A stretch of 64,000 bases of DNA, from contig JBBPEB010000002.1 of the NCBI GenBank assembly GCA_039096225.1, forward strand, positions 744,001-808,000, read 5' to 3'. The translations under genes were made by a program, and so were the position numbers. The notes beneath the pieces are model-generated. The model worked only from the letters and a program-made list of their open reading frames with translations, searched no databases and was not told the origin of the DNA. This document shows, piece after piece, positions 1 to 64,000 of this stretch. This DNA is from Blastocystis sp. Blastoise (taxonomy: Eukaryota > Protista > Bigyra: Opalinata). How positions within the stretch are numbered: the first letter of the stretch is position 1; each line of letters starts with the position of its first letter.

Positions 1-735
1 CTATTAGAATTCTAAATTTGAAGAAAACAACTTATTTGTAGTTGATAGATATCCTAGTTGGATTTTATTGTGTTTTGGAACACAAATAAGGAAATTAATT
101 TTTTGGGTAACTTAGTCAAAATTTTGAAAAAGTGAAAAATATCATAAAAAATGAAATTTTCAGAATCAAAATTTGAATGATAAATAAACCAAATATAGCT
201 CAATACAAGATGTTTGAGGTATAATAGAGCCTATAAGACCATCTAGAAGGTAATGAAAAATCGATTTTAGAGAGGACGTCTATGTGAAAATGTATATATA
301 AAAGTATATATATATTCCAAAACATAAATTGATTTCCTGATTCCATTAGAGTTCGAAATTTAAAAATTTCAATTGATTATATATATATAAATATAATATC
401 AACTATTAATTGTGTTTTGGGACACAATCATAAAATTTTGAATAAAATTAATAATTAATACTATATGTAAGGTATATATATAAAATCTAGTAAAATTGAA
501 GACTTCATTTAACATAAAGATAATTACATATAAATCGTAGATATTTTAATAGAATTGATAATAGAAGAATATAATGAAGAAATAAGAAGAAAATGATTGA
601 TTTTGAGTATATATAGAAGTATGAATTATTAAAATAATATAGAATGAATAGTAGAAAAAGAGAAGTTGAAAATAAAAGAAAGTAAATGAATAAAATATCA
701 ATAAAAGATAAATTAATATGATATATTAATTTAAA

Positions 736-746
736 TTATTGAGATA

Positions 747-805
<59 letters not shown>

Positions 806-1992
806 GAATCTCTTAAATGAGTAGAAATAGTATGACTATCAGGAAGAGATTTTAACCAGAATTTATATGACCAATCTAAGATAATATTATTTAATATAGA
901 AGCATAATAAGATACATTCTTCTTAGAAATATCTAATATCTTTCTAAGATTAGTTAAAGTATCTTTAGGAATAACTCCAGAAGAACCAAAGATTAAAGAA
1001 TAATTACTCACTCTATAACCATTATTATTCAATATTTCTATTACATTATCATAATCATGATCTTTCTTCTGTTTCATTGTTTGAAGAGGATCTATTTGAT
1101 TAGAAGATCCTTCATATGCTATACCTACATCTGCTATTATTATATCTTTGTTATTTGGATTTGTAGGAATAATTACTATATCAGGACGAAGATTATTCAT
1201 ATTTCTATTAAATATATCATTACCAAAGGAAGTTGATAATGATTTATCTATACTTATTCTATATTCTCCTAATTTATATTTTCTTATTAATTTCTTATAT
1301 AAGTTATTTAATATTTGATTATGTCTATTTGTAATTAAAACACCTATTCCATTATTATCTGTAATTCTATCACATGTAGTAAGAATATGATTCAAATTAT
1401 GAATAGCTCTCTTATTATGTTCTAAACAATAAGGACAAAGAGCTTCAGTATCATTAATCTTAGGAGATCTCTTCTTATTATATAAGAAAGATTGAGAACC
1501 AGTAAATGCTGTTCTCATTCTTATATTGATTAAAGCAGAATATTTCATAGGATGACATCTCTTACCATTAAATAACCATCTATTACTTTCTATATTATTA
1601 TCTAAATATTTATAATAATAAGTATTCTCATAATTATTTAATAATTGTTTTGAATGTTTCTTCTTCAACAAATTATTAATTTCTTTACATATCATTCTTC
1701 TTACTTTCTCATAAGGAATAGTAGTATTTAATTCAGGAATATCTTTATCTATTAATTTTATTTTAATACCTAAAGATATATCATTAGGATCTATATAAGC
1801 TATATTAACACCAAGTTTATAAGCAGCATCTACAGCTTTACGAAGATAAGGAAAGAAATTTGTTAATGATTCATAAGGAGTATCATGTATTATTATATTA
1901 CCATTTTCTATTCTTCCTTTTACTATTTTATGATTATCATTAATTAACCATTGAAAGAATAATAAATCATTCTTATGATTTTCAGGAATATT
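736..1992 (-). pseudogene. C-terminal CCHC zinc knuckle plus restriction-like endonuclease of the retrotransposon
   Basis: CPYC..HNLNHILTTC, RHNQI, LRPDIVII..IIIADVGIAY..K..Y. The frame of ORF 736..1695 stays open upstream to ~1992 (NIPENHKNDLLFFQW...), where one base is missing from an AAT run relative to the RT frame. Confidence 0.88.
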
Positions 1993-4382
1993 TTATTATT
2001 ATCATTATTATTATTATCTAAGTAATCAATAGGATTAGGTATCATAAATAAATCATTAGTTAATGAAGATTTATTAATAGTATATTGAAGAATATTTCTA
2101 ATTTGAGGATCATCAGAAACAGCCATTCTCGTAATTAAAGATATCTTTCCTATATAATATCTATCAATTAATTGCATAATACCTAAACCACCATTATTAA
2201 TAGGAGTACTAAAGAAGTGAGAAGGTAGATTAGTACCAGTTCCTAACCAATTCATTATATATTGTTTTATAGTAGTATCAATAAGAGTAATATCATTTTT
2301 ATTCATATCACCATTTCTAAATAAGAATTCTAAACAAGGTAAGATATATTGTTTTACTACATTAATTTTTTGACAAGGAGTTAATAAACTATTATTTAAA
2401 CAAGATAATCGTTCACTTACTTTCTTTATATTATCTACCCAAAATTCTCTTCTTTTTGTATATATATAAGAAATAGGACAACCAAGATATCTTACAGTCT
2501 CTTCTTCATTCATTATAGGAATTGATTCATTCTTATAAATAGGAGGAGTAATAGTATATTCTAATTTTCTATTTCTATCATCACTCATCTTCATTCCCAT
2601 ACATTTACATTTTGAAACACTCAATTTCATAGAATAATAATCTAATACTTCACCTACTCTTTCTAATAAAATATTATTATCATTAGTACAATTTGATAAT
2701 AATACTATATCATCAGCATAAGCATATGCATTTGATTCTAATATTATAGTATCATTATCTTTTATTTGTACTTTCATATTATTATTATTATTAATATATT
2801 TAAGAAGAGGATCTATAATAATATTAAATAATAGAGGAGAAAGAGGATCACCTTGACGAATACCTCTATGAAGATGAATAGAAGAAGTATATTGATGATT
2901 ATCATATCTAATTTTAGTAGAAGCATTATCATACCAACTCTTTATTATATTAATAATATTATTAGGAAAATTCATCATATGAAGAATATTTAATAATATC
3001 TTATGAGGAACAGTATCATAAGCTTTTTCTAAATCTAAGAAATTAATTAATAAATTAGAATTTCTTATTCTTTTTAATTTAAAATCAGCTATGATATTAC
3101 TAAGAATATAATTAAGATCTTCACAACCAGCTACATTAGGAGTAAATCCTTTTTGATAAGAAGATATAATATGATAAGAATTATTAATGTTATTAATATA
3201 ATCTACTATAAGAGAAGAAAATATTTTTGATTCTACATTTTGAAGACATAATGGTCTCCAATTATTTAAAGAAGATTTATCATCTTTTCCTTTATCTAAT
3301 AACCAAGTAATAGATTCATTCCAACTATTTAACGTAATTTCATTATATCTACATACTTCTAAGATATAAGTTAATAATAATCTAGCAGAAGTACTTCTTT
3401 TATAGATTTCATAAGGAATTCCATTAGCACCAGGAGTACTATTATTAGGAAGTTTCCTTAGAATTCTAGTAACATCTTTAAATTTAATAATATTGAAAGA
3501 AGAAGAATTTTCAGGTAGAGTAGAAATATTAGTAGATAACCATAGAGGAGGAGGAGTAGAAGTAGAATTAGTATTAGATTCATGAGAGGAATATAAATCA
3601 GAATATAATTGAGTAAGAGTATCAGGAGGAATAGTACAATGTTCTCCAGTATTATTATTCCATATTTGAGAACGAAGAGTAGATTTAGAATTAATTTCAA
3701 AATCTTTTCTTATTTTAGATGCTTCTCTATGATTCTTTATATTCTCTTTATTCTTTAATAAATCTTCAATCATTCTTTTTGAATTATCATAAAAATGATT
3801 TAATGAATTCTTACTATCATTCCATAAATCTATATTCATTATATTAATAGATTCATTAATATTTGATATATTTAGATTTTCTAATATTGTACCTAATATA
3901 GGTTCTTCTGTATTCATTTCATATATTTCTACTAATTTACCTATAAATATATTTATAGAAGATTGAATAGAAATAGAATTATTATTATTCATCGATATTT
4001 GAGAAGTAAATGTATTAATAGATTGAATACATTCATTAAGAAGTTTAGATACTTTCTTATAATATTGAATTTCTGAATTTATTAATTCTTCATTCAATTC
4101 ATTCTCATCATTTATATTATAATTAAATCTATTATTATTATTATTTGAATGATAATTATTATTTCTATTTCTATTATATCTATTATTATTATGAGTATTA
4201 TTATTAGAATGAGTATTAGAATTATTATTAGAATTATTATTAGAATTATTAATATTAGATTCTCTTTCTGATTGAGTATCATTATTAGAAGAATTAGAAT
4301 TAGAAGAATTAATTTGATTAGAATTATTATTAGTATTATTAGTATTCTCAGATTCAGTTTCAATTTCCATTTCATTATTCAT
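1944..4382 (-). CDS. Reverse transcriptase domain (non-LTR type)
   Basis: STPGANGIPY, NWRPLCL, QKGF, FLDLEKAYDTVPH, GIRQGDPLSPLLFNI, AYADDIVL, RYLG, GGLG motifs. Confidence 0.95.
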   Translation of the reverse strand: MNNEMEIETESENTNNTNNNSNQINSSNSNSSNNDTQSERESNINNSNNNSNNNSNTHSNNNTHNNNRYNRNRNNNYHSNNNNNRFNYNINDENELNEELINSEIQYYKKVSKLLNECIQSINTFTSQISMNNNNSISIQSSINIFIGKLVEIYEMNTEEPILGTILENLNISNINESINIMNIDLWNDSKNSLNHFYDNSKRMIEDLLKNKENIKNHREASKIRKDFEINSKSTLRSQIWNNNTGEHCTIPPDTLTQLYSDLYSSHESNTNSTSTPPPLWLSTNISTLPENSSSFNIIKFKDVTRILRKLPNNSTPGANGIPYEIYKRSTSARLLLTYILEVCRYNEITLNSWNESITWLLDKGKDDKSSLNNWRPLCLQNVESKIFSSLIVDYINNINNSYHIISSYQKGFTPNVAGCEDLNYILSNIIADFKLKRIRNSNLLINFLDLEKAYDTVPHKILLNILHMMNFPNNIINIIKSWYDNASTKIRYDNHQYTSSIHLHRGIRQGDPLSPLLFNIIIDPLLKYINNNNNMKVQIKDNDTIILESNAYAYADDIVLLSNCTNDNNILLERVGEVLDYYSMKLSVSKCKCMGMKMSDDRNRKLEYTITPPIYKNESIPIMNEEETVRYLGCPISYIYTKRREFWVDNIKKVSERLSCLNNSLLTPCQKINVVKQYILPCLEFLFRNGDMNKNDITLIDTTIKQYIMNWLGTGTNLPSHFFSTPINNGGLGIMQLIDRYYIGKISLITRMAVSDDPQIRNILQYTINKSSLTNDLFMIPNPIDYLDNNNNDNNKIFLKIIRMIYYSFNG

Positions 4383-4435
4383 TCTTCTTTCATTTCTATT
4401 TGTATTTAATGTTTCTAGTATTTCTATTATTCATA

Positions 4436-8929
<4,494 letters not shown>

Positions 8930-8961
8930 AGAATCTAAAAAAATAAACAAAAATAAAATTA

Positions 8962-9034
8962 CGCCTTGACCCGGGATCGAACCAGGGACCTTATGATCTT
9001 CAGTCATACGCTCTCCCGACTGAGCTATCGAGGC
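8962..9034 (-). tRNA. tRNA-Phe (GAA)
   Basis: GCCTCGATAGCTCAGTCGGGAGAGCGTATGA-CTGAAGA-TCATAAGGTCCCTGGTTCGATCCCGGGTCAAGGCG. Cloverleaf with A/B boxes, followed by oligo-T Pol III terminator runs. Confidence 0.95.
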
Positions 9035-9449
9035 TTATATTCTTTTTTATCTTATTTACATATACTATTAACTTATATCACTTCTATTTGTTAATTTATT
9101 TCTCTTTTCTTATTCACTTATCACTTATTAAATATAATATATTATTATTTTATATAAATATATCAATTTTCTATTAAAAAATAAAAATAGCTGCACTAAT
9201 ACACGTTTTCACTGGATTAATAATTTTCATTAATGAGTAGTCTTTATTTTTTTTAGTCAGACCTTTTTAAATACAAAAAATAAAATTTCAAAAAAAAAAA
9301 ATGGTTTTGTGTCTGATATGTTTTGGGGTTTTTATTTGTTCATTACTTTTTAAAACATCATTTTCTCATTTATTTAATCCTTATTTTAATGATAATTAAA
9401 ATCTTGTATATAAAGAAAGATTGATAGCACACAAATTGAACTGATATAA

Positions 9450-10033
9450 ATGGACCGATTACTTTTTTGTGTTACGTATCTATGTTACACTGATAACATA
9501 TTAAGATACTACATGAAAAATGTATTCTGACGCGCTTTTAAAATTTTCAAAAATTCCACGTCTAAGGGCCTAAAACGGTCAGACAAAAAAAAATTTAACG
9601 GAAATGCCCCAAATAATTGGTGAAAATTCAAAATTTGAATTTTTATCCAATAAACATATTTCGTACATAAAATTTCTATCTCTTTTTCATTTTCTCAGAA
9701 ATTCCTTCATTTTTTACATTTTTCTACTTAAAAATTTCTTTTTATATTTTTTCATTAAATAATTTTTATAATTTTTTTTGACTTTTATTTTTCTTTATGA
9801 TGTACTTTATATTTGTTATTAATTATTAATATATTTTATTTTAAATACATAACATTTTTCGTCACATGTATAAACTACTTTTTAAACTTTAAAAAGACAA
9901 TTAGACAAGAATTCTTTTACGAAGTGACTTTAATTGATTAAAATTAACTTATATACGTAAAATAACCTAAATAATGATAATTCATGATACTATTAAAAAA
10001 TTTCATCCACAGAGTTTTGAGATATCGGACATA
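9450..10033 (+). repeat. Dispersed repeat, copy 1 (diverged direct repeat of ~14886-15549)
   Basis: Shared blocks TTTCAAAAATTCCA..TCTAAGG, TAAAATAACCTAAATAATGATAAT, TCCACAGAGT.TTGAGATATCGGACA. Confidence 0.7.
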
Positions 10034-10404
10034 CACTAATAGGCATTTTTACGGGACTAATAAAACGACTAACGAGAAATTAGGTGTTGAAATAAATTCA
10101 GTTGTATTCAGAAAAAATACTGAAAATTAAATCAGTGAAATTAAGATTATTTACAGAAAACGAAAAGAACTTCCAGTTTATATTATATATTAATTACGAT
10201 ATTTTAAAATGTTTTTTTTTAATACTTAAATTAATAATAAAAATTCAATAACAAAACAACATAGACTAATTTCATTATTATTTACAACTTCAATAGCAAC
10301 AATTTAAAAAGGGAAAAAAAAGAAAAAATGAATGAATTGCAAATATGTTCTTTATATTTTAATTGAGATATATATTACTAAAAATATGTAGCAGAAACAT
10401 CATA

Positions 10405-10860
10405 AAAAATACCTAGAAATTATTGAAGATAGTTATTCCATTAAAAGCTTATAATGGAGAAAAAAATAATTAAAACTAATATATACCTTATAAATAATTG
10501 ATAACTATTTCTATATAAATATAATTATATAATATAAATAATAATTTTAAAAATACCCAGAAATAATTTAGAATTCGATTTCATATGAAACCTATAAAAT
10601 AATTAGAAATGAACTAATATTTATATATACCTTATTAAATAATGGAATACTATCTATATAAATATATAATATAATAAAAAAATAAATAGAAATAACGTAG
10701 AATTCGATTTCATATAAAACCTATAAAATATTTAGAAATGAATTGATATTTATATATACTCTATAAAATAATGGATACTATCTATATAAATATAAATAAT
10801 ATGATAGTTAGAAAAAAATACCTAGAACCGATTAAAAATCTAGTATCATTCATCTATATA
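10405..10860. repeat. Subterminal tandem repeats (about 130-140 bp, 3-4 diverged copies)
   Basis: Recurring TAGAATTCGATTTCATA..AAACCTATAAAATA..TAGAAATGAA..TACTATCTATATAAATATA. Confidence 0.65.
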
Positions 10861-11074
10861 ATGATAATTTAGTAATTCATTAAATAAAAAAATAAAAGAA
10901 AACATTTTTATAAATATTGATATAAGATCATAATAAAAAATAAGGAAACAAAAAATATATATATTATTGGTTAAAAAACAATAAAAATAAGAAACAAAAA
11001 ATATATCAATAAAGAAGAAACAAAATAAAATGATTAACCAATAAAAAGAAGATTATTATAGGAGATTATTGTTT

Positions 11075-11944
11075 CTAAGTTCGTCATATATATTTTGTAA
11101 ACACAAAATAAGTTTTTGATTGGTTTTGTATAAATATGAATCTTGTTTTAGTATTTCATTTTTATAATTCCATTGGTGTGTCTATATATATTGTCGTATC
11201 AAAAGAGGTTTTATTTAATATAGAATAATATATATATATATATATATATATACAAATATATCATTTTTGTTTTTGCAATGATAAACTGAAAAATCATCAC
11301 CAGATTCAAGAAGATTAAATCCAAAGTAAGAATGAAGACTACAATTATTCATTTTATCAACCAGACACCTACTAACATCTTTAATTATTTGCTTATCAGT
11401 AATAAAAGAAAATGCTTTATTTTTTGATAAATATGTTCTAATAATTTTTAAAATCACGACGAATAATTCATTATTGCTATCTAGCTCATTTTTCCATTCA
11501 TTGTGAATATACAATGATTGAGCCTTTTCTTTTAATGATTGAGGTATAATAAAAGGGATGTATTTCATACATTTCTATATAGAAATATTATAAGAATAAT
11601 ATATTTTAAAATATAACAAATATTAATACTTTAATAATACCACTTGTTGTTTTAATTGTTGGAACATGTATCCTATATCGTAGAGCAATAGATCGCAAAA
11701 CATTTTCTAGATCTTGTGTTAAGTATTTGCAAGGTATAGTTCCTAAGAAAGATAACGACATACAATAATGATATATATATATACGTGAATTATTTGAGGT
11801 AATCAAGCTTTTGTAAAACTGCTGCATTGCAATGTTCATATGGACTTTAAATCTTTTTATATTATTCTTCTCAGTTTCTGTGAGCGTTCTTTTTCTTTAT
11901 TATAACAGAATAACTACAATATATATATACTTAATTTTAACCAT
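11075..11944 (-). pseudogene. CACTA accessory gene (multi-exon), homolog of 39599..40360
   Basis: ORFs 11606..11839 and 11215..11568 share YIPF and YFGF blocks and head-to-head position with the gene at 39599. The 3' exon looks degenerate. Confidence 0.6.
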
Positions 11945-11999
11945 TTTCCAGAAAAATAGAATAAAATATTTTTTAAACCATATTTTTTTTAAGATTAAA

Positions 12000-14870
12000 A
12001 TGAGTTCTGAACAGACTAACAATAATGGATTCAAATCAAAACGTTTGCGTATTTTTAATAATACTACCAGTAATATAATTTTCAGATATATTTGAGAACA
12101 ATGATGCAAATGATTTGAACATACAAATATCACAGGAAGAATTAATGAATTCATTTAACGTACCTGATAGTGATAGAATCGAAATTAATAGCGAAACTAG
12201 CATTATTGATCAATTAATGAAAAGTATAAAAGATAAAGTATATATTGTATATAAGCAATCTTTTCAATTAACAGGACTATTGTCAATGATTTATCAATAG
12301 GAGATTTCAAGGCATAATGATAATAATGATGATATGACAATACAGAAGATAATATACGCCTGCTGGTGTTCTTTGAGAATTAGTAAAGAGAAAATAAAAA
12401 ATCTATATCAACTCGTTAGTGATATAATAAGCTTCATTGCTCCAAATCATGAAAAAATAAAGATTCCAGCAAGAGGACAAGATGTAATAAGAAAATTTTG
12501 CAATTCAGTTCCAGAAAAGCCTCAATCAAGAAATATATATCTATGTAGTGAATGTAATAATATTATTCAATATAATTCTGGAAGGAGACTTCTTAATGAA
12601 GATAGTTTATCTTGCTCAACAAGTAGCTGTAATGGAGAAGGTATATCATAACTATATATAACTATAATATAAGTATAGATAATAGAATAATATATAATAA
12701 TATGTAATATATAATATGCGTATAGATAATAGAATAATATATAATATAATATATATAATATAATAATATATAATATAATATATATAATATAATAATATAT
12801 AATATATAATATATAATAATATAATATATATAATAATATAAAATATATAATAATATAATATATATAATAATATAATATATATAATAATATACTATATATA
12901 ATATATAATAATATAGTAACTAAAATAACGTTTCTACCACTAATCTCAAGAATAAAATATCTTCTATCTTCTAAAGAATTAATAGAAGATATTAGTTATT
13001 ATACAAAACAAGAAATAGTAGCAATTCTTGGTAATAATTTTAATTCTTCAGTGGATGTTCCAGCCTATATGAAAGGTAATAACTTTAAGCGTTCTATCTC
13101 GGAAGTATTTCAAAAAGGAGATATTTTTCTTACCTTCAATATTACATGTGATGGTGTATCCATGGTTGATAATGGTGTAGCAGATATAAATAAAACATCG
13201 TTTCCCGTTCTAGTTCAACTTCTTAATTACAATAAAAATAGAAACTTAGATAAACGCGTATTCTGGTCATATTCAGTTGTAAATGAAAACCAGTGGAAGT
13301 CTATTTTAAAAGTTCTAGTAGAGGAATTTAAGGAGCTTCAAAAAGGTGTTATAATGGATATATGGATACAGGATCATTACGAGAGACAACGTGTAGTATG
13401 TATCTTAAATAATGTATATGGTGACTGTGCAGCCATTTCTATGATTGGCTGTTTCACAGGTTCATCATCATGTTTCCCATGTAGGCATTGTGAGATGGAA
13501 TGGGATAGAAGTAACATGAAATTCCATGAAGGAATCAAGTGTTCATTTATACATATAAAAAAGTATATCAGGTTTAGTAAATCTATAGAAACAATAGAAA
13601 CTATTCATTTTCCTATTATTAGTTCACTAGATACTTCTATTCTAGAAAAAGAAGAGCATATGCAATTATATTCATTAACAGCCAGTAGCAATATAATAAT
13701 AGAAAATTTAGGTTCACAATATATATATAAGGATTCACTAAAGCAGCAATACTATATTCCACGTTCTAAGAATTCGATTCAGCAATGTAGGCAACTATGT
13801 AAAGATGGTGAATCATCTTTTGGTGTCAAACATGATTCTAATCCATTTGAAGAAATATCTTATGTTGACTCATCTACTCTCTTTTCTATTGATACCATGC
13901 ATTTATATAATAATATTGTAACGCTTCTTATGAACCTCCTTTTCAGTTATAATTCAAATGACTATATTAATAAATTGAATAAGAATAGTATTCCAAATCC
14001 TGAAAAAGTAATTAAAACATTTGCATTAAACGAAGATAATATCATTATTTTAGAAACTAGAATAAAGAGTATTAATACCCTATATAATAACTATGAGAGT
14101 GAATTCAGATATATCCTTAATGAGCAGAAATACAGATGCATGAGTTCTCATTCCAGAATCTACTTCTTCTCCTATATTCTTCCAATGTTAGTAGTTGATT
14201 TTGGTGTAAAGGATTCACCAATCATATTGTTAATAGAGCCTCCAGCTACCATAATAAGACAGGCTGATAAATATGAAGGTTCTAAACGTTCAGATATAAT
14301 TAACATCCTTAAAGATCAGTGCTATCTATTTTCATTTCTATGTGAGGTAATATTACCAAAAGAACTAATCAATACTCAAATACATCTTATTCAGCATTTA
14401 TATTTTAGTATAAAAAACTGTGGTTCAACATATTATGGATGTACTTATAAATCAGAGAGATATTATTCATTTCTAAAGCGAGTAACACACGGAAGAAAAA
14501 AAAATCAACGATTCATGTATTATATCGATTATAGAACAGGAAATATATAACTTAATGCCATCATCTAATAACGTAGTTACAATTAATGACATGGAGAATA
14601 ATAGTGATGATAATAATGAAGAACATGAAGAGGAGGAACTAGGTAATAATAATACTATTATTGAGTTTGATATTCTAAAATTTCAGAATTCTTCAATAAG
14701 AACAGTAAGAGGATTAAGAGGAACGATGAATAGTAGACTTTCAATAAAGGATAAAGAAGAATTAATAAATCAATTACTATCATCATGCTCAACATGTATA
14801 TCTAATTAATTATTTAAAGAATTAGAAGGAGTGTCTTTCTTATATATAAAGGCAATAGAAGTTGGACATT
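12000..14870 (+). pseudogene. CACTA/EnSpm-Mirage-like (CMC) DDE transposase, disrupted
   Basis: ITCDGVS, YGDCAA..FTG..FPCRHC, IDTMH, IHLIQH, TYKSERYYSFLKR motifs and an N-terminal CxxC..CxxxxC. Stop at ~12093, frameshift in an A-run near 14500, 3' truncation. Confidence 0.8.
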
Positions 14871-14885
14871 TGTGTCTCAAGTTCA

Positions 14886-15549
14886 CGGACCGTTTATTCT
14901 ATGATGGTTAAGACTATGATAATATCCTTTTAGTATGTTATAGATTATGTTCCAAATTTTATTTTAGTTTTTTTAATTTTTCAAAAATTCCATATCTAAG
15001 GCCTCAAAATAGTCCGAGAAGTTTTGCCGACCGTTAGCAAGTTGGCCGTCCTATGAAATCGATTAAAAATTTTTGAAAACTCATTCTAATTGGATGAAAA
15101 GAACACAAATATCTTTGTCTATTTTCGCGCCAAAAATTTATTGACATGGTCAAAGTTTATACTTCTAATCATTTTGTCTTCATTTTTTCAAAAAAATTTC
15201 AATTACATTTCTTTTTCTTTTGCAAAACTTTATTTTGTAAATTTGTTATCCATTTTTTTTTTATCTTTTATTTTAAAAATTTCTTTTTCTTTTTTAATTT
15301 CTTCTTTTTATATATTTTATTTATTTTTTTATATTTATTATTTATAAATTTATTTTATAATTTATAACATTTTTCGCCACACATAAAAACAACTTTTAAA
15401 ATATAAGAAACAATTTAGACAAATAATCAGTTATCAAAGTGACTTAATAGACTTAACTTTAACCTATATACATAAAATAACCTAAATAATGATAATGTAT
15501 GAAACTGTTAAAAAAATTGATCCACAGAGTGTTGAGATATCGGACACAT
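14886..15549 (+). repeat. Dispersed repeat, copy 2
   Basis: See 9450..10033. Confidence 0.7.
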
Positions 15550-16024
15550 TCTCTTTTGAACCTTTTAAATTTTAATGAAAACTATCTGGATCATCATGGT
15601 AACTCATGAAACCATCCTAAAAGTAAATTAAAACCTGTTTTTGACATGTTGAAAAATTAATAAAAAACTTCAATTGCGTGTTCTGTCAACATTTTTTATT
15701 TTATTAAATTTTAAACGTTATAGGGTTTATTTTATCAGTTTATATTTACAAATTATTTGAACACATTTTTAAAATAAAAAAGGTCGAAGAGATATCGAAA
15801 TCATTTTACTCTTAATAAAATATATTTGGACTTAATATTTGATATTTAAACAAAAATCGCCACTCATTGAACCCACCAGGTTTCTTTAAAGACAAGAATG
15901 AGTCGATATCTTTTTGGCTGACCCTCATAAAATCAAAATTTGACTACATTTATGAATACAGTGACCTATATTATACACAAATCTGTCATTATTGCATATT
16001 TATGACAACAAAGTTGGTGTATCG

Positions 16025-16900
16025 CACTGGTAGGCACTTTTGAGTTTTTGAAGGTTTTTGATTGGCTAATTTTCGTTCAGAACTTATTCAGCCAATAAAA
16101 TTTGAATAAAAAAAAGACTTAGGCAAAAAAATGAAAATTTTCACAAAAATTTTAAGACGACTTTTTATTAGACTTTAAAAACCCTATTAGACATATTTTA
16201 ATAAAGAATTGACAATATTTTCTTGTTTTATAAGGTCACACAATATCAAAAACGTTTTTCTTTATTTTAAAGTCGCAATTCTGGCAAATAATGGGGTCAA
16301 TATTTTAAAACCTTTTGTTGCTCTGTTTAAAGTTTAGATCCTCTTAGAGTCACAAGAATGTGTAAAAGTGAATAAAAAGACCTCTATGGGTCAAAACCAA
16401 AATTCAGCCAAAAAGTCAAAATTTTGTATTTTTTCTACACTGAAAAAATGAGACGAGCCTTTTTGTCTGGCAGACAGTTAGACCAGATTTTTTGAATTGT
16501 ATTTTATTTACGGGAAAAATTTTGTTGTTCAAATCTGAGTGTATTTATATTTGAGAGCATATCACAGGAGACATGACTTCTAGGATTGTTTTTTTAGTTT
16601 ATTTTATTATGGTAAAAAGGAATCCAACAGAAAAGTTTGTTTGAATTTTAAAATAGACCATCCTTTTCCAGAATCAAATAAGACTCCTTCAAATCAAACT
16701 ATTTAGACATTATTTTACAACCAAGCAGTTGTATTAGTCATAAACAATAGTCTTTTAAAAGTTTTGCATACTGATTAAGAATATAGAGAAAATTAACTTT
16801 TTATTTTTATGCTACAACTCTTGGGATACAATAATAAAGCATCAAACAAATAATTTAAAACTACTTACTCATAAAAATAATTTACAAATCGAAAATTAAA
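16025..16900 (+). repeat. CACTG end / long subterminal region; inverted copy at ~38050-38944, diverged copy at 56776-57314
   Basis: Several hundred bp of clear similarity, e.g. GACTTAGGCAAAA, ACCCTATTAGACA, AAAACGTTTTT, ACACTGAAAAA. Confidence 0.85.
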
Positions 16901-18017
16901 TGAAAAATAAAATTTACGAAGAAAAGTCTTCGTTTCCGAAAATTCTTCGTGTTAAAGCGAAGAATTAAATATTATTCAAAAATATGTCTTTATATTTTAT
17001 TTGTCATAAAGATTTTCCTCTAGAATATATTGTGCTTTAGGCATGTATGTTTAAAATAGATATGCTATATATAATTCTCTTTGATGTTTATAATTAACAT
17101 ATTTCTATATAGATTCTTCAATTATCTGACAGAACTTATCGTTTTGATTATTTTCTTAGGTCCTAAGATACTGTGAATGTATTGAATGGATTTGTTGTTT
17201 ATTATTATCACAAGGTAATTAGCATTTATTTATATTTTATTTTATAATAGGTTTTTTGCTTCTTCTCTATGTGGATTACTCTAAGAGATGCCTTGGAATC
17301 GTTGTTATTTGTATATATCTAAATTATTTGAATTTTATGCATTAGCACATTTTCTTTTTAGTTCATATTAATATTTATCATTTGATTTTGTCACTTTGTT
17401 TCATTTATAAAATGAAATTCTAACGTATTTATTTATATATAGAATTTTTGCCAAGGTGATTACCATTCATAATGTCCGTAGTTTCTTCTACAATCATTTA
17501 ATATGAATTATCAACACGCTTTATATTGTTTTGTATATTATTATTATATTTATTATTATATTTATTATTATGTTTATTATTATATTTATTATTATATTTA
17601 TTATTATGTTTATTATTATGTTTATTATTATATTTATTATTATGTTTATTATTATGTTTATTATTATATAGTTACAAGTGTATTCTAATACAGAATTATT
17701 AGTAGAATTATCATGTACATATATATTTTATAATACTTTAACAAATGTTACTCTAGGTAAATATTGTAATATCAAACATTCTACAACGAATAATACTACT
17801 ATATCTTCACCTACTAATGAATCTATGATTAACAAAGCAAAATTACTATTCAAACAAGAAAACACGGTAAATCATGAAGAACCTACTGCAAAAACACATA
17901 TTTCCACGGCTATTCATGAGTTAGATCAAGATCCAGTATTACCTACTGATTTATATATAATATCACTTCCTACATACCCTTGTGATCTTAATGTTGACAA
18001 ACTACAAAAGATGTATA

Positions 18018-18071
<54 letters not shown>

Positions 18072-18072
18072 G

Positions 18073-20636
<2,564 letters not shown>

Positions 20637-20640
20637 TATA

Positions 20641-20696
<56 letters not shown>

Positions 20697-20958
20697 TAAA
20701 ATTATTATATATATATAGATACCTTCTTAACTCCTTCTCATGCTTATTTATTACCTCGTATTCCTTTTATTCTTCCTTCTTATTCATTCCTTAATATATA
20801 TACACATAAATATAAATATACACATCAAACATTAGAATTATTTTTAAATATAAAGGAATATATAGCTCTATAGTCATGTACTTACATATGTATGCTATAT
20901 ATATTATTATTATATTTATTATTATTACGTTTATATTATTAATTATCATTATATATAG

Positions 20959-22410
20959 AATAATAAAGATGATTATTATAACTATATATACGAAATATTA
21001 CCGAAAAAAACATTATCTCCTTCACCAAATGAATCTATAGTTAAATATATAAATGGTATTAATTTAGATAATTATTGGAAGAATGGATATATATTAACAT
21101 TTTGCATATTTATTAATGATTAATCGAATTGCCGGAAGATCTTTCTTTGATATCTCACAATATCTTATATTCACGTGGTTATGCCAACAATATGAAGAGA
21201 TAAGATTGATTTAATGTATATATATATATTATTATTATTATTATATATATGTTTATTATTATTAATATACATATTAGTATTATTATACTCTATATTTAAA
21301 TAATATATTATTTTCTTCTAGATGTTAATAATATGAGTATTGAGCAATATATCAATAAATCAATATTATTTCCTTTATTAACTCTTGTACCTCCTATATT
21401 AAATGCCGATCATACTCCTCCTCCTCTTATACCTTCATCTACTTATACTATTCCTTCATTTCCATTCCCACGATTAAGAAACTGTGATCTCCCCATGGGA
21501 ATACATAATTTAGGAAATACTTGCTATATGAATAGTTTTATTCAATTACTAAGTAATAGTGGTTATATAGATGGTTTATTACATATACCTACAGAAGGTA
21601 TAGTAATAAAGAGAAATGATAAAGATATATATACAGATATTCATGTTTGTGTGAAGAACAACCCATTTACTACAGAAAGAAATAATTTAAGAATTACTTC
21701 AATTCCCCACGGGGGACAGCCTATTGTTAGTCAAGATAAAACTCCTGTTTGTTGTGTATCTCTACATGTTAATGATGCTCTCTCTGTTACTAATAGTATA
21801 GGTACTAATATATATAATCCAGATACTATTAATGCTGTTCCTCATTCTAAAAGTAGTTCGGCTTCTATTCCTGTTTCTGTATTCCCACAGCCTCCTAAAC
21901 TTATTGTTCCAGAACCTCTATTAGCTCCTCTTGGCATGTGCGCATCCCCCTCTATCTCACGTGTTCCTTCAATAGATATACCTATTATGCCTTCTATGAC
22001 TTCAAATGACCATTCTTTAGTTTTACCGCCACCAAAATTATCGCCAACTCCATCATCATTAAGAGCTATACAATAACTTATCTGTGATTTAGGTTATGGT
22101 AGTTATCATTGTGGGGATCCTTCGAAATTGATTGATACTTTAACTGATTTTGAAGGAAATAAAAAGGATAAAAACACAATTTGATTTAAGTGAATTTTGT
22201 AATGTTTTATTTGATAAGATTGAGAAAGAAGGAGGAAATAAATGGATTGAAAACATGTTTTACGGGAATATGTGTAGTTGTACCAGTAGTTTAAAATGTT
22301 CCCATGTTTCTCTTCGTAATGAAACTTTTACTATATTAACTGTTAATATTAATAAAGTTAATGTATATATATATTTTATTTGGTTTTATTATTATTATTA
22401 TTATTATTTG

Positions 22411-22477
<67 letters not shown>

Positions 22478-22822
22478 GTCTGTTGAATAAACATTACAGC
22501 AAACAGTTGCTATAAATGAATTACTTGGAGATAACCAATGGAAATGCAGGAATGTTTTAAGAAAGTTAACGCCTATCGACGTACAGTGATCGATTATACG
22601 AAACCATTACTTATGATTAGTATAAATCGTATTCAATTTGACTATAATACAATGACTAGAACTAAGGTATATTATTATTATTATTATTATTATTATTTAT
22701 ATTATTATTATTATTATTATTATTATATAGATTAATTCTTATTGTTCATTCCCTATGATTTTAAATGTATTTCCATATACATATACTGGTCTGATTGGCA
22801 AGAAATATAATACAGCTGGACA

Positions 22823-22857
<35 letters not shown>

Positions 22858-23659
22858 TTATTATTATTATTATTATATAGACTTGTACATGATTCTCTTT
22901 GGGATGTTAAAGATAATGAAAATCCTCATATGTATATATATATATATATATATGTTCTATTCTATAACTCTATATATATATAGAAATGAAGAAGATTGTT
23001 ATTATGAATTAATTGGTATTCTTGTTCATAATGGTACTGCTGGTATATATATTATATAATATATATATCTTCTTTCTTAATAACTCTATATATATATAGA
23101 TAGTGGACATTACTATTATTTCGGTAAATCAGAGAATCCCATGAATAAGCAACGTTACGGTGACGAATCCGATGATTTTACAACGGATAAAGATCAATGG
23201 TATTTATATAATGATAGTGAAGTACTAGAATTTAATCCTGAAAAAATTGAACAAGATTGTTTTGGAGGAAAAGAAAAGGTATATATATATATATGTAATA
23301 ATTATGATTATATTTTATTCTATTATATGCATTATATTATTACTCAAAATTCTTTATAATTTCTTAATTATATATATATATATAAGATAATACAGAAAAG
23401 ACTTATAGTGCTACTGTACTTCTTTATAGTCGTATTCAGCATCATAAGGATATGACACCCATTCCTTCTTTTGCTAAACAATCAAATGACTCTTATTCTA
23501 CATCTATATCCCCGCGGTTATCAGGATCCTTCTCTTCTATGAATAATAATACTTCTGCTCCTCCTTGTAGTTCCTTATAAACTTATACATGTAATAATAT
23601 TAAGAGAAGTGATACATTATTTGAACTCTATTCACCTTATATTGGTATATATATATATA

Positions 23660-23721
<62 letters not shown>

Positions 23722-23816
23722 AGAATATTTATTTAGGTATAAATATAATACAAATGTTAAAATATCATAAAGAAAAAGGATTTGAAGATATTGAAAAATA
23801 TCCAGATATGCTTAAA
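20959..23816 (+). pseudogene. Ubiquitin-specific protease (peptidase C19) fragment
   Basis: Cys box GIHNLGNTCYMNSFIQ; His box YELIGILVHNG..SGHYY; WYLYNDSEV..DCFGG. In-frame stop at 22074-22076 and frameshifts. Confidence 0.8.
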
Positions 23817-24391
23817 GTATATAATTATTATTATTATTATTAGTATTATTGAATATAATTTTGTTTATACTTTATCTTTTTATATATATTTATATGTACC
23901 TATTATATAGGTAGCTGTTCTATATTATATATATATTTTTTCATCTGCTTATGAACCAATTTCTATTTGGTCTCAAACTATAAAAATATGGTATATATAT
24001 ATATATTTACTTATTTATTATTATACTTATTATTATATTTATATAGTTTAATATGTTCACCAAGTGTGTCTCTTTGGTTCTTAACTATATATATAATCAT
24101 ACTTCTATTTATCCTCTTCTCTCTCCTCTTTGTCCTGATAGCTTCTAAAAAGCCACAACAGACTGTCTCTGTAATGCTATGAAAAGCATTACTCTTAAAT
24201 ATAAACAAGAGTATATATATATTATATTATATATATATATCATTATAAGTATAATTTATATTTATTATTATCTTTTTAAATTATAAAATATTATTAATAT
24301 TGAGCTATTCTTTATTGTTTTTATATTACATTATTATATATTATTATTATATATTATTATTATATATTTATTATTATATTTCCCTTAATAG

Positions 24392-27300
24392 ATTTACATG
24401 TCCTTCTCCTCTTGTATTATGTCCTGATAATACATGTAAACCTTCATCTTTTTATTGTTTTCAAACACCTCTTTGTCGATCTCCTTATATAAATTGTCCT
24501 AATGGAGGATGTGCTTTATTCTATCAACAATGTAGACCTAGTATCTTATGTACTTTTGAAAAACCTATTCTTTGTGATAATGGTACTTGTGTTGAAAAGA
24601 ATCAAGATTGTTATTCACAAATTCACTTTATTGAAAGAAATCAACAAGGAAGTATATATATATATATTATATATAAAATAATAATAATATATTTTTTAGA
24701 AACAACTACAACTACAAATATAACTATTCCTTCTTCTTCAATATTATTAACATCTCATTGTCCTTCTGCTTATCCATATTATTGTTCTTCTAGTAAAACA
24801 TGTGTACGAAATAGTTTATTATGTTCAAGTCCTGTTATTTGTCCTACTACGAGTCCTATATTATGTGATACTGGTTATTGTGTATCTTCTTATTCATTAT
24901 GTACTGATGAATCTAATTATCATTGTCCATTAGGATTCTATATGTGTGATTATCAAAAAATATGTGTAGAACATTCTTATTTATGTCCTACTATATCTGT
25001 ATGTAGAGATAATGAAATGAGATGTGAAGATGGAGGTTGTTATATGATTGAAGATAGTACTTATGGTGTTACCAATATATTCCCTTATATCTATAATTCT
25101 TTACAAGAATATAATGAAGAATATTTAGATATAACAGAATATCATGAAAAATCAGATTTAAATATAAAACATACTATAGAACAATGTGTTAGTAAATATT
25201 TAGAAATGTATATTGATGTATGTAATATATATAATAATAAAGAAGATATAAATAATTGTATTGATAAAATAAAAGATCGATATCAACATTTATGTTCACG
25301 TAATTATCAATTTTATCCTTGTAGAAGATATAATATACATTATAGTGATGATAGTTATTATATATATAGTATATCTCCCTATTTTATACCTACAGGAGAT
25401 CCTATTGCTTCTATAGAAGGATCTTTAACTTCGATAAATAAATATTATTGGGATCCATTATCTACAGATACATCCTTTCAATCGAATATCTTATCGAATT
25501 CTATTCCTCCTCCTCTTTGTCCTAAAGGTAGTAAACGATGTATAGAGGGTAGTTGTATATCTCAAAGTGAACAATGTCCTTCTTATCGTATATGTCCAAG
25601 AAATAAACCTATTTTATGTAGTGATGGATTATGTCATTATCATCAGAATCAATGTCTTAATACTATTCATTGTCCTATTAATTATAAATTATGTAATGAT
25701 GGTAGTTGTGTATTTATAACAAAGAAATGTCCATTATTATATTGTCCAACTACAAATCCTATATTATGTTGGGATCAATCATGTCATGTTTCTGAAGATG
25801 ATTGTCCACCTATACCTCCTTATGTACCTTCTAATTGTCTTAATGGAAAATGTATTACTACAGGAGCAAGACAAGTTACAAAATTTACTAGTTTTTGTAG
25901 TATTCATGGAGAATATGTTAAAGATCGAAGTGATTGTATTAATGGATATGAAGGTTATTATAGTATGTGTTTATTGTTATTTTATTTTATTTTTTTTTTA
26001 TTATTTGTATTTTTTTTTATTTTATAATAAATATCTTTTTATAGATAAATATTCAATGGAAAGTGATCATTATGTGACTGGTTTTTGTAGTTATGATAAA
26101 TATTTATGTTCTGATGGTACATGTGTTCGTGATTCTTCTTTATGTTCTGAACCTTTATGTCCTATGTTTAAACCTTATAAATGTATTTCAGGATTATGTG
26201 TATCTTCAAAAGAAGAATGTACATCGAATGATAATTGTAATAATGATCAATTTAGTGGATGGTGTCATAATACATTAATATGTTATACAAAAGATAGTTC
26301 AAAGAATAATATAGATATTTATCATTCTTCTTGTGATTGGACTTGTAATACTAATGGATATATACGTTGTTTAGATGGTACATGTCGTCAATCTATAGAA
26401 GATTGTCCTCTTTCGAATGGTTGCTCTTCTTCTAAACCTAAATCATGTTATAATGGTGAATGTATTAAAGAAGATGAAGAATGTAGTCGTATGTTTGTTT
26501 TATTATTTTATTTTTTTATAATAATTATATTTATATTTATAATAATAATAATAATAATAAATATTATGTAGCTTTATGTGTTGCTCCATATAAACAATGT
26601 GAGAATGGTTTGTGTATGATATCTACTTTTTATTGTCCTTATTCTTCTTATTCATTTATTCCTGAAGATACATCTCCTTCTCCTTCTTTATTTGAAACTT
26701 CATTATTGAATACAGATATAAATAATAATAGTTATATAAATAAAATAATGAATAATATAAAATCTATAATAAATACTCTATATAATACAATAATCGATTC
26801 TTTTATGAAATATATGGATAAATCTTTCTTTACAGAAAATAATCTTCAGAAAACATCTCCTTTATTAAATGAATATGAACATAAATTATTTAACAAAAAT
26901 AATAATACTAATAATAAACTATCCTTATTTTCTTCAGAACTCTTTGAATCTCCTTTAGTTTATTTTGTAGATCGTCAATATTTATATTCTTATTTTTCTA
27001 GTCTTCCTTCATTATGTAGTGAAGATAAACCAATTCGATGTGCTATAGGTATATGTGTGAAATCGTATACAGATTGTCCTTTGATTATGCCTTGTAATAC
27101 AAGTAATTATAATACAAATTATATTCGTTGTTCTGATGGTAGTTGTCGTGCTTCTTCTTCTTTATGTACTGATCGAACTATATGTACATCTCCTTATAAT
27201 TATATGTGTAAAACAGGATTATATAATGGATTATGTGTTGAAAAAGAAGAAGATTGTCTTAGTGATAATGGTAGGTTTATTATTATTATATATTAATTAA

Positions 27301-27950
27301 TAAATAAAAATTATAAATAATAATAATATTATATATAGGTTGTCCATTATCTTCTCCTTATAAATGTCCAACAGGTCGTTGTGTGAAATATTCTTATAAT
27401 TGTACAACTGAATATACCTATCATTCTTGTCCTCATGAAAGACCTTATAAATGTATTCGAGGAGAATGCGTAAGGAATGCTAATGAATGTACATTTATTA
27501 ATGGTTGTTCTCCTCTTCATCCTATATTATGTTCTAATGGTACTTGTGTTTCTACAAGAAATGAATGTTCGTCTATTCTAAATTCAAATATTATTTCTTG
27601 TCCTATAAATCAATCTTATATATGTCCAAATGGTCAATGTGTTTCTCATCCTTCACAATGTTTATTATTCAATAAATGTTCTATATATCATTCTCAAGCA
27701 TGTGCTTCTGGAGATTGTATTCCTTTACATGGTCAACGATATTCACCTATTTTATTATCTTTAAATATTATAAATGAAGATCAATCTGATAATTATTATA
27801 ATTCTATAGAAAATTATATATTATTATATAAAAATAGTCTAAATGAATTTATAATACTCTGATTCTTCGTATATTTTATATAACAATATGAAAACTTCCT
27901 TTTAATATTATGAATACATTATCTATGTATTCTTTATTAGTATATATAAT
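24392..27950 (+). pseudogene. Cysteine-rich repeat protein fragment (CPxxxPxLCxDGxCV repeats), multi-exon
   Basis: ORFs 24300-26027, 25786-26571, 26610-27296 and 27383-27862 joined by short introns. No clear start codon or signal peptide. Confidence 0.75.
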
Positions 27951-28138
27951 ATCTCCTTTATATTTTTTCCGTTAATGTTGTCAACTATTTCCGTATTTAC
28001 AAATTAAAAATAAAATTATATATGATAATTAGAAACTTAAATGAAAGCACGTAAATTTATATATAAACCAAACAAAAGATTATTATATATATTTGGATTT
28101 ATATGTAATACATAATCAATATATGGATATGCTTTTGA

Positions 28139-30673
28139 GTTATATTATATCACGTGTATATGTTCGTGGAATAAATACTGTGGTGGTTGTAACTTCGTCG
28201 GCACTTGCTAAAGTATCTTGATGTTTTCTTTTAGTTTGGTGAACCTCATTCTATATATATATAAATTATATAAACATGATGTACAGAATATAATAATAGT
28301 TACATATAGGTTCATATATGTTATATACACAGCAATAATCTTCGTCATTGTCTTCATTTGATTCCTTGAAGTTATGGATATCACATACTATAACATTTGT
28401 TGGAACTATTTTTTTGATATTAATATATGTCTCATCTAGATTATATGGATCTTTATATATTAAATTATTTGAATTATATATTTTAAAAAAAAGACCACTC
28501 TTTGATGATTTCGTATCAGGATAATGATGAGCCTTTACAATAAATAAGTCTTCTATTTGAATGTATTCTAGTGCCTTTACTAAGCAAACATGGCTTGTTC
28601 CATTTATGTAATCATAATACATCAAATAGGAGTTATCTAATTTTTCTACTCCTTCGTCAATGTCTGTGCACGTAAAAGATAATGAATCATTGATCAAAAT
28701 CTCCGAATATCTAAAGATATTTAATTTCTTGGTGTTCTCCATTACATTATGAAAATTACTTGAATCTCTTAATAATTCTATTCTGCTTTCTGTAGTTATA
28801 TCACCAACATTTAGATTTGAAAATAATTTATTATTAATGTATACGCTATTCATTCTTATTATATGCTTCAAGAATAACTCCGTAAATAATTGAGTATTAT
28901 TATTATTAATACTTTCTCTTATGCCCTTTACTGAATAAATCTTCTGATTTTGGTCAGTAACGTAGTAAACACACTCATAAGCATTAAATGTAACAACATG
29001 AGCTGCTATTGAACTACTCTCCGACTCTAATGAACTATTAATTATTGAAGATGCTATATCTATATCTATTATTTCTTTAAAAGCCATGCTAATTATTGAA
29101 GATTTATTGAAGAAGAATCTTCCATGTGTAAGACGTTTTATTGATGAATAAAACCTTTCAGATTCCCAGGTACTAGTATATTGAAGAGATCCGGCATTTT
29201 GAATTGATTTCGTTAAATGAGAGAAATAATGTATCTGACTATTGATAAATTCTTTTGGCAAAACTAGATCACATAAGAAGAGGAATATATAACACTTAGA
29301 GTTTATTATGCTTAAATCTTCTATTGTTAACATTTGATTCTTTAAAGTACATAACATAATTATATCAGCTTGAATTTCTACTAAAGGAACTAATAACGAA
29401 TCTGTCTGATTAAAGTCTGATATTATTAGTGGTAATATATATGAAGCAAAGAAGATTCTACTGTGTGATGTCATTTTATAAAAACTGGTTTCTTCCAAAG
29501 CGAAGCGAAATTGATTTTCACTATCATAGAAAAAAGAATTTACATATTCTAATCTACTCTTCAGTATTTTAATATTATCTGATGATAATTGTAGTCTCTT
29601 TAGTATTTCATCAGGCTTATTGTATTTATGTTTATTTAAAATATCTGTATATTTCATTGTGTCAAATCCTAATAATAATGACAGAAGAAGAACTATGGTG
29701 TTGTTAAACATGTGCATTGGATCAATATTATAGCTCGTTGCTGCATTAAAATATGGAAGTCTTTCGAATACACTTATTTTTGAATTAATACCGTTCATAG
29801 AAGTTCTTGATGAGGTTTCTTCTCTTGCTATCTCAATAGTTTCTTTTGTATTATCTTCACATATTATTGTAGAATATGCATCAGATTGGGTTTCACTCTT
29901 GAAATACTTAGTATAATTTATGCATTTAATACCGTTGATAATACAATCTTCTTTAACTGTTATTAGACTAGTAGAAATAGGATAGAAGATGGTTGTAGTT
30001 GTAGATGAAGGAGAATAATCTATGAATGGCTTTATAATTGAATACGAAGTCTTTATACCCTTATGGAAGTTATCGTTATCTTTTTGAATATGTAAATTAC
30101 AGAATCTGCATGGATAATTTGAAGCTGGTCCCGTGAATTCACCTATTTTCTGAATTTCAGCAGTATCACCATACACTTCTAAGAGAATTCCAACTACTCT
30201 TTTTTCTTCAAGCAAACCATTATTACAAACAAGCATTGGTATTCCATCTTTCAAAAGTAGAAGTTCTTTTACTAATAGCTGTAAAGCAATGCTACGTTCG
30301 TCTGTAGAAGAAACCGTAAATACCCAAAACTTCCTTTTATCATATAATCTTATGGGCTTATAATTTAGTAGTTTGATGAGTACTGGTTGGGAGCTTTTAT
30401 TCTTTTCTATTAATGGAGAATTATATACAGAAATTCCATCTGAAGTTACGGTGAAGAACAAAAATATATCACCGTTGTTATGAACTGTTTTCATGTACTC
30501 CTTAAAATTATCTCCATTCATGTATAAAGGAAGACTTTTATTTGAAACATAATTATCATGTAATGCTGGTTCTATATCTTCTTTATTATATAATTCAATA
30601 TCTTGAATTAATTTTTCGCTTTTGAGGAGTTGCTTAATACGAGATATCAGTGGTAAAACTGTGGTATATCTAA

Positions 30674-30711
<38 letters not shown>

Positions 30712-31038
30712 CATAATATCATATAATTAATATAATATAATTTAATATAATATAATATAATGTATAGATTTTATACATAACGATATTTATATATATTTAT
30801 AACTATGTTCTATTAAATATGTATATATATATATTAATGTATATCATTGAATATTATATATAATATAATATATATTATATAATTATATATAACATATATA
30901 TATAGGTATATACGAGAGCCGTCACAATTTACAGAGTTGCAATTATTTCTAGAATTTGTAGAAATATTTCTACCTGTATTAAAGTCAACTAATATTTTAC
31001 ATTCTTCACACCAAAATATATTTATACTAAATGGCATA
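28139..31038 (-). CDS. CMC DDE transposase of the 16025-41582 element, 3' portion
   Basis: VTSDGIS, YGDTA..FTG..YPCRFC, IDPMH, IHYFSH, TWESERFYSSIKR; collinear with 13051..14550; exon MPFSINIFWCEEC at ~30910-31037. Confidence 0.85.
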
Positions 31039-32701
31039 CACTGGTAGGCATTTTCACGGATATCAAAAAAGCGACAAATGAGAAAAAGTAAACAAAAAAT
31101 TTTAAGACACTTTTCAGTCATAGCGAATAGAGTGGCCAAAAAATAGACTAATTTTGTCGGGTATGTTGTTTGTTTTTATTCGTTCAGAATTCTTTTAGAA
31201 ACGTCATTTTTTATTTATTTATCGTTGTGTGAATGATAATAAAAATATATATAACAAAAGACAATAGATAATAATAAAAAAATAATAACAATAATAAAGA
31301 TAATAAAATAATAATTATTTATAATATTTTTGAGTAATTTGATATCATTTTGGATCACTATATATACATAAATGATAGAAATGATAATAATATAGATAAC
31401 ATATAAATATATACCTTTATGTATCACTTGTAGAATACCCCTTGAAGAAAAACCACAACTATAAAAATATAATTTATAAAAATAAATATATTATAATAAT
31501 ATACCTTCAACCACCAAACAGACTAGACCAAGAGAAACCTCATGAAGGACCTAGAACCTATATAAAAATAAAAGTAGTTAATTTTAAAAAAATAAAATAT
31601 AATAAAATACCTTCAAAACCAGGGAGTTGTTAACCAAGGAGACCGACAACAACACCTGAACCTATAGAAGATGATAATAATAATAACAAAGAGAATGCTA
31701 AAAATATATACCTTTAATAGTACAAGATTTCTAGTTACATAGACCCCACAACTCATTGTTTAACTATAGAGGATAAAGAAGAATGAAAAGAAACATACCT
31801 TTAAAGAAGAAGACCAATTAGGACCTATTTGAATCTATTTGGATAGACCATGAAGACTATAAAGTTTAAGGCAAATAAAAAATATTATATACATCTTATA
31901 ATATATAAAAAATATCTGAAAAATAAATAAAAATAAAAATAAATATGTGAAAATATTAAATCTTAAAAATAAAGAGAAATTCCCCCTTATAAAATCTTTT
32001 TTTCTATAATAAAAGTTTGTGTAAATTCGTTGTTTCCAGGGGTTAAAACATTTTAAAAATTTCCCTTTTTCTCTTTTATAAAGTCTATTTGAATTTTTAA
32101 TTGATATATAAATGTTATATGTGTACATTAAGCTTAATTATTTAATTATAACAGATTTCCGGACTTAATTAAACAAGAAAATTGTTATTTTAATAAACTA
32201 TAATTACAATTAAATATATTTGTTAGCTATTTTTATATAATACTATTCTATTTATAATAAGAATGCAATAGAGAATCAAAAAATATATTTAGTATAGCTA
32301 TTTATGAAGATACAATTTACAATTGGCAACTTTTGTTTTATAATATGTTTTAGTTCAACGAATCATATATTATTATTAGTGAATAAATAAACTGAGAATG
32401 TCTGAGAGGTTTGTAAGTGGTTTTAGACATTATAAAGAATATCATAAAATATAAATAGAAACTGTATTTATGTTAAACTCCTTTTTATGTTATTCCAAAA
32501 GAATTCTTTTAAAATATTTTTATTCTCAAATACTACAAAACAAAATGTATATAAAAAATAAATATAACACAATAAAAAATAGATAAAATAGATATTAGAT
32601 AATATATATAAATATAAGTAACATATCATTATAATACATATAATATGTATATGTAAGGAACTTCTTTCTATCCTATATATATATATGACTATAAAACTAT
32701 G

Positions 32702-32742
<41 letters not shown>

Positions 32743-34074
32743 ATAAAGAGTAGATTAGTTGCGGCTGTGGGTATACCTGTTCTTTAAGGAGTATGAGAGA
32801 GTAATATATAGGGAGAAAGGAAAGGAGGATACTAGAATATAACGAGAAGAGTTAAGGAATAGAAAGGAAGGGAGAGACACTATGAAGGGATAGAATAAGA
32901 TAGATAATATAATGCCAATTAATAAGTATAATAATAATAATAGCTATAATAACTATAATATATATACAAGATAAATAACCATGCTTCTGATAATCATGGT
33001 TATCAAGGAGAGACATAAAACGCTGGTATTATAGGAGGTATATAGTAAGTATATATATATTGATGTATTTGTGGTTTATAAATATATAATGTCATATCTA
33101 TCATATGTATAGCATTTTAATATCTATATATACATTAATTATAAATATAAAATAGTTAATACTATGTATAATATTTTATATCAAAAGTTTTATAGTGTAT
33201 AATTAAATATACAATTGAGAAATACTGGAGAAGTAATATTCCCCGCGATTAAGGATTCATAAAGACAGCACCCACAATAATACTGGAAGATGAAGAAGGA
33301 GAAATATGGAGAACTGTACATAACCACGGGGATAATAAGTATATCTAAAAAAAATAGAAACTAAATATTATATATATATATACATATTCTATAAATTATT
33401 TAATAAGAAGATCTTGTTTAGTAAGTAGCTGACAGAGGGATTCAAACATCCATAAAATACATAGATTCTATATAATAATAATAGTAATATATAATAATAT
33501 ATAGATTCTATATAAAATAATAATAATAAATATAATAATAATAATAATAAATATCTATATATATATAGCATACATAAGGGAAATACATGACTATAGAGCT
33601 ATATATTCCTTTATATTTATAAATTATTCCTAATGCTTGTTATGTATATTTATGTTTATGTATATATATTAAGGAATGAATAAGAAGAAAGAATAAGAGG
33701 AACACGAGGTAATAAATAAGGATGAGAAGGAGTTAAGAAGGTATCTATATATAATAATAATAATAATAATATATACATATATATACAATTTAAATCTTTA
33801 TTTTTTAACTGGACAAATACATATCAATTTATATATATATATATAATTCTGCACAATAACTACATTCAGATGCTAATATATCAATTTATATATATATATA
33901 TAATTCTGCACAATAACTACATTCAGATGCTAATATAATTATTTATATTTGTGATATAGGGTTTCATAAACTATATATTTATAAATATAAATAATAATTA
34001 TAATTATAATAAATATAATAATAATAGATATAATAATAATAATAAATATAATAATAGATATAATAATAAATATA

Positions 34075-34113
<39 letters not shown>

Positions 34114-37100
34114 TAATAATACTAATAAATATAATAATAATAAATATAATAAATATAAATATAATAATAATAAATATAATAAACATAACAATATATACCT
34201 TTTTTATTAGGTTCAAAATTAAATCCAAAATCTCTACTGGCAACTCTCATTCTCCCTCCAGATCGAGGAGGGGGAAGTGGGGGTAATGCTGATGATGATA
34301 TATTCAATTTATTATTATTATTATTATTAATATTATTATTATTATTCTTTCCTAAAGTAATAATATTATTATGATGAGAAATAGCTATTCTATCTTTATT
34401 TGTAGGAGTTAATAATATATTATTAGCACAATGATTATTATGTATATCATAAGTATAATCAATACAAGTATTAAGATCTGAAGATTGTAACGTTGATTTG
34501 ATTTGATTGGCTATTGTTGAAGATAAATGTGCGGATAACGGACTGTTAACATTCTGAGGAATAGTATTTTTATCATTATTATCATTAGTATTATTATTAG
34601 TATAATTATTATCATTTTCAAATAATTCACCATTACTAATACTATTGATTCTCTTTAGAGGAATAGGAGAAGTACTTTTCGATAAGGTGATATTTCTATA
34701 TCATTATCTGCTTCTTTATATATAGTATCCATATTAATTGGACGTATTTCAGAGAATGAAGATGAATTTCCTTGTGTAGTAGTAGTATATATTTCATTGC
34801 GATCACCATCAAATACTATTTCATTAGTATTATTCACTTCATAAGGAGAAACAGATGTAGATGAAGGCATAGGAGTAATAGAAGCTTTTGGAAATGGTAT
34901 TTCTGAATCATATTCTAAAGGATCTAAAGAATTTCTATTCGAACCAGAAAGATGATGAGAGAAAGAATGTATATTATTATTAGTAGTAGTATCAACTTAT
35001 AATTCATTACTATTGATTAATATATTATATGATATAGGAGGAGGAGTAGCCTATTTGATATAGAACTATTTACAATAGGTGACGAAACACAATCATTATT
35101 TTCATGATAGCTACTATTTGAGTCTTGTTTCATCAGGTGGTGTTGACTATTATATTGTAAATTCAAGAGAGAAAGAGGAATAGAAGAAGGTGGAGTTGTT
35201 GATCAAGATGGAGGTATATATGTAGATGTACCTATATGAGTTGAAGGAGTAGATACATGTATTGATGAAGGATATGAATGACCTAATAATTTATTAGCTG
35301 TTATGTTATTATTATTATTATTTATTGAAGATATAAAAGGCATATTATTATTATTATTATTATTATTATGATTATTAGTATTAATACTATTCATACTAAT
35401 TTTCTTTTCTAAGAAAAAAATATGTATTACTTCAGGTTTATAGAAAGGAGTTAATATATAGAAAGCATCAAGTAATGCAGAGGTAAATAATTGCTGTATT
35501 ATATAAGAATTTGAAAAAGATGGAGTTAATAAAGAAAAATAAATTTCTATTATCATTTGTATAGATGCAGAATCTATATAATATTAATAATTATTAGATA
35601 TTATAAATATTTAAAAAAATGAAATTATATATATATATACCTTTATGACATATATTGGCTAATATATATATATCTCTTTGCCACCTCTGTAACATTCTAA
35701 TATATACCTCATCCGATATATGGTCATCCACCAAATTATCTAAAGCCTTCTCTATATATATATTATATAAACATATGTATATATATTATATACTATAAAT
35801 ATATATACTTCTTTTAATATCTAAAGATAATGTTGTTCAATAACCAGTCAATTTATCTTGATCATCTCTATATATAATATTATATACAAATATACATAAT
35901 CATATATATATACAATTTAGTTAAAGCAGCAAGATAAAGTAATAGAATATCTTTAAATAAAAAATATTATCATCTTTTTCATATCTTAAACATTTATGTA
36001 TATAATCACATATTTCTGTATCCATATAATTAGTAATATGTATAATATCATATATAAAGTTGATAATAGAACGATATTGCTTTGTTATTGTAGTATCTGC
36101 AGAATTATCACGATATATATATATATATATCATATAAATGTGTTCCTTGTACTAACATATATATTATGGAAACATCCTATATATTATTATTATTATTTAT
36201 AATATAATAATCTTTATTAAATAATAATAAGAATTAATAAAATAATAATAATAATATGTATATACATTAATGAGTATATCTGGATAGTTCTTATATAATA
36301 ATATATAGATCATAAATGGGTTTTGAGAGGTAGATAATATCTTATAGAGATTCGGAGTAGATGTAACTACTGTATGATAATATTCAAAATATAACCTATA
36401 TATATATAGTACAATATATATTCTATTTAGTATAGTATATAAATATTATAATATAATATTCTGTTATATAATAATAATAGGATAAATATTAATAATATAT
36501 ATATATATATATATACTTAATAGCTTGAAAGTTGATTTTATGAAACATCCAAAAGCATAGGATAATGATTAATAAATATAATTATATAAGAACCATTTTC
36601 TTTATCTTTCATAAATGTAAAGAAAAAACAATACATTATTTTCTATATAAATAATAATCATATAGTATATATTAGTATATATAAATATAATAATAATATA
36701 TATATATATATATACAAATAATGGTATAGTTGTAGAATCTCTTTATTCTCACAGCATAAGTTAATATATAAGGATAATACTGTATCATAATCTTCAATAG
36801 ATATATATTGAGTAATAAAATGAGAAAATAATATATTATTTATATATATATATCTAATGATAAATATAATACAGTAGAAGCACAAAATAATGTACGTGTC
36901 TATATATATATATAATTAATATTAATCTAATTATTATTTAAAAAATAAAGAAAAATAATATAAGAATAATAAGAATAATAATATATAAATATACAAGTAA
37001 TTGAACAGATTTAACAATGAAGAAACTAGATAGTTTCCCTATATTCGGATTTTTATAAATATCAATAATATAATGCTTTCCAGGGATGGGAGGATTTGGT

Positions 37101-38944
37101 TTCTCATAAGGTAATAATGGATTAAATAAACATAAGCAATAAACATTAGGTATATAGGCAAAGAGGAAAGGAAATAAAGTAAATAATCGAGAAGATAAAG
37201 AGAATAGAGAGGCAAAGAGACTGGGTCTATAGAAGAAGTATTATTAGAATAATATGTATATTAATATATATAACAATAATAAGTATAAAAATGATAAAAA
37301 TAAATATAATAAAAGAAGAATAGTAATAAATATATATATGTTGATCTTCAGTAGCTGTAAAACAATCAAAATATATATATATACAAATATAGTAATATTG
37401 ATAGAATGATTCAATCTATATATAATAATAATAATAATAATAATAAATAGACATACCATTTTTATTTGAAAGAATAGTACCATCAATCGGATTTGTAAAT
37501 GGGAAAGAAAAATTCATATTCTATATATAATATAATAAGATTAGCATAAAATATTATAATATTAAAATAAATAAAAATTAAATAAATATTTAATATAGGA
37601 AAATGAAAAAAGGGAAAAATGTTAATGCAAACGAAAAAAAATATATATGATATTTATATACTGTTGATAACATGTTTGGTTGTGGTTTGACAGTGTTTTG
37701 AGTTAGCAGAACCAAAAAGAACCTAAAAAAATAAAAAAAAAGAAATGGAAAAAAATACCTTACCAAATAGATAGATAACAACAATTCTTTTTGACAAACA
37801 CTTCTAATAATGACTAAGGAGACTGTTTGAATGCAGACGGGAAGCCAGAATCAAGAACCTAAAAGAATCAGATAAAAAAATAGGAAATATTCAATAAATA
37901 AATTATGATATAATATATACCTGCATGGAAAACACCTAAGATATGCATAGCAGTCACTAGATCTGCTTGTATACAACAAATTAAAAATAAAGATAAATTC
38001 ATATTTAAAGTCAATTTTTTAGTCAAATACTAAAAATTTTCATAAAAATTCATTTTTAATTTTTTTTAAAATTTTTATGACTCAATACTAAAGTAACAAG
38101 TTTTAACAATTATATATTACACTATTGACACAACATTATTGTATCCCACTACTTTCAGGTTTTAAAAAAATACTCATTTTTGTTGACTCTCTGATCTATT
38201 TATATTCTGTTCTAAAAGCTATTGATTATAACTTGAAACGTTTTTATAATACATAATTAACTCTCAAAACAACTCTTTAAAAGACTTTTCTTTGATTCTG
38301 AGGAAAAGTAGTTTTTTTATAAGTTTTGACATACTCTTTGTATGCGGAACTTTAAGTCATGATAGAATAAAATGAAAAAAGTCTTTTAAAACTCTTATGT
38401 CGTCTGATATATAATAAAATATAAATAGACTCACTTTTAAACAATAAAAATATTCCCGTAAATATTTTAAAAATTCAAAACTCTGGTCTGATTGCCCATG
38501 GAACAAATAGGCTCGGTTCAATTTTTCAATGTAAAAAAAATATAAATTTTTGACTTTTTGACTGAATTTTGGTTTTGTCCCATAGAGGTCAGCTTATTCA
38601 CTTTTAATCATATATGTGACTATGAGAGGGTCTTCACTTTAAACACAACTATAAAATACTTTAAAATATTGACCCCATTATTTGTCGGAATTGCGACTTT
38701 AAAATAAATAAAAACGTTTTGGATATTGGGTGACCCTCTGCAAATAAAAATTAATGTCAATTCTTTATTAAAATATGTCTAATAGGGTATTTGAGTCTAA
38801 ATCAAAAGTCGACTTAAAAATTTTGTGAAAATTTTCATTTTTTTGCCTAAGTCTTTTTTTTCTTGAGTTTTCATTGGCTGAATCAATTTTGAACGAAAAT
38901 CAACCAATCAAAAACCTTCAAAAACTCAAAAGTGCCTACCAGTG
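31039..38944 (+). mobile_element. Nested non-autonomous CACTG element (7.9 kb) carrying degenerate gene fragments
   Basis: 12-bp perfect TIR CACTGGTAGGCA/TGCCTACCAGTG; TSD ATA at 31036-31038 and 38945-38947; interrupts a transposase exon. Confidence 0.92.
32740..37960 (-). pseudogene. Mosaic of degenerate captured exons, products unidentified
   Basis: Many GT..AG-bounded coding-like segments with stops; one exon shared with 20717-20890; 57-bp tandem duplication near 33822-33937. Confidence 0.5.
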
Positions 38945-38947
38945 ATA

Positions 38948-39465
38948 TATTCATTTCTTGTGGATAATCTACGAATAAAATCTTGTCCTCTTTTTGGTAT
39001 TTTTAACTCAGGCTGATTTGATACTGTTATTATAACATTATTTACAAGCTTTATTAGTTCAATTACAGATTCTTGGCTTATATTCAGTCTTTTCCAAGTG
39101 GTGAAAATCTGTTGATGTAATGAATCTTCTATCGATGTATTTATGTTGTTTCTTTTAAACTAAAGATATTAATTTTTATTATAATTCATTATATGGTATT
39201 AATATTGTAATGGATATAAATAATTTACTTCATGATTTGAAATTTCCTTCATAATATTGCTTAGGATTTGTTCATCATCATTCGAAAGAATGTCATTAAT
39301 GTTTGATGATATATTTTCATTGTCGGGGCAACCTGTTTGGTGAATGTTATTTGAAATCTGCTGATCAGCACCTATAGCTTCTTGAATAAAAGAATATATT
39401 TGAATTGAGTGTTTACCCTTAGGCTTTTTATACCAGTTGGATGGGAATAATCTTTGACCAACCAT
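38948..39465 (-). CDS. CMC transposase 5' exons (continuation of 28139..31038)
   Basis: Translates ...TWKRLNISQE..KIPKRGQDFIRRLSTRNEY, aligning with WCSLRISKE..KIPARGQDVIRKF in 12334..12651. Confidence 0.85.
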
Positions 39466-39598
39466 TTGGAAATAGTGATATTATTTTATGGTTTTTCTTG
39501 AATTATTTCCATTTTGTATATATTTTTTCTATTTATATATAATTATATCTCCTTATAATAAATTCAGAATAGTATCATATTAATATTTTTACTGAAAA

Positions 39599-40360
39599 AT
39601 GAGTAATAATAATGATAAATGGAACGATTTTAGAAAACAAATGATGGGCTGTATTAATGAATTTATAGATTTACAGATTGGTACAAAAAAAATTGGTATT
39701 TTCTTCGTTATGCTTTACTATATTATTTATAGACGAAAAATTAGACTATCTAGATTCTAATATGGAATCTTTTTTGAGACATAGAGCTTTAGAATGTGGA
39801 ATACCAGTAAACTATACAAGATCTGCTACTATAACTATTAGTGTATGTATATATACTTAATATAATATTTTAATATAGAATGTTCTTCGTTATATCCCGT
39901 TTGTATTATCTGTAGATGATAGAATGGATGTTTTTAATTTATTTAGAATTGAAGAAGGGTCTGTAAATTTTAGGTATGACTGTAATTTGTTTAAAAGAAT
40001 GTGTGAATTATGTCTTAAATATTCAAATAAAGTTGGGCAGGTCATGGATTTAACATTGGATAATATCAAAACGATAGTTAGATCAATACTTGTTAATAAA
40101 AAGTTAAATGGAACACTATTTACTTATTTTGGATTCAAATTAAAAGATATTTCTATTGAAGAGTTCAGAAAACAATTCAAAGCTGATAAAAAATATCTAT
40201 TTGTATGTAAATTATAATCTATATATTCTTTTATATTTATATATTTATTTAGAAAACTAAGTGGATATTAATAAAAGATTTTCATCATATGAGACAAACA
40301 AGATATAATAAACACAGGAATATTCTAGAAGATTTAAAGATTATAAATGAAGAATTTTAG
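39599..40360 (+). CDS. CACTA accessory gene (multi-exon, unknown function), divergent from the transposase
   Basis: ATG at 39599, short introns, YIPF/YFGF blocks shared with 11075..11944. Confidence 0.65.
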
Positions 40361-40640
40361 TGGTTCTCGAATTGAGATTTCTTATAATTAGTATATAATT
40401 ATTATTAAATATATTATCACTAAACATAATCTTTTATAGCCATTCATTCTTCATCTTTATTATTTTGGGATATTTTATTTTAGAATATTTACATATTTTT
40501 TTTATTTTCAAGGCAATAATGTATTTATTTATATATATACTTGTTTGTGTACAATTTATATATATGTATATTGTTTATAGGAGTTGATACTTTAGATAAT
40601 CAACAATTTTATTGTGTATTGTATGTTTATTTGAAAAATA

Positions 40641-41050
40641 TTTATAAGATTTTTAGGTTATTAGTTTTTGTATAAAGTGGTTGTTGTTGAGACTAGTATT
40701 CTGAATTGTAATTCTTGTATATATAAAATTTATTATTATCTTATTTATAAGATTTTTAGGTTATTAGTTTGTGTATAAAGTGGTTATTGTGGAGACTAGT
40801 ATTCTGAATTGCAATTCTTGTATATATAAAATTTATTATTATTTTATTTATAAGATTTTTAGGTTATTAGTTTGTGTATAAAGTGGTTATTGTGGAGACT
40901 AGTATTCTGAATTGTAATTCTGTATATATAAAATTTATTATTATTTTATTTATAAGATTTTTAGGTTATTAGTTTGTGCATAAAGTGGTTATTGTGGAGA
41001 CTAGTATTCTGAATTGTAATTCTGTATATATTTAATTTATTATTATCTTT
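40641..41050. repeat. Subterminal tandem repeat, ~103 bp x4
   Basis: TTTATAAGATTTTTAGGTTATTAGTTT.TGTATAAAGTGGTT..GAGACTAGTATTCTGAATTG starting at 40641, 40744, 40847 and 40949. Confidence 0.9.
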
Positions 41051-42522
41051 AAATTTATGTATTTTATAGTCATTAAAAATTTGTGATTTCAAAAAAGAAA
41101 TACTTTAAATATAATATTTCTTGCTATTATAATTATTATTTACATATTTTTTATAGACACATATCTTGGGCTTTCATTTATAGCCTTTTATTAAATTATA
41201 ATTAATTAGCTTATATTTTATTTTAAAAGTGCATATTTTTTAAATTTTTACTTAATATAGTCATAAATAGTCGATTTTATATTATTTTTGTTATGTTTAT
41301 AAATTAATAACCTATGAAACTACTAATCAAAAGAAATGAAAAGCAAAATTTGTTTTTATATTCTTGAATAAATAAAAATAATAATCCAATCATATAACTT
41401 ATATGAAACCACATCGACAAAATAATTGGATATAAGCGCTATTATGTCCACTCAAATTGTATATATATATTTTAGTATCCATTAACATTGTTGTAAAAAA
41501 CGAGCTGAAAAAATCTGAATCAGTCTGATCCGTTCAAAGCTTATGGATCAAACTTTTTGATTCACGGGAATGCCTGTCAGTGTCGGCAGATTTCGACCTC
41601 TTTAATTTCGAGTTTTGACTTCATATTTGGTGTAAGGATGCCTTATATGTTACATTATGATATTTCATATCTTTAAATGCTTTTTAAAAAAGGTTAAAAA
41701 AGTTAATTGCGGCTTTGCACCAAAATAAGTCGTTCTAACACACTTTTTATAAGTCATATTAATAGATAATAAACTATTACATATATATATAAAGTCAAAA
41801 TATAAAATATCGTTGAATCTCGGGGTCAAAAATGAAAAAGAAATTTTGATTTTTTTCAAAATTTTTGTTTTTATCGTTTTAACTAAGGTCAATTTCAATT
41901 ATCATTTTTCTATCAATAAAGTCAATATTTTTATAACATATAATATGTTTTATTCTGATCATAAAATATAAAAAATTAGTTCTTAAAAATAAAAATTGAC
42001 TGAGAAATAAAAATTCAAAGTGGTATGTCTCTCAAAATATTTTTACTTTTTTAATACTGTTTTTTTTATTGTATCCCTATAAACACTACTAATTAACTGA
42101 AAAAAAATTATTCTATAATTATAAGAATTATATATATTTATTTATAATAGTGAAAATTTATATTAGTCAAGCTAATAATTATTTTTAGTATATATGACAT
42201 ATTAAAGTATGAAATATATTTTCTTATCATAAGAATTCATTTTTAAAAAACGATAATGTTTTTTATATTTATTTTTTGTTCTTTTCAAAAGTAGTTTTAA
42301 ATATGTATAAACATAGAAAAATTTAATGACTTAGTTTATAAATTTTTAAAATGTAAAAAAAAATAATTTTATTTCCATTACTTTTAGACATCTTTATTAT
42401 GAAATGGATTCTTTATGAATATAAAAAAAAAATTTATCTATTATTAAAAAAGAAAATATGAATACAAATTCTTATTCATAAACTATCATGCATTTTTATT
42501 ATATATAGATAAGTAGATATTA

Positions 42523-42674
42523 GTGATATGAAATAGTAGTAGTTAAACTTTTGAATTTTTAAAATTTTAATTTAATTTTTTATCTATAAAATACAACGCG
42601 TTGTTTTTTATAGGAAAAAAAAAGAATTAAAATTTTAAAAATTCAAAAGTTTAACTACTACTATTTCATATCAC
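42523..42674. repeat. 152-bp near-perfect palindrome
   Basis: GTGATATGAAATAGTAGTAGTTAAAC...ACAACGCGTTGT...GTTTAACTACTACTATTTCATATCAC, centred at 42598/42599. Confidence 0.9.
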
Positions 42675-43117
42675 GAAACATATATATTCATTTAAAAAAC
42701 TATATAATCTAAATAAGATCTATTTAGATAGAATATATGCATGATACCATAAAATCAATTTGATAAATGAATAAATAGAGTAAAGAATATATATAAACAT
42801 TTTGATTTAGTCACTGATAGCATAAAATTATAAAATTATTTTTTTTATATAAAACGAATAAAATAAAAATATGTATTAATAAATAAACATTCCAGAATGA
42901 ATAATTTAAGCAGAATAACTTGAAATAATAAATAGAATTATTGTTTATTTTCATATCATAATAGCTTTCATAGATAAATGTAACTTATATTAAGAAACTA
43001 TTATGATATGTGTCATTAATGAAACTATTATAAACTATAAACTACTTTAAAAAGTATTTTTATGTATCTATATGATAGTATACATTTAAAAAAATATTTA
43101 TATAAATTATAAAGCTC

Positions 43118-43298
43118 CAGTGTCTTCCCTGTCACTGGACGAAATTGCCACGTGGCAATTGTCACCAAAATTTGTGACAAAATATTTATTTTTGACAGTG
43201 TAATTTTATATTTTTATGACTAAGTCAATTTAAGTCTGGCTGAAAGTGACAGTCAGCTATTGTCATGGCAATTGTCACAAAAGTCAGGGAAGACATTG
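43118..43298. mobile_element. hAT-type MITE (181 bp)
   Basis: TIR CAGTGTCTTCCCTG / CAGGGAAGACATTG; 8-bp TSD TAAAGCTC at 43110-43117 and 43299-43306. Confidence 0.9.
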
Positions 43299-43319
43299 TA
43301 AAGCTCTAAAGGTTACGAA

Positions 43320-43348
43320 GCATCGGCGAAGCCGATGCCACCCGCTAG
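43320..43348 (+). mobile_element. Helitron-like 3' terminus
   Basis: GC-rich hairpin GCATCGGC-GAA-GCCGATGC, then 6 nt, then CTAG|T. The 5' end was not located. Confidence 0.7.
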
Positions 43349-44502
43349 TTATAATAATAATAAATAGAGTCATAATAGAATATAAAATATTAAAAATTAG
43401 TCTAATTAAATATGGTTGACTGTTTGATAGGAATGTTAGAATGGGTAAAATGATTTTAATTGCTTCTAAAACAGTATAATACGTTTTTATGTCACTAAAT
43501 ATAAAAATATTATAGCTTAAAGAATGTTTTTTGTCTTTCAAAAGAACTCATTTTTTGTAATTGTGGCTTTAAACAAAAGAGATTCAAGTTATTCTTTACA
43601 AATTAAATAATAAATTCAATATATATGTATATGAATATAAAATTCGTTTTAATAAAAGTGAATGTGTTTGAAAAAAATGTTAAAAGTTTTTTAGAGTTTT
43701 TTAAAAATAACTTATTTGTTTTATAAACTTTATTTCATGTACAATAGGTAAAGTATTTTAAAGTACTAAATCTATTTATGATATAGAATGTAATTTTTGG
43801 TTTATATTTAGTTTTTCGTTTCATTTAATGAAATGATTTTGAAAACATTATAAAAAATGAATAGATAATTTTTAAAAATAATTCTTTTTTCTTTTATAAA
43901 AAAAATTCTATATATGATAAATATTTATAAAAGAACTCTATGAGTTATTATCGATTATATAGAATAATATATATTTTTTAATTATTAAAAATATTTTTTG
44001 TTTTTAAAAATCCAAATTGAAATAGGAGTAATAAAAAAAGAATAATATTATAAACATTTGAATCTGATAGTATTAAACTATAGCAACTATTACATATAAT
44101 TAAACATTTATTAATACGAAAAAGGGGTATAATAAAATATTAAATATATATATATATAATAGTATATATAAAAAGAAATGATAGAATATAAAAAATCAAA
44201 TAGAGATAAAAATGATAATAATTTAAAATGAAATAAAATAATATATGAGAAAATTCATAAAAGAATAAATAATATTTTTTAGACAAAAGAGTAAGTTGTT
44301 TCTCATAATAATAATTATATAGAATAATTTAAAATAAAAAATAAATACTTAAAGATAAGATATAACTGATAATATTAAGTTTTAAAATAAAAAATTTTTT
44401 ATAATCATAATAATATTGTTTAAAGTATAAAATATTTATAAAACTAAATGAATTTATAATTACAAAAACAGTTATAAATAAATTAACAAAGAAAAGTGAA
44501 TT

Positions 44503-44710
44503 AATATAGAAATATAAATATAAATATAAATATAAATATAAATATAAATATAAATATAAATATAAATATAAATATAAATATAAATATAAATATAAATATA
44601 AATCTAAACTTAAATCTAAATCTAAATAGAAATCTAAATAGAAATATAAATAGAAATAGAAATAGAAATAGAAATAGAAATAGAAATAGAAATAGAAATA
44701 GAAATATGAA
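44503..44710. repeat. Hexanucleotide microsatellite (AAATAT/AAATAG)n
   Basis: Seen directly. Confidence 0.9.
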
Positions 44711-45139
44711 TAAGATCAAAAATAAAACACAAGAGCTAATCAATTATTATTAATAAACAATAAATATATATAATCAATAATAAAAATAGCTAAAATGATA
44801 CTAAATAAAAAAGGAAATAATACTCAAAAAAATGTAATATAAAATGTTAAATAGGAATTATCAATAAAGTATGAATTGAATTATTTAGAATATACTAAAC
44901 TAATAACTAAACAATAGAAGATAACAACTAAAACAATTGAAATAATAATTTATAAAATATGAAATAGTCTTCATCCTAAAAATAAAAAAAATAGAAATGA
45001 ATAACAAAAACATAAAAATAAACATAATATTAAAAAAAAACATAAAATATAACAATTAAGAGATGACAACTATCAAAACTCAAGCGTAGGTGGCGTAGCC
45101 AGTCGTGAAACGCTTGTATATATAAATATATTAATATAC

Positions 45140-46020
45140 CATTTTATATCGCTATTCTTTAAATAATATGAACCATCACCTAATTTGTTTGGACCTAATT
45201 CGCAAAGTTTTTTTGCTGTATAGGTTTTTCCCAAACCAGTTTCGCCCCATATATATATAACTACTGGAGATTCTACTCTTTTCTTTTCATTAAAATCATA
45301 GATTAATCTCTTAATTGCTTGTGAATGTAAGAGTGTAAATCCCGGAAATTCGTGCCATATAGCATCGTAAGTATTACCATTCCTTATTGCTGTAGCTACT
45401 TCTTCGGAAATTTTTTTCGGATGTTTTTTATTTTTATAATATTTAACATCTGTTTTAATAAATCTAATAGGACCAGGTGATAACGGAGAAGGTTCACTAC
45501 TTATGTTTCTTGATTCTAAGTTATACAGTCTTCCATTGAAAGTTTGACTTGCAAATAAATCACGATGAGTACCACTTGTTATAGCTCCATAGCCTCTAGT
45601 ATTTTGGTTACGATATATTTCATGTAAATTATTTATCTATATATATATATATATATACATATATATATGTATATACCTCTGATAAATAATATAGTACGTT
45701 TTCACGAGTTCCATCACGAGGTCTAACATCTGTATGTTCCAACTGAAGCATTCTTCGGACCTTATTTCTTCTTCTTCTTGTTGTTAATTCAATGTATAAA
45801 TGTGTATGCGTATTATGTGTTTCGTTATTAGGTTCAGTTACATACGCCACATACATAATTTCCTGTGGTAAACCATTTTCCTCCCAATTAGGTAGAGTCT
45901 CTTGAAAAAAGAAATCTCGGTCATCACCGAATAGTGTACAAAACCAATATTGACTTTGTGGTGACTATATACATATATACATAATAATTATATAAATACA
46001 ACATTATTATTATCACTCAT
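45140..46020 (-). pseudogene. rep: Divergent Rep paralog, truncated before Walker B
   Basis: Exons 46020-46000, 45964-45677 and 45636-45140 give YWFCTLF, THTHLYIE, VLYYLSE, WGETGLGKT...DIKW. The last exon is absent. Confidence 0.88.
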
Positions 46021-46337
46021 ATTTATAAAATATCAAATAAATATTAAAATAAATTATAAAATAAATTATAAAATAAAATAAATATAAGCCACGTCAGCAT
46101 AATTAAAAATACAGAATATGCCCTTATATCTTGTCAGGACCTAATCACCAGTCAATAAAAATTAAATTGTACCCATTCCCAAAACTCTTTTTTTGCTATT
46201 TTTAGGGTCTAATTCCTTCTGGATAAAAAGTTATTTCAATTTAAAGGTTTGGGACCCTAATTATAAATATTAAGAATTACACTACAACCAAACTCAACTT
46301 ATCCAATCCGATCGGAGAAACTCAAGATTCCTCCAAT

Positions 46338-46374
46338 CAAATTGAGCGATGACGCATTATTACATCACAATTTG
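46338..46374 (+). promoter_or_regulatory. Putative rolling-circle origin, copy 1 (nonamer CATTATTAC at 46355-46363)
   Basis: CAAATTG-AGC-GATG [ACGCATTATTA] CATC-A-CAATTTG imperfect stem; fits the NANTATTAC consensus. Confidence 0.75.
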
Positions 46375-46871
46375 CTCTCAGCGAAACACGAAACAAAGAT
46401 CATCATAAGAGTATTTGACTCGAAAGTCAGAAGTAAATCTTACAATTAGTTGATCTTGATTTTTTATATCTATATTGTCTTTGTTTTCTATTCTTTCGAA
46501 CCACCTTTCTAATATATTACTACTTGAGAAATTCAACTCAATGCACATGTTCATGTGTATTCACGGGAAAGTTTTTTTACATTCGCGGCTTTTACCCGTA
46601 TATACCGTTCTTTATATTTAGCCGCCCCGTGAATATCTTTGTGAGTGAGAGCTGAGAGCAAATGCTCAGTTTTGTGGTTGTATAGTACTCTCGGATCCTT
46701 ATCTTGTTTTATTGTAGAAGTTCACAAAGAGTATGGTCGCGCAGTCGAGTTTGGTGTTCGATTTTTTTTTTTTTTTTTTTATGTTTTTTTTTAAAAAGAA
46801 TTAACAAAACAGTGTTTTTAATTATATATTATTATATTAGACAAGAATTAATGTTTGTAGTGTTAGTATAT

Positions 46872-47618
46872 TTAGTGTCGTAATCTATCTGGTAGATGTT
46901 GAGCATAGTATACCATAGGTGATGTTCCTGCTGTTTGTGCAGCGGCAACGTATCTTGTAGCTTCGTCGAACAATGCAGTGATAACGGTATTATATTGTGG
47001 TTCTGTTCTGAAAGTCATTTGTCCTCCTTCTGAAATATTATACATAATAGGAAATGTGTTGATTCCTCCCATTTGGTATATAAAAACTAGTATTGTTTCT
47101 GCTTTTGTAAAATCATCGGATGCATAGTAGATGGGTAGTGTGAAATCATAGGCGAGTTGTTCTGCAGTGAATGGATAGGTATAGAGTAAACCGTTTAGTC
47201 TATATATATATTCTTTTTTGACTCCGTTTTTGTTAATTGTGTAGACTGTGTTTATAATTTGTTTGATAGTAGAGTTGCAGAGTTTTTTAATGTTCTTTGC
47301 ATTTTCGTCGTCACCTGTAGCGCTTGGTATAAATATTTGAATTGGTATAGTATAATCTGTTGATGTTAATAGTGTTCTAGCTTGAGCTACGTACATTCTT
47401 CCACATTTTTTGGCTACAAGCATTAATTGGTGCCTAAGTTTGTGTTTATTTGCGATTCCACCTACGGTAGTATCTTCGGCGATAGTTGCCCAATTTGTTC
47501 TAAAAGAATTAACTGCATTGTTATAAGTGGTTACAGCGTTTGAATTTCTATTATATCTTCTTCTTCTATAATAGGTACGTTGAGTACCTCTATATCTGGA
47601 TGAGTATCTATAAGGCAT
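46872..47618 (-). CDS. 248-aa protein with Arg/Tyr-rich N-terminal arm (capsid or genome-binding structural protein)
   Basis: MPYRYSSRYRGTQRTYYRRRRYNRN N-terminus typical of CRESS capsids; intronless intact ORF. Confidence 0.65.
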   Translation of the reverse strand: MPYRYSSRYRGTQRTYYRRRRYNRNSNAVTTYNNAVNSFRTNWATIAEDTTVGGIANKHKLRHQLMLVAKKCGRMYVAQARTLLTSTDYTIPIQIFIPSATGDDENAKNIKKLCNSTIKQIINTVYTINKNGVKKEYIYRLNGLLYTYPFTAEQLAYDFTLPIYYASDDFTKAETILVFIYQMGGINTFPIMYNISEGGQMTFRTEPQYNTVITALFDEATRYVAAAQTAGTSPMVYYAQHLPDRLRH

Positions 47619-47672
47619 TTATTGTAAATAAAATAAATAAAATATGATATGATTTGATTAATAATTATTAAT

Positions 47673-47776
47673 GGAGTCAGTTTATCTGAATATATAAATT
47701 TGTTTTTAGAGACGGTTTATCTGAATATATAAATTCGTATTAGGAGACAGTTTATCTGTATATATAAATTCGTTTT
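47673..47776. promoter_or_regulatory. 35-bp x3 repeat with TATA motif between the divergent structural genes (also 52720-52823)
   Basis: GAG(T/A)C(A/G)GTTTATCTG(A/T)ATATATAAATT at 47673, 47708 and 47743. Confidence 0.6.
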
Positions 47777-47816
47777 CTTATAAATATGTTTTGTTATTTT
47801 GCATAAATTATTTTAA

Positions 47817-49055
47817 ATGTCTAGTTTAGGTACTATAATAAATGACAAGTTGTCAATGGCTAGTTCCTCTGCGGGAGCCCTTTATCTTAAGCGTTACGTT
47901 AATCCTTGTGATGATACTTCTATACCTGTTGACGGTGTACCTGATGGCCAAACCCACATGATTTATACTTTAAATAATAAGTTTAATATATCTATAGATC
48001 AAGATACATTTGTAGATCCTAGAGCTGTTGTCCCAGATTTATATAATAATTTTACTATAATTGCAACACCATGGTCTACTTATCCTATTTTGATTTATGG
48101 TACATTTACTTGGTATAATACTGTGGATAAAACATCATCATCTCAAACATGTATTATGGGTGTTAAAGATCCTAATTGGCAGCAAAATCAAGAAGATTTT
48201 AATTTAGGTCGTGGATTATTTCGTGGTTGTACATTAAAATGGGCTGGTAATACTAATAATATGCAAGGTCTTATATATGGTATTCAAGTACCGTATTGTG
48301 TAGATACTATGTATACTACTAGTGGTAGTGTAGAATCTCAAGATTTATCTTATAAAGCTTTTAATAGTTATATGAATCCTTATATTCCTTTAGATTCTAA
48401 TGCTATTACTTCTTATTCTCCAAAATATAAAGTATTTAATGTCCCTGATGGTTGTTATATGCCTCAACATTTATCTTATGGTTATAAGAATTATTATAGG
48501 CCACCTATATTTCAAAAGAAACAACTTGATACAGGAGATAGTTATGAATATTTTATTAATGGATTATTAGGAAGTGCTAGTGCTCAAATGAATATATTTG
48601 ATTATGATACTTGGATGTCTAAAAGAATATTTACTAAGGTTATGTTACCTATAGAAGTAACTGAATATGTTCCTTCTTTCTTACATACTGGATTTAATTT
48701 TGGTATTATTAGAGTTGAAGGTTCAAATTTTAACAATCCATTTACTTTAAAAATATGTAATGGTTATGAGTTAGTTCCTTCTTATAATAGTGAGTATTTC
48801 CCATTATTAAAGAATCCTCCTTTATTAGATGAACAAGCTCTTTATGCTTGTGCTATTTTAACTCAATCATTAGATTTTTGTTATCCTTCTTCTTATAATG
48901 ATTTTCAAACTATGTGGAATGGTGTAGTTGATTTCTGGAATAAATTTAAAAGGTCTTGGAATAGTGAAACTGTTCAAAATATAGCTACAGCTGCTAGTGC
49001 TATACCTGGTGTTTCTCCATGGGTTCAAGGAATAAATACTTTAACTAAATTTTAA
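47817..49055 (+). CDS. 412-aa capsid protein, alphanodavirus/tetravirus-like (peptidase A6/A21-type autocleaving coat)
   Basis: GALYLKRYVNP..GVPDG; GCYMP; LK..GYELVP..PPLLDEQAL..YPSSYN|DFQTMW..AASAIPG C-terminus. Confidence 0.75.
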   Translation: MSSLGTIINDKLSMASSSAGALYLKRYVNPCDDTSIPVDGVPDGQTHMIYTLNNKFNISIDQDTFVDPRAVVPDLYNNFTIIATPWSTYPILIYGTFTWYNTVDKTSSSQTCIMGVKDPNWQQNQEDFNLGRGLFRGCTLKWAGNTNNMQGLIYGIQVPYCVDTMYTTSGSVESQDLSYKAFNSYMNPYIPLDSNAITSYSPKYKVFNVPDGCYMPQHLSYGYKNYYRPPIFQKKQLDTGDSYEYFINGLLGSASAQMNIFDYDTWMSKRIFTKVMLPIEVTEYVPSFLHTGFNFGIIRVEGSNFNNPFTLKICNGYELVPSYNSEYFPLLKNPPLLDEQALYACAILTQSLDFCYPSSYNDFQTMWNGVVDFWNKFKRSWNSETVQNIATAASAIPGVSPWVQGINTLTKF

Positions 49056-49152
49056 TTTATGTGTATATATATTTTTATTTGTCTTAAATTAATTTTGTTT
49101 TGTTCAATTTTTATTATTACTACTCACACTCACTGCACTTCAACACAAATAT

Positions 49153-49227
49153 TATTTCACAATTTCACAATTTCACAAAATCACAATTTCACATTTTCAC
49201 AGATACACAATTTCACAATTGCACAAT
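49153..49227. repeat. 8-bp ATTTCACA tandem repeat between the convergent cap and rep 3' ends (also 54200-54274)
   Basis: About 9 imperfect units. Confidence 0.8.
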
Positions 49228-49340
49228 GTGTTGAGTTGCATATGAATTATATAACAAAACAAATAAGTTTTTAAAACAAAGATATAACTGAGAAAAGATA
49301 TGAAATCAGAAAAACTCAATAGATAATAAATATATAGAAT

Positions 49341-51066
49341 TTAGAATTCTTGTTTAATGTTTTGAGAGTCTGGGAGTATACAATAATCATCTTCGCTACT
49401 ATCCCATGAAAGACTTATAGGTTTATTATGATCAGAATATTCTTCATCGTCTTCTTCATTATCAGTGAAAGTGAGATCAATGAGTTCATTACTATATTCG
49501 TTATCTGAAGATGATAAATCTAGAATAGGTATAGGAGTATTAGGTCTTTTGTGACAGAAATTTGTTTTTTTAGGAGTAGTTATTTCAATAGTAGGAAGAG
49601 ATATACGAGGAGTTGTTGGAGGTGAGCTAAGGGTAAGTTCATTATCTAGTTCTATTTGTATGGGTATATTGACTGTTGGTTTGTATTGATTATTAATTTT
49701 CATCATAATATCAGCGGCTTGTATATATTTGGTTTCATCATCTTTATATAGTAGATTACGTCTGATACCTTTGATGTAATCATCTTTAGCTTTGCTATAT
49801 TTGAAATCAATAGTATTATCTTCAAGTAATTCATATTCATTGTAGAATCTTCTGAGTAGTTGTTCTAATTCATCATTTGAAAGTTCTTTGAAATTTTCTT
49901 TTAAGCTTCTATCAGACGTAAATATAATTAGAGGTGAGGTGATTTTTACTGTTGAACCTTTTGTTTCCACTCCTACATCATAATAATCTAAAATACGAAG
50001 AAGGTCTTTATCATTATAGATTTTTCTAAAATCATCAATAATGATGCCAAACTGACCTTTGTATCCATCCCACCTATAAATATAGAATATAATATAATAT
50101 ATACCATTTAATATCTCCATTCTTCATGTAGTAAGATCCTTTACCATCTTCATTTTCGCCTAGTTCACATATTTTTTTAGCTGTATAAGTTTTACCTACT
50201 CCAGTTTTCCCATATAAATATAAAACTATAGGTGCAGTATTTCTTTTTTTGGTATTAAAGTCATAGATTGCTTTTTTTATGTTATTTGAATGTAATAGGG
50301 CAAAGGAAGCATATTCTTCCCATATATCTTCATAAGTACAACCATTTTTTATCATTGAAGCAACTTCTTCAGATATTTTTTTTGGATCTATATATATAAT
50401 ATAAATTATAATGTATATACGTTTTTTGTTTTTAGAATATTTGACTTTATTATGAGTAAAATTCATAGGAGCTGTAGATATTGGGTCTATTCTAGCAAAG
50501 CTATTATTATTATTCATATTATAAAGAACACCATTATAAGTAGAAGCATTTATTAAATCGCGATGCATTCCATTTTGAAAGTTTGCTCCATATCCAAGTG
50601 TATTGCTTGTATTGTAATATTCATCTATTTCATTTATCTAATATTTATAATTAAATAATTAAATTAATATATATAAATATATACTTCACTTAAATAAATT
50701 AAAGTTGCCTCTCGTGACCACTCCCTTGGTCTTACATCAGTATGCTCTAAGGATAGTAATCTTATTATCTGATTTCTTCTTAACCTTTTTTTCATTTCCA
50801 TATATAAATGTACATGAGTGTTGTTTGTAGTCGGAGATACTTCTCTTGATAAAGCAACATAGTTCTATATATATATATATATAATATATTTATATACTAT
50901 TTCAAATGGAAGACCATTACTATTCCAACTGGGTTGGATTACTTCATTAAAATGTAAAAGGTCTTCACCAAATAAAGTAAGAGTCCAATATTGAGACTGA
51001 CGGTTCTATATAACAATAACTTAAATATATTTATTAATATACAGGGTTAGTATTATTATTTTGCAT
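49341..51066 (-). CDS. rep: Replication-associated protein Rep (HUH endonuclease plus SF3 helicase), 6 exons, 514 aa
   Basis: Exons 51066-51043, 51005-50898, 50864-50685, 50637-50421, 50387-50105 and 50073-49341 splice in frame. Motifs WTLTLF, HVHLY, YLSE, GKTGVGKT, WWDGY, IIIDDF, VETKG, IIFTSD, LLRRF. Confidence 0.92.
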
Positions 51067-51384
51067 TTTTTTTTTTTTTACTAAAAATTATAAAATAAAT
51101 TATAAAATAAATTATAAAATAAAATAAATATAAGCCACGTCAGCATAATTAAAAATACAGAATATGCCCTTATATCTTGTCAGGACCTAATCACCAGTCA
51201 ATAAAAATTAAATTGTACCCATTCCCAAAACTCTTTTTTTGCTATTTTTAGGGTCTAATTCCTTCTGGATAAAAAGTTATTTCAATTTAAAGGTTTGGGA
51301 CCCTAATTATAAATATTAAGAATTACACTTACAACCAAACACAACTTATCCAATCCGATCGGAGAAACTCAAGATTCCTCCAAT

Positions 51385-51421
51385 CAAATTGAGCGATGAC
51401 GCATTATTACATCACAATTTG
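51385..51421 (+). promoter_or_regulatory. Putative origin, copy 2 (nonamer 51402-51410)
   Basis: Identical to copy 1. Confidence 0.75.
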
Positions 51422-51918
51422 CTCTCAGCGAAACACGAAACAAAGATCATCATAAGAGTATTTGACTCGAAAGTCAGAAGTAAATCTTACAATTAGTTGA
51501 TCTTGATTTTTTATATCTATATTGTCTTTGTTTTCTATTCTTTCGAACCACCTTTCTAATATATTACTACTTGAGAAATTCAACTCAATGCACATGTTCA
51601 TGTGTATTCACGGGAAAGTTTTTTTACATTCGCGGCTTTTACCCGTATATACCGTTCTTTATATTTAGCCGCCCCGTGAATATCTTTGTGAGTGAGAGCT
51701 GAGAGCAAATGCTCAGTTTTGTGGTTGTATAGTACTCTCGGATCCTTATCTTGTTTTATTGTAGAAGTTCACAAAGAGTATGGTCGCGCAGTCGAGTTTG
51801 GTGTTCGATTTTTTTTTTTTTTTTTTTATGTTTTTTTTTAAAAAGAATTAACAAAACAGTGTTTTTAATTATATATTATTATATTAGACAAGAATTAATG
51901 TTTGTAGTGTTAGTATAT

Positions 51919-52665
51919 TTAGTGTCGTAATCTATCTGGTAGATGTTGAGCATAGTATACCATAGGTGATGTTCCTGCTGTTTGTGCAGCGGCAACGTAT
52001 CTTGTAGCTTCGTCGAACAATGCAGTGATAACGGTATTATATTGTGGTTCTGTTCTGAAAGTCATTTGTCCTCCTTCTGAAATATTATACATAATAGGAA
52101 ATGTGTTGATTCCTCCCATTTGGTATATAAAAACTAGTATTGTTTCTGCTTTTGTAAAATCATCGGATGCATAGTAGATGGGTAGTGTGAAATCATAGGC
52201 GAGTTGTTCTGCAGTGAATGGATAGGTATAGAGTAAACCGTTTAGTCTATATATATATTCTTTTTTGACTCCGTTTTTGTTAATTGTGTAGACTGTGTTT
52301 ATAATTTGTTTGATAGTAGAGTTGCAGAGTTTTTTAATGTTCTTTGCATTTTCGTCGTCACCTGTAGCGCTTGGTATAAATATTTGAATTGGTATAGTAT
52401 AATCTGTTGATGTTAATAGTGTTCTAGCTTGAGCTACGTACATTCTTCCACATTTTTTGGCTACAAGCATTAATTGGTGCCTAAGTTTGTGTTTATTTGC
52501 GATTCCACCTACGGTAGTATCTTCGGCGATAGTTGCCCAATTTGTTCTAAAAGAATTAACTGCATTGTTATAAGTGGTTACAGCGTTTGAATTTCTATTA
52601 TATCTTCTTCTTCTATAATAGGTACGTTGAGTACCTCTATATCTGGATGAGTATCTATAAGGCAT
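51919..52665 (-). CDS. 248-aa Arg-rich-arm protein, copy 2
   Basis: Identical translation to 46872..47618. Confidence 0.65.
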   Translation of the reverse strand: MPYRYSSRYRGTQRTYYRRRRYNRNSNAVTTYNNAVNSFRTNWATIAEDTTVGGIANKHKLRHQLMLVAKKCGRMYVAQARTLLTSTDYTIPIQIFIPSATGDDENAKNIKKLCNSTIKQIINTVYTINKNGVKKEYIYRLNGLLYTYPFTAEQLAYDFTLPIYYASDDFTKAETILVFIYQMGGINTFPIMYNISEGGQMTFRTEPQYNTVITALFDEATRYVAAAQTAGTSPMVYYAQHLPDRLRH

Positions 52666-52863
52666 TTATTGTAAATAAAATAAATAAAATATGATATGAT
52701 TTGATTAATAATTATTAATGGAGTCAGTTTATCTGAATATATAAATTTGTTTTTAGAGACGGTTTATCTGAATATATAAATTCGTATTAGGAGACAGTTT
52801 ATCTGTATATATAAATTCGTTTTCTTATAAATATGTTTTGTTATTTTGCATAAATTATTTTAA

Positions 52864-54102
52864 ATGTCTAGTTTAGGTACTATAATAAATGACAAGTTGT
52901 CAATGGCTAGTTCCTCTGCGGGAGCCCTTTATCTTAAGCGTTACGTTAATCCTTGTGATGATACTTCTATACCTGTTGACGGTGTACCTGATGGCCAAAC
53001 CCACATGATTTATACTTTAAATAATAAGTTTAATATATCTATAGATCAAGATACATTTGTAGATCCTAGAGCTGTTGTCCCAGATTTATATAATAATTTT
53101 ACTATAATTGCAACACCATGGTCTACTTATCCTATTTTGATTTATGGTACATTTACTTGGTATAATACTGTGGATAAAACATCATCATCTCAAACATGTA
53201 TTATGGGTGTTAAAGATCCTAATTGGCAGCAAAATCAAGAAGATTTTAATTTAGGTCGTGGATTATTTCGTGGTTGTACATTAAAATGGGCTGGTAATAC
53301 TAATAATATGCAAGGTCTTATATATGGTATTCAAGTACCGTATTGTGTAGATACTATGTATACTACTAGTGGTAGTGTAGAATCTCAAGATTTATCTTAT
53401 AAAGCTTTTAATAGTTATATGAATCCTTATATTCCTTTAGATTCTAATGCTATTACTTCTTATTCTCCAAAATATAAAGTATTTAATGTCCCTGATGGTT
53501 GTTATATGCCTCAACATTTATCTTATGGTTATAAGAATTATTATAGGCCACCTATATTTCAAAAGAAACAACTTGATACAGGAGATAGTTATGAATATTT
53601 TATTAATGGATTATTAGGAAGTGCTAGTGCTCAAATGAATATATTTGATTATGATACTTGGATGTCTAAAAGAATATTTACTAAGGTTATGTTACCTATA
53701 GAAGTAACTGAATATGTTCCTTCTTTCTTACATACTGGATTTAATTTTGGTATTATTAGAGTTGAAGGTTCAAATTTTAACAATCCATTTACTTTAAAAA
53801 TATGTAATGGTTATGAGTTAGTTCCTTCTTATAATAGTGAGTATTTCCCATTATTAAAGAATCCTCCTTTATTAGATGAACAAGCTCTTTATGCTTGTGC
53901 TATTTTAACTCAATCATTAGATTTTTGTTATCCTTCTTCTTATAATGATTTTCAAACTATGTGGAATGGTGTAGTTGATTTCTGGAATAAATTTAAAAGG
54001 TCTTGGAATAGTGAAACTGTTCAAAATATAGCTACAGCTGCTAGTGCTATACCTGGTGTTTCTCCATGGGTTCAAGGAATAAATACTTTAACTAAATTTT
54101 AA
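52864..54102 (+). CDS. 412-aa noda/tetravirus-like capsid, copy 2
   Basis: Identical translation to 47817..49055. Confidence 0.75.
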   Translation: MSSLGTIINDKLSMASSSAGALYLKRYVNPCDDTSIPVDGVPDGQTHMIYTLNNKFNISIDQDTFVDPRAVVPDLYNNFTIIATPWSTYPILIYGTFTWYNTVDKTSSSQTCIMGVKDPNWQQNQEDFNLGRGLFRGCTLKWAGNTNNMQGLIYGIQVPYCVDTMYTTSGSVESQDLSYKAFNSYMNPYIPLDSNAITSYSPKYKVFNVPDGCYMPQHLSYGYKNYYRPPIFQKKQLDTGDSYEYFINGLLGSASAQMNIFDYDTWMSKRIFTKVMLPIEVTEYVPSFLHTGFNFGIIRVEGSNFNNPFTLKICNGYELVPSYNSEYFPLLKNPPLLDEQALYACAILTQSLDFCYPSSYNDFQTMWNGVVDFWNKFKRSWNSETVQNIATAASAIPGVSPWVQGINTLTKF

Positions 54103-54387
54103 TTTATGTGTATATATATTTTTATTTGTCTTAAATTAATTTTGTTTTGTTCAATTTTTATTATTACTACTCACACTCACTGCACTTCAACACAAATATT
54201 ATTTCACAATTTCACAATTTCACAAAATCACAATTTCACATTTTCACAGATACACAATTTCACAATTGCACAATGTGTTGAGTTGCATATGAATTATATA
54301 ACAAAACAAATAAGTTTTTAAAACAAAGATATAACTGAGAAAAGATATGAAATCAGAAAAACTCAATAGATAATAAATATATAGAAT

Positions 54388-56113
54388 TTAGAATTCTTGT
54401 TTAATGTTTTGAGAGTCTGGGAGTATACAATAATCATCTTCGCTACTATCCCATGAAAGACTTATAGGTTTATTATGATCAGAATATTCTTCATCGTCTT
54501 CTTCATTATCAGTGAAAGTGAGATCAATGAGTTCATTACTATATTCGTTATCTGAAGATGATAAATCTAGAATAGGTATAGGAGTATTAGGTCTTTTGTG
54601 ACAGAAATTTGTTTTTTTAGGAGTAGTTATTTCAATAGTAGGAAGAGATATACGAGGAGTTGTTGGAGGTGAGCTAAGGGTAAGTTCATTATCTAGTTCT
54701 ATTTGTATGGGTATATTGACTGTTGGTTTGTATTGATTATTAATTTTCATCATAATATCAGCGGCTTGTATATATTTGGTTTCATCATCTTTATATAGTA
54801 GATTACGTCTGATACCTTTGATGTAATCATCTTTAGCTTTGCTATATTTGAAATCAATAGTATTATCTTCAAGTAATTCATATTCATTGTAGAATCTTCT
54901 GAGTAGTTGTTCTAATTCATCATTTGAAAGTTCTTTGAAATTTTCTTTTAAGCTTCTATCAGACGTAAATATAATTAGAGGTGAGGTGATTTTTACTGTT
55001 GAACCTTTTGTTTCCACTCCTACATCATAATAATCTAAAATACGAAGAAGGTCTTTATCATTATAGATTTTTCTAAAATCATCAATAATGATGCCAAACT
55101 GACCTTTGTATCCATCCCACCTATAAATATAGAATATAATATAATATATACCATTTAATATCTCCATTCTTCATGTAGTAAGATCCTTTACCATCTTCAT
55201 TTTCGCCTAGTTCACATATTTTTTTAGCTGTATAAGTTTTACCTACTCCAGTTTTCCCATATAAATATAAAACTATAGGTGCAGTATTTCTTTTTTTGGT
55301 ATTAAAGTCATAGATTGCTTTTTTTATGTTATTTGAATGTAATAGGGCAAAGGAAGCATATTCTTCCCATATATCTTCATAAGTACAACCATTTTTTATC
55401 ATTGAAGCAACTTCTTCAGATATTTTTTTTGGATCTATATATATAATATAAATTATAATGTATATACGTTTTTTGTTTTTAGAATATTTGACTTTATTAT
55501 GAGTAAAATTCATAGGAGCTGTAGATATTGGGTCTATTCTAGCAAAGCTATTATTATTATTCATATTATAAAGAACACCATTATAAGTAGAAGCATTTAT
55601 TAAATCGCGATGCATTCCATTTTGAAAGTTTGCTCCATATCCAAGTGTATTGCTTGTATTGTAATATTCATCTATTTCATTTATCTAATATTTATAATTA
55701 AATAATTAAATTAATATATATAAATATATACTTCACTTAAATAAATTAAAGTTGCCTCTCGTGACCACTCCCTTGGTCTTACATCAGTATGCTCTAAGGA
55801 TAGTAATCTTATTATCTGATTTCTTCTTAACCTTTTTTTCATTTCCATATATAAATGTACATGAGTGTTGTTTGTAGTCGGAGATACTTCTCTTGATAAA
55901 GCAACATAGTTCTATATATATATATATATAATATATTTATATACTATTTCAAATGGAAGACCATTACTATTCCAACTGGGTTGGATTACTTCATTAAAAT
56001 GTAAAAGGTCTTCACCAAATAAAGTAAGAGTCCAATATTGAGACTGACGGTTCTATATAACAATAACTTAAATATATTTATTAATATACAGGGTTAGTAT
56101 TATTATTTTGCAT
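54388..56113 (-). CDS. rep: Rep, copy 2 (6 exons)
   Basis: Same as 49341..51066 shifted by 5047. Confidence 0.92.
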
Positions 56114-56431
56114 TTTTTTTTTTTTTACTAAAAATTATAAAATAAATTATAAAATAAATTATAAAATAAAATAAATATAAGCCACGTCAGCATAATTAAA
56201 AATACAGAATATGCCCTTATATCTTGTCAGGACCTAATCACCAGTCAATAAAAATTAAATTGTACCCATTCCCAAAACTCTTTTTTTGCTATTTTTAGGG
56301 TCTAATTCCTTCTGGATAAAAAGTTATTTCAATTTAAAGGTTTGGGACCCTAATTATAAATATTAAGAATTACACTTACAACCAAACACAACTTATCCAA
56401 TCCGATCGGAGAAACTCAAGATTCCTCCAAT

Positions 56432-56468
56432 CAAATTGAGCGATGACGCATTATTACATCACAATTTG
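56432..56468 (+). promoter_or_regulatory. Putative origin, copy 3 (nonamer 56449-56457)
   Basis: Identical to copy 1. Confidence 0.75.
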
Positions 56469-56775
56469 CTCTCAGCGAAACACGAAACAAAGATCATCAT
56501 AAGAGTATTTGACTCGAAAGTCAGAAGTAAATCTTACAATTAGTTGATCTTGATTTTTTATATCTATATTGTCTTTGTTTTCTATTCTTTCGAACCACCT
56601 TTCTAATATATTACTACTTGAGAAATTCAACTCAATGCACATGTTCATGTGTATTCACGGGAAAGTTTTTTTACATTCGCGGCTTTTACCCGTATATACC
56701 GTTCTTTATATTTAGCCGCCCCGTGAATATCTTTGTGAGTGAGAGCTGAGAGCAAATTGTGATGTAATAATATAT

Positions 56776-57314
56776 CACTGTTATTCTGGTTTCATCATTT
56801 TAAATCATATGATTGGCTTATTTCAGTTCAAAATTTGTTCAGCCACTAAAAATAGAGTAGTTTCATGGACTTAGGCAAAAATCGTGGATTTTGACAAAAT
56901 TTTGACACTTTTTTCAGTCGACTTTTGATTTAGACTTTAAAACCCTATTAGACAAATTTTAATAAAGAATTGGCATTATTGTTTATTTACAGAGGGTCAC
57001 ATAATACCCAAAACGTTTTTCTTTATTTTAAAGTGTTAATTTTGTGAATTCATGGTGTCCAAATTTTTTAAATTTTATAGTAGTGTTTGAAGTTTAGACC
57101 CTCTTATAGTCATAAATGTAATTAAAAGTGAATAAGCTGGTCTCTATGACTCAGAACCAAAATTCAGTCAAAAAATCAAAAATTTATTTCTTTTTACACT
57201 GAAAAATTGAGCCGAGCCTATTTGTATCATGGACAGTCAGACCAGAGTTTTCCATTTGAGATAATTGACTCAGGACGCTTTAAATTGTAAAACTTGACTC
57301 AGGATAGTCTATTT
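56776..57314 (+). mobile_element. End of another CACTG (CMC) element; the partner end is not in the window
   Basis: Begins CACTG; the next ~500 bp are similar to 16060-16550. Confidence 0.75.
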
Positions 57315-60353
<3,039 letters not shown>

Positions 60354-60501
60354 ATTTTTCAGTACTATTATTACCGCGATAAACTTGACAAAATGGCAGT
60401 GTTTTTATTGTTGTAAATTATAGAGAAAATAATTAAGGGGAAAAAATACACAATTCTTTGTTTATATTAATTATTCTATATTTGACGTTGTTGACGAGTG
60501 T

Positions 60502-62213
60502 TATGGAGTCTTATGACGAGATTTATAATGCAATAGTTGACAGAGTTCAAAGTATGAATTTTAATAAGTTTATCAAACAGATTTCAAACATAATTATTGT
60601 AAGGACGTTTTATCTAATTTATAAACTCTTTAGAAACGATCAAAAGACACCAGAGTAATAAACCCTTTAACAAAATCATCTTTTATACGAGTCCCGTCCA
60701 ATTATGTTACTGATTATGTGTCGTGGGTAGCTCAAAACAATTGTAATGGGTTTTATGACAAAGATGATGACTATATCAATGTTATTTTAACAAATATTGC
60801 GTGTTCAAAACATTTTGGAGTTAATGATGTGCTCCATTCACGACAAGAGATGTATATATTCATTGGCTACTCCTGGAGTGTTAGTGGTCAAATTATTATT
60901 ATAGACAGAGGGTTAGGTACCTCTATTTGATACCGTTGCCCAATTCAAGAATGTAATTGCGTCTATCAATATAATTTTTACGATGATGGTTATCACCTCG
61001 AATACTATCATTTTCATGATACAAATGTATGTTATAAAATAATTATCATTATTATATTTATTATTATAGAAATACTATTATATATTATTATATATTATTA
61101 TATATTATTATATATTATTATATATTATTATATATTATTATATATTATTATATATTACTATATATTACTATATATTACTATATATTATTATATATTACTA
61201 TATATTACTTATATTATTATATATTATTATATATATTATTATATATATTATTATATATTATTGTATGTTATTATATATAATTTTATATTATTATATATTA
61301 TTATATATATTTTTATATTATTATATATAATTTTATATTATTATATATTATTATATATTATTATATATTATTATATATTATTATATATTACTATATATTA
61401 CTATATATTATTATATATTATTATATATTACTATATATTACTATATATTATTATATATTATTATATATTATATATATTATATATATTATTAAATTAATAA
61501 ATGTAATAACTATTATTATTAACAAAAACTTTTTATAGAAATGTTCAAAATATGATGCTGATTATATAGAATTATTTAAACATAATACTATAAGAGAATC
61601 ATCATATGACTACTATAAAGATATGATATCAGATTCAATCAATAATCAAACAAATGATACTAATGATAGTATAAATTCTAATTATACTTCTATTACAATA
61701 ACTCAAGAAGAATGTAAAACTTCTCAAAATCTGAAAAAAATATTCATGAAACAAATGAATAATCAAAGTTTACTAAAATAAATACTTTTGACAAAGAAGA
61801 GGAAGTATATATAGAACAAGATATAGATGATAATTTAACAAAAGATGAAGAAGAATTAATTAATAAAATTAAAGATTCTACATCTTCAGTTGATATTACT
61901 AATTCATCATATATAGATAATCTTCTACAGATTCACAATAATAGAGATAAAAATAATATAGCTTCTATTAATTATATTCAACATGAAGATTATATAGATG
62001 AAGAGAAAAACGATATTAGTGAAGAGATATATGGCAAATGATATGATTCAAGCTTTATTAATAAATACAGAAATTGTATATACTGTTGACATAAATAAAC
62101 GTCAATCATTATTGGATCAATCTACTTATACAATTAATATAGTCTTTATAAAAACAGAATATAAACTAATGCTCTCTGATCCATTAAATGATACATTTGT
62201 TCTGAATTATTAA
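60502..62213 (+). pseudogene. Degenerate gene with a CxxxxC..HxH motif (possible TE zinc finger)
   Basis: YRCPIQECNC..YYHFHD near 60931-61020; several stops. Confidence 0.3.
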
Positions 62214-62599
62214 AGAGTCATTCAGAATTTAAGACCATATCTATAGGTTAAGCTAAGAAGAGGATAAGAGAGAGATTTCCTAGAATCAACTACAACTATA
62301 TTCATTATACTGTTACTAATATTATACTTAATGAAAATTTATATAGTTATATCGTTTTAATAATAGAAGTAGTTAATAAAATGAATATAAATAATTAAGT
62401 ATTCTTCATGTTATTTGGTAAATAGAAAACCAATAATGAAATAGCTTTGAATAGTCACAGTATACCTAAGGATCTTCGTTTGTTATCATAGTATACCATG
62501 ATAGTAGGTAACATAAGTCTATTAACTCTATCTCCATCAGTAATCCTTCTTTGTGGTCTTTCATGGGTCTCAGTAGTGTAGCTCTTGTCATTACAGGTA

Positions 62600-63250
62600 T
62601 ATATATGATATATAATATATATATATATGTAATGATAAGGATATATATAAAGATGTAGATGAGTTATATATTGATGTATATGGTTTTTGAATGTATTTGT
62701 GACATAATGTTATATATATAATATATATATTCTATATTAGTACTATATATAGTATATACATCTATATATAGTATATTATAATACTTATATAGAATATATA
62801 TATTATATAGAGTATATATAGTACTTATATGGAACATATATATATGATATATAGTATATATAGTATAGATATAACCTATATACATAAAGATATATATAAC
62901 TAGTATATAGAATGGTTTTACATAAAAAAATAATATCTCTTCGTAGTTATAATAATTTAGCATCTTTATAATACAAGTTATATATATCTTTATGTATATT
63001 GGTTATATATATACTATATATTCTATATAATATATATATGCTATATAAGTACTATTTATATATTCTATATAACATATATATTCTATATAAGTACTATATA
63101 TACTATATATAGAATATATATATGATATATATAACATTATATCACAGATGAATCTAAAGACCATTTACATCAATATATAACTCATCTACATCTTTATATA
63201 TATCCTCATATCATTTTACATATATATATAATATATGATATAATTTATAT
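62600..63250. repeat. Fold-back (long imperfect inverted repeat) element
   Basis: GGATATATATAAAGATGTAGATGAGTTATATATTGATGTA (~62640) is inverted at ~63160-63205; inner arms at ~62880 and ~62990. Confidence 0.75.
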
Positions 63251-64000
63251 ATACATTATATATATACCATTTATATATATCATTTATATATCATCTATTC
63301 CTTCTATGTATTATCTATTCCTTCTATATATTATCTTTATACCATCTATTCCTTCTATATATATCACATATATAATATCTATATATATCATCTATATATT
63401 ATCTATATATATACCATCTATATCTATATATTACTATATATTACTATATATCATCTATATATGACCTATTCTTTCTATGTATTATCTATATACCTTCGAT
63501 TCATCCTATATACATTATATGCATAATATCTATATATTATATATATATATCTATATGTCATATATATATTACCTATATACCATTTATATATCATTTATAT
63601 ATCATATATATATATCATTTATATATCATATATTCATTCTATATACATTATATACATAATTTCTATATATTATATATATGTTATCTATATATATTTTATA
63701 TATTATCTATATATCATTTATATATCATCTATTCATTCTATGTATTATCTATTCATTCTATATATTATCTATATACCATCTATTCATTCTATGTATTATC
63801 TATTTCTTCTATATATTATCTTTATACCATGTATTCCTTCTATATATATCATATATATAATATCTATATATATCATCTTTATATTATCTATATAATATCT
63901 ATATATTATCTATATATCATTTATATATTATCTATATATCATTTATATATCATGTATATATCATGTATATATCATGTATTCATTCTATTTACAATCTATT

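Follow-up and report, generated by a model that had tools for sequence, protein, structure and literature searches.

Two tandem copies of a probable CRESS-DNA virus with an RNA-virus-type capsid in DNA of a gut protist, likely Blastocystis

Introduction

Capsids derived from RNA viruses are known from CRESS-DNA genomes, and their acquisition is a repeated event (PMC7000223). The route by which such genes enter DNA viruses is still an open question, and most of the hybrids have no known host. The Bacilladnaviridae are CRESS viruses of 3.4-6 kb with stramenopile hosts and a noda-like capsid fold (PMC13623192, PMC11903649); they carry Rep and capsid on opposite strands, as well as extra ORFs without assigned function. 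Cruciviruses and the hybrids ctdb796, ctce741, ctca5 and ctgh4 combine an RNA-virus capsid with varied CRESS Reps, some of them spliced, and protist hosts have been suspected (PMC7468197, PMC7000223). Blastocystis is a confirmed cressdnavirus host, and CRESSV1 infects it (PMC9615429).

The bacilladnavirid traits named above recur at the locus described here, which lies in a window of 64,000 nt (the whole stretch of DNA that was analysed). Membership of that family was nevertheless rejected. In bacilladnavirid Reps motif I contains FP, Walker B contains EE and the Arg finger contains PF (PMC11903649), where the Rep in the window has WTLTLF, IIIDD and LLRRF. Bacilladnavirids have 40-50% GC and diatom hosts (PMC13623192), whereas the unit described here has 28.6% GC and NCBI names point to Blastocystis as its host, and their capsids have a K/R-rich N-terminal arm (PMC12667125), whereas the first 40 aa of the window capsid have a net charge of -1. 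The noda-like jelly roll itself is present, but the capsid is nearer to the Sinai/tetra type (Z 27) than to bacilladnavirus (17-19), and five Rep introns also set this virus apart.

With the cruciviruses and related hybrids the locus shares an RNA-virus capsid on a CRESS Rep. However, the hybrid capsids are tombus-like or bacilladna-like and those of cruciviruses have an R-domain, whereas the window capsid is of the Sinai/tetra type; no crucivirus host was known in PMC7468197, whereas here the host genome contains the virus. Crucivirus capsids are tombusvirus-like, with R, S and P domains. Membership was rejected because the window capsid has no R-domain and matches tombus-type chains at Z ~8, along the barrel alone, compared with 25-27 for the RNA-virus coats above.

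Results and discussion

A 5,047-nt genome present twice

The earlier note had described a 5,047-bp unit present twice, from origin to origin. Repeat analysis of the window bears this out: the period is exactly 5,047 nt throughout 46295-56757, and the two head-to-tail units (46355-51401 and 51402-56448, together spanning 46355-56448) are letter-identical. A third unit starts at 56449 and runs on the forward strand to 56757, comprising origin 3 and the 300 nt after it. The head-to-tail arrangement implies a circular template. GC content is 28.6% in the virus unit against ~22% in the flanks.

Each unit encodes an Arg-rich protein (46872-47618, reverse strand), a capsid (47817-49055, forward strand) and a Rep (49341-51066, reverse strand); the identical genes of unit 2 lie at 51919-52665, 52864-54102 and 56113-54388. 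The nonamer CATTATTAC, which fits the NANTATTAC pattern of CRESS origins, occurs once per unit, at 46355, 51402 and 56449. The hairpin proposed around it fared less well than the nonamer. At origin 1 (46338-46374, forward strand; nonamer at 46355-46363) the stem is weak and bulged, with -3.2 kcal/mol; it is not the minimum-energy fold (z -0.87), and an equally good fold arises in 45 of 200 shuffled sequences. In the metagenome relative L016 an 18-bp stem holds TAGTATT in its loop (z -7.9).

NCBI proteins identical or near-identical to those of the window are named Blastocystis, the likely host. Contigs of one sequencing run, X1, are present on all three genes, covering 46960-47586 of the Arg-rich gene and 47829-49029 of the capsid gene. 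X1 was classed as RNA by an automated guess and may come from the same culture as the window, so it does not count as independent evidence that the virus occurs. The run leaves some intergenic bins uncovered, which does not prove absence, and the depth of its contigs gives no basis for ranking the genes. Runs X2 and X3 gave no matching contigs, which again does not prove absence.

We consider the locus best explained (probability roughly 0.7) as a CRESS-DNA virus present as two transcribed tandem copies in protist DNA, with a likely captured capsid whose missing basic arm the Arg-rich protein likely replaces. It looks like an independent, undescribed case of RNA-to-DNA capsid capture in a culturable host. 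Since such capture is already known (PMC7000223), this is a further case and not a new category.

An arm-less capsid of RNA-virus type

The 412-aa ORF, previously proposed as an RNA-virus-type coat, is confirmed by sequence and predicted structure as a capsid of the Sinai/tetra/alphanodavirus type, with a jelly roll and a helical domain. It matches Lake Sinai virus capsids directly (phmmer, E 3.6e-6), and a profile built from 10 relatives finds Sinai (4e-17), Providence virus (1e-6) and Helicoverpa stunt virus (0.0015). The predicted model (pLDDT 77) has a capsid fold and superposes on Nudaurelia omega with Z 27.1 and rmsd 3.0 over 286 aligned positions. Scores are similar for Sinai (26.8) and Flock House (25.0) and lower for bacilladnavirus (19.4 for 9s3s, 17.5 for 7ns0), and reach only ~8 for tombus/sobemo shells. 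A profile search of PDB sequences returned no bacilladnavirus capsid among its matches at E up to 10, an absence that is compatible with kinship. The gene was likely captured from an RNA virus of the Sinai/tetra/nodavirus type, independently of the bacilladnaviruses.

The window capsid has the fold of Lake Sinai, Providence, alphatetra- and alphanodavirus capsids, as well as an N-terminal helix, an NP/DP motif, an Asn at the scissile position and a C-terminal amphipathic helix. Unlike in these ssRNA viruses, it is encoded beside a Rep and not an RdRp and lacks a basic arm, and it is shorter than tetravirus coats. A retro-copied RNA virus was rejected, as there is no RdRp and the Rep has introns.

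In the predicted structure Asn361 superposes on N570, N556, N361 and N363 of the compared capsid chains, and it is invariant in 30/30 aligned rows. The 18-mer that follows ranks first among 395 windows in hydrophobic moment, and a helix is predicted at 363-381; it may act as a gamma-type membrane-active peptide. D32 and D33 adjoin C31, which aligns with Sinai M83, and seven of the 10 close relatives have His at that acidic position. We take D32 to be a candidate counterpart of the nodavirus catalytic Asp. Lake Sinai virus, in which this Tyr-Asn-Asp is also found, does not undergo cleavage (PMC9892032). Cleavage at Asn361 is a tentative proposal, to which we give slightly less than even odds. 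The shell would have T=3 symmetry, as in alphanodaviruses and bacilladnavirids.

The lack of a basic arm is shared with the closest relatives. The first 40 aa have a net charge of 0 or below in 10/10 of the closest capsids and of +7 to +16 in all seven more distant matches checked (7 of the other 23), and noda-like capsids of other CRESS contigs reach +11 to +22 over 60 aa (8/8). In the capsid tree, a quick search with long branches, the window capsid and the metagenome relatives described below fall into a group of 12 rows without the arm (SH-aLRT 94), separate from those CRESS capsids that bear one. The closest capsid relative, P0005 (39%), was compared as a protein alone, as were the RNA-type relatives.

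The Arg-rich protein

The 248-aa protein has a net charge of +10 in its first 40 aa, consistent with the separate Arg-rich (ARM) protein of the earlier note; the structure check added no confident fold (pLDDT 38, pTM 0.30). It is likely a genome-binding core protein, and that it condenses ssDNA inside the shell seems to us an evenly balanced proposition. Three 35-nt repeats (47673-47776) separate the Arg-rich gene from the capsid gene, which faces it head to head, and, judging by their position, are likely a bidirectional promoter, so that a single region would drive both genes divergently. Birnaviruses offer an analogy. Their VP2 has the same fold as the window capsid (Z 18), and VP3 is a separate genome-binding protein beside it; they differ in having dsRNA, a polyprotein and T=13. 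An arm-less capsid with a separate Arg-rich protein was not found in the literature searched and, if true, would be a new way of adapting an RNA capsid to DNA.

Alternatively, the 248-aa protein could be the ancestral CRESS capsid with a diverged jelly roll, the genome then having two capsid genes. CRESS capsids are typically of this size and begin with a similar Arg-rich stretch, several segments in the middle of the protein are strand-like, and two capsid genes, as present in some large CRESS genomes, have been described (PMC7000223). However, a Pfam search up to E 1 found no family for the protein, its positional counterparts in the metagenome relatives L016 and L017 match no capsid family, and its models are too poor to decide. 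We regard two capsid genes as unlikely and prefer the Arg-rich protein as a substitute arm.

The Rep gene and its affiliation

As the earlier note had proposed, the Rep gene has multiple introns. Its six exons give a stop-free protein of 514 aa, interrupted by five short GT-AG introns (51042-51006, 50897-50865, 50684-50638, 50420-50388 and 50104-50074, reverse strand), and the predicted spliced product is identical to the NCBI-annotated protein P0069. Three of the five introns appear as joints in X1 contigs, with lengths of 31, 33 and 47 nt at the predicted sites, and a fourth is bridged across a masked repeat. Rep alone among the three genes has introns. The host spliceosome would process its transcript, which would make this a virus adapted to an intron-rich host nucleus.

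The motifs WTLTLF, THVHLY, YLSE, GKTGVGKT, IIIDD and LLRRF mark the HUH and SF3 domains of a CRESS Rep. Pfam recognises the helicase (RNA_helicase, 1e-13) and gave no match to the HUH domain. Among PDB entries the helicase is matched best by a redondovirus Rep (E 5e-18), which says little because few CRESS Reps have been solved. YLSE and TSD depart from the usual CRESS forms, YxxK and TSN. In this virus group Rep nicks the origin and host polymerases copy the circle by rolling-circle replication; here Rep would nick at TATT^AC. No plasmid match for Rep was found.

The virus might instead belong to a described group whose capsid type went unnoticed: Pecoviridae/CRESSV1, Blastocystis EVE cluster 1, Gandreviridae or the ctdb796/ctce741 hybrids. 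Host genus and endogenous Rep sequences are shared with Pecoviridae/CRESSV1 and the Blastocystis EVE clusters, and cluster 1, which is Rep-like, is given no lineage in the section of PMC9615429 consulted. The part of PMC11945456 used here groups Peco- and Gandreviridae capsids with bacilladnavirid ones by loop pattern, and our Rep trees, again quick searches with long branches, took unnamed IMG/VR contigs as references. However, the pecovirids covered in the part of PMC13475009 used (one genus) have 2.9 kb and two ORFs, against 5,047 nt and three ORFs here, and in PMC11945456, as far as used, no capsid N-termini are more basic than those of pecovirids, whereas this capsid is arm-less. The Blastocystis EVEs in the part of PMC9615429 used are 37 Rep-like and one Cap-like fragments, against a whole three-gene genome in tandem. 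Furthermore, the only close Rep among 5,848 candidates of a word-indexed protein search was the host's own annotation, and Rep has a branch length of 2.5-2.9 in the trees. We consider a described group improbable, somewhat more so than two capsid genes. The Rep trees gave no placement among named families. The findings that the earlier note gave as refuting its proposal, all three proteins in one described family or a 412-aa ORF without a capsid fold, did not turn up: bacilladnavirid Rep signatures are absent, and the capsid is far closer to the Sinai/tetra/alphanoda type than to tombus-type shells.

Relatives and wider significance

Three of 107 metagenome pattern matches are relatives, all three with a CRESS Rep. 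Relatives lie on separate contigs of 5.1-5.6 kb with 40% GC. Both of sufficient length (L016 and L017) have the same plan, an arm-less capsid with an Arg-rich gene head to head and a CRESS Rep. Their Reps are ~25% identical to the window Rep and do not group with it in the free tree, although a single clade is not rejected (p-AU 0.19). Homology of the Arg-rich proteins is not provable from sequence (BLAST E 0.83; hhalign 6.8%; the real score is matched by 8 and by 170 of 1000 shuffles). Scans of IMG/VR for the capsid, spliced Rep and Arg-rich protein found no relatives, nor were any of 49 pattern matches in prokaryote genomes relatives; both scans are weak because near-exact peptides were required. 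Word-indexed protein searches returned the host's own copies only (one each of 1,493, 284 and, for Rep, 5,848 candidates), and no Rfam family was found.

These relatives suggest that a broader group has been overlooked. They support the undescribed RNA-DNA chimeric lineage that the earlier note had considered, although capsid capture as such is known (PMC7000223). Taken furthest, ssDNA viruses of gut protists would include a so far undescribed lineage at family level that made its own Sinai/tetra capsid capture, moved the arm to a second gene, kept gamma-peptide maturation and swapped the module between unrelated Reps, with an expressed Blastocystis provirus still able to make particles; we offer this only as a speculation, with the odds against it. 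As a complete, expressed hybrid genome is at hand in a culturable protist, particles, T-number, self-cleavage and DNA packaging are directly testable.

Ends of the array

The array had been given as 45119-56771. The repeat is real, but 45140-46020 (reverse strand) lies outside it. This segment encodes a Rep from a second, related virus, truncated within its third intron, after Walker A; the predicted exons are 46020-46000, 45964-45677 and 45636-45140. The intergenic region before origin 1 (46021-46354) is almost identical to its counterparts ahead of origins 2 and 3, departing from them at 46282, 46294 and left of 46045, and the two viruses likely crossed over within it. On the right, the third origin stands, and what follows is corrected: 56745-56771 (reverse strand) is a 27-nt inverted origin copy, nonamer positions 2-9 plus the right arm, joined via a 13-nt inverted repeat located within the unit. 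The host flank (56776-57257, forward strand) consists of the terminal part of a host repeat, which recurs in the window at 38944(-) and 16025(+) and likely represents one end of a DNA transposon. A target-site duplication is not definable because this repeat starts 4 nt past the array. The insertion may have arisen when a concatemer made by rolling-circle replication underwent recombination, in the shared intergenic region, with a sister virus infecting the same cell, with a template switch at the 13-nt inverted repeat forming the right end.

The virus could also be episomal, its rolling-circle concatemers having been misjoined to a host contig. In favour of this, the two units are letter-identical and the host junctions were read from the assembled contig. 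However, the left end runs into another virus's Rep, the right end passes through an inverted origin copy into a host repeat, and the host annotation holds a second Arg-rich/capsid pair with 1 and 3 aa differences. Simple concatemer misassembly does not produce such features, and we think an episome distinctly improbable. A host-resident rolling-circle element of viral origin that spreads without particles would account for the tandem copies, the second locus, the host-style introns and the end at a nonamer, but is very improbable, as an X1 contig covers the capsid gene, which is intact, the relatives are separate contigs with a different GC content, and the introns are confined to Rep.

The remnant of the second virus was missed in the first reading of the sequence. 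It encodes 268 aa without stops at 57% aa identity to the unit Rep (dN ~0.41 and dS ~1.16 over 267 codons). Its three intron positions match introns 1, 3 and 5 of the unit Rep, whereas introns 2 and 4 are missing, which shows that a virus of 5 kb can gain or lose introns.

Genome organization and Rep

The element is a real CRESS genome, intact and expressed, whose capsid is of the RNA-virus type, and it probably represents an undescribed lineage. As the earlier note had claimed, a 5,047-nt unit is present twice, origin to origin (46355–51401 and 51402–56448). The exact periodicity spans 46295–56757 and the two units are the same in every letter, with a GC content of 28.6% vs ~22% for the window. 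The ORFs of the unit also confirmed the proposed three-gene layout, with a 412-aa capsid on the plus strand and a 248-aa Arg-rich protein and Rep on the minus strand. The proposed origin held in part: each unit has a single nonamer CATTATTAC, but the hairpin stem is weak (-3.2 kcal/mol, with equally good folds in 45 of 200 shuffles). Short (A/T)TTTCAC-type repeats are located between the convergent 3' ends of capsid and Rep (49136–49227).

Removal of five AT-rich GT-AG introns (37, 33, 47, 33 and 31 nt) gives a stop-free Rep of 514 aa. Three of the five appear as joints in contigs of X1, a putative RNA run that may come from the window's own culture; a fourth is bridged by the same contig across a masked repeat, and this contig stops before the last one. 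HUH motifs I–III, Walker A, Walker B and the Arg finger were all found, followed by a C-terminal Pro/Ser/acidic tail of ~130 residues. Bacilladnavirid signatures, as defined in the available text of PMC11903649, were not found in this Rep.

Ends of the putative insertion

The shared intergenic region left of origin 1 (nonamer at 46355) leads into a different Rep (45140–46020, minus strand), 57% identical to the unit Rep, which suggests that the array is a recombinant of two related viruses. This left Rep has three of the five introns, is cut within its last intron and is under purifying selection (dN/dS ~0.35, a rough count). Motif III is YLSE in both Reps. In trees with unnamed IMG/VR contigs as references (86 rows, then 28 of those; four off-target or fragmentary rows removed) they sit apart on a long branch, without near relatives. 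A GC-richer stretch of ~55 nt (45060–45112), with no other match within the window, separates the cut Rep from AT-rich host DNA.

The right end is a 27-nt inverted origin copy terminating at the nonamer. A host repeat, with two further copies within the window, begins 4 nt beyond. This end could have formed by a template switch, then joining by Rep or microhomology, two routes that would look alike because the genome is so AT-rich.

Capsid protein

The 412-aa protein falls in the Sinai/tetra/alphanodavirus class by sequence, by profile, by language-model features and by predicted structure alike, in line with the noda/tetra-like coat suggested earlier. The predicted structure gave Z scores of 25–27 with Sinai/tetra/alphanoda RNA viruses, 17–19 with bacilladnaviruses and birnaviruses and ~8 with tombus-type shells. 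Since the RNA viruses score above the bacilladnaviruses, the model supports a capsid capture separate from that of bacilladnaviruses. Asn361 is invariant (30/30 aligned rows) and in the predicted structure superposes on the Asn at the scissile site in four solved capsids; the helix after it has the highest amphipathicity among 395 windows. This Tyr-Asn-Asp is shared by Lake Sinai virus, where it goes uncut (PMC9892032, in part), which counts against cleavage here. The 412-aa capsid lacks a basic arm, whereas bacilladnavirid capsids are described with one in the text available from PMC12667125.

Related contigs and the Arg-rich protein

A full HMMER scan with the capsid found 33 proteins at E <= 0.001, nine of them at 1e-10. 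The basic N-terminus is missing in all ten closest relatives, several of which sit on 5.5–6.6 kb contigs. Three metagenome contigs with such capsids, L016–L018 (3 of 107 pattern matches), all encode a CRESS Rep. In L016 (5,586 nt) and L017 (5,098 nt) the capsid gene lies next to an Arg-rich gene in head-to-head orientation; L018 ends too near to show it. L016 and L017 also encode a fourth protein of 470–560 aa (L016:1805–3490; L017:1553–2962), absent from the window and with no Pfam match. L016 has a strong origin hairpin and a terminal repeat of only 15 nt. GCTC repeats and GC-rich hairpins follow its origin stem-loop (5500–5586), and the L017 Rep has a RanBP-type zinc finger at its N-terminus.

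In a capsid tree (41 rows, quick search) the window capsid, its closest relative P0005 (39%) and the L016–L018 clade form one group (SH-aLRT 94), and eight noda-like capsids with arms, from other CRESS contigs, lie outside it. The L016 and L017 Reps are ~25% like the window Rep, and Rep trees neither recovered nor rejected a common clade. Ten IMG/VR CRESS contigs of 3.6–4.1 kb (L026, L036, L041, L042, L046, L047, L049, L051, L063 and L084), in which Walker B reads EE and a noda-like capsid profile matches weakly, are a separate hybrid group.

The Arg-rich proteins of L016 and L017 are homologous to one another (E 8e-20); homology to the 248-aa protein was not demonstrable by sequence comparison. 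Searches with the latter gave no family match or distant homologue, and structure prediction gave no usable model. Because it has an Arg-rich start, an arm-less capsid partner and a recurring head-to-head layout, we infer a putative genome-binding core protein. The main rival explanation is a diverged second capsid.

RNA-derived capsids on CRESS genomes are already known from bacilladnavirids (PMC13623192; PMC9426455, in part), cruciviruses, 36 of them with predicted spliced Reps (PMC7468197, in part), and several single genomes (PMC7000223, in part). The combination of a Sinai/tetra-type arm-less capsid and a separate Arg-rich protein was not found in the literature searched, which comprised main texts with few subscription journals and limited viral taxonomy. 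Nor did that literature describe the element itself; supplements of PMC9615429 and PMC7000223 may contain relatives.

Host and expression

Cressdnaviruses are confirmed to infect Blastocystis, for which 38 EVEs are described, all but one Rep-like (37; PMC9615429, in part). Tortoise-associated Blastocystis has a GC content of 21–23% and introns that are >30 nt and more variable (PMC10690189, in part); the main text of that paper uses 'virus' and 'viral' a single time each, in neither instance for an insertion. The spliced Rep has an identical counterpart among NCBI proteins of Blastocystis sp. Blastoise, and the structural proteins have a near-identical pair there. As this pair differs from the window versions by 1 and 3 residues, a second viral locus in the host is likely. 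X1 contigs cover parts of all three viral genes without any letter differences and thus fit the window copy, not the variant pair. At 47564, 48793, 49440 and 50519 single X1 contigs continue out of the viral sequence for 35–255 unrelated letters. Such contigs may be transcribed from further partial insertions, or may be chimeric.

The flanking DNA is AT-rich and eukaryotic, and contains transposon-like ORFs as well as an element encoding reverse transcriptase. A likely host DNA transposon with CACTG/CAGTG ends (56776–60401) carries a 45-nt subterminal inverted repeat (57314–57357/60310–60354); its spliced ORF pieces are piggyBac-like by eye, with no Pfam match. The repeat at the terminus of this transposon has copies at 16025–16693 and 38276–38944. 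Two long transposase-like ORFs (12871–14550 and 28266–30770) have weak DUF4218 matches, and non-LTR retroelement-like ORFs are found at 736–4430 (reverse transcriptase, E 1e-33).

Follow-up and report, generated by a model that had tools for sequence, protein, structure and literature searches.

Background

The capture of a nodavirus capsid gene by single-stranded DNA viruses, the Bacilladnaviridae, was reportedly described in a 2017 paper in Virology. The same origin of the bacilladnavirus capsid is given in PMC13623192 and in the available text of PMC11903649 and PMC9426455. Noda-type capsids are also described in genomes of the Gandrviridae type (10.1101/555375 and PMC11945456, in the parts available) and, at a structural Z score of 18, in the 'Nodacap' cressviruses (available text of PMC11071296); further literature includes parts of PMC13595969 and 10.1101/687855. 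The capsid of the bacilladnavirus ClorDNAV is 390 amino acids long according to PMC12667125, where the model of one kieseladnavirus shows a long helix at the C-terminus, and the word 'cleavage' is absent from the main text of PMC9426455, PMC12667125 and PMC11945456.

Among the RNA viruses with capsids of this type, the Flock House virus (FHV) precursor is cut at N363/A364, catalysed by D75 (PMC8046363, in part). That of NwV is cut at N570/F571 by E103 through cyclisation of the Asn, at a site which forms late in maturation as the residue distance falls from about 16 to 4 Å (PMC12956891, in part). The available text of PMC9892032 equates T238, Y331 and K411 of Lake Sinai virus LSV2 with T246, Y453 and K521 of NwV, and reports that LSV1 and LSV2 keep a Y-N-D motif and show no cleavage in any cryo-EM map, at pH 6.5 to 8.5, of particles made in E. 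coli. Cleavage was obtained only once a loop and the P1' position had both been engineered, and the two effects are not reported separately there. For native LSV2 the band sizes given in the available part of PMC4488739 (57.3 and 53.7 kDa) are inconsistent.

In assemblies of the gut protist Blastocystis, 38 endogenous CRESS elements have been described, 37 of them Rep-like and one Cap-like (available text of PMC9615429); the Cap-like element may sit in the supplement of that paper. CRESS viruses with noda-like capsids have thus been described before, and retention of a gamma-like tail in them was not found in print: the literature covered, which lies outside subscription journals, ICTV proposals and supplements, contained no report on a CRESS capsid that keeps its gamma peptide, nor on the arm-less clade described below.

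A tandem CRESS element in Blastocystis DNA

The window, meaning the whole 64-kb stretch of a Blastocystis sp. Blastoise contig that was analysed, holds at 46035-56757 an array of 2.12 tandem copies of a 5047/5048-bp unit (self-BLAST identity 99.9% over 5677 bp). Each unit contains three genes, in the order ORF-A (minus strand), capsid gene (plus strand) and intron-split Rep (minus strand). In the first copy, ORF-A (248 aa, with an Arg-rich N-terminus) is at 46872-47618, the capsid gene (412 aa) at 47817-49055, and Rep, counted from exon 2 through the stop codon, at 49341-51001, with a short first exon inferred upstream. The corresponding positions in the second copy are 51919-52665, 52864-54102 and 54388-56048, the last located by tblastn. 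The full-length copies differ at five positions, every one non-coding, and the capsid and ORF-A are identical between them. The annotated Blastocystis sp. Blastoise proteins from the same contig differ from these by one residue in the capsid and three in ORF-A, and an additional copy of both genes probably lies outside the window.

GC content is 0.29 in the array and 0.21 in each flank. The flanks are AT-rich eukaryote DNA with a reverse transcriptase gene, transposase-like genes and a ubiquitin hydrolase fragment. A second, diverged Rep, 56-57% identical and truncated past the Walker A region, was found at 45080-45960 (minus strand), the place expected for the Rep of a preceding tandem copy. 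The large intergenic region contains a candidate origin stem-loop at 46558-46635 (DNA fold z -3.3), which none of 200 shuffles equalled in stability, this being one of four regions tried on two strands; no canonical nonanucleotide was seen in its loop. The right end of the array lies about 30 nt beyond the third copy of this stem-loop, and nothing resembling a target-site duplication beyond an A/T 7-mer was found at the array ends. Three direct repeats of 34-35 bp (47673-47776) between the divergent starts of ORF-A and the capsid gene may be promoter or Rep-binding repeats.

Three Rep introns (50074-50104, 50388-50420 and 50638-50684, minus strand) are spliced in RNA contigs and a fourth (50865-50897, minus strand) is predicted. 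The spliced Rep, including the predicted intron, is open for 504 aa and contains motifs I and II, Walker A, Walker B and motif C, with a non-canonical motif III; PF00910 matches both helicase exons below its cut-off. These motifs in the open spliced frame are those of a Rep with HUH endonuclease and SF3 helicase, and the head-to-tail 5047-bp repeat, together with a 5.6-kb circle in the related locus L002, corresponds to a circular unit of a few kilobases with a capsid gene. Judged by these features, the element at 46035-56757 is a CRESS (Rep-encoding ssDNA) virus. It is also intact and transcribed, since RNA-type contigs span the capsid gene, ORF-A and Rep, three GT-AG introns in Rep are skipped in them, and the Rep frame is open; these contigs come from one sequencing run (X1) out of three, from a single study and possibly from the source culture, and no run is recorded as RNA. 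The other two runs, X2 and X3, gave no contig over the element, which does not count as evidence that it is absent from them.

Fold and descent of the capsid

A sequence-only reading of this DNA had delimited the capsid ORF as above, with an Asn at residue 361 (AAT) followed by 51 residues, and had proposed a DNA-virus capsid of noda- and tetravirus descent. Its coordinates were exact, all of the motifs that it quoted are in the translation, and the proposal is borne out by profile matches, fold matches and linkage to Rep. It did not take in the wider setting: the tandem integration, the expression, the missing basic arm, the Arg-rich partner gene and the precedent of noda-like capsids among the bacilladnaviruses. 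With the single sequence as query, phmmer against the PDB gave LSV1 (E 3.6e-6) and LSV2 (6.7e-6) as the sole significant matches, two of six rows. A profile built from homologs matched LSV (E 1e-45), HaSV (9e-19), PrV (8e-18), NwV (1e-15), BBV (6e-11) and FHV (1e-10). The homologs came from a HMMER search over 1.84 billion representatives, in which 33 proteins had E ≤0.001, and from a profile search which added more (16 rows). The 45-row profile, made up of 30 of the 33 HMMER proteins (all except P0012, P0017 and P0033), later matches and cluster mates, also reached Nodamura virus, with E values spanning 1e-45 to 1e-7 overall. By ESM features the protein scored 0.95 against Peptidase_A6 clusters, in which 44-45% of the members carry the family. 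The suggested check against the Pfam profiles Peptidase_A6/A21 failed at the gathering score, as PF03566 gave E 0.029 and 13.1 bits against 25 and PF01829 did not match. Scans of IMG/VR found no relative, whether the query was the capsid or its profile, P0002, ORF-A, a Rep exon or the Rep of L002, and a word-indexed protein search with the single capsid query returned only the query itself.

The jelly roll that had been anticipated was present in the AlphaFold model (pLDDT 76, pTM 0.78; tail past residue 390 below 55), which was made from an alignment that included RNA-virus-type homologs and shows a jelly roll with an inner domain of N- and C-terminal helices. The closest folds were NwV (Z 29.6, rmsd 4.0, 322 residues aligned), LSV2 (28.4, 3.8, 324) and FHV (28.0, 2.9, 304). 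Over 975 chains aligned, the capsids of nodaviruses, tetraviruses and LSV scored 24-30, those of bacilladnaviruses and birnaviruses about 18-20, and other jelly rolls at most 8. Among the best 50 matches in BFVD, many of which are nameless, a cressdnavirus name first appears at rank 40. The parallel drawn between PPLLDEQAL and the FHV sequence is supported, as this segment aligns with the LDEVAL helix of FHV and W367 of the capsid with W367 of FHV. That between TAASAIPG and AAASNIPG did not hold up: the octamer is not conserved in the family, and just the helix-Pro-Gly turn recurs.

The capsid is homologous to the noda/tetra/LSV capsids and closer to them than to bacilladnavirus capsids. Its gene likely came from an RNA virus in a capture separate from that by the bacilladnaviruses, because RNA-virus capsids outrank those of bacilladnaviruses both by Z and in BFVD, and because the arm-less capsids described below form one branch (98/94).

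An arm-less clade with a separate Arg-rich gene

The basic N-terminal genome-binding arm of noda- and tetravirus capsids is missing from this protein. Only 19 residues, with one Lys, precede the first helix, there are three Arg or Lys in the first 45 residues, and the net charge is -7. The 24 closest homologs, 381-424 aa long, have 0-3 Arg or Lys ahead of the first helix; net charge was negative in 13 of 13 close homologs checked and +7 to +17 in three arm-bearing relatives.

Many close homologs are on 5.5-6.5-kb contigs. Seven loci were fetched out of 124 pattern matches: four encode a Rep (L001, L002, L003 and L006), one an RdRp (L007), and two showed a capsid only. In L002 a 15-nt terminal repeat closes a 5.6-kb circle with Rep, and L003 is probably another endogenous copy because it adjoins an RMI1 gene. 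In a midpoint-rooted 45-row tree, in which 38 rows have no known genome type and label shuffles were non-significant (59 of 500), the window capsid pairs with P0002 (99/98), and the five Rep-linked rows all fall in a 20-row arm-less branch (98/94) that is separate from the two rows shown to be RNA-viral (99/96).

ORF-A is head-to-head with the capsid gene and starts 198 bases upstream of it on the opposite strand. Its first 30 residues include nine Arg or Lys and no acidic residue, and the net charge is +13. An Arg-rich ORF of 228-249 aa also lies 90-91 bases upstream of the capsid gene, on the opposite strand, in L002 and L006, which are both of the loci with upstream DNA (L001 and L003 end before it). 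No homology was detectable between the ORF-A body and these Arg-rich proteins (2.1 bits, below many of 500 shuffles), and the window Rep is just 25-30% identical over the helicase to the Reps of the four loci. What ORF-A shares with L002 and L006 is therefore the layout. For ORF-A itself there was no Pfam match and no usable Atlas match (all TM <0.5), and a profile search of the PDB gave weak coiled-coil matches only. The idea that it is a second jelly-roll capsid was unsupported, the single-sequence model (pLDDT 38) being mostly helical. A complex prediction for capsid and ORF-A, run without an alignment and with ORF-A poorly folded, scored 0.00. We infer that the Arg-rich product takes over the DNA-neutralising role of the missing arm. 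These capsids make up a new clade of about 20 arm-less noda/tetra/LSV-type proteins, with Rep in four of the seven loci and a separate Arg-rich gene head-to-head.

The putative cleavage site and its candidate acid

N361 (codon 48897-48899, plus strand) corresponds in structure to the scissile Asn and stands at the end of the beta chain, as had been proposed. It is Asn in 45 of 45 homologs, and in 13 of 23 noda/tetra/LSV rows model residue 361 is paired with the residue that ends the beta chain: N363 (FHV, BBV and Nodamura numbering), N361 (Pariacoto), N556, N570 or N575. The remaining rows are nine uncleaved chains, which align onward into the tail (to 375-412), and one truncated chain. Together with N361, T139 (48231-48233; LSV2 T238, NwV T246; 45 of 45), Y214 of GCYMP (48456-48458; LSV2 Y331, NwV Y453; 44 of 45) and K312 (48750-48752; LSV2 K411, NwV K521; Lys or Arg in 14 of 24 close homologs and Glu in 9), all on the plus strand, match four listed NwV/PrV pocket residues.

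The place of the catalytic acid was examined through an alignment with BBV by profile columns. BBV D75 falls two residues past an invariant Pro, which is the place of D32 (codon 47910-47912, plus strand), and the Asp of the BBV IPD motif, D86, falls at D43; this N-terminal stretch alone gives E 3, but the start positions in the profile search and the structural alignment point to a matching register. The position of NwV E103 is non-acidic (Ser/Thr). Of 24 close homologs, 4 have Asp at position 32 and 20 have His (3 and 13 of 16 after rows more than 70% identical were removed); the closest relative, P0002 (39% identity), and P0003 share the Asp. The P1' residue is D362, as in uncleaved LSV, and is Asp in 17 of 24 close homologs (13 of 16 non-redundant); in the cleaved members with solved structures it is small or aromatic (Ala, Ser or Phe).

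The earlier claim of maturation cleavage after N361 stands as to the register of the Asn and was overstated as to the event, since LSV keeps Y-N-D uncleaved and the Asn alone does not show cleavage. Its invariance is equally well explained by structure, given His at position 32 in most close homologs and Glu at 312 in nine. The missing cleavage of LSV may in turn be explained by residue 32, which is Gly in LSV and Asp in this protein. The chances that the capsid is cleaved after N361 are about even.

The gamma-like tail

The gamma-like tail consists of residues 362-412 (48900-49052, plus strand). As the sequence-only reading had stated, the released piece would be of 51 residues with an amphipathic first helix (362-379), with a mass of 5.8 kDa, a pI of 8.5 and a hydrophobic moment of 0.59. 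For the first 18 tail residues this moment ranks second among 395 windows of the protein and was reached by 5 of 2000 shuffles, and in the AlphaFold model a helix occupies 363-381 after the Asn, in the manner of an amphipathic gamma helix. Only 15 of 24 close homologs exceed their own shuffles in tail amphipathicity at P<0.06. The first tail helix has a net charge of +1 in this capsid, against +2 to +5 among the remaining 23 close homologs; counted from alignments, it is +2 in FHV and -3 in LSV2. It holds three Trp, of which W367 is invariant in 24 of 24. Across 16 non-redundant rows, conservation is higher in the tail (0.41-0.50) than in the surface insert (0.31). The tail is the sole cationic part of an acidic capsid (beta pI 4.9, tail pI 8.5). 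Such a cationic amphipathic tail favours an FHV-like peptide and would suit a DNA-binding inner helix as well. An inner packing helix is amphipathic in any case. A correlation between D32 and tail amphipathicity, judged by eye with overlapping groups, was dropped.

Weighing the readings

The sequence-only reading had named D43, in the conserved PD motif (codon 47943-47945, plus strand), as the catalytic Asp. D43 is conserved without exception among the 24 close homologs, and in 43 of 45 overall, but it aligns with BBV D86 and NwV D115, the Asp of the IPD motif, and not with D75 or E103; its equivalent is present in uncleaved LSV, and the available text of PMC9892032 does not list it among the pocket residues. 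It is very improbable that the Asp of this VPD motif is the acid for cleavage at N361. The alignments make D32 the candidate and D43 a structural residue of the PD motif. A much stronger competitor, with a considerable though smaller than even chance of being right, is that the tail stays attached as in LSV, as an inner helix which stabilises the shell, binds ssDNA and partly replaces the arm, with N361 structural and entry achieved by other means. LSV is the closest solved sequence and has the same motif uncleaved, the P1' Asp and the His at position 32 predominate among close homologs, and the one cationic region of the capsid is the tail. However, the capsid, P0002 and P0003 have an Asp at 32 that LSV does not, the tail helix is acidic in LSV but cationic with three Trp here, and the LSV work in the available text of PMC9892032 left the effects of loop and P1' unseparated.

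The locus itself admits a reading in which this copy was retained by the host or joined in the assembly, its capsid gene makes no virions and the cleavage motif is an inherited relic. The contig is eukaryotic with transposon-like repeats around the element and a broken second Rep adjacent to it, the single run that holds the element may be the source culture and hence not independent, and a rolling-circle concatemer would also yield identical head-to-tail copies. All three genes are intact, though, with Rep correctly spliced; relatives with Rep are on 5.5-6.5-kb contigs, with L002 circular by its terminal repeat; and the annotation of this 1.32-Mb contig includes slightly divergent versions of both the capsid and ORF-A. 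The relic reading is thus improbable, and the question about the motif concerns the virus lineage whichever holds.

The preferred reading, which we would back at about even money, is that the capsid of this transcribed tandem CRESS virus cuts itself after N361, with D32 as the acid, and frees a membrane-opening tail. The capsid would assemble around ssDNA condensed by ORF-A, giving virions with a T=3-type shell, a geometry suggested by the absence of an Ig-like domain and a length near that of FHV alpha protein. Assembly would trigger cleavage, with D32 promoting cyclisation of N361 by analogy with NwV. The 5.8-kDa tail of 51 residues would then be freed on entry and would disrupt a membrane.

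The broadest version, which we regard as rather doubtful when taken whole, is that gut protists harbour a so far undescribed group of ssDNA viruses, 5-6 kb in size, with a separate capsid capture, working self-cleavage with a gamma peptide, and the arm moved to an Arg-rich core protein. If that were true, this would be the first DNA virus to mature by self-cleavage with a membrane-piercing gamma peptide. We know of no established mechanism of membrane passage for the small, non-enveloped ssDNA viruses that infect protists. The bacilladnaviruses took a nodavirus capsid, yet the solved ClorDNAV chain stops where the lytic peptide would start. With a whole precursor in a DNA virus, one expressed gene can test if the maturation chemistry of RNA viruses moves along with the capsid gene, and natural variants in the family (Asp or His at the catalytic position; Asp, Ala, Lys or Arg at P1') probe the determinants of cleavage at the site which the LSV work left open. 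The arm-less 5-6-kb clade is also an exception to a reported rule by which noda-type capsids of DNA viruses require a basic arm once the genome exceeds about 4 kb. The element offers an expressed virus with intact genes in a gut protist that can be cultured, and to our knowledge no virus has been isolated from Blastocystis.

Comparison with known systems

The capsid resembles the alphanodavirus alpha protein (Flock House, Black beetle, Pariacoto and Nodamura viruses; Peptidase A6) in the fold of the whole beta chain, a similar length without an Ig-like domain, an Asp at the D75 position, an Asn at the N363 position, and a cationic amphipathic tail with the same Trp. It differs in its ssDNA Rep genome, about 16% identity, the lack of a basic arm, and Asp rather than Ala or Ser at P1'. 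The resemblance is in fold and site, and membership among the cleaving capsids is a candidate assignment. The tetravirus capsids (Alpha- and Carmotetraviridae: NwV, HaSV and Providence virus; Peptidase A21) include the top structural match (Z 29.6); their N570, N575 and N556 correspond to N361, and the equivalents of T246, Y453 and K521 are kept. In contrast to them, the window capsid has no Ig-like domain, is about 230 aa shorter, has Ser/Thr at the E103 place, and has Asp rather than Phe at P1'. Lake Sinai virus (Sinhaliviridae; 7xgz, 7xpg) is the best sequence match and shares the YxNP loop, GxPD, GxYMP, YPxxYND and the P1' Asp. Unlike this capsid, with its Asp at the D75 position and its cationic tail, LSV has a basic arm, Gly at that position and an acidic tail helix, and is uncleaved.

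Among DNA viruses, the pecoviruses (Pecoviridae, CRESSV1) and other endogenous CRESS elements of Blastocystis likely share the host genus. In the available descriptions (PMC13475009, PMC11945456), pecovirus genomes carry two ORFs on about 2.9 kb, the origin is TAGTATTAC, and the capsids have very basic arms. By these descriptions the 5.05-kb unit is set apart by its three genes, its Rep with several introns and a capsid that has no such arm. The Bacilladnaviridae, with the Gandrviridae and 'Nodacap' cressviruses, are like the unit in having ssDNA genomes of 3.4-6 kb, a noda-derived T=3 capsid and stramenopile hosts (PMC13623192, PMC11903649). Some small bacilladnaviruses are also arm-less, but all of these are below 4 kb, whereas the window clade has 5-6 kb and a separate Arg-rich gene. 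The bacilladnavirus capsids match less well in structure (Z 17.6-19.8), and PLA1 is the proposed entry aid of these viruses. Bacilladnaviridae are further marked by a capsid ending near the scissile position, a diatom host and a GC content of 40-50%; the present element has a 51-residue tail, a GC content of 0.29 and Blastocystis as host. In the ClorDNAV capsid, residue 388 of 390 aligns with N361 and the chain ends two residues later, with no gamma-like tail.

The array and its surroundings

Adjoining the tandem array of the CRESS virus unit was a second Rep gene (45080-45960, - strand; 56-57% protein identity), which was truncated past Walker A and was located at the place expected for the Rep of a preceding copy. 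The presence of this second Rep at the array edge suggests that two related viruses recombined during integration. At L003, one of the loci at which a relative of the capsid is accompanied by Rep, additional Rep-like fragments (2927-4312) were found, with the intact Rep on one side of them and eukaryotic genes for a metalloprotease and RMI1 on the other; this locus is a second instance of capsid-Rep with broken Reps adjoining host genes.

The array was flanked by AT-rich eukaryotic DNA. A non-LTR-type reverse transcriptase (1944-4382, -; PF00078, E 1e-33) and its neighboring ORFs (736-1695 and 4436-9007, -) probably constitute a single retroelement. Transposase-like ORFs with weak DUF4218 matches were present at 13051-14550 (+), 28266-30722 (-), and 58054-58650 (+), and a dispersed repeat of 360-530 bp had copies at 16025-16552, 38417-38944, and 56896-57257, one of them 140 bases to the right of the viral array. 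The large, intron-split gene at 24300-27862 (+), which contained numerous Cys-rich repeats (CPxxxPxxCxxGxC) and gave no Pfam match for the one piece tested, probably encodes a surface protein.

Within the unit, approximately 770 nt (46100-46870) were non-coding and held a stem-loop and a run of 20 or more T; this region was not covered by the RNA-type contigs of run X1. At 49136-49227, between the convergent stops of capsid and Rep, a loose 36-nt repeat with an abundance of CACAATTT occurred three times.

Comparison with related capsids and Reps

Four capsid homologs branched adjacent to the Rep-linked clade and may be the nearest RNA-virus donors. P0011, P0014, and P0018 (513-515 aa) bear the basic N-terminal arm and P0003 (381 aa) is arm-less, and the NPCDD loop was common to all.

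Fourth ORFs of 465-556 aa, without any Pfam match, were encoded in L002 (1808-3475, -) and L006 (1556-2950, -), whereas the window's unit had none. The Rep genes of L002, L003, and L006 were ORFs without splicing, their window counterpart being at 49341-51001 (-), and the L006 Rep matched a RanBP-type zinc ribbon. C-terminal to its helicase, the window Rep had a long Pro/Thr- and Asp/Glu-rich tail (49341-49650, -), while in the Reps of the three related loci an acidic extension was instead present at the N-terminus.

What the first reader, a model, noticed from the sequence alone, without database searches (positions are those of the whole stretch)
49341..51066. Viral Rep with five tiny host-style introns, two of them absent from the adjacent paralog
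Seen: introns of 37, 33, 47, 33 and 31 nt (GTATA...TAG) splice to a 514-aa ORF. The paralog at 45140-46020 has introns only at positions 1, 3 and 5. Its 288-nt exon equals exons 2+3 (108+180), and it reads KKHPKK uninterrupted where intron 4 sits. This is precise intron gain or loss between neighbouring viral genes, while both structural genes are intronless. Spliced CRESS Reps usually have a single intron, so ORF-based screens would miss this one.
Basis: partly seen in the sequence, partly recalled or inferred. Interest (0 to 1): 0.75.

Follow-up and report, generated by a model that had tools for sequence, protein, structure and literature searches.

The report
Five-intron Rep in protist virus
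A small DNA virus lodged in the chromosome of a gut protist has a replication gene split by five tiny introns, three of them cut out exactly in a likely RNA-derived assembly, and a broken relative beside it lacks two of them precisely, which likely records new introns being gained in a virus gene.

Summary
Observation confirmed. Removing five GT-AG introns (37, 33, 47, 33, 31 nt) gives a stop-free 514-aa CRESS Rep, identical to an NCBI model labelled Blastocystis sp. Blastoise, 'hypothetical protein'. One contig of a likely RNA run skips introns 3, 4 and 5 exactly; intron 2 is inferred spliced, intron 1 untested. The gene lies in a 5,047-bp unit, integrated as about 2.1 identical tandem copies, with a noda/tetravirus-type capsid gene and an unidentified 248-aa ORF. 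The neighbour (RepB, 57% identical, dN/dS 0.34) has introns 1 and 3 at the same codons, lacks 2 and 4 without a scar, and breaks off inside intron 5. It lies outside the repeat unit, so it is likely a related virus's gene joined at the shared intergenic region. Best reading: introns arose in a replicating virus lineage, 2 and 4 by gain in RepA (0.55). Polarity is unproven: no close outgroup was found. Against an active virus: motif III lacks its lysine, and no free relative was found. Single-intron Reps and Blastocystis CRESS insertions are known, and the scan noted single-intron endogenous Reps in other genomes; I found no multi-intron Rep in print.

The parts
49341..51066 (-). RepA, copy 1: six exons (51066-51043, 51005-50898, 50864-50685, 50637-50421, 50387-50105, 50073-49341), 514 aa; HUH nuclease, 50-aa lineage-specific linker, SF3 helicase, disordered acidic Pro/Ser/Thr-rich tail
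51006..51042 (-). Intron 1, 37 nt, phase 0; shared with RepB; splicing not tested
50865..50897 (-). Intron 2, 33 nt, phase 0; absent from RepB; splicing inferred from depth arithmetic only
50638..50684 (-). Intron 3, 47 nt, phase 0, right after motif III; shared with RepB; skipped in an X1 contig
50388..50420 (-). Intron 4, 33 nt, phase 1, stop-free if retained; absent from RepB; inside the lineage-specific linker; skipped in an X1 contig
50074..50104 (-). Intron 5, 31 nt, phase 2, splits WWDGY; donor shared with RepB; skipped in an X1 contig
45118..46020 (-). RepB, truncated relative: exons 46020-46000, 45964-45677, 45636-45140; introns 45999-45965 (35 nt) and 45676-45637 (40 nt); intron-5 donor at 45139, then break; no WDGY, Walker B, motif C or Arg finger
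45081..45117 (.). GC-rich hairpin at the RepB break (z -3.2); the same letters end the second RepB model elsewhere on the contig
46021..46871 (.). Intergenic region, repeated at about 51067-51918 and in part 56114-56757; holds the candidate origin nonamer CATTATTAC at 46355-46363 (also 51402-51410, 56449-56457)
   Evidence: origin is inferred
46872..47618 (-). Intronless 248-aa ORF with Arg-rich N-terminus (9 Arg in 30 aa); identity unknown, capsid-like start only; copy 2 at 51919-52665
47673..47776 (.). Three 35-bp direct repeats between the divergent 248-aa and 412-aa ORFs
47817..49055 (+). Intronless 412-aa capsid protein of the peptidase A6/A21 (noda/tetravirus-like) type; copy 2 at 52864-54102
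54388..56113 (-). RepA copy 2, identical to copy 1 including introns (offset 5,047)
56745..56778 (-). Right junction: 27-nt perfect inverted copy of the candidate origin (56745-56771 vs 56450-56476), closing a 5-bp stem with TATTATTAC in its loop (56759-56778)

Best explanation
This is a chromosomally integrated CRESS-DNA virus of a Blastocystis whose Rep gene carries five host-type spliceosomal introns, likely acquired step by step while the virus lineage was still replicating, with introns 2 and 4 likely gained in RepA after its split from RepB. Shown: the five introns, the open 514-aa frame, exact skipping of introns 3-5 in one likely RNA contig, the identical tandem 5,047-bp copies, and exact absence of introns 2 and 4 in RepB. 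Inferred: the host spliceosome makes one Rep mRNA; retention of introns 1, 2, 3 or 5 stops the protein early and retention of 4 adds 11 residues; Rep would nick the nonamer in the intergenic region and copy a 5,047-nt circle, which the 412-aa capsid would package; integration or rearrangement likely involved that origin, since the right junction ends on an inverted copy of it. New introns likely start as short AT-rich insertions, which in this host nearly spell its splice signals (GTATAT...TATAG), and would be kept short by the packaging limit.
For: Splice model equals NCBI P0001; joints at introns 3, 4, 5. X1 contigs cover the ORFs and leave the intergenic bins empty, and carry the window's letters at 4 of 4 covered sites where the second-locus proteins differ. 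Three intron positions shared by Reps 57% identical with dS 1.19 and dN/dS 0.34 over 268 codons, whereas integration looks recent: 0 mismatches in 5,416 nt between tandem copies, intact ORFs, three identical RepA accessions on one contig. All five introns are in Rep (1,545 coding nt), none in the two other ORFs (1,986 nt); by hand (1545/3531)^5 = 0.016 if gain were even. Viral introns are shorter (median 35, n=7) than crude host candidates in the window (median 75, n=25; one-sided p 0.0008). For gain: 122 and 126 of 127 distant Reps run through sites 2 and 4 as single proteins; intron 4 lies in a 50-aa insertion that only RepA and RepB have; loss from RepB would need two separate tracts because intron 3 between them is kept; both extra introns are 33 nt (in frame) and none of the five complete others is. 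Fold: pLDDT above 90 over nuclease and helicase, best match vientovirus and PCV2 Rep.
Against: No close outgroup: RepA and RepB form a pair on a stem of 1.6 substitutions per site, so polarity rests on parsimony. The distant Reps were found by a search for contiguous proteins of 282-900 aa, which excludes intron-split relatives by design. No free relative in IMG/VR, JGI metagenomes or among short proteins. Motif III reads YLSE in both Reps where at least 90% of 113 aligned Reps have a lysine, and motif II reads HxH, not HxQ; Pfam Viral_Rep is not detected. The origin is weakly supported: the nonamer is no commoner than chance in this window (41 vs 47) and neither candidate stem folds better than shuffles. 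RNA evidence is one low-depth contig from one run whose kind is guessed and which may be the sample behind the assembly and the NCBI model. DNA-transposon-like genes in the window also carry host-type intron candidates, so resident foreign DNA can gain introns here. A reverse transcriptase element is in the same window, so a route to intron loss exists. Identical tandem copies could be partly due to assembly polishing.
Confidence: 0.55

Rival explanations
1. The ancestor had all five introns and RepB lost introns 2 and 4 by recombination with a reverse-transcribed, partly spliced Rep mRNA.
For: Both sites in RepB are exact, with no scar, as cDNA-mediated loss predicts; a non-LTR reverse transcriptase is encoded in the window (PF00078, E 1e-33).
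Against: Intron 3, between the two, and intron 1 and the donor of 5 are kept, so two tracts or a partly spliced template are needed; needs two gains plus losses against two gains; both introns are in-frame lengths.
Confidence: 0.2
2. The Reps are long-term chromosomal residents (a domesticated gene or a Rep-driven mobile element) that gained introns like any host gene; the capsid genes joined later or are exempt.
For: Long stem branch; motif III lysine missing in both; known only from this genome, at two places on one contig; intron candidates in neighbouring transposon-like genes; host-type splice signals.
Against: An intact capsid gene and a virus-sized unit with an origin-like junction; zero divergence between copies; viral introns lack the long TAT/TA expansions of most host candidates; two other runs of the same study hold next to none of its words (no proof of absence).
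Confidence: 0.2
3. The introns are artefacts: AT-rich assembly insertions or chance GT-AG pairs in a decayed gene.
For: The introns are low-complexity TA runs; only one run could be laid.
Against: Exact GT-AG skipping of three in a contig; same codons in a 57%-identical relative; open 514-aa frame with the helicase motifs restored.
Confidence: 0.03

Closest known systems
Intron-containing Reps of Genomoviridae and of mastre-, becurto-, capula- and grabloviruses; porcine circovirus Rep splicing (10.1101/687855; abstract and passages seen)
   Same: A CRESS Rep transcript processed by the host spliceosome.
   Different: There one intron at one inherited position; here five, spread over nuclease, linker and helicase, with two differing between relatives. 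This Rep resembles circovirus/redondovirus-type Reps by sequence and fold.
Cressdnavirus endogenous elements in Blastocystis, including CRESSV1/pecoviruses (PMC9615429; abstract, passages and section 8 seen)
   Same: Rep-like insertions in Blastocystis genomes (38 reported, 37 Rep-like).
   Different: That text has 0 occurrences of 'intron' or 'splic' and covers subtypes 1-9. Here a whole, tandem, apparently transcribed 5,047-bp unit with three ORFs; pecovirus genomes in PMC13475009 are about 2.9 kb with two ORFs (passages seen).
Bacilladnaviridae and Gandreviridae (PMC11945456; passages and section 21 seen)
   Same: ssDNA viruses of 4-9 kb with a large nodavirus-like T=3 capsid; bacilladnaviruses infect algae.
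   Different: No Rep tree with named members could be built; this unit has an extra Arg-rich 248-aa ORF, and multi-intron Reps are not mentioned in the passages seen.
Intron-rich mirusviruses and decaying endogenous giant viruses (PMC12768974; passages seen)
   Same: Viruses of protists with many canonical spliceosomal introns.
   Different: Those are large dsDNA viruses with introns near 80 bp enriched in virion genes; here a 5-kb ssDNA-type unit with 31-47-nt introns only in the replication gene.

Membership tests
Cressdnaviricota (CRESS-DNA viruses) | Rep with N-terminal HUH endonuclease fused to an SF3 helicase | tested here: met
   Profile match to 36 CRESS Reps over residues 8-350, probability 100, E 4e-42; PF00910 51.9 bits above cut-off; Foldseek best hits vientovirus Rep E 5e-15 and PCV2 Rep E 2e-11
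Cressdnaviricota (CRESS-DNA viruses) | Rolling-circle motifs I, II, III with catalytic YxxK | tested here: inconclusive
   Motif I WTLTLF, motif II THVHL and Tyr101 present; the lysine of motif III is replaced by Glu in both Reps. Motif definitions recalled, checked against the alignment
Cressdnaviricota (CRESS-DNA viruses) | Walker A, Walker B, motif C, Arg finger | tested here: met
   All present in RepA; RepB keeps Walker A only
Cressdnaviricota (CRESS-DNA viruses) | Jelly-roll capsid gene | tested here: met
   412-aa ORF: PDB 'Capsid protein alpha' 7xpg E 3.6e-6; Atlas peptidase A6 viral clusters, score 0.95 (family on 44% of members); Pfam A21 E 0.03, below cut-off. Fold not modelled
Cressdnaviricota (CRESS-DNA viruses) | Origin stem-loop with NANTATTAC-type nonamer | tested here: inconclusive
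   Candidate CATTATTAC in the intergenic region and an inverted copy at the right junction; motif not enriched, stems not better than shuffles
Cressdnaviricota (CRESS-DNA viruses) | Circular ssDNA genome in virions | not testable with these tools
   Only the integrated tandem array is seen
Pecoviridae (CRESSV1) | Rep clusters with named pecovirus Reps | not testable with these tools
   No labelled pecovirus Reps among the hits; tree backbone unsupported
Pecoviridae (CRESSV1) | About 2.9-kb genome with two opposed ORFs and TAGTATTAC origin (as described for one genus in PMC13475009) | tested here: not met
   5,047-bp unit, three ORFs, different nonamer
Geminivirus/genomovirus intron-containing Rep clade | One intron at the shared position in a gemini-type Rep | tested here: not met
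   Five introns; best sequence and fold matches are vientovirus and PCV2 Reps
Spliceosomal (U2-type) introns | GT-AG ends removed exactly from RNA | tested here: met
   3 of 5 shown in one contig of a run guessed to be RNA; intron 2 inferred, intron 1 untested
Introner (transposon-made introns) | Family of near-identical introns with target-site duplications | tested here: not met
   Interior identity 0.50-0.79 over 21 pairs of low-complexity sequence; introns 2 and 4 (0.78) no closer than unrelated pairs; no duplication seen at either junction

The most novel reading that the evidence does not exclude
A lineage of small ssDNA viruses of Blastocystis has Rep genes that gain spliceosomal introns one after another while still replicating as viruses: a five-intron gene in a 5-kb genome, with two intron births bracketed by a sister gene, and a whole class of such viruses under-detected because their Reps fall into 8-94-codon pieces.
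Probability: 0.45. Interest if true: 0.8.

Novelty: new variant of a known kind. Interest (0 to 1): 0.66.

Why it matters
How new spliceosomal introns arise without a transposon is an open question, and clean cases with an intron-free sister site are few (own knowledge). Here two 33-nt introns sit at exact sites in a gene whose distant relatives are contiguous, in a cultured host, so junctions, retention and free circles can be tested directly. It would also extend CRESS Reps from the published single intron to five, show that a 5-kb virus can take on its host's intron style, and warn that Rep-based surveys can under-call viruses of intron-rich protists. The unit also pairs a circovirus/redondovirus-like Rep with an RNA-virus-type capsid and an orphan ORF.

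Tried and rejected
No whole genome is held, so Rep copies elsewhere are known only as NCBI protein models. No listed holder is on record as RNA; runs X2 and X3 laid 0 contigs (no proof of absence). Contig depths were not used to rank genes. Searches for relatives with DNA context found none: IMG/VR with RepA, the RepA/RepB alignment, both other ORFs and a 22-nt origin pattern; JGI metagenomes with the alignment and the capsid; shorter proteins, 0 of 91 candidates; plasmids. The 248-aa ORF: no Pfam, PHROG (best E 0.27) or PDB match; single-sequence fold pLDDT 38, not searched; among 1.84 billion representatives only its own second-locus copy and one 1,006-aa protein matching in 9 short stretches, taken as spurious. 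An Atlas search with a host Cys-rich ORF gave nothing. Rfam 0 hits over 44000-58000; bacterial promoter scan uninformative. Two C>A differences in the depth-3 RepB contig would give G158C and a stop at 144; errors or another copy, not resolved. The reading 'RepB uses a 27-nt intron 5 with an AAG acceptor' was dropped: what follows does not encode WDGY. Introner origin rejected. The host intron census is a crude pattern scan, not annotation. The planned deep search with RepB was not run; the one job went to the 248-aa ORF. Paper searches for a multi-intron CRESS Rep or this element: 0 papers each; none describing it in what I saw; subscription journals and all supplements were unseen and may bear on novelty.

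Full report
Setting. The window is AT-rich eukaryotic DNA (GC mostly 17-30%) with genes broken by GTATA...TAG intron candidates. A search with the last Rep exon returned an identical 514-aa NCBI model labelled 'hypothetical protein, Blastocystis sp. Blastoise' on a 1,322,594-bp contig. Passages of PMC10690189 describe tortoise-associated Blastocystis with 21-23% GC and longer, more variable introns than the 30-nt introns of human subtypes; 'virus' and 'viral' occur once each in that text, and the passages I saw do not describe this element. The host is thus a gut protist.

The observation. Five minus-strand introns of 37, 33, 47, 33 and 31 nt were found at 51042-51006, 50897-50865, 50684-50638, 50420-50388 and 50104-50074. 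Their removal gives 1,545 nt and 514 aa without internal stops, identical to the NCBI model. Retaining intron 1, 2, 3 or 5 truncates the protein after 10, 54, 110 or 280 residues; retaining intron 4 adds 11 residues and no stop. The introns are 4-11% GC; none of 1,513 exonic 33-nt windows is at or below 12%.

Splicing. One of three listed runs held the stretch (X1, kind guessed as RNA, contigs only). Nine contigs were laid. One contig of 881 nt has three joints that skip exactly introns 3, 4 and 5 with CT..AC ends on the plus strand. Intergenic bins (45886-46880, 49070-49268) have no cover while the ORFs do, which fits RNA. The joint at intron 2 is not listed (the tool skips repeats and cut its table); 74 nt of the contig are unlisted, and the depth in the last bin (1.98) fits about 65 nt laid beyond intron 2 (5.63 x 65/185), so I infer it is spliced. 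Exon 1 was almost wholly outside the stretch laid, so intron 1 is untested. The contigs carry the window's letters at 4 of 4 covered sites where the second-locus protein models differ. X1 may be the sample behind the assembly and the NCBI model, so the two are not independent.

The protein. RepA aligns with 36 CRESS Reps over residues 8-350 (probability 100). A model built on 113 sequences has pLDDT above 90 over most of residues 11-110 and 181-360, and below 50 over 120-166 and 401-514; its best structural matches are vientovirus Rep and PCV2 Rep. Walker A, WWDGY, Walker B, motif C and the Arg finger are present. Motif III reads YLSE in both Reps, without the lysine that at least 90% of aligned Reps have, and Pfam Viral_Rep is not detected. 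This is the main mark against an ordinary active nuclease.

The element. A 5,047-bp unit (intergenic region, 248-aa ORF, three 35-bp repeats, 412-aa ORF, RepA) is repeated head to tail from about 46040 to 56757, with 0 mismatches over 5,416 compared bases. The 412-aa ORF is a noda/tetravirus-type capsid (PDB E 3.6e-6; Atlas 0.95). The 248-aa ORF has an Arg-rich start and no detectable relatives. The right junction ends in a perfect 27-nt inverted copy of a stretch beginning with the candidate nonamer, which points to an origin, although the motif is not enriched and the stems are not significant. NCBI accessions show a third identical RepA, near-identical copies of both other ORFs and a second RepB elsewhere on the contig.

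The comparison. RepB lies left of the array, outside the unit, and shares the intergenic region up to about 25 nt before its start codon. It is 57% identical to RepA over 268 codons, dN 0.41, dS 1.19. Its introns of 35 and 40 nt sit at the same aligned codons as introns 1 and 3; its 288-nt exon equals exons 2+3; sites 2 (45857/45856) and 4 (45423/45422) are exact and unscarred. A 303-nt X1 contig reads through site 4, with two other differences. RepB has the donor of intron 5 at the same codon, then breaks off at a hairpin; the second RepB model also lacks the downstream exon.

Gain or loss, and where. Among 127 distant Reps (P0130 and the four non-Rep proteins left out), 70, 122, 126, 126 and 127 span sites 1-5 as single proteins, and none has the 50-aa insertion that holds intron 4. 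The search that found them cannot see split genes, so they show that the ancestral Rep was likely contiguous, not that no other intron-bearing lineage exists. RepA and RepB pair with support 1.0 on a stem of 1.6; deeper nodes are unsupported. Shared introns therefore predate a deep split under purifying selection, while the integration looks young. Introns are confined to Rep and are shorter than host candidates (median 35 vs 75; 4 of 25 host candidates are 47 nt or less). Together this favours introns carried by a replicating virus. Gain in RepA needs two events; loss in RepB needs two tracts around the retained intron 3. Both extra introns are in-frame lengths, a weak hint (1 in 9 by chance). 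They are not an introner family. Against this: no free relative was found, transposon-like genes nearby also have intron candidates, and a reverse transcriptase is at hand.

Comparison with what is known. 10.1101/687855 (abstract and passages) reports one origin of a single intron in gemini- and genomovirus Reps and a second in circoviruses. PMC9615429 (abstract, passages, section 8) reports 38 CRESS insertions in Blastocystis and never uses 'intron'. PMC12768974 (passages) shows intron-rich large viruses. PMC11945456 (passages, section 21) gives the large-capsid CRESS families. PMC13475009 (passages) gives a pecovirus genome plan. PMC12166617 and PMC9426455 were seen as listings only. Ten paper searches showed no multi-intron CRESS Rep; supplements and subscription journals were unseen. 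Two earlier notes of this scan describe single-intron endogenous Reps in other genomes; I did not check them.

Verdict. Real, partly confirmed at RNA level, and beyond the published single-intron pattern: a new variant of a known kind, interest 0.66. The direction of change and whether the virus is still active remain open.

Noticed in passing
window 736-9034 (-): Non-LTR retroelement-like region: reverse transcriptase (PF00078, E 1e-33) at 1944-4430, a further ORF at 736-1992 with Cys/His and PD..D-like motifs (recalled), and a long low-complexity frame 4436-9034 that begins in a tRNA-Phe gene at 8962-9034; possibly tRNA-targeted.
   Followed up: partly
window 12871-14550 (+) and 28266-30770 (-): Two related long ORFs with weak DUF4218 hits (E 5e-4, 1e-4), EnSpm/CACTA-like by recall; intron candidates upstream of the second.
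   Followed up: partly
window 57314-60354: Transposon-like element next to the right junction: imperfect inverted repeats 57314-57357 / 60310-60354 around ORF pieces with piggyBac-like motifs (recalled; Pfam blank), interrupted by host-type intron candidates.
   Followed up: partly
window 46872-47618 (-): Orphan 248-aa ORF with an Arg-rich start, covered by an X1 contig, beside a bona fide large capsid gene; if it is a second capsid or a DNA-binding core protein the unit has an unusual gene set.
   Followed up: partly
window 50685-50696 and 45677-45688 (-): Motif III reads YLSE in both Reps, directly before intron 3, instead of YxxK.
   Followed up: partly
window 45081-45117: GC-rich hairpin at the RepB break; the second RepB model ends in the same letters after about 60 extra residues not found in this window.
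   Followed up: partly
window 40639-41051: 103-bp unit repeated four times at 96% identity.
   Followed up: no
window 49154-49227: Run of 8-bp ATTTCACA repeats between the convergent 3' ends of the capsid and RepA genes.
   Followed up: no
window 24255-27862 (+): Large Cys-rich repeat protein gene in pieces; no Atlas hit.
   Followed up: partly

What the first reader, a model, noticed from the sequence alone, without database searches (positions are those of the whole stretch)
56432..56780. Right junction ends in an inverted origin half-site at the predicted nick: signature of Rep-mediated integration
Seen: each unit has a 13-bp inverted repeat (ATTTGCTCTCAGC 46370-46382 / GCTGAGAGCAAAT 46651-46663). 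In the last copy the sequence leaves the unit exactly at this repeat (56757) and continues as the reverse complement of the origin's 3' arm, to 56771. The minus strand then reads TATTATT^ACATCACAATTTG..., making a 27-bp inverted repeat with 56450-56476. Inference: a Rep-linked 5' end (AC...) was joined to a nonamer-like host site, with a template switch at the 13-bp repeat. This also supports the origin assignment independently.
Basis: partly seen in the sequence, partly recalled or inferred. Interest (0 to 1): 0.72.

Follow-up and report, generated by a model that had tools for sequence, protein, structure and literature searches.

The report
Fold-back scar at integrated virus end
A small circular DNA virus sits in tandem copies in a gut protist's genome, and its right end carries a short inverted copy of its predicted replication origin, most likely a fold-back DNA-repair scar, though direct joining by the virus's own nicking enzyme remains possible.

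Summary
Observation confirmed. A CRESS-DNA virus (5,047-bp unit; spliced HUH/SF3 Rep, nodavirus-like capsid) lies as about 2.1 tandem copies in a Blastocystis genome. The last copy leaves the unit at a 13-bp inverted repeat (56757) and continues as 14 templated bases, giving a perfect 27-bp inverted repeat (0 of 100 shuffles). A template switch at the repeat is therefore well supported. 'Ends at the nick' is not shown: the match runs 6 nt past the predicted nick, through ATTATT, one of the host's commonest words, so microhomology-guided snap-back repair predicts the same end (34-67% of stop-point weight). In favour of Rep: the junction restores the whole AxTAxTAC octamer inside a new 5-bp hairpin (4 of 954 comparable host sites). 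No reads, empty site or relatives could be obtained; no flip isomer in 3 of 3 copies. Best reading: snap-back synthesis plus microhomology end joining (0.55); Rep strand transfer 0.25. One event, undecided; not yet a signature.

The parts
45076..46020 (-). RepA: 5' part of a divergent Rep gene (57% aa identity to RepB), no helicase C-terminal exon; left edge of viral DNA not defined
   Evidence: P0003 maps to 46020-46000, 45964-45677, 45636-45076; identity; 62% nt to RepB
46035..51082 (.). Viral unit copy 1 (5,047 bp): intergenic region, ORF248 (-), capsid (+), RepB (-)
   Evidence: self-BLAST 99.9% to copy 2; differences listed
46872..47618 (-). ORF248, Arg-rich N-terminus, no family
47817..49055 (+). 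Capsid-like protein, 412 aa, resembling noda/tetra-type RNA-virus capsids
   Evidence: Atlas features PF01829 clusters 0.95; PDB 7xpg E 3.6e-6
49341..51066 (-). RepB, 514 aa spliced model: HUH motifs plus SF3 helicase, five short introns
   Evidence: P0002 exon map; PF00910 E 1.2e-13; solved Reps E 4.9e-18
51083..56129 (.). Viral unit copy 2
56130..56757 (.). Partial copy 3 (intergenic region only)
56432..56468 (+). Predicted origin hairpin: CAAATTG / GATG stem, loop with CATTATT^AC (56449-56457, nick predicted 56455/56456); weak stem
   Evidence: z -1.47; fits AxTAxTAC of PCV (PMC2690592)
56464..56476 (+). Break-distal arm of the 13-bp inverted repeat (primer site)
56745..56757 (+). Break-proximal arm of the 13-bp inverted repeat; last base that follows the unit
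56758..56771 (-). Templated inverted copy of 56450-56463: 8 nt on the 3' side of the nick (56758-56765) plus 6 nt ATTATT on the 5' side (56766-56771) that may be viral copy, host, or shared
56772..56775 (+). ATAT: host flank or filler; with 56759-56763 and the CAC that follows it forms a 5-bp hairpin around the nick-like site
56776..57325 (+). Terminus (CACTG...) of a host repeat family, 73-76% identical to ends at 16025 and 38944; CACTA/CACTG-type transposon end (type name recalled)

Best explanation
The right end of the integrated CRESS-virus array carries a 14-base inverted copy of the predicted origin that most likely arose by snap-back repair synthesis followed by microhomology end joining to the host, without Rep making the joint. 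Steps: (1, shown by sequence) the plus strand stops following the unit at the second 13-bp repeat; (2, inferred, strongly) that single-stranded 3' end folded back 268 nt onto the first repeat beside the origin and was extended along the origin's 3' arm; (3, inferred) synthesis ran into the AT-rich loop, where the new end AATAAT first finds a common host word, and annealed to a host break; (4, inferred, weakest) the host break lay at or next to a CACTG transposon end, possibly made by transposase.
For: 27/27 inverted repeat = primer + templated bases is the product defined for snap-back SD-MMEJ (PMC5728401, passages). The 13-bp stem forms in MFE and centroid. The match does not stop at the nick but 6 nt past it; a blunt stop at the nick joined to random host DNA would give that in 0.91% of positions, 0.49% with microsatellites masked. 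Weighting the first 40 possible stop points by host word frequency puts 34-67% of the weight (3-6 nt microhomology) on the six stops inside the nonamer, against 15% if uniform. ATAT is the second commonest 4-mer after AATAAT in the host part of the window (71 of 954), so the 10 nt look like ordinary host DNA. The joint is 4 nt from a transposon-like end; six supported ends in 52.3 kb make that about 0.1% by chance (my arithmetic), which a Rep model does not predict. The left side of the array does not start at a nick. One step suffices, whereas Rep joining needs a prior template switch, a nick and a strand transfer.
Against: Published SD-MMEJ primers lie within about 30 nt of the break and 9-nt repeats may be disfavoured; here the loop is 268 nt and the primer 13 nt. 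The inverted match ends exactly at the 5' edge of the AxTAxTAC octamer, and the junction rebuilds a 5-bp hairpin with a 10-nt loop, which only 4 of 954 host ATTATT sites and 305 of 34,848 sampled positions would do (noticed after the fact). Presence of polymerase theta or an equivalent pathway in this host was not tested. No reads or empty allele (one search listed none).
Confidence: 0.55

Rival explanations
1. Rep-catalysed joining: a strand made chimeric by a template switch at the 13-bp repeat carried Rep on its 5' A(+1); Rep transferred it to a host 3' end reading ...GTGATATATTATT, whose GTGAT pairs with viral ATCAC and so mimics the origin hairpin.
For: Whole octamer AxTAxTAC restored and match ends at its 5' edge; T(-4):A(+1) pair kept; circovirus Rep rejoins physically separate substrates in vitro and needs that pair (PMC9973303, passages); rebuilt 5-bp stem with 10-nt loop is rare, 4 of 954 and loop size is in the 10-13 nt range of viral origins (10.1101/2020.09.01.278671, passages); RepB has HUH motifs and a motif III tyrosine.
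Against: Needs three events; explains only one end; does not predict the transposon end 4 nt away; same letters expected from microhomology; motif III reads YLSE, without the lysine seen in 89 of 118 other Rep hits by a simple regex; origin stem is weak (19 of 200 shuffles fold as well).
Confidence: 0.25
2. Secondary junction: the primary integration ends are gone; this end was made later, when the locus was duplicated or inverted, or when a transposon inserted or deleted next to it.
For: A second locus with RepB, capsid, ORF248 and RepA in reverse locus order lies on the same 1.32-Mb contig, with 0, 1, 3 and 1 aa differences; it shares RepA's non-Rep tail peptide, so one locus may be a copy of the other. 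Fold-back at short inverted repeats is a known route to inverted duplications (PMC3907307, search listing only). Flank of the nearest candidate other end (60401) is TTT against TAT, unlike the matching 3-bp flanks of two other end pairs.
Against: DNA of the second locus could not be fetched; pairing of 56776 with 60401 is uncertain (10 of 13 terminal bases, one 45-bp subterminal inverted repeat); the 4 nt ATAT are not viral, so a clean transposase cut into a longer viral palindrome is excluded.
Confidence: 0.13
3. Assembly or read artefact (fold-back chimera or misjoin at a repeat).
For: Near-identical tandem units beside a repeated element are misjoin-prone; no reads were available.
Against: The inversion is only 14 nt, templated from 268 nt away, not a tip fold-back; it is base-perfect; it abuts the exact terminus of a distinct (73-76% identical) member of a host repeat family on a 1.32-Mb contig. 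CRESS elements in other Blastocystis genomes were confirmed by PCR (PMC9615429, section 8).
Confidence: 0.07

Closest known systems
Endogenous cressdnavirus elements of gut protists (Blastocystis CRESSV1 and cluster-1 EVEs; whole-genome and tandem EVEs in Entamoeba and Giardia; PMC9615429, PMC7493932)
   Same: [quoted passage not shown]
   Different: No close relative found: next-best Rep hits are 23-43% identical over part of the length. 5-kb unit, five-intron Rep, noda-like capsid, extra ORF. The word 'junction' does not occur in PMC7493932's main text.
Snap-back synthesis-dependent microhomology-mediated end joining (SD-MMEJ; PMC5728401, PMC2943611)
   Same: Junction = inverted primer repeat + templated bases + possible microhomology, forming a longer inverted repeat.
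   Different: Primer repeat is 13 nt and 268 nt apart, beyond the roughly 30 nt tested in Drosophila; substrate is a naturally single-stranded virus; enzyme untested.
Porcine circovirus 'melting-pot' template switching at the origin (PMC2690592; PMC3187698)
   Same: Copy-choice at an origin-linked inverted repeat; same octamer consensus; origins are recombination hot spots.
   Different: There the switch is within the hairpin stem and repairs the palindrome; here it uses a second repeat 268 nt away and ends in host DNA.
AAV Rep-dependent integration at AAVS1 (PMC3187698 passage; mechanism recalled)
   Same: HUH Rep acting on an origin-like host site would be the precedent for the rival model.
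   Different: Linear parvovirus with a recurrent target; here one event, no recurrent target shown.

Membership tests
Cressdnaviricota (CRESS DNA virus) endogenous element | Rep with HUH endonuclease motifs I-III | tested here: met
   WTLTLF, HVHLY, YLSE read in P0002 (motif names recalled); HUH part aligns weakly to solved Rep; motif III lysine absent
Cressdnaviricota (CRESS DNA virus) endogenous element | SF3 helicase domain | tested here: met
   PF00910 E 1.2e-13; solved Reps E 4.9e-18
Cressdnaviricota (CRESS DNA virus) endogenous element | Circular unit genome with capsid gene | tested here: met
   head-to-tail 5,047-bp repeat; capsid-like ORF
Cressdnaviricota (CRESS DNA virus) endogenous element | Nonamer in an intergenic stem-loop | tested here: inconclusive
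   CATTATTAC is the only one of 7 NNNTATTAC sites in the unit that is intergenic and in a stem loop, but the stem is 4+7 bp, z -1.47; no relatives for covariation
CRESSV1 / pecoviruses or another named family | Rep phylogeny within the clade | not tested
   hits were almost all unnamed; representative search never ran
Rep-mediated integration junction | Viral sequence ends exactly at the nick | tested here: inconclusive
   match runs 6 nt past the nick; end lies anywhere in 56765-56771
Rep-mediated integration junction | Host acceptor resembles the 5' half of the origin | tested here: inconclusive
   ATTATT and a 5-bp stem are present but their host origin cannot be shown without an empty allele
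Rep-mediated integration junction | Recurrent ends at the nick in independent insertions | not testable with these tools
Snap-back SD-MMEJ junction | Inverted repeat made of primer repeat plus templated bases at the junction | tested here: met
   13 + 14 nt, 27/27
Snap-back SD-MMEJ junction | [quoted passage not shown] | tested here: inconclusive
   AATAAT is host-like but no empty allele
Snap-back SD-MMEJ junction | Template within about 30 nt of the break | tested here: not met
   268 nt between arms against the limit suggested in PMC5728401
CACTA/CACTG-type transposon end (right flank) | CACTG terminus with paired end and 3-bp target duplication | tested here: inconclusive
   family members show ATA/ATA and TCG/TCG; this copy TAT/TTT with an uncertain partner end

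The most novel reading that the evidence does not exclude
This is a base-level record of Rep-catalysed integration of a eukaryotic CRESS virus: a Rep-capped strand end was transferred onto a host pseudo-origin whose 5' stem arm is supplied by a transposon terminus, so that transposon ends in (TA)n/(TTA)n context act as landing sites for a new lineage of intron-rich, noda-capsid CRESS viruses of Blastocystis.
Probability: 0.2. Interest if true: 0.72.

Novelty: new member of a known kind. Interest (0 to 1): 0.42.

Why it matters
[quoted passage not shown] A very young insertion with a base-perfect origin-linked end is a rare chance to test this: the two models predict different empty alleles and different ends at the second locus. 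If repair made it, the case warns that origin-like ends in AT-rich hosts arise without Rep. The virus itself has no close relative on record.

Tried and rejected
Whole genome: none held. Sequencing runs for 55900-58400: none was listed, so no reads were laid. Relatives: Rep exon, P0002 and capsid in viral contigs and P0002 in metagenome contigs gave none; origin 18-mer and 20-mer patterns gave 1 and 13 loci, none of the 14 extending beyond the pattern or encoding Rep, capsid or ORF248: chance. Representative-protein search stayed busy in 5 tries; the capsid fold job had not finished after 4 collections. Earlier findings: nothing in 4 look-ups. Flip isomers: none in 3 of 3 copies. Left end: the GC-rich hairpin 45080-45117 has no Rfam match and no source elsewhere in the window beyond a 12-nt AT-rich word; its peptide recurs in the second locus, so it is not a junction-specific insert; homology left of it to the viral 3' region was not above shuffles (57 vs mean 54). 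Junction as a degenerate origin of a variant virus: rejected, the plain inverted copy explains 27/27. Transposase cut into a longer viral palindrome: rejected, ATAT is not viral. Literature searches for 'Rep-mediated integration' with ssDNA/endogenous, for ssDNA integration with Phytophthora/nonanucleotide, and searches found no report of nick-site junctions of a eukaryotic CRESS element; the review cited for the Rep model (PMID 25675979) is not held, so absence from print is not established. No supplements were read.

Full report
What the region is. The window is AT-rich eukaryotic DNA (GC 12-32%). A 5,047-bp unit is repeated head to tail at 46035, 51083 and, partially, 56130-56757, at 99.9% identity. 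It encodes ORF248 (-), a 412-aa capsid-like protein (+) and a spliced Rep (-). A database protein, P0002 (514 aa, named by its source as a Blastocystis sp. protein), maps exon by exon onto both copies; it has PF00910 at E 1.2e-13 and matches solved Reps at E 4.9e-18. The capsid resembles noda/tetra-type capsids. Left of copy 1 lies the 5' part of a second Rep, RepA, 57% identical, attached to a nearly identical intergenic region. So this is an endogenous CRESS-DNA virus array; such elements are known in Blastocystis (PMC9615429, section 8 read) and as whole or tandem genomes in Entamoeba and Giardia (PMC7493932, passages). No close relative was found.

The observation. All coordinates check. 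The 13-bp inverted repeat is in 3 of 3 copies; copy 3 leaves the unit at 56757; 56745-56771 is a perfect inverted copy of 56450-56476, with 0 of 100 shuffles giving a match. The repeat pairs in the predicted fold of the plus strand (MFE and centroid, z -4.76). A 13-bp repeat as such is not rare in this composition (90 of 2000 simulations) but one with 5 or more G+C was not seen (0 of 2000); its core TGAGAGC occurs twice at the far arm and once inverted beside the origin, like an iteron (inference). The 268-bp segment has the same orientation in 3 of 3 copies.

The origin. Of 7 NNNTATTAC sites in the unit only CATTATTAC (46355; 56449 in copy 3) is intergenic and sits in a stem loop. It fits the circovirus octamer AxTAxTAC (PMC2690592, passages). 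The stem is weak: 4 bp plus 7 bp beyond an internal loop, 19 of 200 shuffles fold as well, against 9-11 bp in studied origins (10.1101/2020.09.01.278671, passages). The assignment is plausible, not proven.

Where the viral DNA ends. The templated piece has 8 nt on the 3' side of the predicted nick and 6 more (ATTATT) on the 5' side. A stop at the nick joined to a random host position would give those six bases in 0.91% of cases (0.49% with microsatellites masked). So either Rep chose a nonamer-like acceptor, or synthesis ran on into the loop. The second needs no Rep: weighting the first 40 stop points by how common their last 3-6 bases are in the host part of the window puts 34-67% of the weight on the six stops inside the nonamer (uniform 15%). 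A primer repeat plus templated bases forming a longer inverted repeat is the defined product of snap-back SD-MMEJ (PMC5728401, passages), although that paper suggests a reach of about 30 nt, far below 268.

(a) Four bases after the match a repeat family begins with CACTG (56776), 73-76% identical over 500 nt to ends at 16025 and 38944. Those two ends have candidate partners with matching 3-bp flanks (TCG, ATA); the candidate partner of 56776 at 60401 has TTT against TAT, and the pairing is uncertain. DUF4218 hits below cut-off lie at 12871-14550 and 28266-30770; its link to CACTA transposases is recalled. A joint this close to one of six supported ends is about 0.1% by my arithmetic and suggests capture at a transposon-linked break, or a later rearrangement. 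(b) Because that end reads CAGTG-AT on the minus strand, the junction rebuilds a hairpin GTGAT[ATATTATTAC]ATCAC; 4 of 954 host ATTATT sites would do so. This is the best point for Rep, which can rejoin separate substrates in vitro (PMC9973303, passages), but it was noticed after the fact and is the same coincidence as (a). (c) Cluster look-up shows a second locus on the same contig with RepB, capsid, ORF248 and RepA in reverse order, differing by 0, 1, 3 and 1 residues. Its DNA could not be read. It is the natural test, and it raises the possibility that one locus is a copy of the other.

Mechanism. Shown: exit at the repeat and 14 inverted bases. Strongly inferred: fold-back priming at the 13-bp repeat. 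Inferred: joining by microhomology in the AT-rich loop to a host end beside a transposon terminus (0.55). Rivals: Rep strand transfer to a pseudo-origin (0.25), secondary rearrangement (0.13), artefact (0.07; no runs were listed). Against Rep also: the array's left side does not start at a nick, and motif III is YLSE in both Reps, whereas 89 of 118 other hits carry a Y-x-x-K word by a crude regex; the lysine contacts the scissile phosphate in a circovirus Rep.

Verdict. A real, base-perfect templated inversion at the end of a young CRESS insertion. It is compatible with Rep-mediated integration but is not a signature of it and gives no independent proof of the origin. New member of a known kind; interest moderate because the open question becomes testable with the second locus and an empty allele. 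Other papers seen: PMC3187698, PMC6293997 and PMC13689230 as passages (the last attributes an anellovirus junction tentatively to microhomology joining with template switching); PMC2943611 and PMC3907307 as search listings only.

Noticed in passing
window 45076-46020 and 49341-51066: Two Reps at 57% aa identity share a nearly identical intergenic region and origin; RepB has five short host-type introns, RepA lacks two of them (intron presence/absence between viral variants).
   Followed up: partly
window 45677-45690 and 50685-50698 (-): Motif III reads YLSE in both Reps, directly before an intron, instead of the usual YxxK.
   Followed up: partly
window 47817-49055: Capsid resembles noda/tetra-type RNA-virus capsids (Atlas 0.95; PDB 7xpg E 3.6e-6) and lacks a basic N-terminus, while the divergently transcribed ORF248 has an Arg-rich N-terminus and no known family.
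   Followed up: partly
window 47674-47776: Three direct repeats of about 35 nt, each with a TATA-like word, between the divergent starts of ORF248 and the capsid.
   Followed up: no
window 16025-41582 and 31039-38944: Two nested pairs of CACTG...CAGTG ends with matching 3-bp flanks (TCG, ATA); the outer pair spans 25.5 kb holding a DUF4218 gene and host-like genes: possibly a large cargo-carrying transposon, or chance pairing.
   Followed up: partly
window 57922-59857: Intron-split ORFs right of the junction with words recalling a DDE (piggyBac/IS4-like) transposase; recalled resemblance, no Pfam hit.
   Followed up: partly
window 45080-45117: GC-rich hairpin at the truncated end of RepA; the peptide it encodes recurs at the end of the second locus's RepA model (P0123).
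   Followed up: partly
window 1944-9007: Retroelement on the minus strand with RVT_1 (E 1e-33) and a long low-complexity upstream ORF.
   Followed up: no
outside the window, same contig (P0122, P0123, P0125): Second near-identical viral locus in reverse gene order, known only from protein records.
   Followed up: partly
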